Shown: one piece after another, positions 1 through 64,000 of the stretch
Position numbering within the stretch: the stretch's first letter is position 1
How the letters are laid out: every line of letters starts with the position of its first letter
NCBI GenBank assembly: GCA_040388455.1
Contig: JAZKBX010000038.1
Coordinates: 80 to 64,079 of the forward strand
Source of the DNA: Bacteroidota bacterium
GTDB lineage: Bacteria; Bacteroidota; Bacteroidia; 2-12-FULL-35-15
DNA: 64,000 nucleotides
Reading direction: 5' to 3'
Made by a program: the position numbers and the translations under genes
The notes under the pieces: generated by a model
The model's database searches: none
What the model saw: the letters and a program-made list of their open reading frames with translations, nothing else
What the model was told of the DNA's origin: nothing

Positions 1-343
1 GAAACAATCGGTTCAGAACGCGGTTTACGAACAAAAAGATCCTTTATTGGTTTATAAATTCGAATCGTTTGAATTATTTAAACGCATGGTTACGGATGTA
101 AATAAAGAAGTAGTGTCCTTTTTGATGCGTGCAAATTTACCAAATGAAACTCAAAATGCAGTGCAGCAAGCACGTGTACAAGCACCCAGAAAAGAGGTGG
201 TACAAACGAGCAGAAATGAAGCTTCTGATGAGGAGCAACCAAAGCCAAAACCACAACCTGTGAGAGTAGAACAAAAAATAGGACGTAATGATGCTTGTCC
301 TTGTGGAAGCGGTAAAAAGTATAAAAATTGTCATGGGCAATAA
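1..343 (+). CDS. secA: Preprotein translocase SecA, C-terminal end (5' part outside window)
   Basis: Frame 2 is open from the window edge ([29 protein letters not shown]...). It ends in the SecA zinc-binding tail [15 protein letters not shown]. Confidence 0.85.
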
Positions 344-363
344 TCAATAATTTTTTTATTAAT

Positions 364-400
364 ACGCCTTGTTCTTAATAAAAGAATGAGGCGTTTTTTT
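364..400 (+). terminator. Rho-independent terminator after secA
   Basis: Imperfect hairpin acgccttgttctt / aagaatgaggcgt followed by T7, about 20 nt after the secA stop. Confidence 0.6.
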
Positions 401-428
401 ATAAATAATAATACAATAGGTCGTTAAA

Positions 429-2237
429 TTGGAAAGATCCGAACTCATACAAAACATTCTGCGCACACTCCCTGATAATCCGGGTGTTTACCAGTATTAC
501 GATGTGGACGGAAAAATTATTTATGTTGGTAAAGCAAAAAATTTAAAGAAGAGAGTATTATCTTATTTCAATAAAGACCAGCACGACAGCGGCAAAACAA
601 TGGTACTTGTAAAAAAGATCGTTGACATTAAATACATCATAGTTGATACCGAAATAGATGCACTTCTTTTAGAAAATAATCTTATAAAAAAATACCAGCC
701 ACGTTATAATGTTTTATTGAAAGATGATAAAACGTATCCCTGGATCTGCATAAAAAAAGAACCTTTTCCACGTGTGTTTACAACTCGTATTGTAGTTAAA
801 GATGGTTCCACCTACTTTGGCCCGTATGCATCGGGCAGAGTAATGCACATGGTGCTGGATCTGATCAAACAGTTGTATAAACTACGTAATTGCAATTTAA
901 AATTAGACGATAAAAGCATTGCTGCCAATAAATTTAAGGTCTGTTTGGAATACCATATCGGAAATTGTAAAGCGCCTTGCGTTGGAAAGGAAACGGAAGA
1001 AGACTACGATCAAACTATTTCAGAAATAAGAGAAATTATTAAAGGAAATATAAATACCGTTTCCCGCCACTTGAAAATTCTATTGCAACAGTATGTTGAA
1101 AAAATGGAATTTGAAAATGCACAAATTATTAAAGAAAAAATTGATCTGTTAGAGAAGTTTCAAAGTAAATCAACGGTTGTAAGCCCTACCATAAATAATG
1201 TGGATGTGTTCTCAATTGTTTCAGATGAAAAATCCGGATATGTAAATTTTTTAAAAGTAATGAACGGTGCAATTATTCAAGGGCATACTATTGAATTGAA
1301 AAAGAAACTCGATGAAAGTGATGAAGAGTTGTTAACACTTGCTATCGCTGAACTTCGTGATCGTTTTAATAGCGATTCTAAGGAAATCATTGTTCCGTTT
1401 GCAATTGATACAGAATTTCCAAACATAGAATTTACTATTCCACAGCGAGGTGATAAAAAACATTTACTGGAATTATCTGAACGCAATGTAGAATATTACA
1501 AAAGGGAAAAAATAAAACAGGAAAGTCTTGTTGATCCTGAACGTCACACCAAAAGGATCCTTGAGCAAATGAAAAAAGATTTGCATCTAAGCGAGGAACC
1601 ACGTCATATCGAATGTTTCGACAACTCCAATTTTCAAGGTGCTTATCCTGTAGCAGCAATGACGGTTTTTAAAGATGCTAAACCAAGTAAAAAGGATTAT
1701 CGACACTTCAATATAAAAACAGTAGAAGGTCCTGATGACTTTGCATCGATGGAGGAAGTGATTTACAGGCGATATAAACGTGTATTGGAAGAAAATCAAC
1801 CATTACCACAATTAATTGTAGTTGATGGTGGTAAAGGACAATTAAGTTCTGCTATTGAAAGTCTTGAGAAGTTAGGACTTAGAGGAAAAGTGGGGATTAT
1901 TGCAATTGCAAAAAAACTGGAAGAAATATATTTCCCGGACGATTCTATTCCCATGTATTTGGATAAACGCAGCGAAACATTAAAAATAATTCAACAGATA
2001 CGTGATGAGGCACATCGCTTTGGAATAACCCATCATAGAAGCAAAAGAGATAAAGGAACTTTAAAAACAGAACTTACTGAGATAAAGGGAATAAGTACTG
2101 CAACAGCACAAAAATTATTGTCACATTTTAAATCGGTAAAAAATATTAAAGAAGCAGAGGAAATACAATTAGCAGAAGTTATTGGAAATTCGAAAGGGAA
2201 GATCGTATTTTTAAATTATCATCCTTCTGTTATTTAA
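429..2237 (+). CDS. uvrC: Excinuclease ABC subunit C
   Basis: 602 aa. GIY-YIG N-terminus (PGVYQYYDVDGKIIYVGKAKNLKKRV...YQPRYN), a UvrC-type central region and a C-terminal HhH-like end. TTG is the first possible start after an in-frame stop at 417-419. Confidence 0.95.
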   Translation: MERSELIQNILRTLPDNPGVYQYYDVDGKIIYVGKAKNLKKRVLSYFNKDQHDSGKTMVLVKKIVDIKYIIVDTEIDALLLENNLIKKYQPRYNVLLKDDKTYPWICIKKEPFPRVFTTRIVVKDGSTYFGPYASGRVMHMVLDLIKQLYKLRNCNLKLDDKSIAANKFKVCLEYHIGNCKAPCVGKETEEDYDQTISEIREIIKGNINTVSRHLKILLQQYVEKMEFENAQIIKEKIDLLEKFQSKSTVVSPTINNVDVFSIVSDEKSGYVNFLKVMNGAIIQGHTIELKKKLDESDEELLTLAIAELRDRFNSDSKEIIVPFAIDTEFPNIEFTIPQRGDKKHLLELSERNVEYYKREKIKQESLVDPERHTKRILEQMKKDLHLSEEPRHIECFDNSNFQGAYPVAAMTVFKDAKPSKKDYRHFNIKTVEGPDDFASMEEVIYRRYKRVLEENQPLPQLIVVDGGKGQLSSAIESLEKLGLRGKVGIIAIAKKLEEIYFPDDSIPMYLDKRSETLKIIQQIRDEAHRFGITHHRSKRDKGTLKTELTEIKGISTATAQKLLSHFKSVKNIKEAEEIQLAEVIGNSKGKIVFLNYHPSVI

Positions 2238-2266
2238 CCCTGACAGGGTTTGAAACCCTGTCAGGG
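2238..2266. terminator. Bidirectional hairpin between convergent uvrC and gpsA
   Basis: Perfect 13-bp stem ccctgacagggtt / aaccctgtcaggg with a 3-nt loop, starting directly after the uvrC stop. No clean T-tract follows. Confidence 0.6.
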
Positions 2267-2282
2267 GGGAGAGTTGTAAAAA

Positions 2283-3281
2283 TCAAGACAACTCATTTGT
2301 TAATAATTCCATTTCAAGTGCGGGAGATTTTTTGCCATACAAAATATTGTAAACTGCCTTTGTAATAGGCATATCCACTTTATATTGCTTATTGATTTCA
2401 AACACACATTTTGTTCCGTAATAACCTTCTGCGATCATATTCATTTCTAATTGCGCTGATTTAACGGAGTAGCCTTTGCCGATCATTCCGCCAAAAGTGC
2501 GGTTGCGGCTAAACTGTGAATAGGCTGTAACCAGCAAATCTCCTAAGTATGCCGAACTTTTTATATCCCGGTCAATCGGATGAACTTCATCAACAAATCT
2601 TTTTATTTCTTGAATTGCATTTGAGATCAATACAGCTTGAAAGTTATCGCCATAGCCCAATCCATGACAAATACCACTTGCAATGGCAAATACATTTTTT
2701 AAAACGGCAGAATACTCTGTCCCATAAATGTCATCTGATACAGTGGTTTTAATATATCTGCATTTCAATTGAGAGGCTACAAAAGTTGCATTGTTGGGGT
2801 TTTGAGAAGCAACAGTTAAATAGGATAGTTTTTCCATTGCAACTTCTTCTGCATGGCAAGGACCAGTTATAACACCAATGTTTTCTACCGGTATTTTATA
2901 TTCTTTATTAAAAAATTCTCCAACAATTAAATTGTGCTCGGGAACAATCCCTTTTATTGCGGAGAACACTTGTTTGTTCTTAAAATCTTCAGCTGTTAAT
3001 CCGGAAAGCGCATCTTTCAAAAATGCAGAAGGCACAGCCATTATTAAAATGTCGGCCTTTGAAACAATCTCTTTTAGATTTGTATTTAACATTAGTTTAT
3101 CGGTGTCGAACTGCACGGAAGTTAAATAATTGGGATTGTGTTTGTATTTAGTAATATGTTCAACGGCAAGCGGATTACGGATCCACCAATGTATTTGCGG
3201 GACATTGTTGCATAACATTTTTACAATGGCCGTAGCCCAGCTACCTCCGCCTATTACAGCTATTTGTTGTGTTTTACTCAT
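2283..3281 (-). CDS. gpsA: NAD(P)H-dependent glycerol-3-phosphate dehydrogenase
   Basis: 332 aa with N-terminal Rossmann motif IAVIGGGSWATA. Overall GpsA-like sequence and length. Confidence 0.9.
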   Translation of the reverse strand: MSKTQQIAVIGGGSWATAIVKMLCNNVPQIHWWIRNPLAVEHITKYKHNPNYLTSVQFDTDKLMLNTNLKEIVSKADILIMAVPSAFLKDALSGLTAEDFKNKQVFSAIKGIVPEHNLIVGEFFNKEYKIPVENIGVITGPCHAEEVAMEKLSYLTVASQNPNNATFVASQLKCRYIKTTVSDDIYGTEYSAVLKNVFAIASGICHGLGYGDNFQAVLISNAIQEIKRFVDEVHPIDRDIKSSAYLGDLLVTAYSQFSRNRTFGGMIGKGYSVKSAQLEMNMIAEGYYGTKCVFEINKQYKVDMPITKAVYNILYGKKSPALEMELLTNELS

Positions 3282-3355
3282 TTTAATTAAAATCCGTTCA
3301 GATTATTTTAAAGTTAAAATTACTATTTTTTAGTGTTTTGCTCTTATGATTTGAA

Positions 3356-5602
3356 TTATATAAAATAGTACAAAACACTCCCGATTAAGATAAACCAAAT
3401 TACGACTGGTGCCCAATAATTTTTATTTTTTTTGATCCAGATATAACATAGTAGTATTAAAACAGCAAAGAATGAGATATAAGAAATAATTGCGGCTTTA
3501 ATAATTGCCGGATTTTTATAAAGGAACCGCACTTCATGCTCTCCCTTTGGAAACAAAACTGACATTGTCAAATAATTTGAAACTGTAATTTTTGCCGGTT
3601 GATCGTCAATATATACTTCCCATCCATCGTAATAACTTTGTAAGACCGTTAATAGTTGATTTTGAGATGCGCTGGCTTTTATATTTATTTCATTGGGATA
3701 AAAAGAGGTTATAGTTATATTTTCCTTTATTGGATCTGTATTATTTTTCTCAATTTTCGTAGCAATAGTTCTATAGTCGTCATCAGACAAAATAATTGTT
3801 TTGTTTGTTGTAGTGGCTGAGTCGAGTTTAGAAATTTCAGAGTTACTATAAATATTGTCAGAAAAATAAAGTAATGGATTTTTTTGCATTGCGTTGAATA
3901 AGTATGGAAATGAATCTACCAGCATCGCATAGTTTTTAAATGCATACGAATTAAATACACCGGCAGAAATACGTTTATGGAAAATACTTGTATTTCTGTA
4001 CAACCCGTGTTTTTGACCTATTTCCTCAGTGTTTTCAATAATGTTATTGTTCGGAGGAATTGGGAAGTTTTTGGGCAACGTTAAAATATAATCATGCAAT
4101 TCTTTAGGTGAATTGGGCGAGAACCCAACATAGGCAATGTTTAGTTGGAGTGCTATAAATAGATCCAACACAATAAGAATACTTGTAATGTTGATCCAGT
4201 ATTTCTTTAGTGAGGTTGTTATTGTAACAATAAACAATCCTAACAATAAAAGTTGGATAGAACCTTGAAGTATTATATTCTGGTAGAGCGAGGCAGATCT
4301 TAAAAAATCAAAAATAGTATTGAATTTATTAAAAAAGAAAAACGGTTGGCCCTGATTTTTTACAAATGCTATGACTACCAGTGCCAATAATGATAAGGCA
4401 ATGAGGATTGCAATCCGGAGTGTTTTTTTTAAATTAATTTCTGTTTCAGAAACAATTAATGCCAACTGTTTTCCGCCCAATAATAAAAAAATGAGTATTG
4501 AAAATAAACTGAAATAGCTTGGGAAACGGAACCGGTTAATCAAAGGGAAATAGTCGAAAAGGAATTTATGAACCGGTGTATATGCACCAAACGAAGCTAT
4601 TAAACAGATAATTGCAAAAACAAAAAGAACTTTTTCAAAAGGCTGTTTCTTATTTATAAATGCTAATAGTATAAAAACAAGTGTAATAATTCCAACGTAA
4701 ACATTACACATGGATTGGTCCGTATTAAAAAAATCAACACTATTAACTGTTGAGAAAGGAAGAAACAACGATAACAATGATTGAGGCGATAAAGGACAAA
4801 CAGCGGCTTGTTTATAGATCATTCCGCTTAACCGTGCTATGTAGGGAGCAGTTTGGTAAAAAGTCACCAATACTACAGATGCAAAAATCAGGGCAACAAA
4901 TCCAAATAGAAAGTTAAGTTTTATAAACTGAATAATATCTTTTTTGTTCTTTTCCCAGATCGCAGAAAAAATAAAATATCCAAAAATGGTAATGAACAAA
5001 TAAATGAGGATTATTGTAAAAGTGTGATTGCCTCCGGTGAGGTTAAAGAACACAAATATGGAGGCATATAATGCTCGTAAATAACTTTTTTCTACAAACA
5101 TTTTGTAATAATTCAAAATGATGTAAGGCAACCAGGCAGCCCCTATTATTGCATAAAAGTGCTGGACATGTCCAACAAAAAAACCGCTTAACATATAGCT
5201 GGCCCCTATTAAAAAGGCAACATTTTTTTTGTTATGAAAACATAAGGAAAGAAAATACATCCCCATGCCCGCAATAAAAACATAAAAAATAAATAAAAAA
5301 TGCAGTGTGTAATTCGTTTGGCCGGTTGTAATACTCAATAATATCGATTCGAGGTACCAGGTGGGGCCCTGTAAATCGGCATGTATAGGATAACCTAATT
5401 GTTGGTATGGATTCCAAAAAGGGAATATGTGATTTTGAAAACATTCTGAAATATAATACCGCCAAGGAATCCAGCAGTTTATCATATCATGAGTAACCGA
5501 GTATTTTAAAAACGAGATCTGCCAATAAGCAAAAACAGAAAGTCCCAGCAACAAAAAAGTATAAATGAAATGAGAATTTGGCTTTACTGCTTTAAGCTGC
5601 AT
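3356..5602 (-). CDS. YfhO-family polytopic membrane protein (putative glycosyl transfer/envelope)
   Basis: 748 aa with many hydrophobic segments. The N-terminal pattern (...FPFWNPYQQLGYPIHADLQGP...) is typical of the YfhO family. Confidence 0.55.
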   Translation of the reverse strand: MQLKAVKPNSHFIYTFLLLGLSVFAYWQISFLKYSVTHDMINCWIPWRYYISECFQNHIFPFWNPYQQLGYPIHADLQGPTWYLESILLSITTGQTNYTLHFLFIFYVFIAGMGMYFLSLCFHNKKNVAFLIGASYMLSGFFVGHVQHFYAIIGAAWLPYIILNYYKMFVEKSYLRALYASIFVFFNLTGGNHTFTIILIYLFITIFGYFIFSAIWEKNKKDIIQFIKLNFLFGFVALIFASVVLVTFYQTAPYIARLSGMIYKQAAVCPLSPQSLLSLFLPFSTVNSVDFFNTDQSMCNVYVGIITLVFILLAFINKKQPFEKVLFVFAIICLIASFGAYTPVHKFLFDYFPLINRFRFPSYFSLFSILIFLLLGGKQLALIVSETEINLKKTLRIAILIALSLLALVVIAFVKNQGQPFFFFNKFNTIFDFLRSASLYQNIILQGSIQLLLLGLFIVTITTSLKKYWINITSILIVLDLFIALQLNIAYVGFSPNSPKELHDYILTLPKNFPIPPNNNIIENTEEIGQKHGLYRNTSIFHKRISAGVFNSYAFKNYAMLVDSFPYLFNAMQKNPLLYFSDNIYSNSEISKLDSATTTNKTIILSDDDYRTIATKIEKNNTDPIKENITITSFYPNEINIKASASQNQLLTVLQSYYDGWEVYIDDQPAKITVSNYLTMSVLFPKGEHEVRFLYKNPAIIKAAIISYISFFAVLILLCYIWIKKNKNYWAPVVIWFILIGSVLYYFI

Positions 5603-5628
5603 TTTGTGAAATTTTAAATAGCAATTTA

Positions 5629-6867
5629 TTATCGTAATACAACTCCTAAAGGAGAGTCACCGCTTGTGTAATCAATATCGGATTGGGAATTGACAATACT
5701 TAATGTTGAATCCAATTTGGACCGTACGCTGTTTAATACTTCCTCCACCTTAATTTTTTTCATACACTGATTATCTCCTTTACAAGGAGGTGTTATAAAT
5801 TCATGAACGCATGGACTGCAATACGTGTTTTTATAAATAGTAATTGTATTTTCAATTCCACCATATTGTTGGGGAGAACACGGTCCGAATAAGGCTACTG
5901 TTTTAACTTTTAAAGCAAAAGCCATATGCATGGGGCCGGTGTCATTAGTGATCATCAGACTCGCATTAGCAATAAGTACAAGCAATTCCTTAATACTTAA
6001 TTTTCCGGAAGAGTCCAGCACATTTTTTTTAGCCTTTAGTTGTGATGACAGTCTACTGATGTATTCGGTTTCGTTTCCTGCACCTATCAGAATTATTTTG
6101 TGCTCTGGAAATTCATCACAGATCTTATGTATCAAAGTTGTAAAATTTCCCAGATCCCATCTTCTTTCCAAACGGAGGTCTGAAGCATTGGGATTGACAA
6201 CAATATACTTTTGCAGAACTGTGTTTAATTTTTGATCAATGATCTGAACAGTAGCAGGGTCGATATTGTTGGTGTTGATAGACAATTCAGCTACTATATC
6301 CTTACACCCCAGCAATCTTGCAAATTGTAAATAAGTTTGTGATATTGGAGATTTTACATTAAAATACAACATATGAGTATAGATTCCTTTACGGTATGTT
6401 TTATCATTTTTAAAAAAACCGATCCGGTTTTTTGATAAACTCATCGTTGCAATTACGCTGCTATAATTCGAGTAGATTTCCAGATCAATATATACATCCG
6501 GTTTTTGTTTCCATAATTTGAAAAGTAATCTCGTAGTAGACTTTAACAGTGCGAAAATTCCTTTATCAGAAATGGTAAATACTTTATCTATCTCAGTAAT
6601 ATGGGTTAATAAAGCTCTATTTGATTCATTGCTAATAAATACAATACTTGCATCAGGGTAGTTTTTACGTAATGTTTGTAGTAATGGAGTTGCTTGAATG
6701 ATACTCCCTAAACCTACAAATTTACAAACGGCAATGGTTTTAATAGGTTTATTCAGGGAATGGTCTATCCGAAGTAAAAAGCCTAAAATACGAGCCAACA
6801 CGTTTAATGTGTAGACCAGCGGAAGTCCGATAGTTCTGTCAATTAATATTTTAGTTTTAAAATTCAA
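5629..6867 (-). CDS. Glycosyltransferase family 9 (heptosyltransferase-like)
   Basis: 412 aa. GT9 C-terminal signature ITNDTGPMHMAFAL...ALFGP. Confidence 0.75.
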   Translation of the reverse strand: MNFKTKILIDRTIGLPLVYTLNVLARILGFLLRIDHSLNKPIKTIAVCKFVGLGSIIQATPLLQTLRKNYPDASIVFISNESNRALLTHITEIDKVFTISDKGIFALLKSTTRLLFKLWKQKPDVYIDLEIYSNYSSVIATMSLSKNRIGFFKNDKTYRKGIYTHMLYFNVKSPISQTYLQFARLLGCKDIVAELSINTNNIDPATVQIIDQKLNTVLQKYIVVNPNASDLRLERRWDLGNFTTLIHKICDEFPEHKIILIGAGNETEYISRLSSQLKAKKNVLDSSGKLSIKELLVLIANASLMITNDTGPMHMAFALKVKTVALFGPCSPQQYGGIENTITIYKNTYCSPCVHEFITPPCKGDNQCMKKIKVEEVLNSVRSKLDSTLSIVNSQSDIDYTSGDSPLGVVLR

Positions 6868-6994
6868 AAATTACTTATTTGTGATTAAACTTGTTGTCCT
6901 TATTTTAAGATCAAAAGAATTTATAAATTATTGAACTAACACACGTCAGAGTTAATTTGAATTTATTAAATAGTTTTCAATTTCTACACACTGT

Positions 6995-7046
6995 CTCGAC
7001 TCCGCTAGAAACGGCATCGAGCGTTGTCATTTCGAGCGGAGTCGAG
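6995..7046. repeat. Palindromic intergenic element
   Basis: Perfect 12-bp inverted repeat ctcgactccgct (6995-7006) / agcggagtcgag (7035-7046), with an internal tcgagcg duplication. It resembles the REP-like 'gtcatttcgagcggagtcgag' elements seen in Bacteroidota intergenic DNA. Confidence 0.6.
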
Positions 7047-7253
7047 AGCAATTATTTAACACATTGATTAACAGTGTTTTATTAGCTTTAAAGTTTTTTA
7101 GTTGAAACCTGGTTAAAGCATTTTCTTTAAAGTATAAACGCATATATAACTTTAAAAAGCTATTCGAAAATCGAAGATAATCATAGTAAATAAACATTGC
7201 CAATTTTTTTCTTCTTTAAGTATCTTCTAAAGGTTAACTCCAAACTAAAATTT

Positions 7254-7640
7254 TCAGAGCTGATAAAAGCATTTGGATTTTTTAGAATTGCAAATTGTTT
7301 TACGATTCAATTTTTTTAGTTTGGTTCGTAGTGTCAAGTTCATCCGATCAATATAATTTATTTTGTGCGCCTGCATTTTATGAATACTCTTCGGAATGAG
7401 ATGATTGTAGATATTTAACCCATTGCTATAAATAGCTTTAGGATGCTAAAGAAGGAAGGTGTCTGTCACTTTTTTTTAGTGTTGCTTTTGTTAGGCTATC
7501 TACTGCGATATCTATTACTTGTTTTGTTTTTTGTTAATCGCATAAACTACCCACTTCGTGTTTTTATTGATTGATTGGTGAGTGCATGGGACATTTTTAT
7601 AATCCAAAACAAGTAGGAATCATTTTTGAAAAGCTTGGTC
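7254..7640 (-). mobile_element. Decayed IS1-family transposase fragment
   Basis: Minus-strand 7439-7254 reads KAIYSNGLNIYNHLIPKSIHKMQAHKINYIDRMNLTLRTKLKKLNRKTICNSKKSK..., matching the IS1 InsB C-terminal pattern (IER-N-L-LR...RL-RKT-CFSKS). Upstream, shifted frames give ...SINKNTKWVVYAINKKQNK*. There are several stops and frameshifts and no intact ORF. Confidence 0.6.
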
Positions 7641-7690
7641 TTCCGGATATTATTCATTTGAATTAATAATCCTTTTTTGAATGGATTAAA

Positions 7691-8878
7691 TTAAACTGCA
7701 AAATCATCCATTGTTATATCGTTCAGATTCTTAACGATCAGTTTTGCATTTAGCTTACTTTGCAATTCATGAACTTTATCGCTGGGATAAAGGTCAATAA
7801 TAAAACACAGTTTCTTTTTAAGATCGAAATTTTCAAATAACATTTTGTTTATTTCGGAATCCTTTCCTCCGTACCCAATTATTATAAGTATTCCAGAATT
7901 TGTTAGGTTTTGTTTAAAAAGTTCAAAGAGCTTTTTATAAAGCAATGGTTCATTATATCTTTCGATTTTGGAAGTGGTTCCGGTAAGAAAATCACCATGA
8001 TAATTTACCCAATCTCTCTCGTAGGTGAGTTTATCATTAATTAGTTTTTCTTTATAGAATTCGGAAAAACCAATACCCCATCGTGTTTTTATATAATTCT
8101 CAGGAGTCATAACTGCACCTTCCGAACCATGATAAACCCCATAGTCTCTGCTGCCATGAAGTTTATATAATCTTATGTTGCTATCATAATTTCCAGTGTA
8201 ATATTCCATTCTACACTTATAACTCCGACCTTGGGTTTTTAGTTCTCCGTAATAAGGTGATCCAATTTCTTGGAAGCCATCGCTCAATTGTCCTTCAAAA
8301 AAATCAGTATGATTTAACCTCTCGAGAAAAAGATCGTGATTTAATGTATGAATATTTAGAATATTGTTTTTTGAAAATTCTTTAATAGATTTCAATAATC
8401 CAGTATAGCCATAATATGATTCCCCAATTATGTAAGCCTGATCATCATAGTATTTAAGACCTTCATTATCTTTTAAATAAAACCCTAATAGCTGATTAAG
8501 AATGTTCTTTAACCCAAAAAGAAGATCAGAAACGGAATTAAAATGAGTTCCAATATATTTTTTTGCGATTTCTTCTACTCCGGAATCCTTACTCGCCTCA
8601 CCTTGAATAAAATCATAAAATTCTTCGTAATCAAAGTGCCCGAATTTTAAATTGAAATATTGGAACAGTTCTTTGCAGAATTCAAAGTTGTAATCATAAC
8701 TTGTCTTATAAGGTTTCTCTCCCTTAGTAACAACTGCAAGTCCACCCATTGAATGAAATACAAATTCTTCTCCCGTACATTTTAAAAGCAAATTATTCAA
8801 TGTGCTACCAACCGGATAACCCTGATTTGCCGAAAATCCCGCCCCAAGTAAAAATGATATAGACTTTTCATTTTTCAT
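7691..8878 (-). CDS. SIR2-family (SIR2_2-like) protein, putative NADase effector
   Basis: 395 aa. Contains GAGFS near the N-terminus, HTLNHD, the catalytic-His context LYKLHGS, and IIGYGGKD. It starts 4 nt after the HNH gene stop. Confidence 0.75.
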   Translation of the reverse strand: MKNEKSISFLLGAGFSANQGYPVGSTLNNLLLKCTGEEFVFHSMGGLAVVTKGEKPYKTSYDYNFEFCKELFQYFNLKFGHFDYEEFYDFIQGEASKDSGVEEIAKKYIGTHFNSVSDLLFGLKNILNQLLGFYLKDNEGLKYYDDQAYIIGESYYGYTGLLKSIKEFSKNNILNIHTLNHDLFLERLNHTDFFEGQLSDGFQEIGSPYYGELKTQGRSYKCRMEYYTGNYDSNIRLYKLHGSRDYGVYHGSEGAVMTPENYIKTRWGIGFSEFYKEKLINDKLTYERDWVNYHGDFLTGTTSKIERYNEPLLYKKLFELFKQNLTNSGILIIIGYGGKDSEINKMLFENFDLKKKLCFIIDLYPSDKVHELQSKLNAKLIVKNLNDITMDDFAV

Positions 8879-8882
8879 TAGA

Positions 8883-9845
8883 TCAAGAAATTTTCTTTAA
8901 AGTAATTGGCATCGTAAAAACAAGTTGTTCCACAATATCCTTCGTCAATTTTGATAGAGGTCTTTTTTCAAAATCATCTTCATTATGATAATTTCCAAAT
9001 GCTACATTATATAATTCATCAATCGATCCAAGTTTAGGGAAAGCACTATGCAATATTTCAAGATATTTTCCATTTGAAACATTATGCCTTTTAATAATAT
9101 CTGCTATTTCTCCCCCATGACTCTCTTCATAAATTTCTTTTAATTTAAAAAGTTTAAAACTACTTAAGCACCTCTTTGACTTTTCAGGCTCTATCGGATT
9201 TGTTTGTAAAGTGATAGTATAATTTTTTTTTAGACCAACTGAGCTATCCATATCCATTGGAAAATAATTAATTTTTAAAGTGTTTCCAAAACCTTCTTCA
9301 TATGGATGTATGTATTTTCCATGTACAATTTTAGCTTGATTTTTAATTGTTCGATTGCAAATTAAGCAACTTGGGACAAGATTATAAAAGGAAAGGGCTA
9401 ACAATGGGTATTGCTTATGAGGAAAAAAATGATCAAAATCTGGTCGAACAGTTCTGCTCATCCCTTCTGAAACTGTAACGGTATAGTTTCTATTGCAATA
9501 TGGACAAGTTTTAAAATTTATTTTTTTGGCAAGGTCATAGCCGCAATAATGGGTGGCATTTTTTTTCGTAAACCATTTATAATTGAAAGCACTACTTAGA
9601 CCAGTATTATAGTGCTTTAATGATGCTTTACCAGGAGCTTTGCAAAATTGAATGTAATCTTTATGGAGAGTAAACAGAGCACTCGGTTTCGAAGTAAGAA
9701 TTTTTTCAATATTATCTTCTATAAATTCTCTTTGTCTTACTTTAAGGTTTGCAGTTTTAGCTAATATAGAAGCTTGCAATGAGTCATAATGCTCTTTACA
9801 AATATTATCAAGGTTTCTTAATAATGTTGACTTAATTTGTATCAT
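8883..9845 (-). CDS. ptuB: HNH endonuclease, Septu PtuB-like
   Basis: 320 aa. Motif CPYCNRNY...RPDFDHFFPHKQYP...YNLVPSCLICNRTIKN (HNH / TIGR02646-like pattern). Its start overlaps the upstream ATPase stop (TAATG). Confidence 0.7.
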   Translation of the reverse strand: MIQIKSTLLRNLDNICKEHYDSLQASILAKTANLKVRQREFIEDNIEKILTSKPSALFTLHKDYIQFCKAPGKASLKHYNTGLSSAFNYKWFTKKNATHYCGYDLAKKINFKTCPYCNRNYTVTVSEGMSRTVRPDFDHFFPHKQYPLLALSFYNLVPSCLICNRTIKNQAKIVHGKYIHPYEEGFGNTLKINYFPMDMDSSVGLKKNYTITLQTNPIEPEKSKRCLSSFKLFKLKEIYEESHGGEIADIIKRHNVSNGKYLEILHSAFPKLGSIDELYNVAFGNYHNEDDFEKRPLSKLTKDIVEQLVFTMPITLKKIS

Positions 9846-11767
9846 TATTTTTGAATTTCTTTAAGTCTCTGAGTGATATATTCCTGTTGTGCTTTAAGCC
9901 TTGTAAGTTCGACGTTTTCTCCCAATCTTTCAGCAAGCATTTCCAATAATTTTGTTTTAATTATAGGTTCGCCAATAATATTAATAAGTTGTCTTATGGA
10001 CTCAGGATTTCGGAGTGCTTTTTTATTTTGCAATATTGTTATTACATCATTTATTTTATTCTTAGCAAATTCTCCAATTAAAGCGTCAGTAAGATAAAAA
10101 GAATCGGCATACAGCTCATGGATGTTATTTCCAAATGTTTCTTTTTGCGTTTCGGAATTTGCAACTTCACAGCCTCCGTTCACATTCTTCTTTAAGAAAA
10201 TTAAATTTTGCTTCGGTAAATCAGAAGCAATAAAAGGAGAATGTGTTGAAATAATAATTTGCACTTTGTTCCTTGGAAAGAGAAATTTAACATACGTAAT
10301 CAAATTATTAAAATATTCTTTCTGCCATTGCGGATGAAAATACAAATCGCCTTCATCAACTAGAAGCCAAATTGTTTTATGATAAAGATCCTCCTTTACT
10401 TCATTCAATCGGGCAAAATGAGACAAAAAGGCTTCTTCTCCTGTACTTATCCCAGTACCCCATGAGTAATCAATAAAAGTAGAATACATAACATACTTTA
10501 AATCATGAATTAGATTCAGGACAGTCCATAAATTATTGTCTGCTTTCAAGCGATAATGTGTTTTGTCATCAGAAACCATTTCCGTATCGCTAAACTGTAT
10601 TTTTTGAACTGAGTCTGTAAATTTTTTACCCAGAAACTCATTTATTGTTTTTGCATTTTGGTTTGAGCCATCAGTAATTTTCAAAGGAGAAAGAAGTTCT
10701 CTAATATTACCGAATAGGGTTTTCGGATTCTTGAGTAAGTTATCTATACCTATTTTTACATCATCCATTGAAACCCTGCTTGGCTGAAATAAATCCCACC
10801 GTAAAGCATAATAAAAAGAACAAAGAACAACAATGTTTAAAAAATTATTTCTCTTATCGTTCGACTTAGAAATGAGCTGTACTGCTAATTCTTGTATCTT
10901 AACAATTGCTTCCTTTTTGTACAAAAATGAATTTTCATTAATTAAATATTCATAGTCTTCAAAATTAAACTGTACAATAAGTGATGTAGGTAAATCAGGT
11001 AACTTGCCAGTTTTTCTTGCATTTGCGTAGGAAATGAACTTTAAAAGAGTTCTTTGTTCTGATTTATGGTATTCAGCAATATGAGATGGATAAAGTACTA
11101 ATTTAGGTATCTCTTTTTTCTTCGTTTTTTTTGCTTCTTTTTCAATTTTTTCGATATATTTTTTAAAGAAGGTCTCAACACGATAGTTAGTTGAAACATT
11201 GTGAATTTTCGAATATATCTGTTCAGGATGGCTATCAAAAGCGTTTGAGAAAAAGCAACAAGCTATATCTTCAAATTCAAAATCTAAACCTTTAATTCCA
11301 CTTCCATTATTGAATTGCATTCTCGAAATTGAGTAGGGCTTTGGTTTAGTAATCTTAAATTTATCCCTAACCTCCTTGGTGGTATCTAACGATATTGATA
11401 AAGAACTCATTTCCTCAACACCGCCTTCTTTATAATAATAAGTTTTAATTGTTTTGGATTCTCGATCCAATAATGCAAATATTAAAGGACTGGTTAGAGT
11501 AGATAATTTACCGCACATCATTTTTAGACAATGCAAAAGGCTGGATTTTCCCGATCCGTTTTTTCCGATAACCCCAGTAACATTAATAATATTGCTATCG
11601 AATAGATTTACATAATTTGCATTGTAGTCTATTTTTATTTTATAAACTATCTCCTTGGTGCTTTTTTCTGATATTGGTGTAGTAGTAAAAACTAATTCAG
11701 GATTAAAGTTAAACCCCTGTTTTCGGATGTTTCTAAAATCTTCTATCCATAAATATAATAATTCCAT
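9845..11767 (-). CDS. ptuA: ABC/AAA_15-21-type ATPase, Septu PtuA-like
   Basis: 640 aa. Walker A GVIGKNGSGKSS, Walker B WLLVDEGDLYFHP and a STHSP motif. It lies directly upstream of the HNH partner. Confidence 0.7.
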   Translation of the reverse strand: MELLYLWIEDFRNIRKQGFNFNPELVFTTTPISEKSTKEIVYKIKIDYNANYVNLFDSNIINVTGVIGKNGSGKSSLLHCLKMMCGKLSTLTSPLIFALLDRESKTIKTYYYKEGGVEEMSSLSISLDTTKEVRDKFKITKPKPYSISRMQFNNGSGIKGLDFEFEDIACCFFSNAFDSHPEQIYSKIHNVSTNYRVETFFKKYIEKIEKEAKKTKKKEIPKLVLYPSHIAEYHKSEQRTLLKFISYANARKTGKLPDLPTSLIVQFNFEDYEYLINENSFLYKKEAIVKIQELAVQLISKSNDKRNNFLNIVVLCSFYYALRWDLFQPSRVSMDDVKIGIDNLLKNPKTLFGNIRELLSPLKITDGSNQNAKTINEFLGKKFTDSVQKIQFSDTEMVSDDKTHYRLKADNNLWTVLNLIHDLKYVMYSTFIDYSWGTGISTGEEAFLSHFARLNEVKEDLYHKTIWLLVDEGDLYFHPQWQKEYFNNLITYVKFLFPRNKVQIIISTHSPFIASDLPKQNLIFLKKNVNGGCEVANSETQKETFGNNIHELYADSFYLTDALIGEFAKNKINDVITILQNKKALRNPESIRQLINIIGEPIIKTKLLEMLAERLGENVELTRLKAQQEYITQRLKEIQK

Positions 11768-11802
11768 TTTTATACTTTTAGTGTGTTTATTTATCGTTAG
11801 TC

Positions 11803-12768
11803 TTATCCCTTTTCCGCTTGTTGAATCGATTTAATCATTTCAATTAAATCGTTTGATTCTTCTACAACCCAAAGATTATTCTTTATTAAATTCCTTATGA
11901 GAAGTCGTTGCGGTTCCGAAAATAAATCTGATTGTAATCCGGATAAATAATTTGCGTCCTCACGTTTTTTCCATAAGCTTTTATGTTCTGTTTTTTCAAT
12001 TTCACGAGGGATTCCGTTTGGAAGTAAAAGAACTATTTCCGGAATTTTTTCTTTTACAGCACGAAAAATATCAAGCCCATCATAATCCCAATCACAACAA
12101 TAATATATTGGCATTCCGCCATGATTCGAATATCTTAATTTTTCAATATTTCTTCCACCTGCATACCATAACTCAATGTCATTTTTTCTTGGTTTACCGG
12201 GCATTTTTAAAAAATGCAGGTTTTCACAAAGGACAATAGCTTTTGGAGCGTGGCATTGTAAAACATACAAGTATTGAAAATCCCTTTCATCAGTGAAGAT
12301 CTTTACATTCAAAATTTGCTTTACTGCTTTTTCTAACGCCTCGTGGTTGTCCAAATGCTTTTCATGTTTAAAAAACATTAGAGAAACTCCTCTTCGAGTT
12401 TCATTCGACTTAATAATTTGTTCCCGAATTTCACTAAGTAAACCTTCGTTCATTTGTGCTTGCATATCACGAAGTATCAAAATGTCTTCCATTTCGAATT
12501 TGCAGTATGGTGTATTCAATCCCTTTTCTTCTAAAAATGAAAAGCATATAGTAAATTGATCGAGATAATTTTTCTTGAAAGTATTTTCAAAATTCAAACT
12601 GTTCCCTGATCTCGATGGCGAAACAAGAATTTCTTTTTTAGTAACTAAAAGTTCCTTTGTCTGATTAATATGAAACTTAAATACTGGATCACCAACTAAT
12701 GTTGGCCGGAATTTTGTTTTTCCGTTTTTATAAATTTCATGTAGCGATTTGAAAGTTTGCCAATTCAT
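11803..12768 (-). CDS. jetD: Wadjet JetD (DUF2220/Toprim-like)
   Basis: 321 aa. Motifs VLCENLHFL, WYAGGRN and CDWDYDGLDIF (Toprim-like DUF2220 pattern). Last gene of the jetABCD order. Confidence 0.8.
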   Translation of the reverse strand: MNWQTFKSLHEIYKNGKTKFRPTLVGDPVFKFHINQTKELLVTKKEILVSPSRSGNSLNFENTFKKNYLDQFTICFSFLEEKGLNTPYCKFEMEDILILRDMQAQMNEGLLSEIREQIIKSNETRRGVSLMFFKHEKHLDNHEALEKAVKQILNVKIFTDERDFQYLYVLQCHAPKAIVLCENLHFLKMPGKPRKNDIELWYAGGRNIEKLRYSNHGGMPIYYCCDWDYDGLDIFRAVKEKIPEIVLLLPNGIPREIEKTEHKSLWKKREDANYLSGLQSDLFSEPQRLLIRNLIKNNLWVVEESNDLIEMIKSIQQAEKG

Positions 12769-15700
12769 TATTGTTCTTTGGCTTTTAAATATGTTTCCAA
12801 TTCGGTTTTATCAGTAATTGTTCTAAAATAACTCATCACATTAGGATAGTTAATATCGCGATTAATTTTACCCGGCAACAAATGATGTATATACCATCCT
12901 TCATCACCTCCAAGAGCATATGGTTTAGGAGTCATTGTTAAAATTTGATAACCATACTCTTTTGCTATAAGTGGAAAAATCCCAAAATTGGTATTATCTA
13001 AAGTGGCGGATTCTTCAAGAATAAGAAAACGTAATCCTTTTCTGTTCCCATCCTGTACTATCGATAATCGAGCGATTCCTAATAGCGCAATCGCTGTGTA
13101 ACTTTCTCCCGTACTACCCGGAATTTCTTTTCCGTTTTCATCTGTTAACTTACCAGCAAGCAAGAAGTATTTTTTCGGATTGAGTAATTCTTCAATAGAA
13201 ATCTTTGCTTTATTTTTAGAATACTGCGCATAAAAATCACCAATGAAACGTTCCGGAGTTAATTCCGACTCTATGCTCATTGATGTTGTGATACTATTTA
13301 CCGACCGCCTTAATTGCTCTATCCATTTAATATCCAACTTGTGATTTGGAGTGAAATCAATTTTAAAATAAAATCTATCACTTATCAATCTTCCCTTAAA
13401 GAAGTCATTAAGAGATTGAATCAAACTTTTATATCGATCATAATAATGTTCTGTTTTTCCGAAAACTTTTGTTAAACTTGTTAATAGTTCATCGGCAATT
13501 TTTAATAAATCACTATTTAATTCTTCCAGATGGTCGGTTACTTTATCTAAAGTTTTTATTTTTCTTCCTAATAATGCCTCTTCAAGTATCTCAAAGGAAA
13601 ATGTTTTATTAGTTATTTGTTCGTTTATCTGAATAGACCGCTCCTCTCTTGTTTCTTCATAGCGACCAACTATTTGATTGTATTCAATAATATATTGGGT
13701 GGCCGCATCCTGAAATGCTTTATTTAATACAGCTATATCAATAGAGCTAACTTGTGGACTATTTATATCTGGTAATTCAGTGTTTGGGTATTTTTCTTTT
13801 AATGAAAATTCAGATTTTTCAAATTGATTCTTTGATTCATGGACTTCAAGAACAAGTTTTCTCTGATTTTCTTCCAACTGAGGCAAAGTTTCGTTTATAC
13901 CATTTCCTTCTATCTTTTCCAAATTAAATTTCCCTTTAAGATTGAGCGAGCGTGCATTGAACAAATCCTTTTTGCTATTAGTTTGTTCTAATAATGAAAT
14001 AAAATCTAAGTCATCGGAAGAAATTCCATATTCTTTTTTAATTGTATTTACCTCCTCCAAACGCTTTTGGTATTCACTTTTAAGTAAAGCCATTTTTTGA
14101 GCTAACAATCCGGACAACTCAGATGCGGACTTATGCTCTTTAATTTTAGTATAATCAGATAAATCAATATCAAAAGGATATTCATTAAAATTCTCAGATA
14201 TATTTCCCTTTAAAAGATCTTCATATATGATCCTGCTATCAGCGCATTCTTTAATTTTTTTACCAATAGTTACTTTAAGCTGATTCAAATTACTTATCTG
14301 AATTTCTGATAAATCTGGTAGCAATGAAGATTTTTTTGGTATGAACTCATATACTTCTCCCAATTTTAACCACCATCCTCCATTAACTTTGTCCTCTGTG
14401 ATGTTATTTAAATTAAGTAAGTCCCCTGATTCAGTATATCTTGTTCCCTCATTGGACTCATTCGGTATTCCAAAAAACAAGCGTCTTAGATATAATAAAA
14501 CTATCTGTTGAGATTCGACAAGTGAAGCCTTACTTGATAATGCTTTAATAAAAAAGCTGTTTTCCGGAAGCTGATCAAGAGTTCCTTTAAAATGTTTCAG
14601 TTGATTTTCTTTTTCTTCGCACTCTTTAGTTCTTTGTTTAAGCCATTCATCCTGTTCCTTTTTCTTGTCGTCCATCTCCTTAATGCTCTTGTAACGCTTC
14701 AGAACAGGGGACGACTTTGATATTCTTTCTGAAAACACTTGTGCCTGACTCTTTAATAAATCAGAACCTTGGGAAGAATCAGGAGTACATATTAATCCTT
14801 GAACATTAATTTTATCTATAATATCTATTTCGTTTGTTATCGCATCTAAATTGTCAAATTTGTTTTTCCCTTTTACTAATTCACCATACGCATTTGCAGT
14901 GTCTTCAGATTTTTTAGCACTTTTATTAACGATCTCTGAAAACTTTGTATTTCTGGCCAATATAGTTTTTAATCTTTCGCTTTTGTTTTTAATATCGCGT
15001 TCATGTTTTTTAAAAGAGGTTTGTTTTTCAATCTGATCGTAATAATATACAATGTACTCATTGAACAACAATTGAAATTCTGTATCCTTTCTTTGCTTGT
15101 CATATCCTTGCAGAATTAGAAGGTTTTTCTGTTTATTACCTATATTAATAATATTCTCTTTAGTAGATTTGAATTGAAATAATAATTTTTGAACTGCTTG
15201 CTCTTGTTGTTTATATTCTTGTTCTATTTCATTTTCGTTTTCTTCAAATAAATATTCTATCAAACTATTTGAATTGTCAATATCTAAAGACTTAGATTTT
15301 GAAAAGGATTGAATCACCTTTGCAAATGCTTTTAAATTACCTTCCTTTACTAAATTGATTGATATTAATTCGTTCTTATATAGCCAAGCATAAAACGCTT
15401 CTCGTTCGTCTTTGGTACTAAAGTAATGTACATACAATTGAAACTTGTCTTGCATTGCATGAGCTAAGGCATCAAGTGTATATGGTTCTTTATTAGATTT
15501 AATAAAGTGTTTATTAAATAGCAGTTTATTTGAATCAAAAGCGCTTTGTTCAAGGTTGCTGTTATTATAATCCACTGATGCTGTAATAATAAATGGTTTA
15601 ATTGATGTAGCTCCTTGTCCTAATATAGCTGCGCCAACTATTATAAATTTCCCTTCTGAAACTTCAACATTAAAAAAAGAATAGCCAATCCCACTCTGAT

Positions 15701-15926
15701 AAGGCAATGTTTCAATTTTACGTTTCTTTTTATTAATTCCTTCAGTTGCAAATTTGATATGCTTACTATCAGCAATAAAAATGATCTGAAAAAGATCGGC
15801 AATAATTGATTTCCCTACTCCGTTTGAACCTGTAAAATCGGTTCGGAGAGGGTGCATAAGATAGTCCTGATTGTAGTGTTTTAACAGACAAACCGTAGAC
15901 AAAGAATATAGGCGAGGATAATTCAC
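12768..15926 (-). CDS. jetC: Wadjet JetC (SMC-like ATPase)
   Basis: 1052 aa. N-terminal Walker A GSNGVGKS, a long coiled-coil middle and C-terminal Walker B LRFLILEESATLD. Confidence 0.85.
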   Translation of the reverse strand: MNYPRLYSLSTVCLLKHYNQDYLMHPLRTDFTGSNGVGKSIIADLFQIIFIADSKHIKFATEGINKKKRKIETLPYQSGIGYSFFNVEVSEGKFIIVGAAILGQGATSIKPFIITASVDYNNSNLEQSAFDSNKLLFNKHFIKSNKEPYTLDALAHAMQDKFQLYVHYFSTKDEREAFYAWLYKNELISINLVKEGNLKAFAKVIQSFSKSKSLDIDNSNSLIEYLFEENENEIEQEYKQQEQAVQKLLFQFKSTKENIINIGNKQKNLLILQGYDKQRKDTEFQLLFNEYIVYYYDQIEKQTSFKKHERDIKNKSERLKTILARNTKFSEIVNKSAKKSEDTANAYGELVKGKNKFDNLDAITNEIDIIDKINVQGLICTPDSSQGSDLLKSQAQVFSERISKSSPVLKRYKSIKEMDDKKKEQDEWLKQRTKECEEKENQLKHFKGTLDQLPENSFFIKALSSKASLVESQQIVLLYLRRLFFGIPNESNEGTRYTESGDLLNLNNITEDKVNGGWWLKLGEVYEFIPKKSSLLPDLSEIQISNLNQLKVTIGKKIKECADSRIIYEDLLKGNISENFNEYPFDIDLSDYTKIKEHKSASELSGLLAQKMALLKSEYQKRLEEVNTIKKEYGISSDDLDFISLLEQTNSKKDLFNARSLNLKGKFNLEKIEGNGINETLPQLEENQRKLVLEVHESKNQFEKSEFSLKEKYPNTELPDINSPQVSSIDIAVLNKAFQDAATQYIIEYNQIVGRYEETREERSIQINEQITNKTFSFEILEEALLGRKIKTLDKVTDHLEELNSDLLKIADELLTSLTKVFGKTEHYYDRYKSLIQSLNDFFKGRLISDRFYFKIDFTPNHKLDIKWIEQLRRSVNSITTSMSIESELTPERFIGDFYAQYSKNKAKISIEELLNPKKYFLLAGKLTDENGKEIPGSTGESYTAIALLGIARLSIVQDGNRKGLRFLILEESATLDNTNFGIFPLIAKEYGYQILTMTPKPYALGGDEGWYIHHLLPGKINRDINYPNVMSYFRTITDKTELETYLKAKEQ

Positions 15927-16591
15927 TAATCGGTTAATTTAATTTCTTTTAAAAACTCATCTGTATTTTCTAATTCCTTTTGATAAATTTCTATAAAATG
16001 TAAGATGGACGGCAGAACAGTAAAATGGATGCTTTCCTCGGACTCTTCTTTCTCAATTAACCGGATACGATCAAAAAAATTAATCACCACCCGAAATTGT
16101 CTTTTAACATTGTCCCACTCTTTGTCAGAATACTCCGCTCTTGAAGCATTAAAGAATAAATTTTGATAAGCCTCCTTGTGCTCACCATGCTCTATTTCAT
16201 ATTGAATATCATCCCAATGAAATTTTTTATCAAAGCTGAAATAACTGGCATAATAAAGGTTTGCCAATATGAATCCGACTATGGTACTTTCAGCATCTAA
16301 TTCTTGAAATAAAGTTGAATTAGATAATTTACCCTTCCCTGTAATCGGGAATTCAAGATAAAAAAATGAAATTCCATCATAAGTTCTTTGCTGTAGCTCC
16401 AAGCTATATAACTTCCTATAATAATGAGCAAAAGGGTCACGATATAAATCTAAAATGCCAAATAATGTAACATCACTGGAGAGAATATGAACACCTCTCA
16501 ACAACTCAATGTTAAGTTCGGAAAAATGCTGCTGAACCTGCGTGTCTTTCAGGAATTCAAATTCGGCTTGTTCTGAAGTATTACTTTCCAT
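15926..16591 (-). CDS. jetB: Wadjet JetB (DUF4194-like kleisin partner)
   Basis: 221 aa, acidic. Size and position between jetA and jetC fit JetB. It overlaps the jetA 3' end by 43 nt. Confidence 0.7.
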   Translation of the reverse strand: MESNTSEQAEFEFLKDTQVQQHFSELNIELLRGVHILSSDVTLFGILDLYRDPFAHYYRKLYSLELQQRTYDGISFFYLEFPITGKGKLSNSTLFQELDAESTIVGFILANLYYASYFSFDKKFHWDDIQYEIEHGEHKEAYQNLFFNASRAEYSDKEWDNVKRQFRVVINFFDRIRLIEKEESEESIHFTVLPSILHFIEIYQKELENTDEFLKEIKLTD

Positions 16592-17958
16592 GTATGAATT
16601 GTATTATTTTTATCACTTTGTAGCTCTTCTTTAATATTTATTTGAGTAGTTTTTGAAATCGCCCTCATTAGCTCGTACCCAGTTTCAACAACAACCTCAA
16701 TGTTATTTTCGGTTTCCATAATCTCAAACAATCTGGAACTCAAATTAAGTGTACCCGATTCTGAAAGGTCTTTTTGCGCTTTTTCACAGAGTTCATATAT
16801 TAATTTTTGTTGAGCCAATTCTAATTCAAGTTTATTACGTTCTTCTTGTTCATACAACTGATCTGACTCTTGTTCAAACGGTTTTCCTCGTAGTAAAAAT
16901 CCTCGATCCCAATATCTAATTGGTCTGAATCTAAATTTTTGCTGAACTATGTCTTTTGCCGGAAAACCATTGGGAAGCTTTATTCCGTTTTTATCGGAGG
17001 AGCTGTTTTCTAACAAAAAGGATAATATTTTTTTTAGGTTTATTTTGTAATGTGACTGTGCTCTTAAAGATTCTTGAAGTTCTGTGATCTTATAACTGGC
17101 AAAAGTTAGCCGAGCATTAATAAGCGATAACTGTTTATCGACTTTATCAAAGAAAATAAAAACCTCTTCTTTAATATAGCGAGCAGATTCTCTTTCTTTT
17201 TCCAAGTTTGAGTAAGCGATTTGTTCGAAAGTAGTATTAGGATGTTTATAACTATCCGTTTTCTGTATGAAAGTTTCCACAATGGCTCTCAATGAATAAT
17301 AAACGTCTTCTTTTACTCTTAAAGCTTCGTTAATTTGCTTTGCCTTTTCTCCCAAAATGCGAAAATTAAAAGCGAATTTTTCAAGCATTTGAATAGCTGT
17401 TAAATCGTCTGCCTCTAATACTTGATTTAATTCTTTTATAGCTTGGTCAACAGCGATTTTCAATCCCTCTAAATGTCCAATAACAACTTGCCTCGCCGTA
17501 TTTTGAAAACCTAATTTATACCATCTTTGTAAAAGAGAAATATCATTTTCTGCATTCTCTGGTAATTGAAAATATGTTTCAAAGGTTTCTTTTAATGGGA
17601 ATTGTAAATAAGGATTCTTAATGCGGTGCACAATAATTTCAATAATACGTTCTGCATGAGGAGTTAAAACAAATTGATTAAAATTTCCTGGTATGCGTTC
17701 AATGAAAGCTCCCAATAATTTTTTAAACACACGCTCTACCTGAATTTGTGTACCTAAATTTAAAAAAGGGAGTTTTGAACTGTCAAGGATGGATTGCTTG
17801 ATTTCAGAATATTCAAAATTCTCGGTCGATTCGCTTTTACTTATGTATAAGTTATATATTACCAATAATTCAAGCTCATTAGGGAAAAGTTCCTTATACC
17901 CCAGAAACATTTTTTCCGGGCTAATTTTTGAGTTATAATATTGATTTAGCTCATCCAT
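16549..17958 (-). CDS. jetA: Wadjet JetA (DUF3375-like)
   Basis: 469 aa, helical. First gene of a four-gene set whose sizes and order match JetABCD. Confidence 0.7.
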   Translation of the reverse strand: MDELNQYYNSKISPEKMFLGYKELFPNELELLVIYNLYISKSESTENFEYSEIKQSILDSSKLPFLNLGTQIQVERVFKKLLGAFIERIPGNFNQFVLTPHAERIIEIIVHRIKNPYLQFPLKETFETYFQLPENAENDISLLQRWYKLGFQNTARQVVIGHLEGLKIAVDQAIKELNQVLEADDLTAIQMLEKFAFNFRILGEKAKQINEALRVKEDVYYSLRAIVETFIQKTDSYKHPNTTFEQIAYSNLEKERESARYIKEEVFIFFDKVDKQLSLINARLTFASYKITELQESLRAQSHYKINLKKILSFLLENSSSDKNGIKLPNGFPAKDIVQQKFRFRPIRYWDRGFLLRGKPFEQESDQLYEQEERNKLELELAQQKLIYELCEKAQKDLSESGTLNLSSRLFEIMETENNIEVVVETGYELMRAISKTTQINIKEELQSDKNNTIHTWKVILQNKPNLNS

Positions 17959-18019
17959 TAATTTGAATATATCTGAGGCATTAAATGTTTGATGCTATCG
18001 AATCAAAAAACATTAATAT

Positions 18020-18611
18020 CTATTTATTAAATCTTTCGTAAATTTTCTTTGTTAACCAATCTTTAACATCATTTTAAAGTCATTATTCTCCATAATCTTG
18101 TCAAATATTTCTTGGTTGCCATCCATTCGCTCTATTTAGTTTATTGATAAACATATCTTCAAAAGCATATTTGTAATTATCAAGCGGATTGTTCAAGGCT
18201 CGTTTTTTTTTAATCTTCATCCAAGAATAATTCTTCTTCTATTTGGTCAAAGAAAGTTTTTCGGCACTTTTAAAGTCTGTACCGAATTTGTCGTTTAATA
18301 AATTAATAATATTTGAAAGTATGTCTTTTTCGTCTTTATCTTTTTTTATCCCAGCTAATGTTTCAAATCGATTTTCAGTGATTAATATCGATTCTAACTA
18401 CCGATTTCAATCGATTAAAATCGATTGGAGCGATTGGGAACGATTTGTAATCGATTAAAAGTAGTAAAACCATTTCAAATTCGTAAAAAAAAGAACTCAA
18501 AGAGGGGAGCCATACATCTTTTCGTTAGATATTTCCGAAAGAAACTGGAAAGTATTATCGTTCGTGTTTTGTAATCCTTTTAATGATCTTGCGATTAGGT
18601 TTTATACTAGA
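18020..18611 (-). pseudogene. hsdR: Relic of the 3' end of a type I restriction enzyme R subunit (hsdR)
   Basis: The minus strand, read across frameshifts, gives ...KDILSNIINLLNDKFGTDFKSAEKL/FFDQIEEELFLDED*KK..ALNNPLDNYKYAFEDMFINKL..GNQEIFDKIMENNDFKMMLKDWLTKKIYERFNK*. This is the characteristic HsdR C-terminal tail. There are at least 4 stops or frameshifts. The upper boundary is approximate and abuts the gajB stop. Confidence 0.55.
18369..18456. repeat. Phased CGATT/TCGATT motif array
   Basis: CGATT starts at 18369, 18389, 18402, 18412, 18422, 18431, 18441 and 18452. The last six are spaced 9-11 bp apart, and several form ATCGAT palindromes. Confidence 0.7.
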
Positions 18612-20456
18612 CTACTTTTTTGTCATTGTTACTACACCAGATTTTTGAAGTTCATCAAAGAGAACTTTAATATTTCTATAGGTTTGATCTTTCATTCCAA
18701 AACGACCTTCACGTTTTTTACTGAAAGTGAAAATCACCCGTTCCTTTGCTCTAGAAAGAGCAACAAAAAAGGCGCATTTATCTTCGTCCGGTTGCCGCTC
18801 AAAAGACCAAAATGCACCATCTTCCAAGCCGATGAATATAACGGTATGATACTCTAGGCCTTTGCTTTTATGTATCGTCATCACCGGAATCGTATCCTTC
18901 CCAATCAACATATCCAGCGCTAAAGCCATGTCATTTGTAACATGGTAAGTATTTATAAACTCGTCCTGTAGCTCTGTTATAGTAGAATTCAATACTTCAG
19001 TATTTTTATACGCTGGGAAACTGGCCTTGATGCGGTCCTTATCTGCAAAGCCGACAATCTCCGAAATCATATTTTTAATTTCTTCGTCTGTCAGAGAATT
19101 AGCAGCATAATCCTTCCTGATTTTTTTAATGAATTTCGAAAATAATCCTTCCAGCCTTAGCAGTTGTTGGTCTTCTAATTCTGTATGTAAATTGCTCATA
19201 AAAACAAATGCAGCTTGTTTGGCATTACCAGACTTTTTTTCAAATATTGTGTACAAAACATTAATGATAAATACAGATAATTCTTGTGTCAGGATATCTT
19301 GTAACCTGTTTTCATCTCTTGATTTAATACCATTTTTGTTGAAATAATCTATCAAGCTACCTGCATATATTTTCAATTGTTGTTTGACAAGTATGCAAAT
19401 GTCTCTTGGGTTCACATTATCGTTAGTTATCAATTTCTTCACCTCTTGAAATAGTATTTGCATTTCAGCAGTAGGATCTTCAAAAGCCCATACAAAACAT
19501 TCACCTTGGTCTGGTTGCCATTTTGGCGATGGAGTGGCAAAATCTTTTTTTCCTAACAGATGCTCGGTTAAATGGTTTAAGAGAGTTACTAATCTCGGAG
19601 CACACCGAAAGTTCATAGTTAACGGGATTCGCTTTGCATTCGTATCAGCAATAAAATCATCAAATACCGTATTTTGTGCACCCGCCCATAGCATTATACG
19701 TTGCTTGTCATCTCCTACTGCAGTAAAAGCACATCCGCTAGCCAGAAAGCAACTTTTAAACAAGTCATATTGAATTCCGGTTGTGTCTTGAAATTCATCA
19801 AGAAAGACATATTGATATGTTTGCTGTAAATATTGCTTTACCTTGGGATTGCTGTTTATAATGTATTCCGCTAATCGCATTATCATTTTGAAGGAAACTT
19901 TTGAATGTCTTCCACCGATCATTTTATTCCACACTTTATTTCGGATCTGCTCTCCTTTTGCTTCGACAGTATGTGGCAGTTGAGCCGTATGCAAGCTCAT
20001 TATTAAATTTCTATCTGTCGAGTTAAAATAGTCAAGATCCTCTGTCTTGTATAGATCAAGGATAGGTTGATCACTCAATACAACTTCATACTCAGCAACA
20101 ATTTTATATCCATTAGGTAAGGCTTGTTTAAATCGATCCAGCAATTGCTTAGAAAATGAATCAAAGGTTAATGAATCAAATCTACGTGAGAGCTCATCTC
20201 CACAGCGCAACTTTACCCTTTCCTTCAAATTATATGCAGCATCTCTTTTAAAGCTTATTGCCAGAATTTTATAAGGAAATTTACAAGTGTTAGTTTGTAA
20301 TAGAAAGCACGCTTTTTGTGCCAGCAATTCAGTCTTGCCTGCACCTGGTCCGGCTACAACCAAACTGTTCGTTATTTTTGTAGTGACAGCAAGAGCGTTT
20401 TTCTCAAGTATCATTCCATCTGCTGGTGACCAAATTTCTGTTTTAACTCTCTTCAT
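18612..20456 (-). CDS. gajB: Gabija GajB (UvrD/Rep-family helicase)
   Basis: 614 aa. Motifs AGPGAGKTE (Walker A), VFLDEFQDT, MTIHKSKGLEYHTVI and FVALSRAKERV. It follows the OLD-type partner with no gap. Confidence 0.8.
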   Translation of the reverse strand: MKRVKTEIWSPADGMILEKNALAVTTKITNSLVVAGPGAGKTELLAQKACFLLQTNTCKFPYKILAISFKRDAAYNLKERVKLRCGDELSRRFDSLTFDSFSKQLLDRFKQALPNGYKIVAEYEVVLSDQPILDLYKTEDLDYFNSTDRNLIMSLHTAQLPHTVEAKGEQIRNKVWNKMIGGRHSKVSFKMIMRLAEYIINSNPKVKQYLQQTYQYVFLDEFQDTTGIQYDLFKSCFLASGCAFTAVGDDKQRIMLWAGAQNTVFDDFIADTNAKRIPLTMNFRCAPRLVTLLNHLTEHLLGKKDFATPSPKWQPDQGECFVWAFEDPTAEMQILFQEVKKLITNDNVNPRDICILVKQQLKIYAGSLIDYFNKNGIKSRDENRLQDILTQELSVFIINVLYTIFEKKSGNAKQAAFVFMSNLHTELEDQQLLRLEGLFSKFIKKIRKDYAANSLTDEEIKNMISEIVGFADKDRIKASFPAYKNTEVLNSTITELQDEFINTYHVTNDMALALDMLIGKDTIPVMTIHKSKGLEYHTVIFIGLEDGAFWSFERQPDEDKCAFFVALSRAKERVIFTFSKKREGRFGMKDQTYRNIKVLFDELQKSGVVTMTKK

Positions 20457-22460
20457 TTAGGGGATGGGCTTTAATATTGAAGAGATTTGCTCAAATATTT
20501 CCTTAAAAACATCAGGCAAATTTTCAAGTATTTGCCGCGAAGTCATTGATGCCACGACTTGAATATGTGTAGCGGGCTTCCCTCGGCCCAGGAAATGATA
20601 ATTATACCAAATCATGAGTTCTTTTTGATCCTGGGAATAAGTAGCAGCTATTGCTTTTTCTGATTTTAGTGTTGACTGAATGGCTACAGAAACTTTTTCG
20701 TCAAACTCTTTGGGCTTTTTGGTCTTGTCCGGTATTTTTGGTCCACCGTTTTCTGGTATAGCTTGCGCATAAAATTCAAGATAATGAGTAAGCATTAGGA
20801 AGTCTAAATCAAGCGGATTCGAGTAAAAAATATTATATTTTTTTAAGAACTCGACCCAGCCATGCAAAGTTTTAATCGAATCTTTATTGGTTAAACTCCA
20901 AGTGTGCATAGTTTCAAGACTCTCATCTGATAGCAAGCTACCATCTGATAATTCCAACAGATTCTTTTTACTTACACCAGTTTTGAGCAATTGTTGTAGC
21001 ACATATTTTATTCTCCCCCAGCCACCACCTTCTCTTTCTATATCTAAATCAAGAAGGGTTATATACGGGATATGTAATGCTTTCAGTAGTTTCCAAATGT
21101 GGTTCACAAATCGGTGGCCAAGTGGTGCAAATGTTATGAAGTTATCATCAAAATCTGTTTTCATTACTCCCATTAATCGATTGAAGATTACTTCTTCGCT
21201 ATCTCCTTCACCTATTATTACAAGTCTGGCAAAATATAATTCAGGATAATTATGGACGGCTTCTTTTACATATTTATATGCATCATCTGTTCTTTTTGGA
21301 AGGAGTATTTGATTGACCTCCGTTTCGTACTTTTCCGTGATTCTGAAATGAAGAATACATTCCGGATCTAATCTTTTCACAATAGCAGGTGTATGCGAAG
21401 AAAGCAATACTTGTGAATTTTCTTTTTCACCAATAGTTTTAAGAATCTTGATAACCCTGCCCAATAATTGTGGTGCAATATGATTTTCGGGCTCTTCAAT
21501 GGCTAATATTGTGAGAAGTGGATTGTTGATGCCAATCGTTTCTTCATCCTCTTTTCCTGCCAATTTTTCTTCCACATCCAATAAGGCGCATACTAAGGTT
21601 AAATAAAAGAGTGACCGATACCCTTCACCGAGTTCATCTATACCAAATGTTTTGTGTGTACCGGTAGGACTAAATGATATTTCCAATTTTTTAAGGATAG
21701 AGTCAAAATCACTTCCACCGAACCCGAGCAAAGTATCCTTATAACGTTCATCCTTATGGAATTTTTGCCAAAAACCGGAAATGGAAGATTGAACCATATT
21801 AAATTCCGGCAGGCCTTTAAAAGCATCGTTGATTTCATCGATGTTTTTATCAAACTCCACCTTGAAGTCATCATCCCATTTTATTTTTTTTAAAACCCTG
21901 TAAAGAATACTTCCTGAAACGTATTTTAATTGTTCGGCAGGCCTTCGTATAGCAGGTACATATAAAATCTGGATTAGGCTTCTAAAATGATTAGGGAATA
22001 ACTGCTTATTATCTTCTTCTTCTGGCTCATCTTCAGCTATCTTTATAAAATAAATTTTACTATCAATTTCTCCATCCGAAATCAGATCTGATTTATTCCA
22101 GGTCGCTTCAAGTCGCAACCTTATATAAAGATCTTCGTCTTCATCGTCAATAACCATGTTATTGAAAAAATGAGGTACCGCTTCTTTTTCTTCTTCTAAA
22201 AAATCTATTCGTACTTCGATAGACAACTTCCTTTCAATGATTTCATCAGAATTTTCATCTTTACCTATATGAAAATCCTGCCGATAGATTTCTCTGTCTG
22301 CTAACGATGAACCGAATAGTTTTCTTAAAGCATCAAGTCCTGTTGTTTTTCCTGCACTATTTAAGCCAATGAATCCAACCAACTTTTGATTGATAGGAAT
22401 AATTACCTGATCTGGACCAAATGACCTGAAGCCTTTTATTTTTAACGCAGATATTTTCAT
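20457..22460 (-). CDS. gajA: Gabija GajA (OLD-family ABC ATPase + Toprim nuclease)
   Basis: 667 aa. Motifs GLNSAGKTT, LAIEEPENHIAPQ, SSHTP and Toprim LVIIGEGDSEEVIF...LLDLDIE. Confidence 0.8.
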   Translation of the reverse strand: MKISALKIKGFRSFGPDQVIIPINQKLVGFIGLNSAGKTTGLDALRKLFGSSLADREIYRQDFHIGKDENSDEIIERKLSIEVRIDFLEEEKEAVPHFFNNMVIDDEDEDLYIRLRLEATWNKSDLISDGEIDSKIYFIKIAEDEPEEEDNKQLFPNHFRSLIQILYVPAIRRPAEQLKYVSGSILYRVLKKIKWDDDFKVEFDKNIDEINDAFKGLPEFNMVQSSISGFWQKFHKDERYKDTLLGFGGSDFDSILKKLEISFSPTGTHKTFGIDELGEGYRSLFYLTLVCALLDVEEKLAGKEDEETIGINNPLLTILAIEEPENHIAPQLLGRVIKILKTIGEKENSQVLLSSHTPAIVKRLDPECILHFRITEKYETEVNQILLPKRTDDAYKYVKEAVHNYPELYFARLVIIGEGDSEEVIFNRLMGVMKTDFDDNFITFAPLGHRFVNHIWKLLKALHIPYITLLDLDIEREGGGWGRIKYVLQQLLKTGVSKKNLLELSDGSLLSDESLETMHTWSLTNKDSIKTLHGWVEFLKKYNIFYSNPLDLDFLMLTHYLEFYAQAIPENGGPKIPDKTKKPKEFDEKVSVAIQSTLKSEKAIAATYSQDQKELMIWYNYHFLGRGKPATHIQVVASMTSRQILENLPDVFKEIFEQISSILKPIP

Positions 22461-22472
22461 AGACTTTATTTT

Positions 22473-24644
22473 TTATTCAAATATTAACTTAAATATTAGC
22501 TCTAATTCACAAAACTCATCATCTCCGACTTTAATCGTTGGCAAATGAGATTTACAATCTTCCTCCTCTTTTAAAAATTTAATTGCATTGAGTGCTTTTG
22601 TAGGTTTATCCTCTCCAGTCATTCCATTCGGGTAATAACTTTCTATTGCCCCATGAGAAAGTATAAAAACATTTAATTCCCTTAAGTCATGTAATAACTC
22701 ATTCTTTTCTTCAAGTTCTATTTCTTTGTCAGTGAATATTTGTCTCCTTCTATTATTTGTTTCTTCAGCAAACAGATAATCTATTTGCAATATTTCCTCA
22801 TCAGTTAAAGATTGACCATCCTTTATTTTCATTCCAAATTCCTTTAATCTAGCATACCTTTCTTTCCAGGTATATCTTCTTGTTAATTCTTTTATTTTGC
22901 ATACCGGTAAATCAGGTTGTGTGTTTTTTTCATCGGCAATCTTATCAAGCAACTTTAACAAATCATCCCTCTTGGTTTTTATCTCATCTGGAACGCTAAA
23001 TTTTTCAAAGCCTTCGATTAATGCATCAGAGTCTACTATGCAAAAACATTTAATCTGAAAAAAATTATAAAAATCGATGAACCTTTTGACGTTTGATTTT
23101 CCATTTATTGAAATAATGGGAATGTTTTTTGTTTCGAAATTCCATTCGGTATTTAATAGTTTTGCAACTTCCTTAATATAAATGACATCTGAATCGCCTT
23201 CTACCAATAGTACTTTATTGGCAAAGAAAGCCGCAGTGTTATTTTCATAACAAATAATTTGGAATGCATCTTTTGCTTTGATTTCTTTCAAAAGATTTAT
23301 CGTTAAAAACTCAGCATATGGCTTGTCTTTTTCAGGATACTTTTTTACAACTTTAACAAAAGTTCCTGTAGATTGCGGTGAGAAAAACATAGCGGAGTGT
23401 GTAGTGACAAAAACCTGATTATTTGCTTCAGTCAATTTCTCTAATGCTTCAAATAGTATTTTTTGAGCATTTGGGTGTAGATATAGTTCAGGCTCTTCAA
23501 ACAAGAAAATATACGGTTGCTCGCTTACTTCTGTAGAGGCATTCTCCTCGTTTACTTCGGCTACCACATTTCCCTGATCAGTCTGTTTTGTCTCAATTAA
23601 TTCTTTTTTTTGTTCTTTGTATTGCTCAACATACGTTCGAAGTAAGGCAAACGTCACAGCCCTCTTTATGCCATCACCTTTTGTTTCGATAATATCTCTA
23701 ACACCATCATCAATCAAGATTCTGGCATTTGTAAATACTTGTTTTAGTTCCGGCTTGGGGATTTCTATTTCAACCTTCGATTTAGGAAAGTTTTCAGAAA
23801 GAAAAGAACCAATCTGCTTTTCAATGGATTGCAATTTTTCGATTCTATTATCAGAAACTTGCTCCGCTCCTCTAACAACATTAAGTAATTTATGTAAATC
23901 ATTGAATGACTCTGTGATTTTTTCAAAATGCTCTGAGCTCTCCAGGAACTTCATCAAAATACCTAACAGTTTTCCAAATGTTGCGGATTCTTTAGACTTA
24001 ACGTCATCTTTTAAATCTTTTACGGCTGCAATATAAATCGGTTCAGGTAAAAAATTTTTTATGCTATTTTCAATGCCTGTGGGAAGAGAAGAAGGTTTTA
24101 GTTCTAATTCATCAGGGGAGAGTTCTGAAATTATTTCTTCCAGTTTTATATAAATATCTTTCTGAGTTTTAACATCATTCAATTTTTCGCTATATTCTGG
24201 AAACAACAAAACAATTCTTTCCGATAGCTCTTTACCTTTTTTTCCTTTTAGTATTGCCCCGACCACATCTTTATCAAACCTAGGATCTTTTGGAGAGAGA
24301 CGACTACAAAGAAGGTCAGATTTACCATCTGTATTGTAACATCGCGTTAATATTAATTCGTTTTCGTTGATTAGTTCTTTAATTCTTTCTCGATGGTCAG
24401 ATGACAATCTATTTATATCTTTTTCGTTTATATCAGAAAACGTGAGTTGTATTTCAATAGGTTCATCTTCATTATAAAAATCTGATTTGCTTAAACTTGT
24501 ACCAGAGAAAAATAGACTAGTTGCCAACAATATGGTTGACTTACCGGCATTATTTTCACCTATAATGCAGGTAAATGGTGATGCTTCAAATTGATCAAAC
24601 TTGACTCCACGGTAATTTCTTATTTTTAAATACGATATATGCAT
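22473..24644 (-). CDS. Second OLD-family ATPase-Toprim protein (class 1 OLD or fused PARIS-like)
   Basis: 723 aa. Motifs GENNAGKST, FLFEEPELYLHP, TTHS and Toprim VLLVEGDSDVIYIKE...IVDSDAL, with a C-terminal ...VFILSHGAIESYYP. Confidence 0.7.
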   Translation of the reverse strand: MHISYLKIRNYRGVKFDQFEASPFTCIIGENNAGKSTILLATSLFFSGTSLSKSDFYNEDEPIEIQLTFSDINEKDINRLSSDHRERIKELINENELILTRCYNTDGKSDLLCSRLSPKDPRFDKDVVGAILKGKKGKELSERIVLLFPEYSEKLNDVKTQKDIYIKLEEIISELSPDELELKPSSLPTGIENSIKNFLPEPIYIAAVKDLKDDVKSKESATFGKLLGILMKFLESSEHFEKITESFNDLHKLLNVVRGAEQVSDNRIEKLQSIEKQIGSFLSENFPKSKVEIEIPKPELKQVFTNARILIDDGVRDIIETKGDGIKRAVTFALLRTYVEQYKEQKKELIETKQTDQGNVVAEVNEENASTEVSEQPYIFLFEEPELYLHPNAQKILFEALEKLTEANNQVFVTTHSAMFFSPQSTGTFVKVVKKYPEKDKPYAEFLTINLLKEIKAKDAFQIICYENNTAAFFANKVLLVEGDSDVIYIKEVAKLLNTEWNFETKNIPIISINGKSNVKRFIDFYNFFQIKCFCIVDSDALIEGFEKFSVPDEIKTKRDDLLKLLDKIADEKNTQPDLPVCKIKELTRRYTWKERYARLKEFGMKIKDGQSLTDEEILQIDYLFAEETNNRRRQIFTDKEIELEEKNELLHDLRELNVFILSHGAIESYYPNGMTGEDKPTKALNAIKFLKEEEDCKSHLPTIKVGDDEFCELELIFKLIFE

Positions 24645-24689
24645 AGCATGCTTTTTTACTTACTTAATACTTTCGATTTACAATAAGTT

Positions 24690-27600
24690 TTATACTCCAG
24701 TAATCTCTACCTTACTCTTCCCATTATTATGCTTATTCACCTTTATCTGCACAGGAATGCGCTCCGTCATTTCCAGCACATGCGAAATCACTCCAACCTT
24801 ACGTCCTTGATTATGCAAGCGCTCTAATGCATCCATAGCAGTATTAAGTGTGTTATGATCAAGTGAGCCAAAGCCTTCGTCAATAAATAGAGATTCTACC
24901 TTCATACGGGTGGAAGAAAGCGAAGCTAGGCCCAAGGCTAATGCCAGTGAAACTAAAAAAGATTCACCTCCCGAAAGTGAAAATACTGTGCGCACCTCAT
25001 TACCCATATCCTGATCTAATACTTGCAAACCCAATGACTGAGGAATGCGTTGTAATATATATCGTTTGCTGAGCATATCTAATTGCATATTAGCATAATC
25101 AAGCAATACATCCAGCGTATATTCTTGCGCTACTTGTCTGAATTTTTTGCCATCAGCCGAGCCGATTATTTGGTTGAGCCGGGCCCAGTTTTCAACTATT
25201 TTTTCTTTAACCTTAATAACAGTCAAAAGCTCACCAGTTTTCTCCAGATTTTCCGCATCTTGCTGCAACCTGAGGCCTATTTCAGTGTTTTCTTTCGTTG
25301 CATTCTGTAGTATCGCTTTTGTCTCATACAATAATTCGGTTATTTTCTCCAAGGATCTATCCGATAATCGTTCCAATTGATGTTTTTCCAACGCAGTTTT
25401 ACGCTCGTTTAATACAGTTTGTGCCTGTATAAGCAAATTGTCTATTTCACGCAAGGCTTTCCGCTCGGTTTCTATCCATTCTGGTGTATGGGCCAATAAT
25501 TGGTCTAAGCTATTCTGGTCCAATACCGTGGTGTATTGTGCATTATAAGCCAACAACCATTTGTCAATTTTCTCCTTAAATCCAATAAAATTTTGCCGTA
25601 AGACTTTTATATCTTTTTCTGTTTCCTCTTTTTGAGTAACGAAGCGAGTAATTGTGGTACCTAGCTTTTCAATATCTGTTTTACATTTGTCTAATTGGCC
25701 GCGTGCTGTTTCTATAGCCTTTTGAAGATCTTCTTCCACTGTCTGTACTTCCTGTCCATTGAAAAGTGCCATTCTTTGCTTTTGCAGATCATCACGTTGT
25801 AGTATGAACCCATTATGTGCAGTTGCTTTTTTTGTGACTTCATCCGCCAAAAGTTTCGTTTGCTCTTGTGAACTCTTAAGCGTTGCTGTCAGAATTCCTT
25901 GCTGGTATATACCTTCGTCAAGCTTTAAAGTATTTGCCTTCCACAAATCAGCGAACTGACGTATGTCTTTAACAAAGTCGCCAGCGTTTGTCTTCCAGTT
26001 TTCGAACCAGCTTTTAGTTATAAAATAAATCGACAAGGCTGTCTGGGTTTCGGAAAGAGCAATGTTTGTTTTTTCCTGATCGCCTTGGTATTGGGCGAGT
26101 TGCTCTTTAAGAGATTTCTGGCTTCTTTCAAAATCCTTTATGGCATTGCTTATAATATCGATCTGCTTACCTAATTCACCCTGCTCCTCTTTTTGATGAT
26201 CCAGTTGCTGCTTTTTTGTTTTATACGACAGCATTTGTTCATCTAACTTCTTTTGTAAAACCTTTTGTTTCCTTAAATGCTGCTGCAAACTGGCTGTTAC
26301 TTCCTCATTAATAAGACTGTTAAAATCTTCATACATAGAGAACTGCTGCCAGTTTTCTTTTTGCTCTTTTATTTCTCCGTCTTTCAATGTCAAGTCTGTT
26401 GTCAATGCATCGATTGCTTTTTGCAGTTGGTTACAGATTTCATTTAAACTACTATGCTCTTGCAGCGATTTTTCATAATTTATTTCGTGTTGCTTGTGGT
26501 CATCTTCGAGTTTTGCCAACACCTTATTAAGTTGTGGGTTGTGAATAGCATAAGGATGTTCCTTGCTTCCACAAACAGGGCAGGGTTCAAGTTCCACCAA
26601 CTGATCGCGCAATGTTTCCACATTTTCTGCCGAGGCCAAACGGACAACTTTCAGGGAATGTAAAGAAGTTTCTCTTTTTGTCTTTGCTGTTTCAAATTGC
26701 TTTACCGCCAAGGTCTGTTCCTTTTTTCCTGTATTCAGTTTCTTTTTGTTTTCTGCGAGTGTAGCCTTAATACTTTCAAAGGACTTCATTGTACCGTACA
26801 ATATCTTCCAATCAGCATTAGCCTGAACAATTTCTTGCAACAATGTGTCAGCAGTAGATTTATCTTTTTCTAATTTGCCAATGTTGACGGCAGCTATTTC
26901 TTTCTGTTTATCTTGGTATGATTTAAGGTTTGCCTCCTGTGTTGTTTGAAAAGAAAAAAGTTGCTTATCGAAATGCTCTTTCTCTTTTTCTTTCTTTTTA
27001 ATGCTCTGCGTTGTTGTTTGTATCTTAACAGAAGTTGACTGCAAAAAATCCAGCAACTGCTGTGCATCTATCAATTTGGATAAAATCAATGTATGATTAT
27101 CTGCAATACCTTGCCGGTCTTTGTTCTTGTCCTTCCATTGATTTAATTGATCAATGCTTGTCTGTAGTTCAATCGATTTTTGTTGTTGTTCCTTTAATTG
27201 TTTTCCTTGTTTCTGAAATCCTTCATTAGCATTTTTTAATTCTTCAGCAGCATTCTTAACCTGTTGTTCACGATCTTTTACCTGAACGTCCAGTTTTTTA
27301 GCTTCATTTAATTGAGGTTGGGCATCTTCTCGATATTTGTTTTTTACGGTTAGGTCTTCCTGAGCTTTTTTTAAAAACAGATCCGACTCATTCTTTTGTT
27401 TCTGTATGTTAACAAGATTTTCAACCAAATCCTTCAACGCTGTTGTTTTACTATTTAGCTGGTTTTGGTTCGTTTGAAGACCTTGCACAAACTCCCTTGC
27501 TGACTGTACCACTTCGGTCTGTTTTAGCTTCAATTCACGGTCCAACCCATTTTTTTTGATTGTATCAGCCTGCTCATGGCTCGCATTAGCTTCTTCTAGT

Positions 27601-28424
27601 TTAATTTTGAAGGCACCAAACTGTTCATACCAAGTTTCTTCCTTGCTCAATTCAAACACCGCTTTGTCACTGGCCAATATAATTGTTCCTAATTCCTCTT
27701 TTCTTGCTGCAAAAGCTTCTAGCTCCTCTGGAGTGAGTAAAACAACACCTTGCTTTTGGAAGTTAAAATTTTCTAGCTCCTGTGCTTCCTGTCGATGTTT
27801 TTCGAAAATGCGTTTTGAAATTTCACTATATATCTGTGAACCGGTAAGCTTTTCAAGCAGCGAAGATTTTTCATCCTTACCCGCTTTGAGAAAAGCGGTA
27901 AAATCACCTTGCGCCAATAATACGGAACGGGTAAACTGATCGAAGTTTAATCCAACTAGACGTTCTATCTCCGGCAAGATCTCCGTTTTTGTTCCTGAAT
28001 AAATTACATCCGTATCTATGTTCTTTAAAGAAACATTATATGCCTGTAAAGTACCTTCAGCCTTGTTTCTCGCTCGTCTTATGCTCCATTGCGATCTGTA
28101 ACTCTGTCCGTCTATACCTACAAAATCTACTTCTGCATACCCTTCAGAACTGCCTCTTCTCAATATTCCTCGGATGTCGCCCTGCGTTATAGTTGCATCT
28201 CCAACATCACGAATATCTATACCAGTTTCTTTCGCCTGTGTATACCTCGGAGTTTTGGCATATAAAGCCAAGCATAGAGCATCCAGTATAGTAGACTTAC
28301 CCGCACCCATAGGTCCAGTAATAGCAAAAATCCCTGCTGAACATAAGGGTTCTTGTGTAAAATCAATTTCGGTTTCTCCTTCCAGTGAAGCCATGTTCTT
28401 TATGCGTATTGCCAATATCTTCAT
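24690..28424 (-). CDS. sbcC: SbcC/Rad50-family ATPase
   Basis: 1244 aa. Walker A GPMGAGKST, a very long coiled coil, zinc hook LEPCPVCGS, a signature LSGGESF and Walker B LFIDEGFGSLD. Confidence 0.9.
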   Translation of the reverse strand: MKILAIRIKNMASLEGETEIDFTQEPLCSAGIFAITGPMGAGKSTILDALCLALYAKTPRYTQAKETGIDIRDVGDATITQGDIRGILRRGSSEGYAEVDFVGIDGQSYRSQWSIRRARNKAEGTLQAYNVSLKNIDTDVIYSGTKTEILPEIERLVGLNFDQFTRSVLLAQGDFTAFLKAGKDEKSSLLEKLTGSQIYSEISKRIFEKHRQEAQELENFNFQKQGVVLLTPEELEAFAARKEELGTIILASDKAVFELSKEETWYEQFGAFKIKLEEANASHEQADTIKKNGLDRELKLKQTEVVQSAREFVQGLQTNQNQLNSKTTALKDLVENLVNIQKQKNESDLFLKKAQEDLTVKNKYREDAQPQLNEAKKLDVQVKDREQQVKNAAEELKNANEGFQKQGKQLKEQQQKSIELQTSIDQLNQWKDKNKDRQGIADNHTLILSKLIDAQQLLDFLQSTSVKIQTTTQSIKKKEKEKEHFDKQLFSFQTTQEANLKSYQDKQKEIAAVNIGKLEKDKSTADTLLQEIVQANADWKILYGTMKSFESIKATLAENKKKLNTGKKEQTLAVKQFETAKTKRETSLHSLKVVRLASAENVETLRDQLVELEPCPVCGSKEHPYAIHNPQLNKVLAKLEDDHKQHEINYEKSLQEHSSLNEICNQLQKAIDALTTDLTLKDGEIKEQKENWQQFSMYEDFNSLINEEVTASLQQHLRKQKVLQKKLDEQMLSYKTKKQQLDHQKEEQGELGKQIDIISNAIKDFERSQKSLKEQLAQYQGDQEKTNIALSETQTALSIYFITKSWFENWKTNAGDFVKDIRQFADLWKANTLKLDEGIYQQGILTATLKSSQEQTKLLADEVTKKATAHNGFILQRDDLQKQRMALFNGQEVQTVEEDLQKAIETARGQLDKCKTDIEKLGTTITRFVTQKEETEKDIKVLRQNFIGFKEKIDKWLLAYNAQYTTVLDQNSLDQLLAHTPEWIETERKALREIDNLLIQAQTVLNERKTALEKHQLERLSDRSLEKITELLYETKAILQNATKENTEIGLRLQQDAENLEKTGELLTVIKVKEKIVENWARLNQIIGSADGKKFRQVAQEYTLDVLLDYANMQLDMLSKRYILQRIPQSLGLQVLDQDMGNEVRTVFSLSGGESFLVSLALALGLASLSSTRMKVESLFIDEGFGSLDHNTLNTAMDALERLHNQGRKVGVISHVLEMTERIPVQIKVNKHNNGKSKVEITGV

Positions 28425-29689
28425 TGCTCTTCGATTTGCGATACTTCTTGGGTTATCTGGTTAAACAATTGAAGTATTTCTGTTGGAACTGGATTGCTAT
28501 AAGTTGATTCATATATCCTTGAAAAAATATCCAAAGGCTGCAATTCATCCAGCCTATCCTGTGCAATGGATTGCATTTGGCTGTCAACATGGTTTACTGG
28601 ATATTTTACATTGATCGTTGCCAAGCGTATATGTTTACCTGTTATTGCTGTTTCAATTTTATATCTAAGCGCAGGCTCTGGTCTGTCCAATAACACACGA
28701 ACTTCAAGATAAGGTGCGAATTCAAGGCTTCCACTAATATTGGGTAATTGCGCCAAAGCATCTAGGACGTCAGCCATTGTACTATGAACCTCTGGTATAC
28801 TTTGCACAGGAATGGCCACAGGAATCTCGATTGTCCTAATTTCTTTTACCTCTCCGTTTTCTATTTCAAACACCACTACCTGGTGTCTGTAATTACGTTC
28901 TGAAAATGACATAGGAATAGGACTGCCACTGTATCGTATATGCTCTTTGCCTCCAATACGCTGTGCTTTATGAATATGCCCCAGACCAACATACTTTATA
29001 TCTGAATTAAAAGCTGTTGCTGAAATACATTCCACGCCACCCATAATAAGCCTTTCGGTTTTGTCCATTTCAGTAATTTCGGCCTGTTGAGCATGTAAAT
29101 GGCCCATGGCAATAACAGCATGACCATTTTGCCTTTTCTTTAAAGCGAATTCATAAGCCGAATTGTAAAAAGCAGCAACACCTTCTGTATATGGATTTTC
29201 ACATTCGGAAATTACAGGATAATCCCCCATACGTAAAAACGGAATAGCCATGCACCATGCCTGAACGTTCCCATCCTTATCTTTCAATGGAATGGTAAGT
29301 TTATCATAATTGATATTCCCCTCCCGGTCTTTTTCCACCAGCCCGATTATGTGAATATTGGAGGATTCCAACAAGGGCTTGGGAGATTCAAGCCTTGCAG
29401 CTGAATCGTGGTTTCCCGCTATAACTATAATTTGTAATTCAGGATTGGATCTTACAGCTTGGTTAAGAAATGTATAGAACATCTTTACTGAAGCAGCTGA
29501 TGGATTAGAGAGGTCGAATACATCACCGCTGATCAGTAATACATCGACCTCCTCATCTTGGATAGTTCCCACAAGCCAATTTAAAAATTGTTTGTGTTCA
29601 TAGGTACGGTCATATTCGTGAAATAACTGGCCGATATGCCAGTCAGCAGTGTGAAGTATTTTCATAAAAGTGTTTTTACTGTAATGCAA
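28421..29689 (-). CDS. sbcD: SbcD/Mre11-family nuclease
   Basis: Motifs ILHTADWHIG, SGDVFD and GNHD. ATGA overlap with sbcC. The real start is probably the Met of MKILHTADWH at 29665. Confidence 0.9.
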   Translation of the reverse strand: MHYSKNTFMKILHTADWHIGQLFHEYDRTYEHKQFLNWLVGTIQDEEVDVLLISGDVFDLSNPSAASVKMFYTFLNQAVRSNPELQIIVIAGNHDSAARLESPKPLLESSNIHIIGLVEKDREGNINYDKLTIPLKDKDGNVQAWCMAIPFLRMGDYPVISECENPYTEGVAAFYNSAYEFALKKRQNGHAVIAMGHLHAQQAEITEMDKTERLIMGGVECISATAFNSDIKYVGLGHIHKAQRIGGKEHIRYSGSPIPMSFSERNYRHQVVVFEIENGEVKEIRTIEIPVAIPVQSIPEVHSTMADVLDALAQLPNISGSLEFAPYLEVRVLLDRPEPALRYKIETAITGKHIRLATINVKYPVNHVDSQMQSIAQDRLDELQPLDIFSRIYESTYSNPVPTEILQLFNQITQEVSQIEEQ

Positions 29690-29799
29690 AGGTATTATAT
29701 ATAAACAATAAAAAAGGGACGGTTTACCGTCCTTGGTTCTTGCTAAATAACTGAATTTTACAAATATTCTTATATTTACCCTAAGTATTATTTTATGGT

Positions 29800-30432
29800 A
29801 TGGAAAAGATAACAGTCATTATTGCTGATGACAAGGCGCGATATAGAGATCTGATTTCTGATATGTTAGAGCCATCACGGGTATCTGTTATTGCCGAAGC
29901 TGAGAATGGAAAACAGTTACTTAATCTGCTTTGCAAAAAACAACCCGATATTGTATTGCTTGATCTTGAAATGCCGGTGATGGATGGAAATAAAACATTT
30001 GATGTTGTGAGTAAGGATTTTCCAGATGTGAAGGTTGTAATATTAAGTTTTTATTTTGAACAGGTTTTGGTTGATGATTACCTAAAACGTGGTGCAAAAG
30101 GCTATATTTCTAAAGATGTCTTAGAACCAGAATTATTAATGGAAGCTTTGACAGAAATACAAAACGGTGGTATTTATTTGCAGGAGAAATTAACACGAAA
30201 AAAAATATTTACTGAGAGACAAAAGGAAATAATGCCTTTTATCTTTGAAGGCATGACGAATAAAGAAATTGCAGACGAAATTTATATTACCGAACGTGCC
30301 ATTGAAAAACAACGACAAAAAATATATCAGAGGAGCGGAGCTAAAAAGGCCGTAGACTTTTATAAATATGCTTTTACCCGTGGCTTACAATTTTTAGGTG
30401 TAGTTAAGCAATCAAAGGATGCTAATCCATAA
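29800..30432 (+). CDS. NarL/FixJ (LuxR-type) response regulator, no cognate kinase in window
   Basis: 210 aa. REC domain (DIVLLDLEMPVMDG, KVVILS) plus a LuxR HTH (TERQKEIMPFIFEGMTNKEIADEIYITERAIEKQRQKIY). Confidence 0.85.
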   Translation: MEKITVIIADDKARYRDLISDMLEPSRVSVIAEAENGKQLLNLLCKKQPDIVLLDLEMPVMDGNKTFDVVSKDFPDVKVVILSFYFEQVLVDDYLKRGAKGYISKDVLEPELLMEALTEIQNGGIYLQEKLTRKKIFTERQKEIMPFIFEGMTNKEIADEIYITERAIEKQRQKIYQRSGAKKAVDFYKYAFTRGLQFLGVVKQSKDANP

Positions 30433-30802
30433 TTGCCTCTTTTAACGTTTATAATTTTTGACTATCTTGTTAATACTTTTATTTTTCAATAAAAATAGAT
30501 TTGTCCTTGGTAACAAGTATAGGCAAATATCGAGTCCCATCCACCTATTTTTTCGTATTATTGTTATCCAAAAAAGATTTCGGTATAGTTAAATAATATA
30601 GACAGAACTTATCAATGCTCATTTACCGATAAACAGAAGATAACCATAAAAAAGGGAGTAAAACGATGACAGCCGATTTGCGAAAAATTGCCCAAGGAGG
30701 CAAAGACATTGAATGGTGGGTGTCTCGTAATTTCGGAGATAAAACCTATTTGGATATTAAACAAATGGAAAAAGAAAGATGTTAAGCAATTAGACATATC
30801 AC

Positions 30803-33800
30803 ATGAAAATAATAAACAATCAGGATAAACTTCTTTTTGATGAGGTAAGCTCTAACATCGCTCCAGATTCTGAAGTGTTTATTGCTGTTGAATACGCCAG
30901 CGTATTATCACTTTATGAGTTAATTGCGAAATTTTCAAAAGCAAAATCAATTCAAATTTTAGTTGATAATAAATGTGCTGAAAATGATTTGCGCTTTACC
31001 TATGATGACGCAGAATCAAAGGCATACTTTGATTTAAAAGCAAAGTATAAAGCTGAACAGGTAAGTGAATTATTAAGCACCAAATGCCAGATTAGAGAAG
31101 GAAAAGTGGGGGGACAAAAATTTATTTTAATAAAAAACAAAAATAAAAACATCTGTTACTCAATTGTTCCCAATGATTTAAACCTGGTAACTCTTGGATT
31201 AATAAAATCAAACAATACCATTTACCTGAATGAATTTAGTGATGATGAAAACCAATATCTGAATATCTTTCAGAGTGTTTGGAGTAAAAGCAACAAGGAA
31301 ATTACACAACAAATAATAAATCTTGTTGACAAAGCTCATATTCTAAATTCCCCTGAACTGCTCTACAAGTTTACTTTGAACCACATCTTTCAAAACAAAA
31401 TCATAAACGAAATTTCGGAACAACGTTTGCGCAAAACTGGTTTTAAGGACACTATTGTTTGGGGAATGCTCTACAATTTCCAACAGGATGCGGTTCTGGG
31501 GGCTATAGATAAAATTGAAACATATGGTGGTTGTATAATAGCTGATTCGGTTGGTCTCGGAAAGACATTTGAGGCGTTAGCAATTATGAAGTATTATCAA
31601 TTGCGTAATGACCGCATTCTTGTTCTATGTCCCAAAAAATTACGTGACAATTGGGCTATTTATGGTCAAAATGATGTTCGGAATATTCTTTCGAAAGACC
31701 GTATGAATTTCGATGTGCTCAATCATACTGATTTAACCCGTGAAAGAGGATTTTCTGGTGATATTAATTTGGAAACAGTAAATTGGGGGAACTATGACTT
31801 AATTGTAATTGATGAGTCACATAATTTCCGGAATAATGACCCTCGCAAGGAAACCATCACTCGCTACCAACGCTTGATGAATGATATTATTCAATCTGGT
31901 GTTAAAACAAAAGTATTGATGTTATCAGCTACTCCAGTTAACACAAGAATGAACGATATAAAAAATCAAATTGCTTTTATCACCGAACAAAACGATAAAG
32001 CCTTAAAGCAATATGGGATTTCGAGTATTGAACAAACGTTGCGTAAGGCACAACAAAAGTTTAATCATTGGCTACGGACTAACACCAATGATAATACAAG
32101 CAGAGATACCCTGGTAAACAATTTAAGTGGTGACTATTTTAAATTACTTGATTTACTTACCATTGCCCGTTCAAGAAAACACATTGAGAAATATTATGAT
32201 GTGAGTGATATTGGGAAATTCCCTGTGCGATTAAAACCCATAAGTAAACACTCGGACTTTGATACAGCAGGCTCTTTCCCCGCAATGGACAAAGTAAACA
32301 ATGAGCTGAATGCCTTGAATTTGAAATTCTACTCTCCGCTCTCCTATGTGCGTGATGATAAAAAAGGGAGCTATGAAGAAAAGTATGACACTTTAACATC
32401 TAAAGGAATTTTCAAGCAATCGAATCGGGAAGAAAGTTTAATTCACTTGATGCGGGTGAATCTCCTTAAACGACTTGAAAGTTCTATTCATTCTTTCCGA
32501 TTAACGCTTGAATCTTTGTTGGCGCAAATTGATGATTTACTTTCTAAAGTTGAAAATGCCCAGAGTACAGAATTCTTTAACAGCGACCTGGATATAACCT
32601 CAGTAGATTTTGATGATGACAACCTGGAAGATTTATTGGTTGGTGGGAAGGTAAAAGTATTGCTCCAGGATATAGATTTGATAAAGTGCAAAGAAGATTT
32701 GTTGGATGATAAAAGGCGATTAGAGAATATTCATTCTCAAACACTGGTAGTTGATGCATCAAGGGATGCGAAGTTAAAGGATTTAAAGGAATTGATTTTA
32801 TACAAAATTCAAAACCCATTAAATAAGGATAATAAAAAAGTGGTTGTGTTTTCTGCTTTTGCCGACACAGTAAAATATCTCTATTCGCAGTTAAGCCCTT
32901 GGTTGTATGAGCTGAAATTATATTCTGCACAAGTAACTGGTGGTGATACAAACAAGACTAACATGCCTAACTGTAAGACAGGATTGAGTTCTATTTTAAT
33001 AAACTTTTCCCCTCTTTCTAAAAAAAGAAATGCGGTTTATCCTGATGAAAAAAATCAAATTGATATTTTGTTTTGTACAGATTGTATTTCAGAAGGTCAG
33101 AACTTACAGGATTGTGATTACCTTGTAAATTACGATATACACTGGAATCCAGTTCGTATTATTCAACGCTTTGGACGTATTGACCGAATAGGTTCAGTAA
33201 ATGAAAAAATTCAATTGGTTAACTTTTTCCCTAACCTGGACCTTGACAGCTATATTGATTTGATAGGCCGTGTAAAAGGACGTATGCAAATTCTGGATGT
33301 TTCGGCTACTGGCGACGATAACATCATTGATGAAACCGCAAGTCAGAATCAGGATTTGGATTACAGAAAAAAACAATTGAAACAACTTCAAAATCAAATA
33401 CTTGATTTAGAAGATATTGAAGGTGGTATTTCCATTACAGATTTGACTTTCAATGATTTTAAAATTGATGCAGACCGATTAACAATTGATGAAAAAGAAC
33501 TTTTTGATTTAACACCGAAGGGCATATTTTCTATCACCCCAAATAATTTGAAAGACGGACAACAAGGTGTCATTTTTTGTTTAAAAGAGTTACAAGTCGC
33601 AGAAGAGGATATTTATGCAAATAATGCTATTTACCCTTACGCACTTTGCTATGTAAACGAAAAAGGTGAAGTGTTTATTCCAAGTAATAACCCAAAGCGT
33701 TGCCTTGATTATTTTAAAAAGCTTTCCTTAGGAAAAACGGAAGTTACAAGTAATCTTATTGCTGAGTTTAATAGACAAACTAAAAGTGGCAAGAACATGG

Positions 33801-33958
33801 ACGCTTATGTTTCACTTTTAGATAGTGCAATGAAAAACATCAAAGGTGCTGATGAAGAACTGGGTTTGGACTCACTTGCAACCCCAGGAGGAACAGCAAT
33901 TACTAAGAAAGATATTAATGCTCCTTTTGAAATTGTATCGTTTTTAATTGTTAAATAA
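30803..33958 (+). CDS. SNF2-family helicase with N-terminal degenerate PLD-like region
   Basis: 1051 aa. Motifs ADSVGLGKTFEA, LIVIDESHNFRN, LSATP and helicase-C CISEGQNLQD...WNPVRIIQRFGRIDRIGS. Confidence 0.85.
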   Translation: MKIINNQDKLLFDEVSSNIAPDSEVFIAVEYASVLSLYELIAKFSKAKSIQILVDNKCAENDLRFTYDDAESKAYFDLKAKYKAEQVSELLSTKCQIREGKVGGQKFILIKNKNKNICYSIVPNDLNLVTLGLIKSNNTIYLNEFSDDENQYLNIFQSVWSKSNKEITQQIINLVDKAHILNSPELLYKFTLNHIFQNKIINEISEQRLRKTGFKDTIVWGMLYNFQQDAVLGAIDKIETYGGCIIADSVGLGKTFEALAIMKYYQLRNDRILVLCPKKLRDNWAIYGQNDVRNILSKDRMNFDVLNHTDLTRERGFSGDINLETVNWGNYDLIVIDESHNFRNNDPRKETITRYQRLMNDIIQSGVKTKVLMLSATPVNTRMNDIKNQIAFITEQNDKALKQYGISSIEQTLRKAQQKFNHWLRTNTNDNTSRDTLVNNLSGDYFKLLDLLTIARSRKHIEKYYDVSDIGKFPVRLKPISKHSDFDTAGSFPAMDKVNNELNALNLKFYSPLSYVRDDKKGSYEEKYDTLTSKGIFKQSNREESLIHLMRVNLLKRLESSIHSFRLTLESLLAQIDDLLSKVENAQSTEFFNSDLDITSVDFDDDNLEDLLVGGKVKVLLQDIDLIKCKEDLLDDKRRLENIHSQTLVVDASRDAKLKDLKELILYKIQNPLNKDNKKVVVFSAFADTVKYLYSQLSPWLYELKLYSAQVTGGDTNKTNMPNCKTGLSSILINFSPLSKKRNAVYPDEKNQIDILFCTDCISEGQNLQDCDYLVNYDIHWNPVRIIQRFGRIDRIGSVNEKIQLVNFFPNLDLDSYIDLIGRVKGRMQILDVSATGDDNIIDETASQNQDLDYRKKQLKQLQNQILDLEDIEGGISITDLTFNDFKIDADRLTIDEKELFDLTPKGIFSITPNNLKDGQQGVIFCLKELQVAEEDIYANNAIYPYALCYVNEKGEVFIPSNNPKRCLDYFKKLSLGKTEVTSNLIAEFNRQTKSGKNMDAYVSLLDSAMKNIKGADEELGLDSLATPGGTAITKKDINAPFEIVSFLIVK

Positions 33959-33961
33959 AGG

Positions 33962-34732
33962 GTGGAGAAATTAAATCAAATATTGCAATTGCCTGAAAGA
34001 TGCCTGGTGAGTAAAAAAATTACCAAGACTTTTTTTAAGCGTAATTTTGATTTAACACTTTCTGAAAAGAAACTACTGGAGGACTCATCTGCAATTATAA
34101 AAATTGATTGGCTGTCTTCATTAAAACCTAACCAGGTTAATATTGAAGGTTATACTGATAGCCAAATAATTTTTGAAGAAATTCAGGTAATAAGTGTTTT
34201 AACCAATGAAAACGATTTCGAAAAAAACAAACAGAAAATTATTGACCTGGTTCAGAAATTCATCCCTTATCATATTTTGCTTTGTGTGTATAATGCTAAT
34301 GAGTTTGTGTTAAACACCTGCAATAAGAGGATAAGCCTTAATGATTATAACAAACGTACTATCGAAAAAAGTTTTATTACTGAAACAATTTCAATAATTG
34401 AACCTACAGATAAACAACAGGCATTTTTAACAAGTTTGGCATTTGAGAATTTGGATAAGCACAATTTAAAATCACTATACGATTCATACTCACAATGCAT
34501 AACGGCTCTTCAAACAGCAAAATTAACGGGTGAATTTATCAGGCGACCAATTGAACAAAGTAAACAGGATGTAGGAATTCTTGATAGAATTAATAAATTA
34601 GAGAGCGAAATACTATTGCTCCAGAATCAGGCAAACAAGGAAACGCAATTAAATACGCAGGTAAAAATAAACGCTGAGGTACAGTTTCGTAGAAAAGAAA
34701 TTGAAGGTTTAAAACATAAACTCATTAACTAA
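33962..34732 (+). CDS. DUF4391-like protein
   Basis: 256 aa with a GTG start 3 nt after the SNF2 stop. The pattern ...KKITKTFF...IIKIDWL...FEEIQVISV...KFIPYHILLCVY resembles DUF4391, a family usually found beside SNF2 and methylase genes. Confidence 0.55.
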   Translation: MEKLNQILQLPERCLVSKKITKTFFKRNFDLTLSEKKLLEDSSAIIKIDWLSSLKPNQVNIEGYTDSQIIFEEIQVISVLTNENDFEKNKQKIIDLVQKFIPYHILLCVYNANEFVLNTCNKRISLNDYNKRTIEKSFITETISIIEPTDKQQAFLTSLAFENLDKHNLKSLYDSYSQCITALQTAKLTGEFIRRPIEQSKQDVGILDRINKLESEILLLQNQANKETQLNTQVKINAEVQFRRKEIEGLKHKLIN

Positions 34733-34739
34733 ACACAAA

Positions 34740-36485
34740 ATGAATATAAGCAAAGTACATTTGCAGAACTTACTAAATACAGGAACCAATCAATATGTGA
34801 TTCCTTTTTTTCAACGCCCTTATGTTTGGAAAAAAGAAGATTGTGAAAGCTTGCTAGAAGATATTAACGAAACAGCAGAAAGGAATAAGGGCAATATTAT
34901 TAAAGAGCACTTTATTGGCACAATTATTACCAAATTTAAAGATGATAGTACTCAGATGAAAGCTGAATTTCACTTAGTTGATGGGCAGCAACGAATGACA
35001 ACTTTTTCTTTAGTATTAAAAGCATTAGCTAATTCCGTTGATTTAAGCCAACCGAAAGCAAATTTTCTTGTTGATAGTATAAATAGTTCTTTATCCTATA
35101 AGGATTCTTATGGAGATGAGCATTTCAGAATTGTTCATAATCGAATTGATAAGGAATATTTTTTGAAAGTGATGGGGTCAAATAATGAAACAAAATTTGA
35201 GGAAGCTGAAGGGCTGAATAAAATTATTGACACCTACAAATTTTTTAAAAATAATTTCATAGGTCTTTCTAACGAGGAGATATTGTTTATAAATCAAACT
35301 GTTTTAAACCGATTTCCAGCTATAAGTATGGTTTTAGAAAAACAGGATGATGAGCAAGAAATTTTTGATACAATCAATTCATTAGGGGTTAAATTAACAA
35401 CCTCCGAATTGTTAAAGAATTTTATTTTCAGTGATACAGCAACGCAAAAATTGTATACTTCTTTGTGGGAAGACGTTTTTGAGTCAGATGAAGAGACTAT
35501 CAAATTCTGGAACCTAAAGAAAACAGCAGGAAGGGTATATCGTGAAAATATTGATGTATTGTTATACTGTTATTTACTAATTGAACGTGAAAAAGATGTT
35601 TCCTTAGAACACTTGTTTAGAGATTACAAAGAATGGCTTGTTGGCAAAACCAGTGCTGATAAGAAACTATTTTTAGAAAACTTAAAAGTGTCAGCAGAAA
35701 TATTTTCAAATTTTCCATCTGGTACTGAATTAAACAATTTAAAATTTGATGAAATTGAAAAACGCTTTTTTCATGTTATTGAAAACCTAAACATAACTAC
35801 CATATATCCTTTGGTGCTATATTTATACAAGGAATTAACCAATTCTGTTGATAGACTTAAATGTTTAGAGTACTTAGAAAGTTATTTAGTAAGAAGAAAC
35901 ATATGTAAACTAACGACTAAAAATTACAATAATCTTTTTACGTCAATAGTAAAAAGCATCAAAGCATCAAAAGCTCCAACCATATTTGATGCATTAAAAG
36001 ATACAATACATGGCTATACTGAAGACACGAACCGTTTTCCAACAGATGATGATGTTAAAAATGGTTTTGCTCATTCAACACTTAGTAACCAACATGCGAA
36101 AGAAACGTTATTTATAATTGCGTTGTTTCAGATAAAAACGGTTCTTAATGATGTTACATTGCTTAGCTCCAATAGCTTTTCGGTAGAACATATGATGCCT
36201 AAAGCATGGGTGCAAAACTGGAATGATTCAAAGTTAACTTCAGAAGCAAAATTGCTTAGAAATCATACATTATTAACTTTAGGTAACTTAACAATAATAA
36301 CCAAAAACCTGAATAGCAAATTAAGAAATAGCTCTTGGAAAAACAAGCGTTCTATACTTCAGCAATTTTCTTCATTACCATTAACAACGCAATACACCAT
36401 TTTGGATAATTGGAACGAAGCAACTATTGAAAGTAGAGCATCTACATTACACAATTTGGCAATAAACATTTGGAAAAAATATTAA
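34740..36485 (+). CDS. GmrSD-like DUF262 + DUF1524 protein (type IV restriction-like)
   Basis: 581 aa. DUF262 motifs IPFFQRPYVWKKED and LVDGQQRMTTF. C-terminal His-Me/DUF1524-like FSVEHMMPKAW...LGNLTIITKNLNSKLRN. Confidence 0.8.
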   Translation: MNISKVHLQNLLNTGTNQYVIPFFQRPYVWKKEDCESLLEDINETAERNKGNIIKEHFIGTIITKFKDDSTQMKAEFHLVDGQQRMTTFSLVLKALANSVDLSQPKANFLVDSINSSLSYKDSYGDEHFRIVHNRIDKEYFLKVMGSNNETKFEEAEGLNKIIDTYKFFKNNFIGLSNEEILFINQTVLNRFPAISMVLEKQDDEQEIFDTINSLGVKLTTSELLKNFIFSDTATQKLYTSLWEDVFESDEETIKFWNLKKTAGRVYRENIDVLLYCYLLIEREKDVSLEHLFRDYKEWLVGKTSADKKLFLENLKVSAEIFSNFPSGTELNNLKFDEIEKRFFHVIENLNITTIYPLVLYLYKELTNSVDRLKCLEYLESYLVRRNICKLTTKNYNNLFTSIVKSIKASKAPTIFDALKDTIHGYTEDTNRFPTDDDVKNGFAHSTLSNQHAKETLFIIALFQIKTVLNDVTLLSSNSFSVEHMMPKAWVQNWNDSKLTSEAKLLRNHTLLTLGNLTIITKNLNSKLRNSSWKNKRSILQQFSSLPLTTQYTILDNWNEATIESRASTLHNLAINIWKKY

Positions 36486-36486
36486 T

Positions 36487-38580
36487 ATGGAAAAAATTAC
36501 GAAAGACCATCCACTAAGCAAGAGCGAAGATATTCTGCAAACGAATATTGAAACACTTAAAAAGTTATTCCCAACTATTGTAAAAGAGGGGAAGATTGAC
36601 ATGAAAGAGTTGGAAGCTTTGCTGAGTGATGAAATAGAAACTGCTGATGAATATTACCGTTTTAATTGGGCAGGAAAAAGTGATGCAAGGCGAGAATCAA
36701 ATAAGCCTAGCACAGCTACTTTACGCCCTTGCAAAGAGGAAAGTAAAAATTGGGATAACACGGAAAATGTTTTTATCGAAGGGGATAACTTAGAAGTTTT
36801 AAAACTATTACAAAAGAGTTATTCAAACAAAATTAAATTAATTTATATAGACCCCCCTTACAATAAGGGAAAAGACTTTGTTTATCAGGATAATTACTCT
36901 GATAATTTAAAAAACTATCTCCTAAAGTCTGGCCAAATTAACGAGGAAGGCAATAAAATTAGTACTAATACTGAAAGTGATGGGAGGTTTCATAGCAATT
37001 GGCTAAATATGATTTATCCTCGGTTGAAACTAGCTCGAAATTTGCTTAAAGAGGATGGAGCAATTTTTATTAGCATTGACAATAAAGAAGTTTTTAATCT
37101 TAAGAAGGTATGTGATGAGATATTTGGAGAAGAAAATTTTGTAGAATGTATTGCTTGGAATAAAAGGATTCCCAAAAACGATAAAGGAATTGGAAATATT
37201 CATGAATACATTTTGATTTATGCTCAAAAATTTTCAAGTGATTATGAATTTACAATGAGGAAGGAAGGGCTTGAGGATATTGAGGAATTGGTACAGAAGC
37301 TAAAAAAAAGCAAAACTCCAATTCCTGAAGCAGAAAAGGAAATTAAAATATTGTATAAAAAAAAGGGCTATGATAGAGGAATTACTCTTTACAATAGCTT
37401 AAGTGACGAATATCGCATTTGGGGGAAAATAAATATGAGTTGGCCAAATTCTGACACCTTCGGTCCAAGATATATTGTTTCTCACCCCATTTCAAAGAAG
37501 CCGATGAAAATTCCCCAAAGAGGATGGAGATGGAAAGAAGACACGTTTAAAGAGGCTGCTAAAATTGTAAATGGTACATATAATGAAATTATTGAATTGC
37601 ACGATGGCACTTTTTTATGCGGTCGAATTTGGTTTGATAAAGATGAAAATACACAGCCTAGTTCAATAAATTATTTGGACGAAGTAGATACATTTCTTTT
37701 AAGGTCAATATTGTCCAGTAAGAGTGATGGGGGGATTGAAGTGGAAGAATTGTTTGAAGGGAAAAGTTTTTTTTCTTACCCGAAACCAACCACCTTGATT
37801 CAATTGCTAATTAATTCAATGAAAATGGAGTCTAATGATATTGTTTTAGATTTTTTTGCTGGGTCAGGAACAACTGCAAATGCAGTGATGCAATTAAATT
37901 CGGAAGATGGTCTAAATCGGAAATATATTTGCGTTCAATTTCCAGAACCAACTGATGAAAAAAGCGAAGCACATAAGGCTGGTTTCCTTAATATTTCTGA
38001 AATTACAAAAGAACGTATAAGGAGGTCTGGAAATAAGATTATTTCCTCATTACAGACTAGGCTGAATGAAGATAAAAAGAAAACCGCTTCTCAACTTCAA
38101 TTTGACACCAATAGTCTTTCAAAAAATAATTTAACAACTGAAAGTCTTCTCGAAAAGCTAGATACAGGGTTTAAATCATTTAAATTAGACACAAGTAACA
38201 TCAATGCTTGGGACGGCAGCTTAATCAATTTCGAAAAGAATCTATTAAACTCTGAAACAAATATAAAAATTGACAGAACAGAAGATGACGTTCTATTTGA
38301 AGTTTTGCTCAAATATGGATTAAATCTGACGGTTCCTATTGAGGAAAAAACAATTGCAGGTTGTAAGGTATACAGTGTGGGTTTAGGAGCCTTGTTTGTT
38401 TGCCTTGCAGATAATATTACAACACAGGTAGCTGAGGACATTGGGAAATGGAAAGAAAAATTAAATCCAACCAGTTGTCGTGTATTGTTTAAAGACAATG
38501 GTTTTAAAGATGACGTTGCTAAAACTAATAGCGTTCAGATTCTAAAACGTTTTGCAATTCAAGAAATCAATAGCCTTTAA
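36487..38580 (+). CDS. mod: Type III-like N6-adenine DNA methyltransferase (Mod, beta-class order)
   Basis: 697 aa. Motif IV IYIDPPYNKG precedes motif I DFFAGSGTTANA. Confidence 0.85.
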   Translation: MEKITKDHPLSKSEDILQTNIETLKKLFPTIVKEGKIDMKELEALLSDEIETADEYYRFNWAGKSDARRESNKPSTATLRPCKEESKNWDNTENVFIEGDNLEVLKLLQKSYSNKIKLIYIDPPYNKGKDFVYQDNYSDNLKNYLLKSGQINEEGNKISTNTESDGRFHSNWLNMIYPRLKLARNLLKEDGAIFISIDNKEVFNLKKVCDEIFGEENFVECIAWNKRIPKNDKGIGNIHEYILIYAQKFSSDYEFTMRKEGLEDIEELVQKLKKSKTPIPEAEKEIKILYKKKGYDRGITLYNSLSDEYRIWGKINMSWPNSDTFGPRYIVSHPISKKPMKIPQRGWRWKEDTFKEAAKIVNGTYNEIIELHDGTFLCGRIWFDKDENTQPSSINYLDEVDTFLLRSILSSKSDGGIEVEELFEGKSFFSYPKPTTLIQLLINSMKMESNDIVLDFFAGSGTTANAVMQLNSEDGLNRKYICVQFPEPTDEKSEAHKAGFLNISEITKERIRRSGNKIISSLQTRLNEDKKKTASQLQFDTNSLSKNNLTTESLLEKLDTGFKSFKLDTSNINAWDGSLINFEKNLLNSETNIKIDRTEDDVLFEVLLKYGLNLTVPIEEKTIAGCKVYSVGLGALFVCLADNITTQVAEDIGKWKEKLNPTSCRVLFKDNGFKDDVAKTNSVQILKRFAIQEINSL

Positions 38581-38590
38581 TTTTGTAAGT

Positions 38591-41500
38591 ATGGAAATTA
38601 AATTTGAAAAAGGCCTGGATTATCAAAGGGATGCTATCAATAGTGTTGTAGATATATTCGGAGGTCAAGAGATATGTAAAAGTAATTTTACGGTTTACTC
38701 GCCTGAGTATCTTGCTAAGCAAACCAACCTGGTAATGAACGATATTGGTTTTGCCAATAAGCTTCAACTAACTGAAGACCAAATTCTAGAAAATGTTCAA
38801 AAGATTCAACTTCATAATGGTTTGAAGCCTTCTATTTCTGACGAAATTGATAAGAGTCATTACGATTTCAGTATTGAAATGGAAACGGGTACAGGAAAAA
38901 CGTATGTGTATTTACGCTCCATCATGGAGATGAATCGGAAGTATGGGTTTACAAAATTCATCATTGTAGTTCCTTCTATTCCAATTAAAGAAGGAGTTTA
39001 TAAAACTTTAGAAATCACAAAAAAACATTTTCAGGAAAATTATGATGGGATAGATTATAGTTTTTTTATTTACGATAGTTCTCGCTTAAATGAAATCCGA
39101 GATTTTGCAATCAATGATAAATTGCAAATTATGGTAATCAATATTCAGGCATTCAATAAAGACCTTGAAGCTGGAACAAAAAAAGCCTCTCGTATTTTAT
39201 TAGATTATAATGATAAGTTAGGATATACGCCTATTTCATTAATACAAAATACAAGGCCAGTTGTAATTGTTGATGAACCACAAAGTACCATCAGCACGGA
39301 TTTAGCAATGCGGTCAGTTAAAAACCTGAACCCACTTACATTATTACGTTATTCTGCTACTCATAAAGACAAAGTGAATCTTATGTACAAGTTGGATGCA
39401 GTTGATGCTTACAACAAACAATTGGTAAAGCAAATTGAAGTAGCCTCAGTTAAGGTAGAAAACTCAGCAGTAAGCTCAGCATACATCCGTTTGTTATCTG
39501 TAAAAAACAAAAATGGTATTTCAGCAAAAATAGAATTGGATGTAAAAGATAAGGAGGGAAAAGCAAAAAGAATTACAAAAGAGGTAACGCAAAATAAGGA
39601 TTTGCTTCAGCTTTCAAAGCTCCCACAGTATGCTGACTACTTCATTAAGAATATATACTCAGGCGAAGGAAATGAGTACATCGAATTAGGAGATGATACC
39701 ATTTTGAAAATTGGAGAAGCAATTGGCTCAGTTGATGAGAGTGCTATTAAGCGGATGCAGATTAGCAAAACAATTGAAGAACACCTTGACAAAGAACTTA
39801 TATTAAATCCAAAAGGATTAAAGGTGTTGAGTTTGTTTTTCATTGATGCAGTAAAGCATTATCGTGTTTATGATGATGAAGGACATGCAACGAATGGTGA
39901 TTATGCAAAAATGTTTGAAGAGGAATACAAAAAACATATTAAGAAGCCGAAATACAAAACATTGTTTGAAGGAATAAAAGATATAAATACTGAAGCTTCA
40001 GATGTCCACAACGGTTATTTTTCAATGGATAAAAAAACCAAGAAGAGTAACTCAAAAGAAAAATTTGAAGTCTTTAAAGACACGAGTGGTTCTGTGGGAG
40101 CAGATGAAGACACCTACAGTTTGATAATGCGAGATAAAGAGAAATTATTAAGCTTTGAATCTAAACTTCGTTTCATCTTTTCGCATTCAGCATTAAAGGA
40201 AGGATGGGATAATCCTAATGTATTTCAGATATGTACATTGAAAGAGGCTGGTAATTCAGAAACACGCAGAAGGCAGGAAATTGGTCGAGGCTTACGTTTG
40301 GCAGTGAATCAACAAGGAGAAAGAGTTTATGGTTTTGAAACCAACAAACTCACAGTAATGGCAAGCGAATCGTATGAAGACTTTGTTGATGGATTACAAA
40401 AAGAAATTGAAAAAGAAACAGGGATTACTTTTGGTCAGTTACAATCACACGGGTTTAACAACGTGGTGGTTCAAATGATAAACAATGAACCTGTTTTCCT
40501 AGGTCAGGAGAAATCAGAAGAACTTTATAATTACTTACTGCTTAAACAATATATTGATGCAAAGGGTAAGGTACAAAACCTTTTAAGAGATGATTTAAAA
40601 GCTGGCACTGTTGATTTAGGACAGGAGTTTGAAGCACATGTTGCCAGCCAGATAATTGAAACCCTTAAACAAACAGCAGGTAAACTTGAAATTAAGCGTA
40701 ATGAAGAAAAGAAAACAGTTAAAGTAAAAGAAGCAGTTTTAGATGACCCTGAATTTAAAATGCTCTGGGACCGCATTAAATACAAAACTACCTATTCTGT
40801 TCAGTTCGACTCTCAAAAGCTCATAGAAGCTTGTATAAAGCATATCAATGACCGTTTAATTGTAAGCAGTGGCAAACTTATTTACAACAAAGTTGACCTA
40901 CAACTTACCAAGGGAGGTTTAATAGCCTCAGAACCAAAAAATGAGTACGGAAGAGTAAACCAGGAAGTAAGCGTATTACCTGACATTGTAAGCTACCTTC
41001 AAAATGAAACTCAATTAACCAGAAAGTCGATTGTAAAAATTCTTCAGGGGTGTACAAACATAAATTATTTCAAAATAAATCCGCAAAAATTTATTGAAGG
41101 ATGTATTGATATTATAAACGAGCAAATGCGTTTGCACATCGTGGATGGAATTGTTTACAGGAAAATCGGAGACAACATTTTTCACAGCCAGGAACTTTTC
41201 AAAACTGAAGAGCTTACTGGTTACTTGAAATCAAATATGATGGCAAGCACCAAATCTCCTTATGAGTATGTAGTTTTCGATAGCGGAATTGAATCTGAAC
41301 TTGCTAAAGAGTTTGAGAAAAACACAAATGTAAAAGTGTATGCGAAGCTACCAAGATGGTTTACAATTGAAACCCCGCTTGGTAATTACAACCCAGATTG
41401 GGCAGTTTTATTTGAACTCGATGGTGAAGAACAATTATTCTTTGTAGTCGAAAGTAAAGGTTCAATGGGCTATGAATTCCTACGACCATCTGAGCAAGGT

Positions 41501-41617
41501 AAAATTGATTGTGGTAAAGCTCACTTTAAAGAGCTTGCCAAAGAAAGTAAGAGTAATGTGAAATTGGTTTACATCAGCACTATGGATGATTTTACTAATA
41601 TTGCGATGGGGGCCTAA
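38591..41617 (+). CDS. res: Type III restriction enzyme Res subunit (DEAD-like helicase + PD-ExK nuclease)
   Basis: Start taken at MEIKFEKGLDYQRDAINSVVDIFGG, a typical Res N-terminus. Motifs ETGTGKT and VIVDEPQS, plus C-terminal YNPDWAVLF...FFVVESKG. Confidence 0.85.
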   Translation: MEIKFEKGLDYQRDAINSVVDIFGGQEICKSNFTVYSPEYLAKQTNLVMNDIGFANKLQLTEDQILENVQKIQLHNGLKPSISDEIDKSHYDFSIEMETGTGKTYVYLRSIMEMNRKYGFTKFIIVVPSIPIKEGVYKTLEITKKHFQENYDGIDYSFFIYDSSRLNEIRDFAINDKLQIMVINIQAFNKDLEAGTKKASRILLDYNDKLGYTPISLIQNTRPVVIVDEPQSTISTDLAMRSVKNLNPLTLLRYSATHKDKVNLMYKLDAVDAYNKQLVKQIEVASVKVENSAVSSAYIRLLSVKNKNGISAKIELDVKDKEGKAKRITKEVTQNKDLLQLSKLPQYADYFIKNIYSGEGNEYIELGDDTILKIGEAIGSVDESAIKRMQISKTIEEHLDKELILNPKGLKVLSLFFIDAVKHYRVYDDEGHATNGDYAKMFEEEYKKHIKKPKYKTLFEGIKDINTEASDVHNGYFSMDKKTKKSNSKEKFEVFKDTSGSVGADEDTYSLIMRDKEKLLSFESKLRFIFSHSALKEGWDNPNVFQICTLKEAGNSETRRRQEIGRGLRLAVNQQGERVYGFETNKLTVMASESYEDFVDGLQKEIEKETGITFGQLQSHGFNNVVVQMINNEPVFLGQEKSEELYNYLLLKQYIDAKGKVQNLLRDDLKAGTVDLGQEFEAHVASQIIETLKQTAGKLEIKRNEEKKTVKVKEAVLDDPEFKMLWDRIKYKTTYSVQFDSQKLIEACIKHINDRLIVSSGKLIYNKVDLQLTKGGLIASEPKNEYGRVNQEVSVLPDIVSYLQNETQLTRKSIVKILQGCTNINYFKINPQKFIEGCIDIINEQMRLHIVDGIVYRKIGDNIFHSQELFKTEELTGYLKSNMMASTKSPYEYVVFDSGIESELAKEFEKNTNVKVYAKLPRWFTIETPLGNYNPDWAVLFELDGEEQLFFVVESKGSMGYEFLRPSEQGKIDCGKAHFKELAKESKSNVKLVYISTMDDFTNIAMGA

Positions 41618-41636
41618 TTAATTTAATTTATAAAAA

Positions 41637-42632
41637 ATGAAAAGACTACTACAGATAAATTTCAGGAACGTAATTAATCAAGCGGTGATTGAGGCCTGGA
41701 GAAGAGTTCCGAGTGGCCCACATGAACCAGATTTTATTGCAAGTCTTGTATTATCTGGCACTCCAGGTTTTCACAACGCAATTATTGCCACCTCTGGTAT
41801 CTGGAGCAAAGTTAATACTGTTGGAGTCTTTTGTCACCAGTCGCCAATGGTAAAGTACATGGATGGAGTAACAGAAAGAAGATGTGAGTTAGGCGATGTT
41901 CTTTGGTGTCATTTTCATACCAATAAAGAGGGCGATACTTTTCGAAATGCTATTCTTTTTCAGTCTAAAATGTCTGCCACTTTGACTCCTGCAATCCACT
42001 ACAATGATACACAACTTAAACTGTATCGTGAATGGCCTCAGTACGAATATTGTCGTTCAGGATCCTTGAATGGTCAAGTCAGAAATCTATTACCTAAACA
42101 GCCTCATGCTGGTGCGCAATATATGTTTATTGATAATAGCCCCATAACAAATCCGAGTTTGGGTGTGCAAAATTTAAATCCGTATACTACATTTCCAATT
42201 GGAACAACAACCATTTCTCCACTACTTCTCGGTAATACTCCTTTGGAATTAGAATTAGTCCGATTCTTGTTTTTGGGCAGTGGACGGTCTTTTGATTCTT
42301 ACCGCAACAGAAATGCATCTGATGAATGGACCAAAATTATTTGGGACTTGTTAAGAAATGGAATGAGCCGTGCATTTAATCGCAGAAGAGCGGGATTCAA
42401 TAATTCACCAAGAATAAGTCGTTACAAAAGCAGTATGGATGGCATGTTAACTTTTACTGGTTCATCTGATGACATAAGCTCTGGACTTGATGGTGAGTTC
42501 TACAATGAATATAAAGATTTATTTTCTTCGGATGATGGAGGGAACAAAGAAAACAATTATACACCAGAAGATAAAGAAGGTGGAGGGGCTCCTTCGATAA
42601 TTATTTTCAGAACAAATGAAAGTAAGGGATAA
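41637..42632 (+). CDS. Hypothetical protein, possible degenerate PD-(D/E)xK-like core, disordered C-terminus
   Basis: 331 aa, starting 19 nt after the res stop on the same strand. No family recognised. Contains the segment CELGDVLWCHFH...NAILFQSKM. The tail is rich in G/S/D/N. Confidence 0.6.
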   Translation: MKRLLQINFRNVINQAVIEAWRRVPSGPHEPDFIASLVLSGTPGFHNAIIATSGIWSKVNTVGVFCHQSPMVKYMDGVTERRCELGDVLWCHFHTNKEGDTFRNAILFQSKMSATLTPAIHYNDTQLKLYREWPQYEYCRSGSLNGQVRNLLPKQPHAGAQYMFIDNSPITNPSLGVQNLNPYTTFPIGTTTISPLLLGNTPLELELVRFLFLGSGRSFDSYRNRNASDEWTKIIWDLLRNGMSRAFNRRRAGFNNSPRISRYKSSMDGMLTFTGSSDDISSGLDGEFYNEYKDLFSSDDGGNKENNYTPEDKEGGGAPSIIIFRTNESKG

Positions 42633-42752
42633 TTTTTTAATCGAAATTAACTAAATTGAAATAAAGTTGAAGTGGTTTTGAAGTGCAGGAGGGGTAAAGT
42701 AAATGTTTTGCAACTACCTTAACTAAAACTTTTATTTTAAAAATAGGAATTT

Positions 42753-44384
42753 ATGCCATTAAGAAAAACATCTATATATAAATACTTGGAACCTGATTAC
42801 AGATACAAAGAAAAATATTGGCCAATTCTCACTGACTTTGTTAAAAAAAAATATGGTGATTCAGAAATTACATCACTAGTTGCGGTTCAGGAAACTCTAA
42901 AAGAGTGCTTTTCGATACTTTGTAAAGAATTTATTGTAGTACTTAAAAAAGAAAAAAGAGCTTCATTTTTCATATTTGTTCAAGACCTTCATGAGGACTC
43001 TATTGACATGTGGCGAGCACAACTTAACGGAGATAAATTTCCAATAAACCAAGAAGACTTCGCGGCTACAAGAAGAATTATGAAATATATTCTTGAACAG
43101 GGGTGTGGTTTGGATTTGATCGGCCATGATTTCTTTTTTAAAGAAATAAATGAACAGATTGAACCTTACACTAAACATCTCGAAGAGCTTGTTTATATAG
43201 GAACTTGGGCGTTTACGATAAGTGAGTATATTGCTCGTAGCCAAATTTGCAATCATTCCGTAAGTTTGAAAGTAGAAAACAATGAGTTTGTAATTAATGT
43301 GAAGCCCCCCTTCAATTCTCTTTTTAGCTTCATATTTGCAGACAACCAACGACACAATAAAGCAGTAGTAGTATCAAATTCAATTATTGAACTGAAGAAA
43401 ATACTGAACGATGATTTGAAAACTAATTATGATTATTTGTGTGGAGCTGTTTTTGGTCAGCTTCAAGATAAAAAATTCAGATTTTCAATATTTAAACTCG
43501 ATGAGCTGATTAAAGAATTAATAAAAAAGCATGGATACTCAAAAGATGTAGTGGAAATTTTTTATTCTGGATTGATGGTTAATAAAAACAATGTACTTAG
43601 TATTGAGGATTGCATATTGAAAACCCAAGATAGCAGGCGGTATATGTACAGACCGATATTAGAATATACTATTGACGAAAAAACCTTTTGGATAATCGGA
43701 GCAAATAAATGGTCCGAAAGTTTGACTGCACTGACAACTAATTGTATCCCTTTTGGTCAATTTCCTGATGAATGGAAACAATTGATTCCAATATGTGATT
43801 TCTGTAATAGAATAATGAACACCCATGACGTAGTGCTTGAAGAACCAGCTATCGAAATAATTAAGAATGTTAATTTTAAATTTGACAGAAATATAAAGTC
43901 GTTAAAAAAGACCAATAATCAAGGTGTTAGCATAATAAAAAAAAACGTTGGTGAAATTGACCTCGTTTTTATAGATGAAAAAAACAAGTTGATTTATGTT
44001 GCCGAATGTAAGCACAATAAATCCAGATTTGAATACAATAACTGGAAAAGGGACATCTCAAATTTCAGGTCTAAGTATGAAAGCCAATTGAGCAATAAAT
44101 TTAACTGGATTTCCAATAATAAACTTCCCTTGCTCGAACATTTTGAAATTTTATACGCCTGCAAAATTGAAAGTCAGGAGAATTACAATGTGATTCCTCT
44201 TTTTATTATTAATGCTCCAACACTATATATGTATGACAGCGAATATCTGGTCGTAACCTTACACGATTTAGAATTACTTTTAAGTGGCAAACATGTTACC
44301 CATGAATTTAATGGGGAAATAAATGGGAAAAAAGTAAATATTAAAAAACCATATTTACAAAATGCAGAAAAGCTTTTTATTTAA
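42753..44384 (+). CDS. Hypothetical protein with C-terminal PD-(D/E)xK (NERD-like) nuclease motif
   Basis: 543 aa. The roughly 340 N-terminal residues match nothing I recognise. The C-terminal part carries GEIDLVFIDEKNKLIYVAECKHNK (D...ExK). Confidence 0.6.
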   Translation: MPLRKTSIYKYLEPDYRYKEKYWPILTDFVKKKYGDSEITSLVAVQETLKECFSILCKEFIVVLKKEKRASFFIFVQDLHEDSIDMWRAQLNGDKFPINQEDFAATRRIMKYILEQGCGLDLIGHDFFFKEINEQIEPYTKHLEELVYIGTWAFTISEYIARSQICNHSVSLKVENNEFVINVKPPFNSLFSFIFADNQRHNKAVVVSNSIIELKKILNDDLKTNYDYLCGAVFGQLQDKKFRFSIFKLDELIKELIKKHGYSKDVVEIFYSGLMVNKNNVLSIEDCILKTQDSRRYMYRPILEYTIDEKTFWIIGANKWSESLTALTTNCIPFGQFPDEWKQLIPICDFCNRIMNTHDVVLEEPAIEIIKNVNFKFDRNIKSLKKTNNQGVSIIKKNVGEIDLVFIDEKNKLIYVAECKHNKSRFEYNNWKRDISNFRSKYESQLSNKFNWISNNKLPLLEHFEILYACKIESQENYNVIPLFIINAPTLYMYDSEYLVVTLHDLELLLSGKHVTHEFNGEINGKKVNIKKPYLQNAEKLFI

Positions 44385-44422
44385 ATATTTCAATAAAATA
44401 TTAAGTAAATAAAATAAAAAAC

Positions 44423-45334
44423 ATGATAGATTTTATTGGAGACATCCACGGACATGCGGACAAACTTGAAGCCTTACTTATAAAGTTAGGATATACCATA
44501 AAAAACGGAACATATTTTCATCCTGAAAGGAAAGTATTGTTTGTAGGGGATTATATTGACAGAGGGCCCAAGATAAGAGAAACGCTGGATATTGTAAGGA
44601 GAATGGTGGAAAGTGAAAATGCAATTGCCTTAATGGGTAATCATGAATATAATGCTTTATGTTTTCATTTTCAGGAAACTGAAGGAGGGCATTTACGCAA
44701 ACATTTAATTAAAAACATCATCCAGCATTATGAAACATTAAAACAATTTCAAAATAGACAAAAAGAATATGAAGATTATTTAGAATGGTTTAAAACTCTC
44801 CCGTTGTTTTATGAGACAGATAAATTTAGAGCTGTTCATGCTTGTTGGGACAATAACCACATTGATTATTTGCGTCAGCAATTATCAAATGATAAACTTA
44901 CAGATGAATTAATATACCAATCTGTAAAAAAAGGAACACAACTCAACCTCGCAATTGAAGACACTTTAAAAGGCAAAGAAATAACAATGCCGAAAGATCT
45001 TGATTTTACGGATAAAGATGGCACTAAAAGAACTGAAATAAGAATAAAATGGTGGGAGGACCCAGCGCATTCAACCTATAAATCAATAAGTGTTGAACCC
45101 CTGGAAAATTTGCCTGAAAGCCCTGTTGAAATATCCTTATTTAATGATTCTAATTATTACAGCAAAAACAATAAAGCTGTTTTTTTCGGCCACTACTGGC
45201 TTAAAGGAGCCCCGACACTTTACAGAAATAATATTTGCTGTTTAGATTATAGTGTTGCAAAACAAGGGCATTTGGTCGCTTACAGGTTGGATGAAGAAAA
45301 AGACCTTAGCACCAATAAAATGGTCTATGTATAA
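44423..45334 (+). CDS. PPP-family metallophosphoesterase (ApaH/PrpE/lambda-phosphatase-like)
   Basis: 303 aa. Motifs GDIHGH, GDYIDRGP and GNHE. Confidence 0.8.
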   Translation: MIDFIGDIHGHADKLEALLIKLGYTIKNGTYFHPERKVLFVGDYIDRGPKIRETLDIVRRMVESENAIALMGNHEYNALCFHFQETEGGHLRKHLIKNIIQHYETLKQFQNRQKEYEDYLEWFKTLPLFYETDKFRAVHACWDNNHIDYLRQQLSNDKLTDELIYQSVKKGTQLNLAIEDTLKGKEITMPKDLDFTDKDGTKRTEIRIKWWEDPAHSTYKSISVEPLENLPESPVEISLFNDSNYYSKNNKAVFFGHYWLKGAPTLYRNNICCLDYSVAKQGHLVAYRLDEEKDLSTNKMVYV

Positions 45335-45440
45335 ATAATTTAGGAAGTTCTCGAAAAAAAATGAAACCAATTAACAATCCTAAAAAAATGAAACTAATTA
45401 ATAGCCTTAAATGGAATAATTCTAGGCAATTAATTTTAGT

Positions 45441-45635
45441 TTACACTTTGTCATATTCGTCAAGGTATTCTCTTAAGTCCCGTCCTTGCGTGTGAATGCA
45501 CTCACAGAATTTTACTCCAGCTACTTCGTTGTCGGTGCCTGTAAACTGTTTCTCACAATCGGAAAGCGAGTTTCGTGGCATTATTTCGTGACCGTAGATA
45601 AAGTAGAGGATGAAAACTCCAACTAATATTATCAC
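45441..45635 (-). CDS. Small hypothetical membrane-anchored protein
   Basis: 64 aa with one N-terminal hydrophobic helix. ATGA overlap with the upstream small ORF. Confidence 0.3.
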   Translation of the reverse strand: MIILVGVFILYFIYGHEIMPRNSLSDCEKQFTGTDNEVAGVKFCECIHTQGRDLREYLDEYDKV

Positions 45636-45910
45636 TCCCCAAAAAACAGTGTCGGGAATTTGTTGCTGTACTTTTGGGGTTTCTCTAATATGAGAGGGTC
45701 AGAAACCTTTTTGAATGGTAAAATGAATTTTATTCTGTCGTAGTTCCAAAAGAGAACGCACAGGTTTGCCAATACCATCAAAGGTGCGGTCATATATGAG
45801 CCTTCAAAACGAACTGCAAACGAAAGAATGCAGATGTTCAAAATAATTGGGAGGTACAGCATGGCTCCAATGTCACTGTCCTGGGAATTAGCAACAGAAT
45901 GGCCGCTCAA
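45632..45910 (-). CDS. Small hypothetical membrane protein
   Basis: 92 aa with two hydrophobic segments. The start is uncertain (internal Met at MLYLPII). Confidence 0.3.
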   Translation of the reverse strand: MSGHSVANSQDSDIGAMLYLPIILNICILSFAVRFEGSYMTAPLMVLANLCVLFWNYDRIKFILPFKKVSDPLILEKPQKYSNKFPTLFFGE

Positions 45911-45961
45911 TGAATGTGTAGTAATAACCCGTGTGTTGTAGTGTCTCTAAATAATGTCCCA

Positions 45962-46307
45962 TTAGATGATTGACCGATAAGTCACTAGCGAACCGCTCGC
46001 CTCATTATGCTCTTCATCTTTTGCACCATACACTAATGTTACTATTCCCTTCTTCATCTTTCCCTTCAAAAACGACACCTGCTCTTCGTTCTCTTTAAGT
46101 TCTTGGTGATAACATTTCTTGAACTCTTGCCATTTATTGGGGTCGTGCCCAAACCCTTCTCGAAGCATTGTACTGGGCGCAATATCCTTTAACCTTAAAT
46201 CAACACTAGCCTTTTCTTTTGTCAGACCTCTTGGCCCAGAGCCTGTCCACGAGAATACGCATGCCATCTCCTTTATCCGGCTTTTCATACACTCTTTTGA
46301 TTTTCAT
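45962..46307 (-). pseudogene. DUF488 (YeaO-like) gene interrupted by a 1-nt frameshift
   Basis: From the ATG at 46307 the minus strand reads MKIKRVYEKPDKGDGMRILVDRLW, then goes out of frame. The track ORF frame continues ...GPRGLTKEKASVDLRLKDIAPS...VTLVYGAKDEEHN. Deleting one G in ctctgggcc (about 46233-46238) restores the canonical RILVDRLWPRGL. Confidence 0.75.
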
Positions 46308-46537
46308 TTTGCTTTATTTGGTTTGTGTTCAAGAATATAATCTTCCAATATGGAAGTAAGTGAATCATAGTATGCCTTTAAATTTATAATTTTTATTTTA
46401 GGGTGTGCTTTATTGGGAATTGTAATCGGCATTTCTCCTAAATATTTAGACAGCTCGGGATACTTTTCCATTATGGTCATCGTAATTTCCAGTATTTTGG
46501 CATTAAGTTCTTTTTCTGTTTCCATAACTTTTGTCAT
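46304..46537 (-). CDS. Hypothetical small protein
   Basis: 77 aa, helical. ATGA overlap with the DUF488 start supports it as a real gene. Confidence 0.45.
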   Translation of the reverse strand: MTKVMETEKELNAKILEITMTIMEKYPELSKYLGEMPITIPNKAHPKIKIINLKAYYDSLTSILEDYILEHKPNKAK

Positions 46538-46545
46538 TTATTCAA

Positions 46546-47214
46546 CTAAAACGCTTCTTTGATAATTGATTTTTTATCCACCTGCAAATTCACTAATATC
46601 TTCTCTATTACATCCATCATTGGCGGAGGTCCGCATACATAAAACAGTTTGTTTATTCCTCCACTGTTTGCTTTAATAAAACCTTCGGTGATGTGTCCAT
46701 TACCATATCCATCAAGTTTTTCATCAGATAATATGTTGATGAAATTAGTCCCTAATAATTTTTTAAATTCACCTTCAAGTATTATGTCGGCTTTGGTTTT
46801 ATTGGCAAAGAAGAGCTTGTTATTACCAATTTTGTTTTTTGATTGAAGGTACCTAAAGATAGAAATGAAGGGGGTAACACCTGCTCCCCCGGCAATAAAT
46901 ACACCTTCTCCTTTGTATGCGATTGCGCCAAACACATCATGCAAAATCAATTCATCATCCTTTTTAAGTAGCAGAAGCTCATTGGTAACGCTCTTATGCG
47001 AAGGATAAGTTTTGATGGTAAACTCAATACAATCGTTCTCGGGAAGGCAAGTGAATGTGAATGGCCTTTTTTTATCCTTCCAACCGTTTTTGTTTATGGA
47101 AACATCGGTAGCTTGTCCAGGAGTAAATGTATAGTTAGATGGTTTTGTAGTTACAATTTGAAGTACATCGTGTGTAACATTTTTTATTGATACTATTTTT
47201 ACGTGATGTTTCAT
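46546..47214 (-). CDS. FNR-family FAD/NAD(P)-binding oxidoreductase
   Basis: 222 aa. Contains RPFTF (FAD-binding site) and GGAGVTPF (NAD(P) site). Confidence 0.7.
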   Translation of the reverse strand: MKHHVKIVSIKNVTHDVLQIVTTKPSNYTFTPGQATDVSINKNGWKDKKRPFTFTCLPENDCIEFTIKTYPSHKSVTNELLLLKKDDELILHDVFGAIAYKGEGVFIAGGAGVTPFISIFRYLQSKNKIGNNKLFFANKTKADIILEGEFKKLLGTNFINILSDEKLDGYGNGHITEGFIKANSGGINKLFYVCGPPPMMDVIEKILVNLQVDKKSIIKEAF

Positions 47215-47903
47215 TTAGTGTTATTAATCAAAGAAATAAATTCAATTTTTGTTTTTTCATTCTGGAATTCTCCTGAATAGCTTGCAGTAATTGTGCTCGT
47301 ATTTGTGTCTTTAATTCCACGCGAGGCGACACAAAGATGCACCGCATCAATAATTACTGCAACATTGTCTGATTGCAATGCCTCTTTTAAACCCTCCGCA
47401 ATTTGGTTAGTCAGTCGTTCTTGTACCTGTGGTCGTTTTGCGTAGTATTGCACCAAACGATTTATTTTTGATAGCCCAATCACTTGTCCATTTGAAATAT
47501 ATGAAACATGTACTTTGCCAATTATGGGTACAAAATGATGTTCGCAGTATGAATACAGCGTTATGTTTTTTTCAATCAACATTTCGTTGTAGTGATATTT
47601 ATTTTCAAAAAGTTTTACGTCAGGTTTGTTTGCTGGATTTAATCCACTAAATACTTCTTTTACATACATTTTAGCTACTCTATGTGGTGTGCCTTTCAGG
47701 CTGTCATCGTTCAAATCAAGCCCCATTGTGTACATAATCTCTTTAAAATGATAAGCAATGTGTTTTACTTTTTCCTCGTCACTTATTAAAAAAGCATCTG
47801 GCCGCAGTGGCGTTTCTATTGATGTTGCTAAATGTTCATCTCCAATTTCATCTATGGCAATGTCAAGCATGAGGGTATTCAACATAATTTCGTTCGGTTT
47901 CAT
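47211..47903 (-). CDS. folE: GTP cyclohydrolase I
   Basis: 230 aa. Motifs CEHHFVPIIGKVHVSY, GLSKINRLVQYYAKRPQVQERLT and HLCVASRG. Confidence 0.9.
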   Translation of the reverse strand: MKPNEIMLNTLMLDIAIDEIGDEHLATSIETPLRPDAFLISDEEKVKHIAYHFKEIMYTMGLDLNDDSLKGTPHRVAKMYVKEVFSGLNPANKPDVKLFENKYHYNEMLIEKNITLYSYCEHHFVPIIGKVHVSYISNGQVIGLSKINRLVQYYAKRPQVQERLTNQIAEGLKEALQSDNVAVIIDAVHLCVASRGIKDTNTSTITASYSGEFQNEKTKIEFISLINNTK

Positions 47904-48273
47904 ATAGTATGATTTTCAAATTGTATTCATTATTAATTTTGCTCCTTAAAATATTCCAAATAACCATTGCAATATTTTCTACTGTAGGGTTAAGGGTCTT
48001 AAATTCGGTTACATCAAGATTAAGATTTTTATGGTCAAACTTCCTTAAAACATACTTTTTTACAATCGTGCTTAATAGTTTGGTGTCGTAAACGTATCCT
48101 GTTTCCGAATCAATCTCTCCTGTTATTTGCAGTATAAGTACGTAGTTATGTCCATGAAAATTCGGGTTGTTACATTTACCGAAAATTGCTTTGTTCTTCT
48201 CGTCTGTCCATTTAGTATTATGTAACCTATGGGCTGCATTAAAATGTTCTTTTCTATATATGGTTGCTCTCAT
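47863..48273 (-). CDS. 6-pyruvoyl-tetrahydropterin synthase / QueD-family protein
   Basis: 136 aa. Motifs FNAAHRL and CNNPNFHGHNY. It overlaps the annotated folE start by 41 nt. Confidence 0.8.
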   Translation of the reverse strand: MRATIYRKEHFNAAHRLHNTKWTDEKNKAIFGKCNNPNFHGHNYVLILQITGEIDSETGYVYDTKLLSTIVKKYVLRKFDHKNLNLDVTEFKTLNPTVENIAMVIWNILRSKINNEYNLKIILYETERNYVEYPHA

Positions 48274-48287
48274 AGATTACAATAAAA

Positions 48288-48334
48288 CACCCCCGTCTTA
48301 CTTCCCGTAAATCTGAGATGAAAGATCGGGGGTG
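48288..48334 (-). terminator. Hairpin terminator after the 48352 gene
   Basis: 8-bp GC-rich stem cacccccg / cgggggtg with a long loop. On the minus strand it is followed by TTTTATT. Confidence 0.45.
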
Positions 48335-48351
48335 AGTTTTCAATTAACCCT

Positions 48352-49029
48352 CTATTTCTTTTTCTCTTCTTTAAATTTCTCTGGGTATTGTTTAATAATT
48401 CCACTTGCAAGTACGGTCCCCATTTCTACCATGTGTTGTCGTGCTTCATCAAATTTTGAAACTGCATTGGTATAATCATTTTTTAATAAATAAACTGCAT
48501 AAGCAGTAGTTTGGTCTATGTGCGTTTTCATCATGGGTTGGGTTGCTGTTGCCGGCCAATTTTTAGGGTTTGCCGCAGTTAGAAAATCGGCAATATCCTT
48601 AGCGTTTGCATACCAATCGGCAAGGACTTTGTCTAAAGCGATTTTATCATTGCTTTTTGCAGCAGTAAGCACCGGTACAGCCTGCTTGATGTGGGTGGTT
48701 AAAAGTGCTGCAAGTTTATCACCGGCTTCTTTTCCGTAAATTGGCGAAATGGCAGCACCAATATCTTTTTGATTTTGTAATAGTCTGTCTAATGAAGGTT
48801 GTAAGGCTGTGGGATTATGGAAGAATGCATCTACGGTTGCATAAGTCCAAATCATGTGGTCTGCCCATAATTTTTGCATGGCTGTATGTAATTGTTGGGT
48901 TTTGCTGTCCTTTCCACACAGCTCACACATTAAAGGTGATGGCATTTTGCTTTTTGTAAAGCTCGATAAAGTTAGAACTGAAAGTCCTACAATTGCCAAT
49001 ATGCTAAATACTTTTTTCATTTTTTTCAT
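48352..49029 (-). CDS. Hypothetical secreted/lipoprotein-like helical protein
   Basis: The ORF is open to 49071. The signal-peptide Met (MKKMKKVFSILAIVGLSVLTLSS) is at 49029, and the promoter-like motif at 49076-49108 leaves no room for a 49071 start. Confidence 0.55.
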   Translation of the reverse strand: MKKMKKVFSILAIVGLSVLTLSSFTKSKMPSPLMCELCGKDSKTQQLHTAMQKLWADHMIWTYATVDAFFHNPTALQPSLDRLLQNQKDIGAAISPIYGKEAGDKLAALLTTHIKQAVPVLTAAKSNDKIALDKVLADWYANAKDIADFLTAANPKNWPATATQPMMKTHIDQTTAYAVYLLKNDYTNAVSKFDEARQHMVEMGTVLASGIIKQYPEKFKEEKKK

Positions 49030-49075
49030 TTTGTTTTTGTTTAATTGTTTAAATAAAAATATTGAGTTCATCTAA

Positions 49076-49108
49076 TTAGAGTAATCGAGAATCCAAAAGG
49101 TTACAAAG
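49076..49108 (-). promoter_or_regulatory. Candidate ECF-sigma-type promoter (copy A)
   Basis: Minus strand CTTTGTAACCTTTTGGATTCTCGATTACTCTAA. It is 27/33 identical to copy B at 50340-50372, and both sit about 40-47 nt upstream of a start codon. Confidence 0.45.
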
Positions 49109-49130
49109 GTGCGAGACTTTAAAATCTCGT

Positions 49131-49802
49131 TTACAATAATTCGGTACTTGATGCAATTTGAATCATTACTCTTTCTACTATACTATCGCAATAAACAAGA
49201 TTAAATTCAAATATATCTTCTGCTGTGTACGATTTTTCAATTTCTTTTTTCAACATTGTTTTAGCACGATTAAGACGAACCTTTACGTTTGCTTCACTAA
49301 TACTTAATGCATCTGCTGTTTCCATTATATTCAGCCCGTTAATTTCTCTTAAAGAAAAAACCATACTGTAATCCAATGGCACTTGTGTCAAAGCATTTTC
49401 AATAACAAAACTTAATTCTCTATTCAATACTGTTTTGTTTGTGTCGGTGTGTTGTTGGTTTGAAAACATTGGGATTGATTTATCACTAATTTCATTTGCA
49501 ACTTCATTTTTAAAACTAAATTTCTGTCGTTTTCTAAAACAGTTGCTTAGCATTATTTTTATTATCCAAGTTTTAAATGAGGAGCGACCTTCAAATTTTG
49601 ATAAATTGGCATAGGCATCAATAAAAGTATCTTGCATCAAGTCCTGTGTATCTTCGTGATTGTAGTTATAAGACCTACCAGTTTTATATAGAAATGAGTT
49701 ATTTCTCCTGATAAGAATTTCAAATAATGCAATTTCTCCGTTCAGAATTTTTTGTATAACTTCTATGTCAGAATATTGCTCGGAAATCTTCACGTTTTTC
49801 AT
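49131..49802 (-). CDS. ECF-type RNA polymerase sigma-70 factor
   Basis: 223 aa. Region 2 (DLMQDTFIDAY...) and region 4 (LREINGLNIMETADALSISEANVKVRLNRA), with a short C-terminal extension. Confidence 0.85.
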   Translation of the reverse strand: MKNVKISEQYSDIEVIQKILNGEIALFEILIRRNNSFLYKTGRSYNYNHEDTQDLMQDTFIDAYANLSKFEGRSSFKTWIIKIMLSNCFRKRQKFSFKNEVANEISDKSIPMFSNQQHTDTNKTVLNRELSFVIENALTQVPLDYSMVFSLREINGLNIMETADALSISEANVKVRLNRAKTMLKKEIEKSYTAEDIFEFNLVYCDSIVERVMIQIASSTELL

Positions 49803-49915
49803 CTTGTAAATTTATTGTTTTATCCTTTCATCATTCTCTCATTAACTTACTGGGTTTGTAAGTCAATTGTATTTTAATCTTCATTATTTTAGCAAACCCA
49901 ATAAATTAAGCATAT

Positions 49916-50299
49916 TTAGGCAACAATCTTTGCAATTCGCGCCAAAGAAAATGCGCTTATTGCCATTACAAGGTCACGCACAGCCACATCAAGATAGTTG
50001 CCACTTGCTAGTAGTGTAAGGGCAATTAGTGTAAGCCAAGCTGCTACTATAAGTCCACCTATCGCAGGTCTTGCAAGTACAATTATGCCTGCAACAATTT
50101 CAATTACTCCAATAGTCATCATAAATGTATGTGGCGCAAAAGGAATCATTCCTGCAATTCCGGGATGAATGTAGCTTTCCCAATGTGTCAGTAAATTTGT
50201 GAATTTGTCAAGCCCAGCAACAATTGGGACTATACCAAAGGTTAGTTTCAGTAAATTGAAAGTCGGCTTAAGCGTTTGATTTAAATTAGTTGTGTTCAT
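49916..50299 (-). CDS. DoxX-like small membrane protein
   Basis: 127 aa with 3-4 hydrophobic helices. Confidence 0.4.
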   Translation of the reverse strand: MNTTNLNQTLKPTFNLLKLTFGIVPIVAGLDKFTNLLTHWESYIHPGIAGMIPFAPHTFMMTIGVIEIVAGIIVLARPAIGGLIVAAWLTLIALTLLASGNYLDVAVRDLVMAISAFSLARIAKIVA

Positions 50300-50339
50300 T
50301 TTTAATTGTTTTAGTTGAATTTAATTGCTTTATACTACT

Positions 50340-50372
50340 TTAGAGTAAGTGAGAAATGGAAAGGTTACAAAG
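50340..50372 (-). promoter_or_regulatory. Candidate ECF-sigma-type promoter (copy B)
   Basis: Minus strand CTTTGTAACCTTTCCATTTCTCACTTACTCTAA, 41 nt upstream of the 50299 start. Confidence 0.45.
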
Positions 50373-50448
50373 AAATTGGATTAGGGTCGTTTAGGATGGT
50401 GGGCGGGCTTGGGTGCGTATGCTGAATAAAAATGTCAATTTTGAGTTT

Positions 50449-50778
50449 TTATTCTAAAATTTCAATTGTCGCACCATCCAAATCAGATGATATTAAAATT
50501 TGACAGGAAAGACGAATGTCGGATGCTTCATAACCAAACTTTGAAAGCGTTGAAGGTTCGTTGCGATCTTTAGTTATAGAATTTCCTTTTAATCCGGTAA
50601 CTCGTATGATACAAGTTGCACATCTGCCCATTCCACTGCATTCACCAAAGGAATCTAAATACATCTTGTCCCTGAGTAACTCCATCAAATTTCTATAGTC
50701 GCCCGGGTAGGTTTCAATAATTTGTTCTAAATCGTTATCTGCTACTGTAAATTTTATAGTGCTTCTTGTCATTCCCAA
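50449..50778 (-). CDS. 2Fe-2S ferredoxin-like protein
   Basis: 109 aa. Cys pattern GECSGMGRCATC...LSCQ. Confidence 0.7.
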   Translation of the reverse strand: MGMTRSTIKFTVADNDLEQIIETYPGDYRNLMELLRDKMYLDSFGECSGMGRCATCIIRVTGLKGNSITKDRNEPSTLSKFGYEASDIRLSCQILISSDLDGATIEILE

Positions 50779-51230
50779 AAAGGATCCGTGAGATTATCGA
50801 CAAATTTGCAGTCAGAATGATACAGTTGTATTTGTTGCAATTGTTCTTTGGTTGCTACTTTTTGAATTTCATTGAACAACACCCGTTCTTCAAAACGAAT
50901 ATGCTTTTCCAGTTCTTCTTCAATCAAACTAATAGATTTATGAATGTCATTTTCATTCTCAAAAAGACGTTTCAATCTTCTGTGTTCGGCAAGGGCTTGC
51001 TTAACCAACTCGTTTTGGTTTCCCAGTACTGGGAATAGAAATTTTTCTTCTATTTCAAAATGTTGTTCTAAATGATTGTCCCAAAACCAATCCACATACA
51101 TTTTAATCCTTTCCGTTGCAATGTTTCGCTTAATGCCTTCTCTGATTTTCCAACATAGCAATAAGCCGTGATGATGGTCACGGCCCAGTGGCTTTAATGC
51201 TTCTATTCTTTTTTGAGGATTTTGCTTCAT
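50769..51230 (-). CDS. Hemerythrin-like (HHE cation-binding) domain protein
   Basis: 153 aa. His/Glu-rich helical pattern (DHHHGLLLCWKI..., EHFEIEE, EKHIRFEE). Confidence 0.55.
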   Translation of the reverse strand: MKQNPQKRIEALKPLGRDHHHGLLLCWKIREGIKRNIATERIKMYVDWFWDNHLEQHFEIEEKFLFPVLGNQNELVKQALAEHRRLKRLFENENDIHKSISLIEEELEKHIRFEERVLFNEIQKVATKEQLQQIQLYHSDCKFVDNLTDPFWE

Positions 51231-51244
51231 CTTTATTTAATGCA

Positions 51245-51568
51245 TTAATTTTGAATAGAACCAATCAGAAGAATACATTCGAAGTTTGTTTTGTTTTTAA
51301 TGGAATGTTTTGTATTTAAAGGAAAGATAAAAAAATCTCCGATTGTTCCTATATATGTTTCGGAATTAATAATAATTTCTGGAGTTCCCTCTAATACGTA
51401 GGCGTATTCTGTTTTATCTGGATGGAGGTGTTCAGGATAAGTTGCCAGGGGAGAAACTTTTATCAGTTTAAGCCCGCCATTAGGTAGCAAAAGGAGTTCT
51501 TTGCCGGAAAAACCTTTTATTTTTCCGGCTGTCCATGAAAGTTCCAGGGTGTTGATTTTATTTTCCAT
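51245..51568 (-). CDS. Cupin-domain protein
   Basis: 107 aa. Motif PEHLHPDKTEYAYVLEG...FIFPLNTKHS. Confidence 0.7.
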   Translation of the reverse strand: MENKINTLELSWTAGKIKGFSGKELLLLPNGGLKLIKVSPLATYPEHLHPDKTEYAYVLEGTPEIIINSETYIGTIGDFFIFPLNTKHSIKNKTNFECILLIGSIQN

Positions 51569-52299
51569 TATTCTGTTTTTAGCATTTGCTTTTCAAGCTC
51601 AATAGCTTTTGGAAATAAAATGTTATTCTCCAAATGAATGTGTAGATGTAAATCAGTTTCAAACTCTTTTAACAAGGCAAAAGTTACCAGATACGTGTTG
51701 CAAGCATCTTGTGGCGGTGTGTAACTATTACTTAATGATTCAATTTTTCTAAATCGATCCCCTTCTGTGGTGTGCTCGTTCATCATCATTTGAATAGGAT
51801 TTTCAACTGTGCCAAAATGAGGAACTGATAACTCTGTACAGTCTTGTTTTGCCTTTGCCATTTTTCTTACAAAGGGAAACAAAACCAATTCTTCTTTTTT
51901 CATGTGCATTGCTAACTCGCCAGCAGTAGCATTAAAATGCTCCTTGATTACAAACAATTCCGGATGACGTTCTCCGTGAACTCGACATATTTTATCGAGA
52001 TAGGGTTTTATTTCTTGTGTTTTTTCTTCCACATAACGGTGATGTTTTTTCTCTAGGTAATCTGCTAATAAATCAATTGGCCAAGATTTATAGTCGGTTG
52101 AAACTCCCGAGGATTCTTGATTAATGCTGTTTAAATCTGTTACAACCAATTTTGAATCTAATTTTTTTGCAACGCAAGCGTCTTCAATAGTTCTACTTCC
52201 TTGACAACAAAAGTCAATGCCGTATTTTTTAAAAACTGATGCTGCTCTGTAGTCTTGTGCTACCAATTCTCCAATGATACTGTTTTCTTGAATATTCAT
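51568..52299 (-). CDS. Iron-sulfur cluster repair di-iron protein (RIC/ScdA/YtfE family)
   Basis: 243 aa. N-terminal ScdA_N motif ASVFKKYGIDFCCQG plus a hemerythrin-like C-terminus. Confidence 0.8.
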   Translation of the reverse strand: MNIQENSIIGELVAQDYRAASVFKKYGIDFCCQGSRTIEDACVAKKLDSKLVVTDLNSINQESSGVSTDYKSWPIDLLADYLEKKHHRYVEEKTQEIKPYLDKICRVHGERHPELFVIKEHFNATAGELAMHMKKEELVLFPFVRKMAKAKQDCTELSVPHFGTVENPIQMMMNEHTTEGDRFRKIESLSNSYTPPQDACNTYLVTFALLKEFETDLHLHIHLENNILFPKAIELEKQMLKTE

Positions 52300-52312
52300 A
52301 ATGATATGTTTT

Positions 52313-53221
52313 TTAAATTTTATTTCCCCAATTGATTATTTCTTCATTGTTCCATAGCGTAGGGAAAAATTTTCGTTGTTGAAACTTAGGATGTAAATAC
52401 TTTTTCCATTCGCTTCCACCTGTAGCGGCTTTGTTTTCTCCTTTCAAATCAAGATAGTGTTGCGCTGTTTCTAAATGAACCAATGGCCATGCAACATTGT
52501 ACAAATAGTCAAACTCCTTCAATTTCGCTTTTAATGTTTCTGAGCAATTCACCATTTTCAAAACCTTATCTTCAATAGTATTGCCCTTTGTTTTATTCGC
52601 CAAAGCAACTAACCGATCTAAATATCTTTCTTCAAATTGGCGAAGAGTTAACGATTTATTTCCTGTTTTTCTATTTAATCCTGCATCTTTCCAATAGATG
52701 TGCTCAAAACATTCATCGGTAGAAGGGTTGCTTGAAAGCCTTTTTCGGCCTTCTTCATTTATTAGATTTTCAAGGCGAGTACAATAAATTTCTATCAAAC
52801 GAAATGTTGCTGACTGAAACCCGCTTGCAGGAGCCAGGGTGCTACGAAATGTATTGTAATCATCATAGTTCATTCCGTATTTCATTACATCAAATGAGCC
52901 AATGAGCATATTGGTGTATCTATTCAAGCGATTTAATTTTTCAATCCATGCGCGTTCTTCAAAAGGTTCGTAAATCAATTGTTTAATTTCGTGAACCATC
53001 ATTTTTAGAAACAATTCCGTTACTTGATGGTACATAATGAAGATTTCTTCATCTTTAAAATTAGTTCTCGGCCTTTGTAAGGAAAGGAGTGTATCTACTT
53101 CTACATAATCCCAATAATTTATGGGTTTAGCGTGTAGCAACCCTTTCAAGTAAGTTTCACTATTTTCTCCCAATTCTTGATATTTTTTATCAATATCATT
53201 GATTATTTTGTCTTTGTTCAT
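52313..53221 (-). CDS. Tryptophan 2,3-dioxygenase-family protein
   Basis: 302 aa. Motif YWDYVEVDTLLSLQRP...DEEIFIMYHQVTELFLKMM. Confidence 0.7.
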   Translation of the reverse strand: MNKDKIINDIDKKYQELGENSETYLKGLLHAKPINYWDYVEVDTLLSLQRPRTNFKDEEIFIMYHQVTELFLKMMVHEIKQLIYEPFEERAWIEKLNRLNRYTNMLIGSFDVMKYGMNYDDYNTFRSTLAPASGFQSATFRLIEIYCTRLENLINEEGRKRLSSNPSTDECFEHIYWKDAGLNRKTGNKSLTLRQFEERYLDRLVALANKTKGNTIEDKVLKMVNCSETLKAKLKEFDYLYNVAWPLVHLETAQHYLDLKGENKAATGGSEWKKYLHPKFQQRKFFPTLWNNEEIINWGNKI

Positions 53222-53664
53222 ATTGTTGTGTTTTTAAAAAGTGATAGACCAAAAGTTGCAAGACATATCGTTTTAATTATCTCCATCCCGACATAATAGA
53301 AATGCAAGTTGGAAGGCGGTACAGTTTGCCGTTGAATGTGTAATTCTGCTCTGGTATCAAGTGCGGGTAAGAGCCAAAAAGTTTGAATAAGCAAGAGTGC
53401 AAAAGGAATAATAATTAGTAGGTTCTGCCATTCCCAAAGCTCGATGGATCCTAACCATATTATATTGACGATGATAGCTATGGCAAAAATCCATTCCACT
53501 TTGTTGAGTGCGTTAAAAACCAATCGTCCAATACCTAAACCCAAAGGGACTGTAGTTCCGGGTGCACGAAATTTGAGCCACGCTTCCATAAAGCTTATGG
53601 CACAAACAAATCCTATCCAAAGAAAGGTTGCGGTGACAGCTATGGGCATTTTCACAGTTATCAT
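53218..53664 (-). CDS. Hypothetical 4-TM membrane protein
   Basis: 148 aa, hydrophobic. ATGA overlaps on both sides. Confidence 0.45.
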   Translation of the reverse strand: MITVKMPIAVTATFLWIGFVCAISFMEAWLKFRAPGTTVPLGLGIGRLVFNALNKVEWIFAIAIIVNIIWLGSIELWEWQNLLIIIPFALLLIQTFWLLPALDTRAELHIQRQTVPPSNLHFYYVGMEIIKTICLATFGLSLFKNTTI

Positions 53665-54056
53665 AGCAGTGGTATTGCAGGATTGTTTTTATAATATTCA
53701 ATTTTGGAATGGAACATTTCTGCCATTCTTTGTCCTTGCCATTTGGCTCTTGTAGCTTTTTCGCCTTCAAACAAGGAATCTATTGTTTCATTGAAAATGT
53801 GTAACCATTGTTCAAAATGGGTAGCATCAACAGGCAGTTTTGCGTGTGGAAGAAATGGACTGCCATAATAAGTATGCTCGTCCAACAGAACAGTTTGCCA
53901 AAACCGGTACATCTTTTCCAGATGTAGCTGCCAACGATCTTCAATTTTATTGTTGAAAATATCTTTTAGCTTTTCGTCTTCGCGAATTTTTCCGTAGAAA
54001 GTATCCACCATTAATTTGATGTCGTCAATGTTTTTAATATCGTTCTTTTTTGCCAT
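53661..54056 (-). CDS. Group III truncated haemoglobin-like protein
   Basis: 131 aa. Pattern LMVDTFYGKIREDEKLKDIF...HLEKMYRFWQTVLL...Y.G.P...H. Confidence 0.6.
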   Translation of the reverse strand: MAKKNDIKNIDDIKLMVDTFYGKIREDEKLKDIFNNKIEDRWQLHLEKMYRFWQTVLLDEHTYYGSPFLPHAKLPVDATHFEQWLHIFNETIDSLFEGEKATRAKWQGQRMAEMFHSKIEYYKNNPAIPLL

Positions 54057-54061
54057 TTCCT

Positions 54062-54466
54062 TTATAAACTAAAATTCGTAATCAAATAATAGGCTGCCCA
54101 TCCCAAAAAAGCAATTAGCAATATCCACAACCAATTTGGAACGCTTTGCGGTGTTTCACTTCCTTCAATAATAAATTTTTTCTGATTGCCTTTATCATAA
54201 GCGTTAATCATTAATGGAACGGTGCCATCAACAACGCTGTTTTCACTAATTCCTTCGATTGCAATCGCAGGGCCATTGCGAACAATAAATTTAATTTTGC
54301 GAATTCCTTCTCGACCTGTTGGCGATTGGCTGACGATTTTCAAAGTGTGCTCACCATCCGTTAATTTTCTTGTATCTAGTTCAAATTGCACGGGTGCAAC
54401 TAATTTTGCAATTGGTTGCAAATCATCATCTACAAATAGTATTATTTTGCTTTTATCTTCTTGCAT
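54062..54466 (-). CDS. Hypothetical protein with C-terminal membrane anchor
   Basis: 134 aa. Beta-rich N-terminal part, with a TM segment at the C-terminus. Confidence 0.4.
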   Translation of the reverse strand: MQEDKSKIILFVDDDLQPIAKLVAPVQFELDTRKLTDGEHTLKIVSQSPTGREGIRKIKFIVRNGPAIAIEGISENSVVDGTVPLMINAYDKGNQKKFIIEGSETPQSVPNWLWILLIAFLGWAAYYLITNFSL

Positions 54467-54470
54467 CTTA

Positions 54471-54731
54471 TTAATTACTTAAGATTGATTGTTTAATGTG
54501 ATCGGCATTACTCTCACCAGGTTTAATCAAATATTTTATGGAATAAATAAGGGTTAAAACCGTAATGATGGTAATGATGGCTATTATTGCCCAATCCCAG
54601 TTGCTTTGGGGGCCTGCACCGTGGGTTAAACCCTGCGTAATTTTTGGTTGCTGTTTTTCGCAAACAGGACAAGCCAAAATAATTTGCGAGAACAAAGCAA
54701 TTAGCAGCGTCAAAAATGATTTCATTTTCAT
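54471..54731 (-). CDS. Small membrane protein with CPVC motif
   Basis: 86 aa. Signal-like N-terminus, a CPVC motif and one TM helix. Confidence 0.4.
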   Translation of the reverse strand: MKMKSFLTLLIALFSQIILACPVCEKQQPKITQGLTHGAGPQSNWDWAIIAIITIITVLTLIYSIKYLIKPGESNADHIKQSILSN

Positions 54732-54735
54732 TGTT

Positions 54736-55743
54736 CTATTTTTTAGCTGTTAATTTTATAAAATCCATTATTTTTTTTACTTCTTCAGGAGTAACTGTTT
54801 TTGCGCTATTCCTCCAACTTGTTTTTTCGTGATTGATAATGGCAGTTACTTCTTCTGGGGTTAAATTATTGTCTGTCCCAACTGCATTCATAACTGCATA
54901 TTCAGGTCTTGCATCATATCCCAACATTATGATATTGACAAACAACTCGAGGTCGTCACCCAACACAATAGGACTTCCCTTTAAAGAAGGAAAAGCACCT
55001 TTTAATCCTTCACCGTTGGCTTGATGACAACTCATACAGTTTTTTGAGTACAGTAGATTACCGTCTGGAAGATTTACTGTGTTTCCGTTTCCAACTAATG
55101 GTGTTTCTTTTTTCTTGTACAAAAACTCCATTGGTGTCTTACCGTCTGGCAATGGTGTTTGTTTAAGACTTTGGAGATATGCGACTATGTTAAGTGCCTC
55201 TTTGCTCGCAATTATATTTCCATTTATGCCTTTTCTGAATGCATCAGGAACAACAACTTCCACTTCATCCTTACTTACTTCATCTTTAATTTCGAACAGC
55301 CATGGATAGGCAGGCATTATTGATTTTTCTACAACTGCTCTCGGTTGATACAGGTGTAATAAATTCCACGCCATACTTGGTTGACGTGATCCGATATTGG
55401 TTAAATCGGGTCCTGTTCTTTCTGTTCCCATTAATGTGGCAGTGTTTCGCCAAAAATCCGTTCTCGTATTGCCGGCATAATCGGCAGCAATGCCAGGTCT
55501 GTTGCCCCATACTTTATCCATATCTACATTTCGCACTTGTTGGGTATGGCAGGCAACACAACCATTGGCAATAAAACTTTTTTTACCTAAGTAGGCTTGT
55601 TCACTTAGTGGCCCGTAATTGGCCAATGGAGCATTATTTTCCTGATTATTAATAGCCGGAAGAATGGCTACAATAGTGGTTAATCCAACAAATAAACCTA
55701 ATGCAGTTCTGAATAGTTTTTTATGATTATCGAAAAATTCCAT
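54736..55743 (-). CDS. Dihaem c-type cytochrome (FixO/CcoO-like N-part + cytochrome c domain)
   Basis: 335 aa with an N-terminal TM helix and two CxxCH sites (CVACH, CMSCH). Confidence 0.75.
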   Translation of the reverse strand: MEFFDNHKKLFRTALGLFVGLTTIVAILPAINNQENNAPLANYGPLSEQAYLGKKSFIANGCVACHTQQVRNVDMDKVWGNRPGIAADYAGNTRTDFWRNTATLMGTERTGPDLTNIGSRQPSMAWNLLHLYQPRAVVEKSIMPAYPWLFEIKDEVSKDEVEVVVPDAFRKGINGNIIASKEALNIVAYLQSLKQTPLPDGKTPMEFLYKKKETPLVGNGNTVNLPDGNLLYSKNCMSCHQANGEGLKGAFPSLKGSPIVLGDDLELFVNIIMLGYDARPEYAVMNAVGTDNNLTPEEVTAIINHEKTSWRNSAKTVTPEEVKKIMDFIKLTAKK

Positions 55744-55753
55744 TTCGTATATG

Positions 55754-57502
55754 TTAATTAGTTTGTGCTTGTGTATCCAATTCTTGTTTCGTTTTTAAAA
55801 TATCGATTGGTGATGTAGGTATTATTATTTCTTTTCGTTTCACCATAACATAGAAATTATAGGCAAACAAAATATGGGAAAGCCACATTAATGAACCTCC
55901 AATGGCACGCCAAAGCCAGTAGGGAGCCATGAGTTCTACACTTTCAATAAATGATTTTGTTTCTTCCATCCACATCAAGCCCCTGAGTGTTGAGCCATAC
56001 ATTAATGGAAATGTGTAAAACAGTAAGCCAATCAATGCCAACCAAAAATGTGCTCCAACTGTTATTTGTGGCGGTTCTTTACCTGTGAGTCTTGGAACCA
56101 CGGTGTAGATAAATCCCCACAACATAAAACAGATAATACCATACATTGTTAAGTGTGAATGTGCCACGGTAAAATCTGTAAAATGCCAAACCAGATTGGT
56201 GAAACGAAAGGCTTCGGCTGTTCCTTGTAATGAACCTGTGAAATAAAATACGATACCAATCAAATAGAACGGAAGCGTGTAACTACCGGAGAGTTTATGC
56301 CACGAACCCTTAAAAGTCATCAAGAAATTTGTTGTTCCTGCTACAACGGGTATTATCATTCCTGCACTTCCAACAATTGCTACTGTTTGCAACCACCAAG
56401 GAATGGCACTAAAAATAAAGTGATGCGTCCCAATTAAAGTGTAGAAAAGAATTTGAGCCCAAAACGCCAAAATACCCAAGCTATAAGAATATATAGGCCT
56501 ATTTAATTGCTGTGGTAAAAAATAATACATCAACCCAAGATTGAAAAGCATAAACCACATTCCCACGCCTTGGTGCATATAATAGCCTTGTACAATGGTT
56601 TCGCCCAGACCAGTTTGCCAGCCCGGCCAATAGGCTACAACTGCTATTACCAGCAAAAACATCATTGCAGAAATAATGTACCAATTGGATACATAGATTT
56701 CTTTGGTTGTTCTTTTGGCTATGGTTTTAAAAAAGTTTTTTATTGAAATAATTACACCAATACCAAACAATGCCATTACAGGCCAAATGTATTCTCTGTA
56801 TTCGCCTCCTCCATTGTTTATGCCGGCCATTAAAAACCAACTTCCCAATACCACCGAAGCATTAATAAGTATAAGAGAACGATAGCCTGTTTTTATGCTT
56901 GCTATTGGTACATTGCTCACTCTTGGTATTACATAATATGCCAAGCCCATCATTGCCAAGGATGCCCAACCCCAAAAAACAGCATTGGTATGCACGGGAC
57001 GTAATCTTCCAAAACTCAACCAACTGTAATGGTCAACATCAGGGGCTATAAATTTTATCCCGAGATATTCTCCCACTGTGGTTCCAAATAACAACCAAAA
57101 TGTAGCACAGCCTAAATACCATAAAATGAGTTTGGAGAGTTCAGGGTCAATATAAGGTCGTGGTTGACTTTTTTTCTTTTGCTCAATAAACCGAAGCGTT
57201 TCAACTTCACTAATATTATCAATTAAACCTTTCTTATCAATTGGTGTAGCTTCCCCTGATAGTTCATTATTTGACAAAACAAATTCAAGTTCTCTTTTTC
57301 TTTGTTCTAATTTTTCAACTTCTATTGGAGTTAAGCCTTTTACATACTGATTGAACCTCTCTAGCTCTTTTTTCTTGAGGTAATTTTTGATAAAAAGCTT
57401 ACCTTTAACAATTGCCAAAATAGAAACCACAATTATCGGTATAGCAATAAGCAATAGGGTTATAATAATTCCTGATTCGTTAAATATATTTTTTGTTTCC
57501 AT
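55754..57502 (-). CDS. Haem-copper oxidase subunit I (cbb3 CcoN-like / NO-reductase-like)
   Basis: 582 aa with at least 12 TM helices and a conserved His cluster (FTVAHSHLTMYG, GTHHF). An N-terminal extra helix and coiled segment are present. Confidence 0.75.
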   Translation of the reverse strand: METKNIFNESGIIITLLLIAIPIIVVSILAIVKGKLFIKNYLKKKELERFNQYVKGLTPIEVEKLEQRKRELEFVLSNNELSGEATPIDKKGLIDNISEVETLRFIEQKKKSQPRPYIDPELSKLILWYLGCATFWLLFGTTVGEYLGIKFIAPDVDHYSWLSFGRLRPVHTNAVFWGWASLAMMGLAYYVIPRVSNVPIASIKTGYRSLILINASVVLGSWFLMAGINNGGGEYREYIWPVMALFGIGVIISIKNFFKTIAKRTTKEIYVSNWYIISAMMFLLVIAVVAYWPGWQTGLGETIVQGYYMHQGVGMWFMLFNLGLMYYFLPQQLNRPIYSYSLGILAFWAQILFYTLIGTHHFIFSAIPWWLQTVAIVGSAGMIIPVVAGTTNFLMTFKGSWHKLSGSYTLPFYLIGIVFYFTGSLQGTAEAFRFTNLVWHFTDFTVAHSHLTMYGIICFMLWGFIYTVVPRLTGKEPPQITVGAHFWLALIGLLFYTFPLMYGSTLRGLMWMEETKSFIESVELMAPYWLWRAIGGSLMWLSHILFAYNFYVMVKRKEIIIPTSPIDILKTKQELDTQAQTN

Positions 57503-57549
57503 TCCTTATTTATATTGGATAAATTTGTCCATTATTTATTCAAATTTTT

Positions 57550-57984
57550 TTAACGTTTCAAAAAGGAGAATCCCTTTTCGTAGTCCATTGCTAACGACTT
57601 AACAGTTGTCGTTTCAAGCATCTTTTTAAGTTCATCTCTTATCATCTTAAATTGGTTGTGTACTGGGCAAGGCATTTTTTCATTACACTTTTTTAGACCT
57701 AAACCACAACCATTGTAAACACTTTCTCCATCAATAGCGAATACAATTGAACTTAGTTTAACTTTTTCTAGTTCATTTTCATCCATTGAGAAGCCACCAG
57801 TAGGGCCTTTATCAGAGTTGATAATGTTATTGCGCGATAATTTTTGCAAAATTTTGGAAGTATAGGCTGCTGGCGAGTCTATTGCTTCTGCCACATCCTT
57901 TAAACTCACTTTTCTATCTAAAAGCGATTGCTCAGCAATGAAAATTGATGCTCTAATACCGTATTCACAAGCTTTTGAAAACAT
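57550..57984 (-). CDS. Rrf2-family transcriptional regulator (NsrR/IscR-like)
   Basis: 144 aa. wHTH N-terminus (MFSKACEYGIRASIFIA) and a Cys cluster CGLGLKKCNEKMPCPVH. Confidence 0.85.
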   Translation of the reverse strand: MFSKACEYGIRASIFIAEQSLLDRKVSLKDVAEAIDSPAAYTSKILQKLSRNNIINSDKGPTGGFSMDENELEKVKLSSIVFAIDGESVYNGCGLGLKKCNEKMPCPVHNQFKMIRDELKKMLETTTVKSLAMDYEKGFSFLKR

Positions 57985-58251
57985 TTCGTTACTTTTTAGG
58001 GAGCAAAGATAAGTGTTTTATTTAATAATGGACTCTATTATCCACTATTATTTTTAATGAGGAGGCAATTGGCTCTTTTAGGGTTTGCTGTGGGGCGGGT
58101 TGTACGGTTTGAAAAACCTCAAATGTGCCAATGTGGACTGGCTAAATTATTTTAAATGTGTGGTGTGAAAAATCTTTAAACCCTTGTGTTGGCTTGAGAG
58201 TTGGAAAAGTCAGGTCGGTTTGTAAAATATTCGGAACTAAAAGCATTAGCT

Positions 58252-58875
58252 ATGAAATGGACTTACATTATCCAAAATAAACTAAAAGCCTCCTTTTTTC
58301 TTTTTATTGTTCTCTTAATGGTGCTATTAAATAACCTACAAGAAAGAAATGATGCTAAAGAAGTTAATGGATTACTAACTTCTATTTATAAAGATCGCCT
58401 TGTTGTAGAAAATTTCAATTACAATCTATTGGACAACATGCACAGGATTGTTTTGTTGACCAGCGACACGAGAGTAGATGCCATTAAAAGCAAAGAAGTA
58501 AAGAATTTAATTGAAAATATCAGGCACGTGATTTTTGATTATAGAAACACGTATCTTACTATGGAAGAAGAAGAAAATTTAAATAATATATTTCAGCTAA
58601 CTTTCCGATTAAATTCATTTGCAAATAGAGGTGATTATGCTTCCTGTAATAAGATGGCAACTGAATCCTTGCCTATACTGAATGATCTTTCACTTATACA
58701 AATCTCAGAGGGAAAAGCTATTAAAAATGATGCTGATAAACTTTTTTCCAGTAGCAAGGTTACATCGGAGTTTGAATTTGCCATGATAATTGTAATCGGA
58801 TTGATTATTCAGGCACTTGTTTTCAGTTCTAAAACAATTAATATAGCTTCAAATGTTCCACATCAGTTAAATTAA
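58252..58875 (+). CDS. Hypothetical two-TM protein with four-helix-bundle-like periplasmic region
   Basis: The track ORF starts at TTG 58201, but ATG 58252 (MKWTYIIQNKLKASFFLFIV...) is more plausible. There is a TM helix at each end. Confidence 0.4.
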   Translation: MKWTYIIQNKLKASFFLFIVLLMVLLNNLQERNDAKEVNGLLTSIYKDRLVVENFNYNLLDNMHRIVLLTSDTRVDAIKSKEVKNLIENIRHVIFDYRNTYLTMEEEENLNNIFQLTFRLNSFANRGDYASCNKMATESLPILNDLSLIQISEGKAIKNDADKLFSSSKVTSEFEFAMIIVIGLIIQALVFSSKTINIASNVPHQLN

Positions 58876-59072
58876 CTTTTAACAAATAATTACTTTTTGT
58901 AAAGTGTTTTTACAAACTCTACATGTTAAAAGATACTAATTTGTGGACATTAAAAGTCTTGTTATTCATTCTCTTATGTATGTGAAGACTATCAATATTG
59001 ACAGGTTGTCCATCACCTGCTTGATGAGTGTCAAAACTTACAGTTTGATTTTGAATTAATTGTTTCATTGTG

Positions 59073-60482
59073 CTACATAAAGAATCTGTAATCATAAACA
59101 TCATTCACAATCTCTTTTGATTGTTTCACTACGTTCGCGAAATTCTGAGAGTATCCAATGGTTACAGGTAGGGTTTTGTACAAAGTGTTATTATTCCAAT
59201 CAACCTTTGTCAACGCCAAAATACTAGCACAAGTTGAATGCCAACCTCCTGCACCGGAAAATCTTCTAATCACTATTGGATCCGGAAACGGTTTCAAGGC
59301 TGCTTCTTTAAAAACGGGTTGTTGGGTTTTTTCGACATTTACCCCGGCAACGCTGCCTTGTGTCCACAAAAGACATTCATTTTCACTAATTGGTAAATAT
59401 GCTCCCCGTTCTAATGGATAGAGAGATGCTTTCGCAGGATTACCTTGGTATGGACCATCTATTTTTAATCCGAACCAACTTGAGTGGCGGATAATTTGGA
59501 CGAGTTCGATCTCAGATTTTTCTCCAAAAGCATCAAAAGCACCCTGAATCTCATCTTCAGTAAAGTGTGATGTTTTGTGAATAAAAATTTTCTTAGGAAT
59601 TCGACCATTATGTTCGTTCTGATATATCAGCAAACTTCGTGACAAAACGGTTTGCATTTCCTGATAGCTTAAATATGGATTTCCTTTCCGGTCAGTAGAA
59701 AATTCCTTTGTATCATAAGCAACGAACTTAAATCCAGTACCATCGGGATCAAATACTTGACTGCAACAGGTAGTGTAATCACTTTTATTATCTATCCTTT
59801 TTATAGCATAACTTAATCCAATGTAAGCCTCGTCCTTATCTAGGTCCGCAAGTTTCCAAGGTATTCCCCCTGCCTTCGCATACATTGCGACACAAACTCC
59901 CCACATTACATTAGCCCGACACTCTCTGGTAAGTGCTAGGTCATTGATTATTTGAACAGGGATATTTATGAGCGCCAGTTTTGCCTTGATCATATCATGT
60001 AAATCAAAACCATCATATTCAAAACAGGAAGCCCATTCTTTCGGGAGATATAAAACTAGAATGTCAAATGAAGTTTTCAAAACAGCGGCTTTTCCAACAA
60101 CGTGCATCAACTGCTCTAACAAACCGATACCGTTCCCATTTTGTGCTATGTTTTCACATTCTGCTGGTAACTCAAATACCAAGTTATTGGTAGCAGTAAT
60201 AATTGGCGTTCTAAATACTTGTTGAAAGCCAGGATATATTGGGTAATAGTTTTTCGCCTCTTTGGGGCTATGACTTGCATTTAATTCAGTTATCAAGCCT
60301 TCCAGCTTTTTTGAGTTGCCATGAGGAGTTAAGAATGCTGTTCTAATTTGACTTGGAAACCCAAGCGAAAGACTATATGGCCCATGATTAATTAAACCTC
60401 GTAACGGATGAGCGTCTGTCTTACCATTGTTAAATAGTAATTGAGGTTCTGGTAGTATTTTATATGCTGAGAGTTCTGACAT
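59073..60482 (-). CDS. Short prokaryotic Argonaute (MID+PIWI only, probably catalytically inactive)
   Basis: 469 aa. N-terminus ...[12 protein letters not shown]...HPLRGL..HGPYS, a PIWI-like core with AYIGLSY where active pAgos have G-x-D-V, and a C-terminal [12 protein letters not shown]. It starts 1 nt downstream of the SIR2-APAZ gene. Confidence 0.75.
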
Positions 60483-60483
60483 T

Positions 60484-62220
60484 CTATTTTCTACTAAATG
60501 CTGTTCGTGTGTTTATCTTGAAAGTTGCAGAGTACTTTGAATCTTTGAAGCAAGTTACCTCGACTTCACCTTTACCTACTGAGCCAAATAAAATCTTTAT
60601 CCACGCATCCAAAATTTTGTTTGTCGTTGGATTATACCGAAATCGTTTTTTTCCTTTAACAAACTCAATTTGATTTTGTCGCTCAGTATGTGGCTCAATC
60701 CATATTGAAGGTTTCAACATAATAAAAAAGTTTCCATTACGGTTTTCTAATTTAATATTCACTGCCTCAGACCATGTGGCATTACTTAAGTAGCCTGCAC
60801 TCCCTGTTATGTTACCGAGATTCCTATTTTTATCGCGCAGTGCTTCTTTGAGTGGCAGAAATATATTATCTCCAGCATCTTTAGGTAGAATGGTCAGCAC
60901 AAAACCCTTATCATTTTTCATAGCAATAGGTCTTTGATCACATAGCGAAATAACCAATGCCCTTTCAAAGAATGCTTGATAACCAGTAATACTTAAGACT
61001 AATTTTTCTGGATTGTCAAAAGTATGAAGGGATACACCCTGAATATTTTCGGTTCCAATAGCCTTATTAATATCCTCCTCACTACCCCATGCAAGGATTG
61101 ATTCTGCACGCGAAACAATCGCACGTGAGCGATTCTTAATTAGCAACTCTTTAACATCATGTGAGTTTAACACGGTTTTGGTTTCAATAATAGCACACTG
61201 GCTAGGTAATGATATAATAGGCAAAGCATTCGTTCTAAGTACAGGGAACGATGTGCCGTTACTCGCCATTGGTATTTTGACATTCTTTGTTGTAACTGTG
61301 TTTACCTTTGAATCAACCTCAATATTCCGATCCGTCAGTTGGCGCCAAATTTTAGACATCATACTATCAAATGGCCCAGTTTCAACAATATGGGCATTTA
61401 TACCTTTTGCTTGCGCTGCCGAAATCAATTCTGTTACAATCGGCAAAATGTTTTTCATGTTAGGTACTGTCCAAATAAGACCCGCTGGAAAAGCATTATG
61501 CTGTTGCAATGCTTCAGAAAGCATTGCCATAACGTTAGCGTCACGACCACTATATCCACTCACAATTAAACCATACCTCGCTGATGCAGCAATCAAACAT
61601 TTTTGAATTTCAATGTCGTTTGAAATTAAATCTTGCGATAGATTCTTTACGCTTCGATATTTGAAATCGCCATGAATTTTAGCATAAAATGGAAAGCGTT
61701 CTGCATTAAGTGCAGCAAGTGCTGCGTATGAACCCTCAAGATTAAAAGTTGTTAGTGTAGTATTGGCAACTTTAACACAGGCGGTTTCGATGACCTCGTC
61801 AAAGTTTGTCGTGAAAATAATTCGCGCCTTGTTAAGTTTGACTAAACCAGCTAAAGCTCTATGACCTATGTTTAGAGAAATCTTAGTGTTAGAGAGTTGT
61901 TCTGCAAGATATTTTTGCTGTGAATCGTAGTTGGTGCCAAACGTTAGTTCAAAATAGAATGAGTATTCTTCTGGACTCCATAGCTTTGGAAACCCTTTGC
62001 TGTCCATATAAGACTGAATACGGTTTTTGATGTTCTCATTATTAATATCGTGTGTTTTGATGTCTTGATTTTCTTCTCGACAATAATGCTTTAACTTAAG
62101 ATCCCATATTAAATCGACAGCAGTCGGCATTCCAGCTGTTCGCGAAGTACCTGCGCCTAAAAACCACATGAATTGAGCAGCGTTGGCGATATAATGTTTA
62201 ATAAAATCCGACTCGTTCAT
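60484..62220 (-). CDS. SIR2-APAZ protein (SPARSA partner of short pAgo)
   Basis: 578 aa. SIR2 motifs [19 protein letters not shown] and KIHGDF, with a roughly 300-aa C-terminal APAZ-sized region. Confidence 0.75.
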
Positions 62221-62715
62221 TCTTAAATCCGCTTCTTATGCGGGGGATTAAAGATACTTATAATATAGGATATTCTTGAAAATTAGAATGAAATAGCCAG
62301 TGCTAAATTTCTGTGATATTTATACTTGGCTTCTACGTCCCATCAAAATTCTATCTGCTTGGATATTTCCGAAATTTTCCCCAAATTTCTGCATTTCAAA
62401 AACCAATCTAAACTCCGCCCCCTATTGATTCGGGCCTAGAATTCTCGTGAAATTCCAAGAAATCTCGTGAATTATCGGAATTCCAAGTTTTATCGCAAGT
62501 AATACTTCGTCAATTTTTTTTATATTTGATTTATTTGCTAGTACGCTTCATCAAAGTTATCTAGGATTTGAAATTAACAAGTTAGAGAACGACTTTTTAG
62601 GCAAATACTTTCATTCAAAAATTTGATTTATATTTCCTTTTGAAGATAGATTAAAAAAATTGTACATTTGTTTATCCATTTCTTTTGGCTCATTTGCCAA
62701 CCAAATAATAAAAGA

Positions 62716-64000
62716 ATGGACAAATTCAACTTCAATAGGTTTTTTCGGGAGGCTAAGTCTCCCAATCCTTTAAAAGCTATAAACTTTATTCAGCAGGCAT
62801 TATCAGAAAAATCAATTGATTTTTCTGAATTTTGGCAAGTTGCTAATAAGGATTTAAGTGGACATAAATTTCTTTCCTTGTATTTCAAATCTAAAACAGC
62901 ATCTCCTGAGATTTTATCCTTCTTTTTCAAAAACAATTTGGATGTTTTAAAATCAGTAATAAAAGAATCAAAAGTCTTTAAGCGCGATGTTCATCTCGCT
63001 TCTTTAAAACAAATGTTTGCAAGCGATCCTTCCTTTATTTTAGAAATAGAATATTGGAAAAATATTTTTCAAGAAATTGAAATAGAACTCGAAAAGCATA
63101 ATTCGTTTTTATCAAGTTTCCACCTTGAAGAGTTATTGATAATTTGTAGCTTTTATTTTGAAAAAGAACGAATTACTAAGAGAATGGAACGTAATAGAGA
63201 CTACCCTTTAACTGAAATTATAAACGAGATATTAAACCATAGATTCAGGGGAATCAAAATCCTAAACAAACCAGTTGTAAACATCCATTCCGATGAGGCA
63301 CTTTACGAATTTGGAATTAAACTCTTGGGAGAGCTTTTATACAAGGGCGATCAAGACATTGCCAGAGTATTTAATTCCTTTGGTAAATTAGTGGAAATTA
63401 ATTACGTATACGATAAATATTGCATTCAAGAATTTACTTTGTCTTTTTTTGATATCAAGACTGCGAATGTTAAGCCAATCAATGAAACGAATTATCTAAA
63501 ATACAGAAATGACGGAAAGAAGTATCAATATTGGGCAAATTACTACGCTAATTCATTAGCCTTTCAATATCCCGATATAATAGATGAGATCGAAAGCTCT
63601 GAAAGAAGTTGGTACAACAAAATTGGAGATAAAAATATTTGGGCTAATTGTTTTCAATATATAGATGCAGGCTTTCCGGAAAAAATACAAATTAATGACA
63701 ATGATTTCATTGAACCAATTTCCTTTTTTAAAACTATAAATTCATTGGGAGGTTGGTCAAATATTCGATGGAATAATTTTATCGAACAACGGATTCTTAA
63801 TTGGAATTCCGAAAACCCGTATAAGATTATGCTCGATATAATAATATATAATGATCGGGAATATAAAAATAGTGCATTGCCACTTTTATTTAGAGAGTTC
63901 GATATGCTTGTTAAACAGGCCGAAGTAATAAACAAGACAGAAAAAGATGCAGGGCGATATAGTCTTTCTCTTTTTACCAATAATTTATCAGATCCTAAAA
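62716..64000 (+). CDS. Hypothetical protein, 3' end beyond window (not in supplied ORF track)
   Basis: From ATG 62716 (MDKFNFNRFFREAKSPNPLK...) the frame stays open for 428 codons to the window end. A Bacteroidota-type -7 box TAcaTTTG lies at 62663-62670, with TTG about 21 nt upstream. Confidence 0.6.
   Translation, partial: MDKFNFNRFFREAKSPNPLKAINFIQQALSEKSIDFSEFWQVANKDLSGHKFLSLYFKSKTASPEILSFFFKNNLDVLKSVIKESKVFKRDVHLASLKQMFASDPSFILEIEYWKNIFQEIEIELEKHNSFLSSFHLEELLIICSFYFEKERITKRMERNRDYPLTEIINEILNHRFRGIKILNKPVVNIHSDEALYEFGIKLLGELLYKGDQDIARVFNSFGKLVEINYVYDKYCIQEFTLSFFDIKTANVKPINETNYLKYRNDGKKYQYWANYYANSLAFQYPDIIDEIESSERSWYNKIGDKNIWANCFQYIDAGFPEKIQINDNDFIEPISFFKTINSLGGWSNIRWNNFIEQRILNWNSENPYKIMLDIIIYNDREYKNSALPLLFREFDMLVKQAEVINKTEKDAGRYSLSLFTNNLSDPK

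What the first reader, a model, noticed from the sequence alone, without database searches (positions are those of the whole stretch)
7691..11767. Septu-like ATPase + HNH pair with a translationally coupled third SIR2 gene
- **Seen in sequence:** the ATPase stop overlaps the HNH start (TAATG at 9845), and the SIR2 gene starts 4 nt after the HNH stop, so this is one operon.
- **Established:** an ABC-type ATPase (GKNGSGKSS / LLVDEGD / STHSP) plus an HNH protein (CPYC...DHFFP...NLVPSCLICN) is the two-gene Septu PtuA/PtuB layout.
- **The extra gene:** it keeps all SIR2 catalytic-context motifs (GAGFS, TLNHD, KLHGS), as in NAD+-depleting effectors such as ThsA, DSR and SIR2-APAZ.
- **Inference:** one ATPase sensor may control both a nuclease and an NADase. 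I do not know this as a named subtype.
Basis: partly seen in the sequence, partly recalled or inferred. Interest (0 to 1): 0.75.

Follow-up and report, generated by a model that had tools for sequence, protein, structure and literature searches.

The report
Septu-like defence pair plus separable SIR2 gene
The three genes are real and tightly packed, but comparison with related genomes shows a known two-gene Septu-like (PDC-M62) defence pair with a separately mobile, uncharacterised SIR2 gene stacked behind it in a defence island, rather than a conserved three-gene system.

Summary
Observation confirmed. On the minus strand lie an ABC-type ATPase (9845-11767), an HNH protein (8883-9845, TAATG overlap) and a SIR2-like protein (7691-8878, 4-nt gap), with every quoted motif present.

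The ATPase and HNH match PADLOC candidate PDC-M62 A/B over their full length. This is a Septu-like pair that DefenseFinder reportedly calls Septu.

The SIR2 belongs to a family of about 950 proteins of ~395 aa, mostly from Bacteroidota, with an invariant Asn180/His241 dyad. Its closest fold is the SIR2 of SIR2-HerA.

- In 44 species-level loci the SIR2 follows an ATPase-HNH pair in none. An M62 pair is nearby in two, in other arrangements. There is no conserved neighbour, and 30 of 42 loci have more than 75 nt upstream.
- The closest ATPase-HNH relatives lack the SIR2 (L052) or carry only a deleted remnant (L051).
- The sister SIR2 (76%) follows a different PDC-M62 pair (ATPase about 26-38% identical).
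- Known independent systems in this island sit only 12-45 nt apart.

Best reading: two autonomous modules that are co-transcribed. A shared ATPase sensor is not excluded (about 0.2).

The parts
9845..11767 (-). ABC/OLD-type ATPase, PDC-M62A (Septu PtuA-like), 640 aa
   Evidence: PADLOC PDC-M62A 7.9e-99 over residues 1-639; PtuA models reach 9e-20 on the C-terminal half only. Pfam AAA_21 and AAA_15 pass their thresholds. The best solved relatives are retron Ec78 PtuA and Septu PtuA 8ee4, both partial. Walker A GKNGSGKS, Walker B LLVDEGD and H-loop STHSP are in the translation.
8883..9845 (-). HNH nuclease partner, PDC-M62B (Septu PtuB-like), 320 aa
   Evidence: PADLOC PDC-M62B 2.2e-67 over residues 16-308; PtuB 1e-9, partial. 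Pfam HNH scores 17.4 bits, below the 21.4 cut-off. The CPYC...DHFFP...NLVPSCLICN motif is in the translation. No sequence match in the PDB.
9843..9847 (-). TAATG stop/start overlap between ATPase and HNH
   Evidence: The same overlap or close abutment of the pair is kept in all relatives examined.
7691..8878 (-). Stand-alone-type SIR2-like protein (395 aa), predicted NADase; separable module
   Evidence: Family of 954 homologues. Asn180 (TLNHD) and His241 (KLHGS) are invariant in 25 sequences. Pfam SIR2_2 scores 22 bits, below the 24.5 cut-off; PADLOC gives only a partial Aga_SIR2 hit at 7e-11. AF2 model pLDDT 83. The best fold matches are the SIR2 of E. coli SIR2-HerA, E 2e-8, TM about 0.5, over the full length. 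Similarity to L045 covers exactly this ORF, 8878-7710.
8879..8882 (-). 4-nt spacer between HNH stop and SIR2 start
   Evidence: In L051 the same junction has ATG changed to ATA and the gene is deleted internally.
11803..17958 (-). Upstream context: divergent Wadjet/Mks-like four-gene operon (469, 221, 1052 and 321 aa). Not part of the pair.
   Evidence: Pfam MksE 2.3e-16, JetD_C 7.6e-5, MukB N-terminal 0.0018; PADLOC JetD 1e-4. The gap to the ATPase is 35 nt. Relatives of the pair sit behind other systems instead: type I RM, Eco57I-like, type III-like.
6868..7690 (.). 823-bp stretch without a long ORF downstream of the SIR2; end of the defence island
   Evidence: The part at 7574-7752 is conserved in L051 beyond the SIR2 deletion.

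Best explanation
Two autonomous defence modules are stacked head-to-tail at the edge of a roughly 22-kb defence island and are probably read from the same transcript.

Module 1 is a PDC-M62 / Septu-like pair. By homology with PtuAB (inferred), the ABC-type ATPase oligomer scaffolds and restrains the HNH nuclease, and releases DNA nicking or cleavage on infection.

Module 2 is a self-contained SIR2 protein from an uncharacterised family found mostly in Bacteroidota. It is inferred to be an autoinhibited NAD+ hydrolase using the Asn180/His241 dyad, which depletes NAD+ and aborts infection when triggered. Its sensing would be intrinsic to the protein or its oligomer, possibly through the family-specific insertions at about residues 60-135 and 205-290.

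The SIR2 ORF has lodged behind the HNH gene without promoter space of its own. Relatives sit in the same way behind or inside type I RM, Eco57I-like, MTase+S and McrBC operons. It therefore borrows transcription from the neighbouring system but does not need that system's proteins.

Shown here: gene identities, module separability, and presence/absence/decay polymorphism. Inferred: enzymatic activities, triggers and co-transcription.
For: 1. SIR2-centred survey.
- In 44 species-representative loci, ATPase and HNH homologues are found near the SIR2 only in L013 (order SIR2, ATPase, HNH, with a 63-nt gap) and L035 (convergent, SIR2 truncated). None has the third-gene layout.
- Clustering of all neighbouring proteins finds no conserved partner. 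The largest non-SIR2 cluster has 5 members in 4 loci.
- 30 of 42 loci have more than 75 nt upstream of the SIR2.
- Contexts include hsdM-hsdS-SIR2-(Lit)-hsdR (L002, L007), trypsin-like protease, GmrSD, a tandem SIR2 paralogue, a PIN protein, a kinase, MTase+S, and McrBC plus a C5-MTase.

2. Pair-centred evidence.
- L051 (ATPase 86%, HNH 88%) is colinear with window 11770-8744, then jumps to 7752-7574. This is an internal SIR2 deletion of about 990 bp, with the start codon lost and an in-frame stop, beside intact ATPase and HNH genes.
- L052 (85% and 86%) is colinear only from the ATPase start to the HNH end and has no SIR2.
- L054/L055 and L065 (55-59%) and four plasmid pairs have no SIR2.

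3. Module shuffling.
- The sister SIR2 in L045 is 76% identical in protein and 72% in DNA, over exactly the ORF. It follows a different PDC-M62 pair: the ATPase is 38% identical over its C-terminal part (26% overall in A2) and the HNH is 35% identical and 408 aa long.
- L045 and L052 share flanks (Eco57I-like gene 93%, radical-SAM side 87%) but carry non-homologous cassettes between them.
- L046 and L065 share the Eco57I plus ~130-aa gene context, followed by SIR2 in one and by the ATPase-HNH pair in the other.

4. Internal control. In this window the Old-like gene and gajA are 12 nt apart, other distinct systems are 35-45 nt apart, and Gabija is matched at 3.6e-245 and 5e-225. Tight spacing is therefore the norm in this island.

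5. No triad-specific features. The SIR2 has the family's usual length, and the window ATPase and HNH have the same lengths as in the SIR2-less L052.
Against: - The SIR2 is the third gene, with a 4-5 nt gap, behind two deeply diverged PDC-M62 pairs (window and L045). M62 pairs are also adjacent in L013 and L035. That is four juxtapositions in roughly 50 independent loci, possibly more than chance even within defence islands. I could not compute a proper background rate.
- The closest solved relatives (the SIR2 of SIR2-HerA) are inactive alone and need a partner ATPase (PMC11514289). The 395-aa protein has no recognisable separate sensor domain, so partner dependence is mechanistically plausible.
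- PtuAB is known to be co-opted by third components, namely retrons (PMC12819146).
- No experiment of any kind bears on this locus.
Confidence: 0.65

Rival explanations
1. A true three-gene Septu variant. The PtuA-like ATPase complex senses infection and licenses both the HNH nuclease and the SIR2 NADase, at least in the small clade made up of the window and L045.
For: - Same-strand third-gene layout with a 4-5 nt gap behind two diverged PDC-M62 pairs.
- M62 pairs also lie next to the SIR2 in L013 and L035.
- The SIR2 of SIR2-HerA needs an ATPase partner for activation.
- Retrons set a precedent for a third component on PtuAB.
- The block of M62a, SIR2 and about 180 bp downstream is shared between the window and L051 behind different upstream systems.
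Against: - 42 of 44 species-level SIR2 loci have no such pair, and most appear to be separate transcription units.
- The nearest pair relatives have lost or never had the SIR2 yet keep intact ATPase and HNH genes.
- Neither the ATPase nor the SIR2 has acquired extra elements relative to unlinked relatives, unlike retron-associated PtuA.
- The adjacency in L045, L035, L046 and L065 is explained by a shared insertion hotspot downstream of an Eco57I-like gene.
Confidence: 0.2
2. A plug-in guard effector, analogous to PrrC. This SIR2 family docks onto whichever DNA-targeting defence complex it is co-transcribed with (type I RM, Eco57I-like, McrBC, PDC-M62) and fires NAD+ depletion when that complex is engaged or inhibited by phage.
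For: - The family is repeatedly placed inside or at the 3' end of restriction-type operons, with overlapping or near-zero gaps: L002 at -8 after hsdS, L007, L046, L045 and the window. In L062 and L066 it follows such operons after 156- and 63-nt gaps.
- There is no separate sensor domain.
- The nearest structural relatives are partner-activated.
Against: - The hosts are structurally unrelated, so a common docking surface is hard to envisage.
- 30 of 42 loci have more than 75 nt upstream, and many have no defence neighbour identified.
- Defence islands generate such adjacency by themselves.
Confidence: 0.1
3. The SIR2-like gene is not a defence gene. It would be a housekeeping sirtuin-type deacylase or ADP-ribosyltransferase that happens to lie here.
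For: The Pfam SIR2_2 score is below threshold and no PADLOC, NCBIfam or PDB sequence match is strong.
Against: - There is no Cys4 zinc module: only four scattered Cys and no CxxC (translation).
- Canonical sirtuins are much weaker fold matches (E about 2e-3 or worse) than SIR2-HerA SIR2 at 2e-8.
- Distribution is patchy, contexts are variable and rich in defence genes, and pseudogenes occur in sister lineages.
Confidence: 0.03

Closest known systems
PADLOC candidate system PDC-M62 (A+B), which DefenseFinder largely calls Septu
   Same: The ATPase and HNH proteins match the PDC-M62A and PDC-M62B models over their full length (7.9e-99 and 2.2e-67). They have the same two-gene order with a start/stop overlap. 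PDC-M62 calls coincide with Septu calls in the B. cereus group.
   Different: PDC-M62 is an unpublished, untested candidate with two genes. No third gene is part of the model.
Septu PtuA/PtuB (for example PDB 8EE4 and 8EE7) and retron type I-A PtuAB (Ec78)
   Same: An ABC/OLD-type ATPase followed by an HNH nuclease. PtuA and PtuB HMMs and PDB sequences match the conserved cores. This gives the likely mechanism of ATPase-scaffolded, ATP-restrained DNA nicking.
   Different: The ATPase is 640 aa, against 465-550 aa for PtuA, and only its C-terminal ATPase half aligns. NCBIfam PtuA scores 45 bits against a cut-off of 500. The HNH protein has no detectable PDB sequence match. There is no retron.
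SIR2 of SIR2-HerA (Nezha), PDB 8SUW, 8SUB, 8SXX, 8YHX
   Same: Best structural match over the whole ~395-400 aa protein (E 2e-8, TM about 0.5). The Asn/His dyad aligns (TnYDlf and HGS). This points to NAD+ hydrolysis as the predicted chemistry.
   Different: Only 15-19% identical. There is no HerA gene in the window, and no conserved partner of any kind in 44 loci. The oligomeric state is unknown.
Effector genes embedded in restriction operons (PrrC in EcoprrI; SIR2/HerA between or after R/M systems in S. thermophilus)
   Same: Relatives of this SIR2 sit between hsdS and hsdR or at the 3' end of restriction-type operons. SIR2/HerA is reported between or downstream of R/M systems (PMC11514479).
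   Different: No functional dependence on the host operon has been shown for this family. The PrrC analogy rests on my own knowledge and is not tested here.

Membership tests
PDC-M62 (PADLOC candidate) | Adjacent genes matching the PDC-M62A and PDC-M62B HMMs | tested here: met
   7.9e-99 (residues 1-639) and 2.2e-67 (residues 16-308); the genes overlap by 1 nt.
Septu (PtuA/PtuB) | ABC/OLD-type ATPase with Walker A, Walker B and H-loop, matching PtuA profiles | tested here: inconclusive
   The motifs are present. PADLOC PtuA models reach 9e-20 but cover only residues ~450-615. PDB PtuA 8ee4 gives 1e-5, partial. The NCBIfam PtuA equivalog scores 45 bits against a cut-off of 500.
Septu (PtuA/PtuB) | HNH nuclease partner encoded immediately downstream, matching PtuB | tested here: inconclusive
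   The CPYC...DH...N...CLICN motif is present. PADLOC PtuB gives 1e-9, partial. Pfam HNH scores 17.4 bits, below 21.4. No PDB sequence hit.
Septu (PtuA/PtuB) | PtuA6:PtuB2 assembly through the PtuA C-terminal extension and PtuB C-terminal domain; ATP-inhibited DNA nicking; phage protection | not testable with these tools
   Needs biochemistry or multimer modelling. The features are described.
   No locus among 44 species-level loci has the third-gene layout, and 2 of 44 have a pair nearby in other arrangements. Close pair relatives lack the SIR2 or carry a deletion remnant. Four plasmid pairs have no SIR2. The layout recurs only in L045, with a different pair.
SIR2-HerA (Nezha) | SIR2 NADase with the Asn/His dyad and the SIR2-HerA-type fold | tested here: met
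   Foldseek E 2e-8 to 8suw and 8sub over the full length. Asn180 and His241 are invariant.
SIR2-HerA (Nezha) | Adjacent HerA-type ATPase partner | tested here: not met
   Pfam and PADLOC scans of the six genes at 7691-16591 and PADLOC scans of the genes at 16549-29689 gave no HerA match. No conserved neighbour family exists in 44 loci.
Thoeris ThsA / DSR1-2 / SPARSA SIR2-APAZ | SIR2 fused or paired with a SLOG domain, a large C-terminal sensor, or APAZ-pAgo | tested here: not met
   The whole 395-aa protein is accounted for by one SIR2-type fold. PADLOC gives only a partial Aga_SIR2 hit (7e-11, residues 281-389) and no ThsA or DSR hit at E<=0.01. No pAgo gene is adjacent.
Canonical sirtuin deacylases | Cys4 zinc-binding module and close fold match to Sir2/SIRT enzymes | tested here: not met
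   Four scattered Cys and no CxxC pair (translation). Sirtuins match only at E about 2e-3 or worse, with TM normalised to the query of 0.26-0.35.

The most novel reading that the evidence does not exclude
This ~395-aa SIR2 family is a portable NADase with no sensor of its own. It would be licensed by whichever DNA-targeting defence complex it is co-transcribed with: PDC-M62/Septu-like pairs here and in L045, and type I RM, Eco57I-like or McrBC systems elsewhere. In this locus one ATPase-nuclease machine would then drive both DNA cleavage and NAD+ depletion.
Probability: 0.12. Interest if true: 0.7.

Novelty: new member of a known kind. Interest (0 to 1): 0.3.

Why it matters
If the triad were one system, it would be a new Septu architecture with two effectors under one sensor. 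The comparative evidence makes that unlikely, which saves a wrong annotation.

Three things remain useful:
- A sizeable, uncharacterised SIR2 family (954 database homologues, mostly Bacteroidota) that current PADLOC models match only partially. It behaves like a mobile single-gene defence candidate.
- Natural controls for experiments: the same pair with the SIR2, without it, and with a decayed copy.
- A clear example that near-zero intergenic spacing in Bacteroidota defence islands does not imply functional coupling. Cassettes here are exchanged with breakpoints at ORF boundaries.

Tried and rejected
- The metagenome scan with the ATPase alignment was unproductive. The peptide patterns were too generic and only 5 short loci came back, so the ATPase-centred sample rests on contig look-ups and plasmid records.
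- The sigma-70 promoter and terminator scan gave no more sites than shuffles and does not suit Bacteroidota promoters. It was not used.
- The HNH protein has no PDB sequence match. NCBIfam has nothing for the HNH or SIR2 proteins. There is no SIR2 homologue in the plasmid collection and only one on an IMG/VR contig.
- Literature searches found no description of a Septu or PDC-M62 system with a SIR2 third gene.
- I tested whether a small protein (133, 124 or 127 aa) upstream of some SIR2 genes is a hidden conserved partner. The 133- and 124-aa proteins are homologous, but the latter precedes an ATPase-HNH pair rather than a SIR2, and the 127-aa protein is unrelated. Rejected.
- I considered vertical co-inheritance of the whole triad between the window and L045. 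I rejected it as the simplest account because the SIR2 is 76% identical while the ATPase is about 26-38% identical. SIR2-less pairs at 55-86% ATPase identity also lie much closer to the window's pair.

Full report
**1. Observation**

The region holds three minus-strand ORFs:
- an ATPase at 9845-11767 (640 aa);
- an HNH protein at 8883-9845 (320 aa);
- a SIR2-like protein at 7691-8878 (395 aa).

The ATPase stop and HNH start share one base (TAATG). Four bases separate the HNH stop from the SIR2 ATG.

**2. What the genes are**

*The ATPase-HNH pair*
- The ATPase matches PADLOC PDC-M62A over its whole length (7.9e-99), and the HNH protein matches PDC-M62B (2.2e-67).
- Septu PtuA and PtuB models match only the conserved cores (9e-20 and 1e-9).
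- Pfam gives AAA_21 and AAA_15 for the ATPase. HNH is below threshold.
- The best solved relatives of the ATPase are retron Ec78 PtuA and Septu PtuA 8ee4, both partial.
- NCBIfam's PtuA equivalog is far below its cut-off.
- A published comparison reports that PADLOC PDC-M62 calls coincide with DefenseFinder Septu calls, 203 of 244 in the B. cereus group (PMC11811056).
- The pair is therefore a Septu-like system that already exists as a candidate model.

*The SIR2-like protein*
- It is weakly recognised: Pfam SIR2_2 scores 22 bits against a cut-off of 24.5, and PADLOC Aga_SIR2 gives 7e-11 on residues 281-389 only.
- It belongs to a coherent family of 954 database homologues. Those listed are mostly ~395 aa and, where named, mostly from Bacteroidota.
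- Asn180 (TLNHD) and His241 (KLHGS) are invariant in a 25-sequence alignment.
- An AlphaFold model (pLDDT 83) matches the SIR2 subunit of E. coli SIR2-HerA best (E 2e-8, TM about 0.5, full length). Canonical sirtuins match far less well.
- The protein has no CxxC zinc module.
- In S. aureus SIR2-HerA the equivalent Asn226/His287 dyad performs NAD+ hydrolysis, and the SIR2 alone is inactive until HerA binds (PMC11514289).

**3. Is the SIR2 linked to ATPase-HNH pairs?**

*From the SIR2 side.* A scan of one genome per species returned 44 loci.
- tblastn with the window's ATPase and HNH finds them near the SIR2 only in two loci. Both pairs are PDC-M62.
  - L013 has the order SIR2, ATPase, HNH, with a 63-nt gap.
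  - L035 has a convergent pair next to a truncated SIR2.
- No locus shows the third-gene layout.
- Clustering all neighbouring proteins gives no conserved partner.
- In 30 of 42 loci more than 75 nt precede the SIR2, which suggests it has its own promoter.
- Where the SIR2 is tightly coupled, the neighbours vary. They include:
  - hsdM-hsdS-SIR2-(Lit-like)-hsdR in L002 and L007;
  - trypsin-like proteases in L011, L012 and L016;
  - GmrSD in L018;
  - a second SIR2 paralogue in L024, L027 and L030;
  - a PIN protein in L031 and a kinase in L034.
- Further look-ups add an MTase plus S subunit followed by SIR2 (L062), McrB-McrC-C5 MTase-127 aa-SIR2 (L066), and other contexts without a pair.

*From the pair side.*
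- L051 (ATPase 86%, HNH 88% identical) is colinear with window 11770-8744 and then jumps to 7752-7574. About 990 bp of the SIR2 gene are deleted, the ATG is now ATA, and an in-frame stop follows. The ATPase and HNH genes are intact.
- L052 (85% and 86%) is colinear only from three bases before the ATPase start to near the HNH stop, and has no SIR2.
- L054/L055 (59%) and L065 (55%) have no SIR2. L065 instead has a PDDEXK/REase-ARP gene 13 nt after the HNH gene.
- Four PDC-M62-like pairs on plasmids of Bernardetia, Haliscomenobacter, Hymenobacter and Bacillus cereus are plain two-gene units.

*Module shuffling.*
- The closest SIR2 relative (P0002 in L045, 76% identical) is again the third gene with a 5-nt gap. 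The pair in front of it is a different PDC-M62 lineage:
  - its ATPase is 38% identical over the C-terminal part and 26% overall;
  - its HNH protein is 35% identical and 408 aa long.
- DNA similarity between the window and L045 covers exactly the SIR2 ORF.
- L045 and L052 share flanks (Eco57I-like gene 93%, radical-SAM side 87%) but carry non-homologous cassettes between them.
- The next SIR2 relative (L046, 63%) has Eco57I-like, a 133-aa gene, then SIR2, with no pair. L065 has the homologous Eco57I-like and 124-aa context followed by a pair and no SIR2.
- In a neighbour-joining tree the window and L045 SIR2s are sisters with L046 as outgroup. L013 lies elsewhere.
- The simplest account is a hotspot at the 3' end of restriction-type operons, where the pair and the SIR2 are alternative or stackable cargo.

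**4. Is the tight spacing informative?**

The window's minus strand from 29689 to 7691 is one defence island. In order it carries:
- a 422-aa gene and a 1244-aa SMC/LmuB-like gene;
- an Old-like nuclease;
- Gabija (GajA 3.6e-245, GajB 5e-225);
- a divergent Wadjet/Mks-like operon;
- the PDC-M62 pair and the SIR2.

Gaps between systems known to be autonomous are 12 nt (Old-like to gajA), 45 nt and 35 nt (jetD-like to the ATPase). A 4-nt gap therefore supports co-transcription but not functional dependence.

**5. Mechanism I commit to (confidence about 0.65)**

These are two autonomous modules.
- **The pair.** By homology with PtuAB, an ABC-type ATPase oligomer scaffolds and restrains an HNH nuclease. 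On infection it nicks or cleaves DNA, with ATP acting as an inhibitor in stand-alone Septu (as summarised).
- **The SIR2.** It is an autoinhibited NADase using Asn180/His241. When triggered it depletes NAD+ and aborts infection. The sensor is presumably within the protein or its oligomer.
- **Expression.** The SIR2 is probably expressed by read-through from the upstream operon.
- The enzymatic steps and triggers are inferred. Separability is shown.

**6. Rivals**

- **A real triad in the window/L045 clade (about 0.2).**
  - For: the repeated third-gene layout behind two diverged pairs, the partner dependence of SIR2-HerA SIR2, and the retron precedent for co-opting PtuAB.
  - Against: sections 3 and 4, and the lack of any triad-specific elements in the ATPase or the SIR2.
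- **A general guard effector for restriction-type systems, like PrrC (about 0.1).** The recurrent restriction-type contexts are suggestive, but the hosts are structurally unrelated and most loci look independent.
- **A housekeeping sirtuin (about 0.03).** This is contradicted by the fold, the missing zinc module and the patchy, defence-rich contexts.

**7. Novelty and score**

- The pair is an existing PADLOC candidate and a Septu-like system.
- The SIR2 is a new, untested member of the defence SIR2/NADase kind, with no adequate model in PADLOC v2.
- The proposed three-gene subtype is not supported as a conserved system.
- Interest is 0.3. The value lies in the uncharacterised SIR2 family, in the natural with/without/decayed controls, and in the caution about reading function from spacing.

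Noticed in passing
window 18612-22460 (-): A complete Gabija system: GajA at 20457-22460 (PADLOC 3.6e-245) directly abutting GajB at 18612-20456 (5e-225).
   Followed up: partly
window 22473-29689 (-): An Old-like nuclease (723 aa, PADLOC Old 2.4e-97) lies 12 nt upstream of gajA. Before it is a 1244-aa SMC/LmuB-like protein with a MAD3-like C-terminus, overlapping a 422-aa gene. This may be a further, unclassified two-gene system.
   Followed up: partly
window 11803-17958 (-): A four-gene operon with Wadjet/Mks architecture (469, 221, 1052 and 321 aa). It is so divergent that PADLOC detects only JetD (1e-4). Pfam gives MksE 2.3e-16, JetD_C 7.6e-5 and MukB N-terminal 0.0018, and NCBIfam gives nothing.
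   Followed up: partly
window 7571-7666 (+); L051 about 10090-10260: A 31-aa ORF ending ...NPKQVGIIFEKLGLPDIIHLN converges on the SIR2 stop. The sequence is conserved in L051 beyond the SIR2 deletion. It looks like the remnant of a small helix-turn-helix gene; family not tested.
   Followed up: no
window 11768-11770; L051 6998-7000; L052 4151-4153: Homology among the window, L051 and L052 starts three bases before the ATPase ATG, behind three different upstream systems. The upstream genes in L045, L052 and L054 end in a shared ...RLVLEAWE... C-terminus. The ATPase also weakly matches TIGR04435, 'restriction system-associated AAA ATPase'. PDC-M62 pairs appear to be exchanged as promoter-less ORF cassettes behind restriction-type genes.
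   Followed up: partly
L024, L027, L030 (about 8000-10500); L025 (about 8000-9800): In Bacteroides and Phocaeicola species the SIR2 is followed after 16 nt by a second gene in the same cluster. It is 428 aa in L024, L027 and L030 and 197 aa in L025. The L024 copy was scanned and is SIR2-like (Pfam SIR2_2 4.4e-7), suggesting a tandem SIR2 pair.
   Followed up: partly
L002 5962-11091; L007 4648-14859: The SIR2 is inserted between hsdS and hsdR of a type I RM operon. In L002 a Lit-like peptidase U49 gene (PADLOC Lit 3e-20) sits there as well.
   Followed up: partly
L065 9114-10944: A PDC-M62 pair (ATPase 55% identical to the window's) is followed after 13 nt by a PDDEXK_13/REase-ARP gene and then an FRG-domain gene. 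Other genes can therefore occupy the position after the HNH gene.
   Followed up: no
L061 6001-7170 (IMG/VR contig IMGVR_UViG_3300029054_000283): The single viral-collection hit is a SIR2-family homologue (45% identical) on a 41.5-kb predicted viral contig. Its neighbourhood was not examined.
   Followed up: no

What the first reader, a model, noticed from the sequence alone, without database searches (positions are those of the whole stretch)
30803..42632. Six-gene operon: SNF2 helicase, DUF4391, GmrSD-like, type III Mod, Res, unknown
- **Seen in sequence:** intergenic gaps are 3, 7, 1, 10 and 19 nt, so the genes are almost certainly one transcript.
- **Core:** Mod (DPPY before FxGxG) and Res (helicase plus C-terminal PD...ESK) form a type III-like core.
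- **Accessory genes:** the core is preceded by a 1051-aa SNF2 ATPase whose N-terminus looks like a PLD fold that has lost its HxK motif, and by a DUF4391-like protein. As far as I know, the SNF2+DUF4391 pairing next to methylases recurs in genomes but has no assigned mechanism.
- **Classification:** it lacks the DISARM (DUF1998) and BREX (PglZ) markers, so it fits neither.
Basis: partly seen in the sequence, partly recalled or inferred. Interest (0 to 1): 0.6.

Follow-up and report, generated by a model that had tools for sequence, protein, structure and literature searches.

The report
Type III restriction system with SNF2–DUF4391
This is a real, tightly packed defence operon whose conserved heart is four genes (an SNF2 motor with a dead nuclease domain, the unknown protein DUF4391, and a type III methylase and restriction enzyme). 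This quartet is widespread on plasmids and genomic islands of bacteria and archaea, yet nobody has described what the two extra proteins do.

Summary

- **Conserved unit.** The conserved unit is four genes, not six: SNF2 – DUF4391 – type III Mod – Res. Apart from the window, 37 loci carrying DUF4391 were examined. The SNF2 gene lay upstream in all 36 that could be judged, and the Mod gene lay downstream in all 36 that could be judged. These loci span Bacteroidota, Proteobacteria, Firmicutes and two archaea.
- **SNF2 N-terminus.** It is homologous to a PLD nuclease domain (hhalign 99.2%), but the catalytic His is replaced by Gly.
- **DUF4391.** It folds confidently (pLDDT 94) into an α/β domain plus a helical hairpin. 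No match was found in PDB or BFVD.
- **GmrSD.** It is an optional type IV nuclease nested in the operon. Other loci carry HipA, Septu-like, OLD or Schlafen-like genes in the same slots.
- **ORF6.** It is a rare, lineage-specific add-on that also occurs in an unrelated defence island.
- **Naming.** No PADLOC model matches DUF4391, and no paper in the library describes this system. The closest named systems are DISARM class 1, ARMADA, the BREX-related ("BR") type 2 system and Hma.

Verdict: a new variant of restriction-modification-like defence, with the mechanism of SNF2–DUF4391 unknown. Interest 0.62.

The parts
30803..33958 (+). SNF2-family ATPase, 1051 aa. It has an N-terminal inactivated PLD-like domain (about aa 1-215), an SNF2 core (aa ~220-830) and an uncharacterised C-terminal region.
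   Evidence: Pfam and PADLOC hits. ATPase motifs I, II, III and VI are intact. RapA is the best PDB relative. Homologues are 60-75% identical in Bacteroidota and 39-52% identical on plasmids of other phyla.
30803..31447 (+). Inactivated PLD (HKD) domain of the SNF2 protein.
   Evidence: None of 9 family members gives a Pfam PLDc hit, and no HxK is conserved in 14 sequences. The profile nevertheless aligns with PLDc_2-bearing HKD-SNF2 N-termini: L034 at 99.2% (E 5.8e-20) and L033 at 92%. The catalytic His aligns with Gly, and GSxN aligns with VPND.
33962..34732 (+). DUF4391 protein, 256 aa, GTG start. It has an α/β N-domain plus three long C-terminal helices, and a conserved K-E-x-Q-x-N motif sits at the hairpin tip.
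   Evidence: PF14335 3.7e-45. AF2 gave pLDDT 94 and pTM 0.89. Foldseek found nothing at E<=0.001 in PDB or BFVD, and there is no PDB sequence relative. There are 1553 cluster representatives at E<=1e-3. Family-wide conserved residues are P11, K22, E73, I101-P102-Y103, K122, F155, Y173 and N237.
34740..36485 (+). GmrSD-family type IV (modification-dependent) endonuclease, 581 aa, nested between DUF4391 and Mod.
   Evidence: GmrSD_N plus GmrSD_C, and PADLOC mREase_IV 2.8e-50. The DGQQR motif at 81 and EHxxP...GNL at 483-517 are intact. Among Bacteroidota loci it occupies this slot only in L008 and L009. In L017 and L035 a GmrSD-like gene sits between Mod and Res instead.
36487..38580 (+). Type III Mod, a β-class N6-adenine DNA methyltransferase of 697 aa.
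   Evidence: N6_N4_Mtase, PADLOC MTase_III 3.2e-203 and EcoP15I Mod 1.6e-69. DPPY precedes FxGxG.
38591..41617 (+). Type III-like Res, 1008 aa: an SF2 ATPase plus a C-terminal PD-(D/E)xK endonuclease.
   Evidence: ResIII plus RE_endonuc, PADLOC REase_III E=0 and EcoP15I Res 1.1e-59 over aa 57-609. It belongs to a clade that PGAP labels only 'DEAD/DEAH box helicase family protein'. Canonical Res proteins align at about 30% identity over only the first 60%.
41637..42632 (+). ORF6, 331 aa, from a rare uncharacterised family. It is probably a nuclease-like protein, and it is a lineage-specific neighbour rather than part of the conserved core.
   Evidence: It has only 20 homologues among 5.8 billion clusters. 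It follows Res in the closest relatives, but it also lies in an unrelated MmeI/Thoeris-like island. Invariant residues are E30, D32, H67, E84, G86, D87, Q109 and K111. AF2 gave pLDDT 77, and Foldseek found no hit.

Best explanation
The locus encodes a four-component, type III-derived restriction-modification system (SNF2 with a dead PLD domain, DUF4391, Mod and Res). A GmrSD type IV nuclease has been inserted into it, and an unrelated rare gene (ORF6) follows it.

Shown by sequence:
- Mod is an EcoP15I-like β-class adenine methylase.
- Res is an EcoP15I-like SF2 ATPase with an intact PD...ExK nuclease.
- SNF2 has all its ATPase motifs, but its PLD domain lacks the catalytic His.
- DUF4391 has no recognisable catalytic motif.

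Inferred:
- A Mod dimer reads a short asymmetric site and methylates host DNA, and Res cuts DNA whose sites are unmethylated.
- SNF2 and DUF4391 form a second ATP-driven dsDNA-translocating (remodeller-type) sub-complex that works with Mod and Res on unmodified DNA. DUF4391 would act as the fast-evolving adaptor or sensor, through its conserved helical-hairpin tip. The dead PLD domain would act as a DNA-binding or dimerisation module left over from an ancestral HKD-SNF2 restriction subunit.
- The motor would add true translocation or roadblock removal to a type III enzyme that otherwise only slides. This would broaden what can be restricted.
- GmrSD covers phages whose hypermodified DNA escapes Mod/Res.
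For: **Linkage.** Apart from the window, 37 loci carrying DUF4391 were examined. SNF2 lay upstream in all 36 evaluable loci and a type III Mod lay downstream in all 36. Res or a remnant of it was present wherever the contig reached far enough. The hosts are Bacteroidota, Gamma- and Alphaproteobacteria, Desulfobacteria, Bacilli, Methanobacteriaceae and Methanosarcinaceae.

**Co-divergence.** Pairwise-identity correlations are SNF2-Res ρ 0.79 (0.98 within Bacteroidota), SNF2-DUF4391 0.82 and DUF4391-Res 0.77. Mod is decoupled (0.41-0.47).

**Linkage survives insertions.** Foreign cassettes inserted between SNF2|DUF4391, DUF4391|Mod and Mod|Res do not break the quartet.

**No effector of its own.** The SNF2-DUF4391 pair has no active effector, so it needs Res, or something else, to act.

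**Active relatives.** HKD-SNF2 relatives with an intact PLD domain sit next to methylases as apparent restriction subunits (L034; BR type 2 in PMC12839542).

**Parallel in named systems.** An SNF2 gene immediately 5' of the methylase is also the arrangement in DISARM class 1 (10.1101/2021.12.28.474362), in ARMADA type II and in part of type I (10.1101/2025.09.15.676423). In ARMADA the SNF2 Walker motifs are essential.

**DISARM link.** B. cereus plasmids fuse DrmA and DrmB directly to this quartet.

**Independent recruitment.** An unrelated SNF2 without a PLD domain and without DUF4391 has been recruited to the same Mod/Res clade in Rhizobium.
Against: - Two-gene Mod-Res pairs of the same Res clade exist without SNF2 or DUF4391 (S. 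epidermidis and L. crispatus). Full-length hits on plasmids number 145 records for Res against 108 for SNF2. Basic restriction therefore probably does not need the extra pair.
- No physical interaction, transcript or phenotype data exist.
- The DUF4391 fold matches nothing known, so its role is a guess.
- Co-divergence of genes in one operon can reflect shared history alone.
- The specific benefit proposed (translocation or roadblock removal) is an inference from what SNF2 enzymes do in general.
Confidence: 0.55

Rival explanations
1. SNF2-DUF4391 is a safety or regulatory module rather than part of the attack. It would control when Res may cut. For example, it could displace Mod/Res from host DNA when sites are transiently unmethylated (restriction alleviation). 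Alternatively, it could delay restriction when the mobile element enters a new host.
For: The system is overwhelmingly carried on plasmids, transposons and islands that must establish in naive hosts. Two-gene versions exist, so the pair is not needed for cutting. SNF2 enzymes such as RapA strip proteins from DNA (one search shows homology only).
Against: Many loci already carry a small HTH, WYL or RHH regulator upstream, which is the usual solution for establishment control. A 1051-aa motor plus a fast-evolving partner is an expensive regulator. Rapid DUF4391 divergence (mean 32% identity against 54% for SNF2 and Res) fits an arms race better than housekeeping control.
Confidence: 0.2
2. DUF4391 is a sensor or decoy for phage anti-restriction proteins. 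When a phage inhibitor attacks Mod/Res, DUF4391 would detect it and license SNF2, and perhaps the nested effectors such as GmrSD, HipA, OLD or Septu-like genes, as a second line of defence. This would be analogous to PrrC guarded by the EcoprrI type I enzyme.
For: DUF4391 is the fastest-evolving component. It has a conserved hairpin tip but variable surfaces. Toxin- and nuclease-type cassettes are repeatedly nested inside the operon next to it: GmrSD, HTH+HipA, AAA_15+HNH, OLD+DUF2130 and Schlafen-like genes.
Against: Most loci have no nested cassette at all (for example L001, L004, L015, L019, L025, L031, L040, L043). The inserts differ in position and type, which looks like a permissive insertion hotspot, as reported for Hma (PMC11232893). 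No phage trigger is known.
Confidence: 0.15
3. SNF2-DUF4391 is an independent two-gene defence system that merely travels with a type III RM system in defence islands.
For: It occupies the 5' end of the operon. Mod-Res pairs can exist alone. Defence genes cluster for reasons other than shared mechanism (searches show that the window is a large defence island).
Against: In 36 of 36 loci the pair was never found without the Mod gene (see best explanation). The order is fixed across phyla and archaea. Neither protein has an active effector domain. PADLOC has no model matching DUF4391.
Confidence: 0.08

Closest known systems
Canonical type III restriction-modification (EcoP15I, EcoP1I: Mod2Res1-2)
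   Same: Mod and Res are clear homologues (4ZCF_A 1.6e-69, 4ZCF_C 1.1e-59). They share the same motif order, the same Mod-then-Res gene order and an intact PD...ExK nuclease.
   Different: Canonical systems have two genes. Here an SNF2 motor and DUF4391 are fixed upstream. Res belongs to a separate clade: canonical Res aligns at about 30% identity over only the first 60%. It falls below the NCBIfam type III cutoff (340 bits against 564), and PGAP names it only as a DEAD/DEAH helicase.
DISARM class 1 (DrmD SNF2 + DrmMI + DrmA/B/C)
   Same: An SNF2 helicase gene lies immediately 5' of an adenine methylase inside an RM-like defence operon. DrmD is the best-scoring named NCBIfam model for the window's SNF2 (1.9e-45). 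B. cereus plasmids place DrmA and DUF1998 directly upstream of the same quartet.
   Different: The window has no DrmA, DrmB (DUF1998) or DrmC. The DrmD score of 156 bits is far below the cutoff of 610. DrmMI is a PF13659-type methylase, not a type III Mod. DISARM has no DUF4391 and no Res (10.1101/2021.12.28.474362).
BREX-related 'BR' type 2 system (DUF499 ATPase + N6-MTase + HKD-Swi2/Snf2 + DUF3780) and two-gene HKD-SNF2 + methylase pairs
   Same: The helicase architecture is the same, with an N-terminal PLD/HKD domain fused to Swi2/Snf2, and a small protein of unknown fold sits beside it. The best PADLOC hit is the 'HKD+Snf2' profile (1.8e-116) (PMC12839542; L034).
   Different: In those systems the HKD is catalytically intact and is proposed to be the effector. 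Here it is dead, and Res supplies the nuclease. There is no DUF499 and no DUF3780, and the methylase class differs.
ARMADA and BREX type 3 (BrxHII-like SNF2 + PglX-like methylase)
   Same: The functional pair is SNF2 plus methylase. In ARMADA the ArmA Walker motifs are required for defence (10.1101/2025.09.15.676423; PMC13463889).
   Different: Those systems need a YprA/DUF1998 helicase (ARMADA) or PglZ/BrxC (BREX), and none of these is present here. Their SNF2 proteins carry a Tudor N-terminus, not a PLD domain, and they have no DUF4391.
Hma (HmaA SNF2-nuclease, HmaB methylase, HmaC ATPase)
   Same: It is an SNF2-plus-methylase operon that serves as an insertion hotspot for other defence genes (PMC11232893). 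This is the behaviour seen here at three junctions.
   Different: HmaA carries an active C-terminal NOV_C nuclease, HmaB is an m5C methylase, and there is no Res or DUF4391. The PADLOC HmaA hit is weak (1.2e-21, helicase core only).
GmrSD/BrxU type IV enzymes embedded in BREX or RM loci
   Same: A DUF262 + DUF1524 nuclease with intact DGQQR and HNH-like motifs lies inside a methylation-based system, giving cover against modified and unmodified DNA alike.
   Different: Here it sits in the middle of a type III-like operon with gaps of 7 and 1 nt, and it is optional across relatives.

Membership tests
Type III restriction-modification system | Mod: β-class N6-adenine methylase with motif IV (DPPY) before motif I (FxGxG), homologous to EcoP1/EcoP15I Mod | tested here: met
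   DPPY at residue 122 and FAGSG at 457; PF01555 6.9e-34; PADLOC MTase_III 3.2e-203; 4ZCF_A 1.6e-69.
Type III restriction-modification system | Res: SF2 helicase-like ATPase with a C-terminal PD-(D/E)xK endonuclease, encoded directly after mod | tested here: met
   GTGKT, DEPQ and motif VI are present, with PD at 935 and ESK at 954. ResIII plus RE_endonuc. 4ZCF_C 1.1e-59. The gap to mod is 10 nt. It is below the NCBIfam equivalog cutoff (340 against 564 bits), so it belongs to a divergent clade.
Type III restriction-modification system | Two-gene system (mod, res) sufficient by itself | tested here: not met
   The window and 36/36 relatives carrying DUF4391 have SNF2 and DUF4391 fixed upstream. 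Two-gene relatives of the same Res clade do exist.
Type III restriction-modification system | Hemimethylation of an asymmetric 5-6 bp site, with ATP-dependent cleavage needing two inversely oriented unmethylated sites | not testable with these tools
   This needs methylome sequencing and cleavage assays.
DISARM | Core triplet DrmA (helicase), DrmB (DUF1998) and DrmC (PLD) | tested here: not met
   There is no DUF1998 and no active PLD gene in the operon. SNF2 scores 156 bits against the DrmD cutoff of 610. DrmA and DrmB adjoin the quartet only in B. cereus plasmids.
BREX | PglZ phosphatase, BrxC ATPase and PglX methylase | tested here: not met
   No PglZ, BrxC or PglX hits for any of the eight proteins. 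Only helicase-core similarity to BrxHI/BrxHII was found.
BR type 2 / HKD-SNF2 systems | Catalytically intact HKD motif in the helicase, plus a DUF499 ATPase and DUF3780 | tested here: not met
   His aligns with Gly and GSxN is degenerate. No HxK....D is present. No DUF499 or DUF3780 hit.
GmrSD type IV restriction enzymes | N-terminal DUF262 with DGQQR and C-terminal DUF1524 HNH-like nuclease | tested here: met
   GmrSD_N 2.6e-36 and GmrSD_C 7.6e-19. DGQQR at 81, and EHMMP...GNL at 483-517. Specificity for modified DNA was not testable.
PD-(D/E)xK nucleases (for ORF6) | αβββαβ core carrying D...(D/E/Q)xK | tested here: inconclusive
   Invariant D87 and Q109-x-K111 lie on adjacent predicted strands. 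Foldseek found no PDB match, and there is no Pfam, PADLOC or NCBIfam hit.

The most novel reading that the evidence does not exclude
SNF2-DUF4391 turns a sliding type III enzyme into a new kind of four-subunit restriction machine. A remodeller-type motor, targeted by a protein of novel fold (DUF4391), would actively translocate DNA or strip proteins from it. Res could then cut substrates that classical type III enzymes cannot, such as single or same-orientation sites, protein-coated DNA or inhibitor-bound DNA. The operon would also act as a guarded scaffold that licenses nested toxins and nucleases when the RM complex is attacked.
Probability: 0.25. Interest if true: 0.8.

Novelty: new variant of a known kind. 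Interest (0 to 1): 0.62.

Why it matters
Type III enzymes are textbook two-subunit machines. A widespread four-gene version would add a new class to restriction-modification biology. The measures of its spread are:
- 1553 DUF4391 sequence clusters;
- at least 108 plasmid records with a full-length SNF2 match, and at least 145 with a full-length Res match;
- hosts including Enterococcus faecium, Listeria monocytogenes, Bacillus cereus, E. coli, Vibrio and archaea.

The finding would also give a function to a DUF family whose confidently predicted fold matches nothing known. It would help explain why an SNF2 motor sits in front of the methylase in DISARM and ARMADA, where the role of the motor is still unclear.

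These loci are currently annotated, and counted in defensome surveys, as plain type III RM or as generic helicases. Their contribution to barriers against plasmids and phages in clinical and food bacteria is therefore probably misjudged.

Native E. coli plasmid copies exist (10 of 5426 complete genomes), so the question can be tested directly.

Tried and rejected
- **Fold identification of DUF4391.** Foldseek against PDB and BFVD gave nothing at E<=0.001, with TM below 0.3. A profile search of PDB sequences gave only chance-level hits. A PD-(D/E)xK reading was considered and dropped. No Asp is conserved family-wide; the only conserved charged residues are K22, E73 and K122.
- **Pfam test of the PLD idea.** No PLDc hit appeared in 9 family members even at E<=1, and a PDB profile search was negative. 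The question was settled only by profile comparison with distant PLDc_2-bearing relatives.
- **DUF4391 as a specificity partner of Mod.** This was rejected because DUF4391 divergence does not track Mod (ρ 0.41 overall, 0.13 in Bacteroidota), whereas it tracks SNF2 and Res.
- **A conserved small controller gene upstream of SNF2 in the window.** The 39-aa ORF at 30666-30785 has no counterpart in other loci. HTH, WYL or RHH genes occur upstream in only some loci.
- **Phase-variable repeats in mod, or inverted repeats flanking the cassette.** None were found.
- **Transcript evidence.** Only metagenome DNA runs hold the sequence.
- **Second homologue search with a cross-phylum alignment.** It returned the same Bacteroidota clade because only the top 120 hits are listed.
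- **ORF6 fold search.** It gave no hit.
- **Literature.** Searches for DUF4391, PF14335, SNF2 plus type III, and ARMADA/DISARM/BR found no description of this quartet. The 'DUF4391' in the Goslar preprint appears to be a slip for DUF7941.

Full report

Yes. Six ORFs on the + strand occupy 30803-33958, 33962-34732, 34740-36485, 36487-38580, 38591-41617 and 41637-42632. The gaps are 3, 7, 1, 10 and 19 nt. The Res start is taken as the ATG at 38591; an in-frame TTG at 38552 would overlap Mod. The next gene, ORF7, follows after 120 nt.

ORFs of 256-1051 aa in DNA of about 33% GC cannot be accidental. Base skews flip at about 30 kb, where gene orientation flips. Co-transcription is likely from the spacing, but it could not be tested. 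Only metagenome DNA runs (watershed, groundwater, sediment) hold the sequence, and the consensus promoter and terminator scans did no better than shuffled sequence.

**2. What each gene is**

- **SNF2.** It hits Helicase_C, SNF2-rel_dom and ResIII, and its best PADLOC profile is 'HKD+Snf2' (1.8e-116). Motifs I, II, III and VI are intact.
- **DUF4391.** PF14335, 3.7e-45.
- **GmrSD.** GmrSD_N plus GmrSD_C, with the DGQQR and HNH-like motifs intact.
- **Mod.** A β-class methylase (DPPY at 122, FAGSG at 457) homologous to EcoP15I Mod (1.6e-69).
- **Res.** Homologous to EcoP15I Res over aa 57-609 (1.1e-59). It carries the RE_endonuc domain with PD at 935 and ESK at 954.
- **ORF6.** No hit in Pfam, PADLOC or NCBIfam.

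**3. The dead PLD domain**

Pfam sees no PLD domain in the window protein or in eight homologues. No HxK is conserved among 14 family members.

More distant SNF2 relatives on cyanobacterial plasmids do carry Pfam PLDc_2 at their N-termini (L033 aa 107-195, L034 aa 85-171). The family profile of the N-terminal ~215 residues aligns with L034 at 99.2% probability (E 5.8e-20) and with L033 at 92%.

In that alignment the L034 motif 'cHaKcylf ... GSSNLT' falls on the window's 'GGQKFILI ... VPNDLN'. The His is replaced by Gly and GSxN is degenerate. A structural test was not possible, because homologues from loci could not be given to the structure predictor.

**4. The conserved unit is a quartet**

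A scan of one genome per species found 16 loci, 15 from Bacteroidota and one from a Methanobacteriaceae archaeon. Every one had SNF2-DUF4391-Mod(-Res) in the same order.

A tblastn search of DUF4391 against plasmids found 40 records. Ten neighbourhoods were inspected: Acinetobacter, B. cereus, Providencia, Acetobacter, Shewanella, Vibrio, Desulforapulum, Methanomethylovorans, E. faecium and L. sakei. All show the same order: 'helicase-related protein' – DUF4391 – 'site-specific DNA-methyltransferase' – 'DEAD/DEAH box helicase family protein'.

The SNF2 protein finds 108 plasmid records at full length. These include an E. coli, a Listeria, an Enterobacter, a Leuconostoc and a Photobacterium lineage with more divergent DUF4391 proteins and the same order. 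Five metagenome contigs agree.

Overall:
- SNF2 lies upstream in 36 of 36 evaluable loci. In two of them one extra gene intervenes.
- Mod lies downstream in 36 of 36 evaluable loci.
- Res or a remnant is present wherever the contig extends. It is split by an IS element in Acetobacter and truncated in Desulforapulum.

DUF4391 has 1553 cluster representatives at E<=1e-3, nearly all of them stand-alone proteins of about 250 aa.

**5. Co-divergence**

This analysis used 14 loci in which all four genes are full length.

| Protein | Mean pairwise identity |
|---|---|
| SNF2 | 54% |
| Res | 54% |
| Mod | 48% |
| DUF4391 | 32% |

| Pair | Correlation of pairwise identities (ρ) |
|---|---|
| SNF2-Res | 0.79 (0.98 within Bacteroidota) |
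| SNF2-DUF4391 | 0.82 |
| DUF4391-Res | 0.77 |
| Mod with any partner | 0.41-0.47 (0.13-0.19 within Bacteroidota) |

SNF2, DUF4391 and Res are therefore inherited as a block. Mod is reshuffled, as expected if its target-recognition domain is exchanged. DUF4391 is the fastest-evolving part and does not track Mod.

**6. Relation to plain type III systems**

Res finds 145 full-length plasmid matches at 32-53% identity, all named only as DEAD/DEAH helicases. Proteins annotated 'type III restriction-modification system endonuclease' align at about 30% identity over only the first 60%. This is a distinct Res clade.

Within it, two-gene Mod-Res pairs without SNF2 or DUF4391 exist in S. epidermidis and L. 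crispatus. A Rhizobium plasmid has recruited a different SNF2, with no PLD-like N-terminus and no DUF4391, in front of Mod – DUF262/HNH – Res.

Mod-Res is therefore probably a self-sufficient RM core, and an SNF2 motor has been added to it more than once. The dead PLD domain and DUF4391 occur together in the main family and are both absent from the single Rhizobium variant. That is a weak hint that the two interact.

**7. DUF4391 structure**

AlphaFold2, run with 60 homologues, gave pLDDT 94 and pTM 0.89. The model has an α/β domain (strands 15-19, 47-54, 74-80, 104-110, 114-124 and 132-139) followed by helices 169-189, 197-226 and 230-255.

Foldseek found nothing at E<=0.001 in PDB or in BFVD. 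Across 163 diverse members the conserved residues are P11, K22, E73, I101-P102-Y103, K122, F155, Y173 and N237. A K-E-x-Q-x-N motif sits at the turn between the last two helices and is conserved across phyla.

No nuclease-type signature is conserved. An adaptor or sensor role is the most economical reading, but this is inference.

**8. GmrSD and other nested genes**

GmrSD occupies the DUF4391|Mod junction only in the window and in two Flavobacterium loci. Other loci carry different cassettes:

| Junction | Nested genes | Locus |
|---|---|---|
| DUF4391/Mod | HTH + HipA | contig carrying ORF6 homologue P0141 |
| DUF4391/Mod | OLD-type endonuclease + DUF2130 | L044 |
| DUF4391/Mod | unknown 246-aa protein | L024 |
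| Mod/Res | GmrSD-like genes | L017, L035 |
| Mod/Res | AAA_15 ATPase + HNH (Septu-like) | L008, L009 |
| Mod/Res | AAA_15 ATPase + 176-aa protein | L013 |
| Mod/Res | DUF4062 + Schlafen/AlbA_2-HATPase_c_4 | L012 |
| Mod/Res | Schlafen/AlbA_2-HATPase_c_4 | L042 |
| SNF2/DUF4391 | homologous 343-aa and 354-aa unknown proteins | L041, L042 |

The operon is thus a recurrent landing site for other defence genes, as reported for Hma (PMC11232893). GmrSD is best read as an independent type IV enzyme that complements Mod/Res against modified DNA.

**9. ORF6**

ORF6 has only 20 homologues. It follows Res in the closest relatives. A 58%-identical copy, however, lies between an MmeI-like RM/helicase/T5orf172 block and a ThsB-TIR/SIR2 cluster, and a 34%-identical copy lies in a non-defence context.

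The invariant residues E30, D32, H67, E84-G86-D87 and Q109-x-K111 lie on predicted strands and suggest a PD-(D/E)xK-like nuclease. Foldseek gave no match. ORF6 is not part of the conserved system.

**10. Comparison with known systems**

PADLOC has no model that matches DUF4391. NCBIfam's best SNF2 match, DrmD, is far below its cutoff. The literature library holds no paper on DUF4391's role or on this quartet. A lactococcal defensome study that deposited one such plasmid treats type III systems as pairs of an R and an M gene.

The nearest named relatives are:
- DISARM class 1;
- ARMADA and BREX type 3;
- BR type 2, which has an active HKD-SNF2;
- Hma.

All four have an SNF2 helicase together with a methylase. 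None has DUF4391 or type III Mod/Res. B. cereus plasmids join DrmA and DrmB directly to the quartet, with no DrmC annotated.

**11. Mechanism and verdict**

*Best-supported reading (0.55).* This is a type III-derived RM system with an integral second motor. Mod marks self DNA, Res cuts, and SNF2-DUF4391 supplies ATP-driven translocation or remodelling. The dead PLD domain is a relic of an ancestral HKD-SNF2 restriction subunit.

*Rivals.*
- a safety or establishment module (0.2);
- a sensor of anti-restriction proteins that licenses nested effectors (0.15);
- an independent co-travelling system (0.08).

The finding is a new variant of a known kind. It is widespread, consistently organised and undescribed, and it includes one protein of unknown fold. 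It is directly testable with native E. coli plasmid copies, which occur in 10 of 5426 complete genomes.

**12. Context**

The window from about 8 to 45 kb is a defence island. It holds Wadjet-like, Gabija-like, OLD and SbcCD-like genes upstream. Downstream lie a further nuclease-like ORF7 and a metallophosphatase.

Noticed in passing
window 9845-29689 (- strand): A large defence island lies upstream. It contains an AAA_15 ATPase (9845-11767). A Wadjet-like set follows: JetD_C 11803-12768, a 1052-aa protein 12768-15926, MksE/JetB 15926-16591 and a 469-aa protein 16549-17958. Next comes a Gabija-like pair (UvrD helicase 18612-20456 and OLD AAA_15+TOPRIM 20457-22460). After it lie a second OLD nuclease (22473-24644) and SbcC/SbcD-like genes (24690-29689).
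   Followed up: partly
window 42753-44384 (+): ORF7 (543 aa) has no family hit, but it carries IDLVFID...YVAECK at aa 403-420, a PD-(D/E)xK-like motif. It is probably another defence nuclease and is not conserved next to the quartet in other loci.
   Followed up: partly
window 44423-45334 (+): A metallophosphoesterase resembling the phosphatase domains of Pnkp, PrpE and ApaH (all below the curated cutoffs). Its role in the island is unknown.
   Followed up: no
L028-L030 (ORF6 homologue at L028:8105-9100): A 58%-identical ORF6 homologue sits 8 nt upstream of two ThsB-TIR genes, an 8xMP gene and a SIR2_2 gene. It lies downstream of an MmeI-like enzyme, a helicase and a T5orf172 protein. ORF6 may therefore be a partner or sensor of variable downstream modules.
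   Followed up: partly
L018 / L039 (B. cereus plasmid NZ_AP022916.1, 28632-42365): DrmA and a DUF1998 protein (DrmB) lie directly upstream of SNF2-DUF4391-Mod-Res, with no DrmC annotated. This is a DISARM/type III hybrid, and the same SNF2 and DUF4391 matches recur in about 15 B. cereus plasmids.
   Followed up: partly
L017 (Acinetobacter gerneri plasmid): The quartet, with a frameshifted GmrSD-like gene between Mod and Res, lies immediately after TnsA, a Mu-type transposase, TniB and TniQ genes. It is therefore probably cargo of a Tn7-like transposon.
   Followed up: no
L041:7977-9008 and L042:7944-9008: Homologous unknown proteins of 343 and 354 aa (41% identical) are inserted between SNF2 and DUF4391 and overlap the DUF4391 start by 8 nt. 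A 241-aa protein after Res in L040 shares a weak 'HPYL...GSFP' similarity with them.
   Followed up: partly
L035 (Rhizobium plasmid p7): A variant with a different SNF2 (949 aa, no PLD-like N-terminus), no DUF4391, a DUF262+HNH gene between Mod and Res, and an HTH gene upstream. It shows independent recruitment of an SNF2 motor to the same Mod/Res clade.
   Followed up: partly
upstream of SNF2 in L002, L019, L021-L023, L025, L026, L036, L041, L044, L046: Small regulators of different folds (Xre-type HTH, excisionase/MerR-like HTH, WYL, RelB/DinJ-like) often sit just before, or overlapping, the SNF2 start. The window has none. It has only an unconserved 39-aa ORF at 30666-30785, and a LuxR-type response regulator 370 nt upstream (29800-30432).
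   Followed up: partly
window 45962-46288 (-): A DUF488 protein lies next to the island (its best match is the 'inactive N3' subclade). Further downstream are a GTP cyclohydrolase I gene and an oxidoreductase gene.
   Followed up: no
literature (10.64898/2026.04.21.720040): The Goslar phage preprint calls PhiKZ gp127 a 'DUF4391 protein' in a passage that is otherwise about DUF7941. This looks like a slip and not a real link between DUF4391 and phage baseplates.
   Followed up: no

Follow-up and report, generated by a model that had tools for sequence, protein, structure and literature searches.

A widespread, undescribed protein family with predicted nuclease features, represented downstream of a Type III restriction operon in a Bacteroidota genome

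Several described defence systems contain nucleases that act alone or with dedicated partners. The anticodon nucleases PrrC and RloC carry an ATPase domain, and GmrSD combines a DUF262 with an HNH-type DUF1524 domain. HamA of Hachiman acts together with the helicase HamB, and Cap4 of CBASS with a cyclase and a SAVED sensor. Rpn proteins (PDDEXK_2/YhgA-like) are toxic nucleases that act in defence and have an antitoxin encoded inside the C-terminal part of their own gene (PMC10327210). The canonical PD-(D/E)XK nuclease core is defined by an Asp ahead of one strand and (D/E)xK on the next, and the 'EPD-XXK' variant of EcoO109I provides a precedent for a Glu placed ahead of the Asp (PMC3424549). 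Here we describe gene X, a 331-aa ORF that follows a Type III res gene in a 64-kb window (the whole stretch of DNA that was analysed). With a probability of roughly 55%, we consider its product to be a stand-alone, single-gene defence nuclease of an undescribed family, encoded on a self-contained cassette, rather than a component of the Type III enzyme.

Gene X and its family

Gene X starts 19 nt after the res stop at 41617 on the same strand, as an earlier note on this DNA had it, and follows a run of five genes (30803..41617) that are encoded on one strand with gaps of at most 19 nt. These were annotated with Pfam and PADLOC, and X was taken from the ORF list and its translation:

30803-33958, + strand: SNF2 helicase
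33962-34732, + strand: DUF4391 protein
34740-36485, + strand: GmrSD
36487-38580, + strand: Type III Mod
38552/38582-41617, + strand: Type III Res
41637..42632, + strand: gene X (ATG at 41637, stop codon at 42630-42632, 331 aa)

No terminator-like site was detected between res and X, which together with the 19-nt gap suggests that X is probably co-transcribed with the upstream operon; the promoter scan was made with a model other than one for Bacteroidota. The X protein is 100% identical to MES2394864.1, a 'hypothetical protein' of a Bacteroidota MAG. Because dN/dS is 0.14 relative to the allele at a second res-associated locus (L059), we regard X as a functional coding gene under purifying selection. 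Its G+C content of 0.386 exceeds the mean of the genes in the window (0.341, sd 0.027, 37 genes; z = 1.6, rank 3/37), so that the earlier impression of a G+C-richer gene was right overall but is no sign of foreign origin when G+C is computed by codon position. GC3 (0.292) matches that of the neighbouring genes (mean 0.288), which removes the G+C argument for a foreign origin, and the surplus is confined to codon position 2 (0.431) and therefore reflects amino-acid composition, not foreign codon usage.

X had no match among the models of Pfam, NCBIfam, PHROGs or PADLOC (PADLOC 2.0), single scans of 105 diverse family members with Pfam and PADLOC assigned no family, and PDB profile searches with the X family matched nothing. 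Twenty close relatives were found, and an exhaustive profile search recovered approximately 1,360 representative clusters (50% identity clusters, many phyla) at E ≤ 1e-3, 413 of them at E ≤ 1e-30. The family is thus undescribed in databases and widespread. The initial view of X as an unrecognised protein in a defence setting holds, and its failure to fit any family stands for these databases, but X is not isolated. Literature on DUF4391, on accessory genes of Kiwa and on extra genes in Type III/SNF2 operons yielded no description of it. Ten longer family members, inspected for clues to fusion partners, have extensions devoid of any Pfam domain. No match to the family was present in the phage set searched, and the plasmid set gave a single weak match, over half of the length, in a Paraburkholderia replicon of 2.5 Mb. 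A pattern scan, with patterns designed from the 20-sequence alignment (the 105-sequence one being too diverse), identified at least 41 X loci among 185,579 species genomes, distributed sparsely and patchily over many phyla.

Predicted core and C-terminal tail

Two AlphaFold2 models of X were confident (pTM 0.85 and 0.87), and trimming to the ordered core improved the model (pLDDT 88). The regions and motifs considered below are as follows, with counts referring to the 105 diverse family members:

41724..42053, + strand: predicted nuclease-like core, residues 30-139 (AlphaFold2, pLDDT mostly >85 in two models)
41724..41732, + strand: E30-P31-D32 at the N-terminus of the core helix (E30 105/105, P31 97/105, D32 100/105)
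41832..41846, + strand: C66-H67-Q68-x-P70 in the loop after the first core strand (C 97, H 103, Q 90 and P 104 of 105)
41886..41897, + strand: E84-L-G86-D87 with a putative metal-binding acidic pair (E84 104/105, G86 104/105, D87 105/105)
41961..41969, + strand: Q109-S-K111 on strand 101-112, the putative (D/E)xK equivalent in the form QxK (Q109 and K111 105/105)
42012..42026, + strand: Q126-L-K-L-Y130 (QxxxY) in helix 125-132 (Q126 105/105, L129 104/105, Y130 103/105)
42054..42368, + strand: second mixed alpha/beta region, residues 140-244 (confidently modelled; G159-A160, G216-R217 and W231...D237 conserved)
42369..42422, + strand: conserved basic segment RAFNRRRAGFNNSPRISR, residues 245-262, net charge +6 (R249 91/105, R259 97/105)
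42423..42593, + strand: acidic G/S/D/N-rich linker, residues 263-319, net charge -9 (51% G/S/D/N, poorly conserved, largely low-confidence)
42594..42629, + strand: conserved C-terminal beta-strand, residues 320-331 (strand 320-328; a 10-residue pLDDT block averages 86)

In the models, the core comprises helix 30-51, strands 56-65, 71-76, 79-84, 88-95 and 101-112, helix 125-132 and strand 136-139. This order is compatible with an alpha-beta-beta-beta-alpha-beta core that carries an inserted hairpin; Foldseek gave no significant match for this fold. D87 immediately precedes strand 88-95 in both models and, if strands 88-95 and 101-112 pair as a hairpin, residue 87 would lie opposite residue 109. 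Residues E30, D87, Q109, K111, Q126 and G216 are invariant across the 105 members, and H67, E84, G86 and Y130 are each found in 103-104 members. The E-x-G-D...Q-x-K spacing at about residues 84-111, which had been singled out from the sequence of X, is thereby confirmed as part of the most conserved portion of the family; position 110, Ser in X, is Ala in 96/105 members. X carries the PD-(D/E)XK motif in a variant form, with QxK and with E84 upstream of D87. The placement of D87 and Q109-x-K111 corresponds to PD-(D/E)XK geometry, and this fold is suggested by the motifs and the order of secondary-structure elements; neither profile nor structure searches connected the family with a known nuclease. 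Two Foldseek searches of the PDB and one of BFVD returned nothing at E ≤ 0.001 for X, with no gain from the trimmed core. The best PDB matches were carbonic anhydrases and enolases, none of them significant, and noise-level entries included MspI, MUS81, UL24 and PD-(D/E)XK proteins, of which several UL24 and PD-(D/E)XK entries were in BFVD, all sub-threshold. A Pfam scan of the 105 members gave no match to the PDDEXK_1 or Cas4 families.

The invariant Gln at the canonical acid position could indicate a different chemistry or a role limited to binding. The catalytic residues of TnsA are E63, D114 and Q130-x-K132; a literature search on them as a candidate QxK precedent found nothing, and TnsA is not drawn on as a precedent here. 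The helical Q126-x-x-x-Y130, 15 residues after K111, is followed by W133-P134 (W133 kept in 103/105) and shows a possible resemblance to a motif of the RecB family, whose signature we take to be D, (D/E)xK and QxxxY. In our proposal, the N-terminal two-thirds of X is most likely a metal-dependent nuclease of a divergent PD-(D/E)XK type. Metal would be bound by E30, E84 and D87 and perhaps also by H67, K111 would serve as the catalytic lysine, and Q109 would hold the position usually taken by Asp/Glu, with E84 as the putative 'migrated' acid.

Residues 140-244 lie inside the stretch of codons 91-270, in which divergence between the alleles of the window and L059 is greatest. Across the family, the basic segment has a net positive charge in 98% of members, and the linker spans 37-76 aa and carries a net negative charge in 95%. 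The pLDDT of X drops below 50 at residues 248-267 and 298-314, and within the linker a short strand (270-274) and a helix (286-296) are modelled. The terminal strand has the consensus S-h-h-h-h-E-T-x-E, and 91/105 members have S320; at position 325, Glu is found in 88/105, but the X of the window has Arg. The earlier description of the last ~90 aa as disordered therefore holds only in part: it fits the two stretches of low pLDDT and the G/S/D/N-rich linker, whereas residues 245-262 make up a conserved basic segment and the terminal strand is conserved and modelled with good confidence. Basic segment, acidic linker and terminal strand may fold back as one tail onto the core and hold the enzyme in an inactive state until it is triggered, although this arrangement is speculative.

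Genomic contexts and allele exchange

The upstream operon architecture with X recurs at three loci (L006, L011 and P0003), and in L059 res is directly followed by X. The Res-X junction was found only in the window and these four loci, all from close Bacteroidota relatives, and approximately 40 other X loci have no Type III genes adjoining X. The slot taken by GmrSD in the operon of the window is a variable one. Three loci (P0005, P0007 and P0008) encode X homologues that are 58-65% identical and have no Type III genes nearby. The view of X as a functional adjunct of Res is not upheld by these five Res-X operons and the similarly close homologues in unrelated contexts. The earlier note had itself named homologues in unrelated contexts as evidence against its reading; such contexts were found as far as dependence on Res is concerned, but do not count against a general role in defence.

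All-versus-all clustering of 429 neighbours of 45 X loci revealed no family in more than five loci and none that is common across clades. KwaA-KwaB-X is present at four Clostridia loci (L022, L031, L034 and L047, gaps of 8-12 nt), which belong to three Lachnospiraceae and one Monoglobus MAG, and is absent from other loci. At L016, X lies between hsdS and hsdR (hsdM-hsdS-X-hsdR). Other contexts are MmeI-helicase-T5orf172-X-TIR-TIR-8xMP-SIR2, RM-X-AbiJ/AAA_21 and an integrase-bearing element in which X is followed by a Type I RM system, and PADLOC detected further defence genes among the neighbours. At five loci (L001, L015, L038, L046 and L060) the neighbours are housekeeping genes only. Resolvase and integrase genes are also found next to X, and the copies in L047 and L053 are likely pseudogenised. 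Structured RNAs or tRNAs that would mark an island border were not detected in the window.

Fixed partnerships of X were considered and rejected. Obligate linkage to mod/res, as for a Type III subunit, is contradicted by the ~40 loci with no Type III genes beside X, and a role as third Kiwa component by the restriction of KwaA-KwaB to four loci. A Type II toxin-antitoxin module was dismissed, as there was no recurrent small partner among the 429 neighbours of the 45 loci. A two-gene module with the downstream 543-aa ORF was likewise discarded: the 543-aa gene that follows the X homologue of L054 is unrelated to it (BLASTP E = 0.57), and the 543-aa and 303-aa genes of the window have no homologue in any of 57 X loci.

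Between the window and L059, res is 99.0% identical in DNA (dS 0.044) and X 81.2% (dS 0.81), with the drop in identity beginning at the res stop codon. This difference in dS within one contig pair therefore indicates allelic cassette exchange under purifying selection, i.e., homologous recombination swaps X alleles among strains. In the Type III clade, identity is 53-65% for X proteins as compared to 83-89% for Res, and X is evolving 4-5 times faster than the adjoining Res. A search for boundary repeats or att-like sites around the cassette gave only short repeats at chance level, and the upstream flanks of X are unrelated between contexts.

Proposed role, alternatives and known systems

We propose that the stand-alone nuclease X would behave as an independent cassette that settles in defence islands, as a rule behind the last gene of an operon belonging to another system, whose transcription it would use; its host operon in the window is SNF2-DUF4391-GmrSD-Mod-Res. 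An extension of this proposal, which is less likely than not, is that X founds a new family of single-protein immune sensor-effectors, in which a nuclease core too divergent for present sequence or structure searches would be locked by the tail and its strand, the rapidly exchanged region of codons ~90-270 would recognise a phage cue, and attachment to the 3' ends of RM and Kiwa operons would give these systems a second line of defence that evolves independently.

A narrower version of the stand-alone nuclease, rather than a contrary explanation, is a Type IV-like, modification-dependent endonuclease that would use an unrecognised DNA-reading region (residues 140-262), cut modified phage DNA and reside beside RM genes as in immigration-control regions. 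It would account for the D...QxK form as in E. coli Mrr, for the frequent proximity of X to RM systems of Types I, IIG/L and III, for the second domain and conserved basic segment, and for the lack of a consistently paired methyltransferase, which is expected of a Type IV enzyme. We nevertheless consider it rather unlikely, given that no relationship to Mrr_cat was detectable (hhalign 0.16%; no Pfam match), that neither Pfam nor Foldseek revealed an SRA, EVE/YTH or winged-helix reader in X, and that the acidic linker and putative docking strand suggest regulated, not constitutive, activity.

A function outside of defence seems improbable. As a housekeeping or mobile-element DNA-processing enzyme (repair, recombination, element maintenance), or as a non-catalytic DNA-binding protein, X might simply gather in variable islands, in agreement with the five loci that lack defence neighbours, the nearby resolvase/integrase genes, the invariant Gln in place of the canonical acid and the absence of a fold match to any nuclease. 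However, the sparse and patchy distribution (at least 41 loci among the species genomes scanned), the close association on one strand with Kiwa, Type I, Type III, MmeI and AAA_15/21 genes, the fast evolution relative to Res with exchanged alleles, and the likely pseudogenised copies are all features that defence genes typically show and that set X apart from housekeeping enzymes. Least credible is a dedicated accessory of the Type III (SNF2-DUF4391-Mod-Res) system, e.g., a nuclease recruited by the translocating complex and working only with Res: the short same-strand distance to res with no terminator match in between and the junction kept in five distinct operons argue for it, but equally similar homologues (58-65%) occur without Type III genes, less similar members are preceded by Kiwa, Type I or housekeeping genes, and X and Res differ in their histories within the same contig pair (dS 0.81 vs 0.044).

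Should X prove to be an active defence nuclease, it would bring in a widespread family of ~1,360 clusters that is missed by Pfam, NCBIfam, PADLOC 2.0 and PHROGs. Its location at the 3' ends of several unrelated defence operons suggests that operon ends may act as cargo sites, and the exchange of its alleles while the host operon is still 99% identical offers a testable case of single-gene modules diversifying in defence islands. For annotation, a gene seemingly 'appended' to Res should not be assumed to belong to the Type III enzyme. Nucleases that stand alone in defence islands are well known, and the result is useful more than surprising.

Among known systems, Mrr_cat (PF04471) and X share a conserved helix Glu, G-D before a strand and h-h-h-Q-A-K on the following strand. 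E. coli Mrr, a real restriction nuclease with a D...QxK site as in X, reads ...GDGGIDGV...VYVQAKRW and the X-family consensus ELGD...LLLQAK, and both proteins are found adjoining RM systems. X differs by an additional hairpin, inserted after the first core strand and ahead of the Asp, by another C-terminal half and by the absence of the N-terminal winged-helix domain of Mrr. Membership in Mrr_cat was rejected, as none of the 105 members hit PF04471 at E ≤ 0.1 and hhalign left the motifs unaligned at a probability of 0.16% (E = 0.37), using a shallow Mrr_cat alignment (at least 72% identity) of limited sensitivity. EcoO109I resembles X in having an acid shortly ahead of the catalytic Asp (in X, E84-x-G-D87) and a non-acidic residue at the Glu position of the third core strand (PMC3424549). 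The likeness is one of motif logic only, with no sequence or structural match, and the Type II enzyme EcoO109I has a cognate methyltransferase, while no methyltransferase is consistently linked to X.

HamA (DUF1837) and Cap4 are PD-(D/E)XK-type effector nucleases of defence islands, as X is predicted to be, but X has no conserved partner comparable to theirs. A HamA2 match in 1/105 family members (PADLOC, E = 0.0045) is at chance level, because ~0.5 such matches are expected over 105 scans, and neither HamA nor Cap4 was among the 50 matches listed per PDB Foldseek search of X. Pfam and PADLOC gave no Cap4 or SAVED match in the X family, and the families reported for the neighbours included no cyclase and no recurrent helicase. 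The suggested resemblance to Cap4/DUF1837-type modules was thus not borne out, and membership in either family was rejected on profile, fold and neighbour searches.

As an autonomous gene placed within a restriction operon or behind its last gene, X is similar to PrrC and RloC in Type I loci and to GmrSD and BrxU in BREX and Type III loci; these families are unrelated to X and differ from it in predicted chemistry. Rpn nucleases are comparable in that X is a predicted stand-alone PD-(D/E)XK-type protein of ~300 aa with a distinct C-terminal part that possibly controls toxicity. No homology between them and X was detected (no Pfam match), and X differs from them in that its extreme C-terminus is conserved and its centre is the most variable part.

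The X gene and its operon

The X gene occupies 331 codons on the forward strand, from an ATG at 41637 to a stop codon at 42630-42632, and follows the end of Type III res at 41617 after a spacer of 19 nt, exactly as the earlier note described it; a simple scan of this spacer revealed no terminator-like site. According to Pfam and PADLOC matches, the genes 5' of X form one densely packed array on the same strand, and two further genes follow 3' of it:

30803-33958, +, SNF2-type helicase (PADLOC 'HKD+Snf2')
33962-34732, +, DUF4391 (Pfam/PADLOC)
34740-36485, +, GmrSD (Pfam/PADLOC)
36487-38580, +, Type III Mod (Pfam/PADLOC)
38552 or 38582 to 41617, +, Type III Res (Pfam/PADLOC)
41637-42632, +, X (ORF list and translation)
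42753-44384, +, unassignable 543-aa ORF, 120-nt gap 3' of X
44423-45334, +, 303-aa calcineurin-like metallophosphatase (PrpE/Pnkp-like), 38 nt after the 543-aa ORF

With its listed start, a TTG at 38552, the Res ORF shares 29 nt with mod; read from the ATG at 38582, Res has 1,011 aa and a 1-nt gap after mod, which fits the Res lengths in the related loci L006 (1,010 aa) and L011 (1,006 aa). The SNF2-DUF4391-Mod-Res operon has another cargo position, the slot between DUF4391 and Mod, which is filled by GmrSD in the window and L011, empty in L006 and occupied by an HTH and HipA kinase pair in the related P0003 locus. For the 543-aa ORF, Pfam and NCBIfam gave no match and PADLOC none that was significant, the sole hint being a weak PHROG HNH match (E = 0.0035). 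Neither this ORF nor the metallophosphatase had homologues in any other locus compared, and the two may constitute a separate module at the island end.

The G+C content of X is 0.386, compared with a mean of 0.341 (sd 0.027) for the 37 window genes (z = 1.6, rank 3/37), in keeping with the visual impression reported previously. The excess sits in codon position 2 (0.431) while GC3 is close to the mean (0.292 versus 0.288); it is an amino-acid effect and no sign of recent foreign origin. Against a mean G+C of 0.34 for the whole window, peaks of 0.41-0.43 at 45500-46250 and 48250-49000 coincide with small minus-strand ORFs; no tRNA or Rfam family was found under them.

Family and genomic surroundings

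No model in Pfam, PADLOC, NCBIfam or PHROGs matched X itself, consistent with the earlier failure to place it in a family, and PDB sequence-profile searches were empty. X is not an orphan. A word-indexed search of 5.8 billion proteins yielded 20 relatives, annotated as 'hypothetical protein' wherever named, including the identical MES2394864.1 from a Bacteroidota MAG. At E <= 1e-3, an exhaustive profile search of 1.84 billion representatives recovered 1,360 clusters, of which 413 passed E <= 1e-30; almost all clusters are 300-350 aa long and align over their full length. When 105 diverse members were scanned one by one, no Pfam family matched consistently, and PADLOC returned just four matches, each in a single member and at chance level; ten longer members had no recognisable additional domain. 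The family was absent from 50,697 phage records, and 72,556 plasmids gave one weak, partial match.

The comparison of genomic context drew on GTDB species genomes as well as metagenome contigs and comprised 45 non-redundant loci, spanning Bacteroidota, Lachnospiraceae and other Clostridia, Proteobacteria, Chlorobi, Lentisphaerota, Deferribacteres and Actinobacteria. All-against-all clustering of their 429 neighbour proteins identified no family common to more than five loci. Only close relatives within Bacteroidota had the res-X junction, namely the window, L059, L006, L011 and the P0003 locus. The arrangement KwaA-KwaB-X, with 8-12 nt between KwaB and X, occurred in four Clostridia loci, three from Lachnospiraceae and one from a Monoglobus MAG (L022, L031, L034 and L047, about 7200-10900 in each), immediately preceded in L022, L031 and L047 by mad2-like and mad3-like genes. 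In the Type I system of an Azonexus MAG (L016, 6599-14213), X stands after hsdS and before hsdR (hsdM-hsdS-X-hsdR), a place where embedded defence genes are classically found. L055-L057 have X immediately 5' of a complete Type I RM system as cargo of one element, which also carries HTH_17, an AAA_25 protein, a VRR_NUC/Hjc-like gene and KilA-N and, in L056, ends in a tyrosine integrase. Further arrangements were MmeI-helicase-T5orf172-X-TIR-TIR-8xMP-SIR2 (L002), an RM-like block followed by X and AbiJ/AAA_21 (L010) and, in single loci, AAA_15/21, FRG, DUF6602 or YhcG upstream of X. Downstream of X, PADLOC recognised, among others, Type I RM, PtuA, Cas6b and several PDC candidate systems. By a rough count, a known defence gene lies no more than three genes from X in 40-50% of loci; only housekeeping neighbours were seen in L001, L015, L038, L046 and L060. 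Homologues do not always follow a helicase or Res, being Res-linked in five operons only and otherwise accompanied by Kiwa, Type I, other or housekeeping genes. In Eubacterium plexicaudatum ASF492 and a Lachnospiraceae MAG (L047, 9965-10776, and L053, 9956-10515), two neighbouring ORFs share the sequence of X, likely representing frameshifted pseudogenes or assembly errors.

Separate histories of X and the operon carrying it

Res proteins of the Type III clade are 83-89% identical to one another and SNF2 proteins 91%, and X only 53-65%. X copies from outside Type III contexts are 65% (P0005) and about 59% (P0007 and P0008) identical, so that X inside the clade is no closer than copies elsewhere. 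The Res fragment of L059 shares 777/779 residues and 99.0% of 2,341 nt with the window; identity falls from the res stop codon onwards, to 81.2% of 996 nt in X. Nei-Gojobori estimates for this pair are dS 0.044 and dN 0.002 for res and dS 0.81, dN 0.114 and dN/dS 0.14 for X, with dS returning to 0-0.16 in X codons 271-331. The 18-fold synonymous excess cannot stem from protein selection; an X allele was imported by homologous recombination, with breakpoints near the res/X junction and near codon 270. Purifying selection still acts on X. A search around X for flanking repeats or conserved boundary sequences found none. X is not a Type III subunit: its contexts vary and its dS departs from that of res. 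The best explanation is that X is an autonomous module of one gene that settles in defence islands. It often stands last in another system's operon, so that in the window it probably shares a transcript with the Type III genes.

Predicted nuclease core and conserved tail

AlphaFold2 models of full-length X (pTM 0.85, mean pLDDT 82) and of residues 26-245 (pTM 0.87, pLDDT 88) were confident, but Foldseek retrieved nothing at E <= 0.001 with the full-length model against PDB and BFVD or the trimmed model against PDB. Sub-threshold matches include several herpesvirus UL24 and 'PD-(D/E)XK' entries (full-length, BFVD) and MspI and MUS81 (trimmed, PDB), which are hints at most because all have E > 0.5 and TM < 0.2. 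Alignment of the 105 sequences revealed six invariant residues (E30, D87, Q109, K111, Q126, G216) and fourteen near-invariant ones (P31, D32, C66, H67, P70, E84, G86, L129, Y130, W133, P134, G159, W231, R259). Conserved elements mapped on the models, and the C-terminal features, are:

E30, start of helix 30-51
C66-H67-Q68-x-P70, after strand 56-65
E84, end of hairpin 71-76 and 79-84
D87, directly preceding strand 88-95
Q109-x-K111, on strand 101-112, next after 88-95
Q126-x-x-x-Y130, in helix 125-132
245-262, conserved basic segment, net charge +6
263-319, poorly conserved, largely low-confidence acidic linker, 51% G/S/D/N, net charge -9
last 12 residues, conserved C-terminal strand, consensus S-h-h-h-h-E-T-x-E

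In canonical PD-(D/E)XK enzymes the second core strand has an Asp at its N-terminus and the third carries (D/E)xK, and in EcoO109I a Glu has migrated to just before the Asp ('EPD-XXK') (PMC3424549). On the predicted structure, D87 and Q109-x-K111 adopt this canonical layout with Gln replacing the acid, and EcoO109I offers a role for E84. Should strands 88-95 and 101-112 pair as a hairpin with turn 96-100, a pairing we infer rather than read from the model output, residue 87 would lie opposite 109. An established restriction nuclease, E. coli Mrr, also has a D...QxK site and reads ...GDGGIDGV...VYVQAKRW in the K-12 genome. Judged by motifs and element order, X is most likely a divergent PD-(D/E)XK nuclease. 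The possible nuclease core noted previously gains invariant residues and a recognisable layout, though no statistically significant fold or profile match, while the accompanying comparison with Cap4/DUF1837 fails: HamA/Cap4 kinship found no support in the PADLOC scan of the 105 members or in either PDB Foldseek search. Membership in Mrr_cat was likewise rejected on a profile-profile comparison with a shallow Mrr_cat alignment (probability 0.16%).

The tail, previously regarded as disordered and G/S/D/N-rich, fits that description in the linker but not in the segments on either side of it. Net charge is positive in 98% of members at 245-262 and negative in 95% across the linker (37-76 aa), and the 10-residue pLDDT block over the terminal strand averages 86. 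Basic patch, acidic tether and terminal strand recur throughout the family even where sequence diverges, a pattern that suggests, speculatively, intramolecular control of a nucleic-acid-binding surface. Residue 325 (42609-42611), the conserved Glu of the strand in 88/105 members, is Arg in the window, and most close relatives also lack Glu here (R, V, K or I).

With this predicted fold, X would most likely act as a regulated metal-dependent nuclease. A narrower and less probable form of this reading, a stand-alone modification-dependent (Type IV-like) nuclease, would accord with the Mrr-like QxK site and with the RM systems near X. A non-defence role is a less likely alternative and fits poorly with the patchy distribution, fast protein evolution, allele exchange and operon linkages of X.

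The putative nuclease X is of a familiar kind: autonomous nucleases of defence islands and additional genes within RM operons are well known. New are a sizeable family without a model in any library searched, a confident predicted structure without a detectable neighbour, the conserved basic/acidic/strand tail, and direct evidence for cassette-like allele replacement within an otherwise identical operon.
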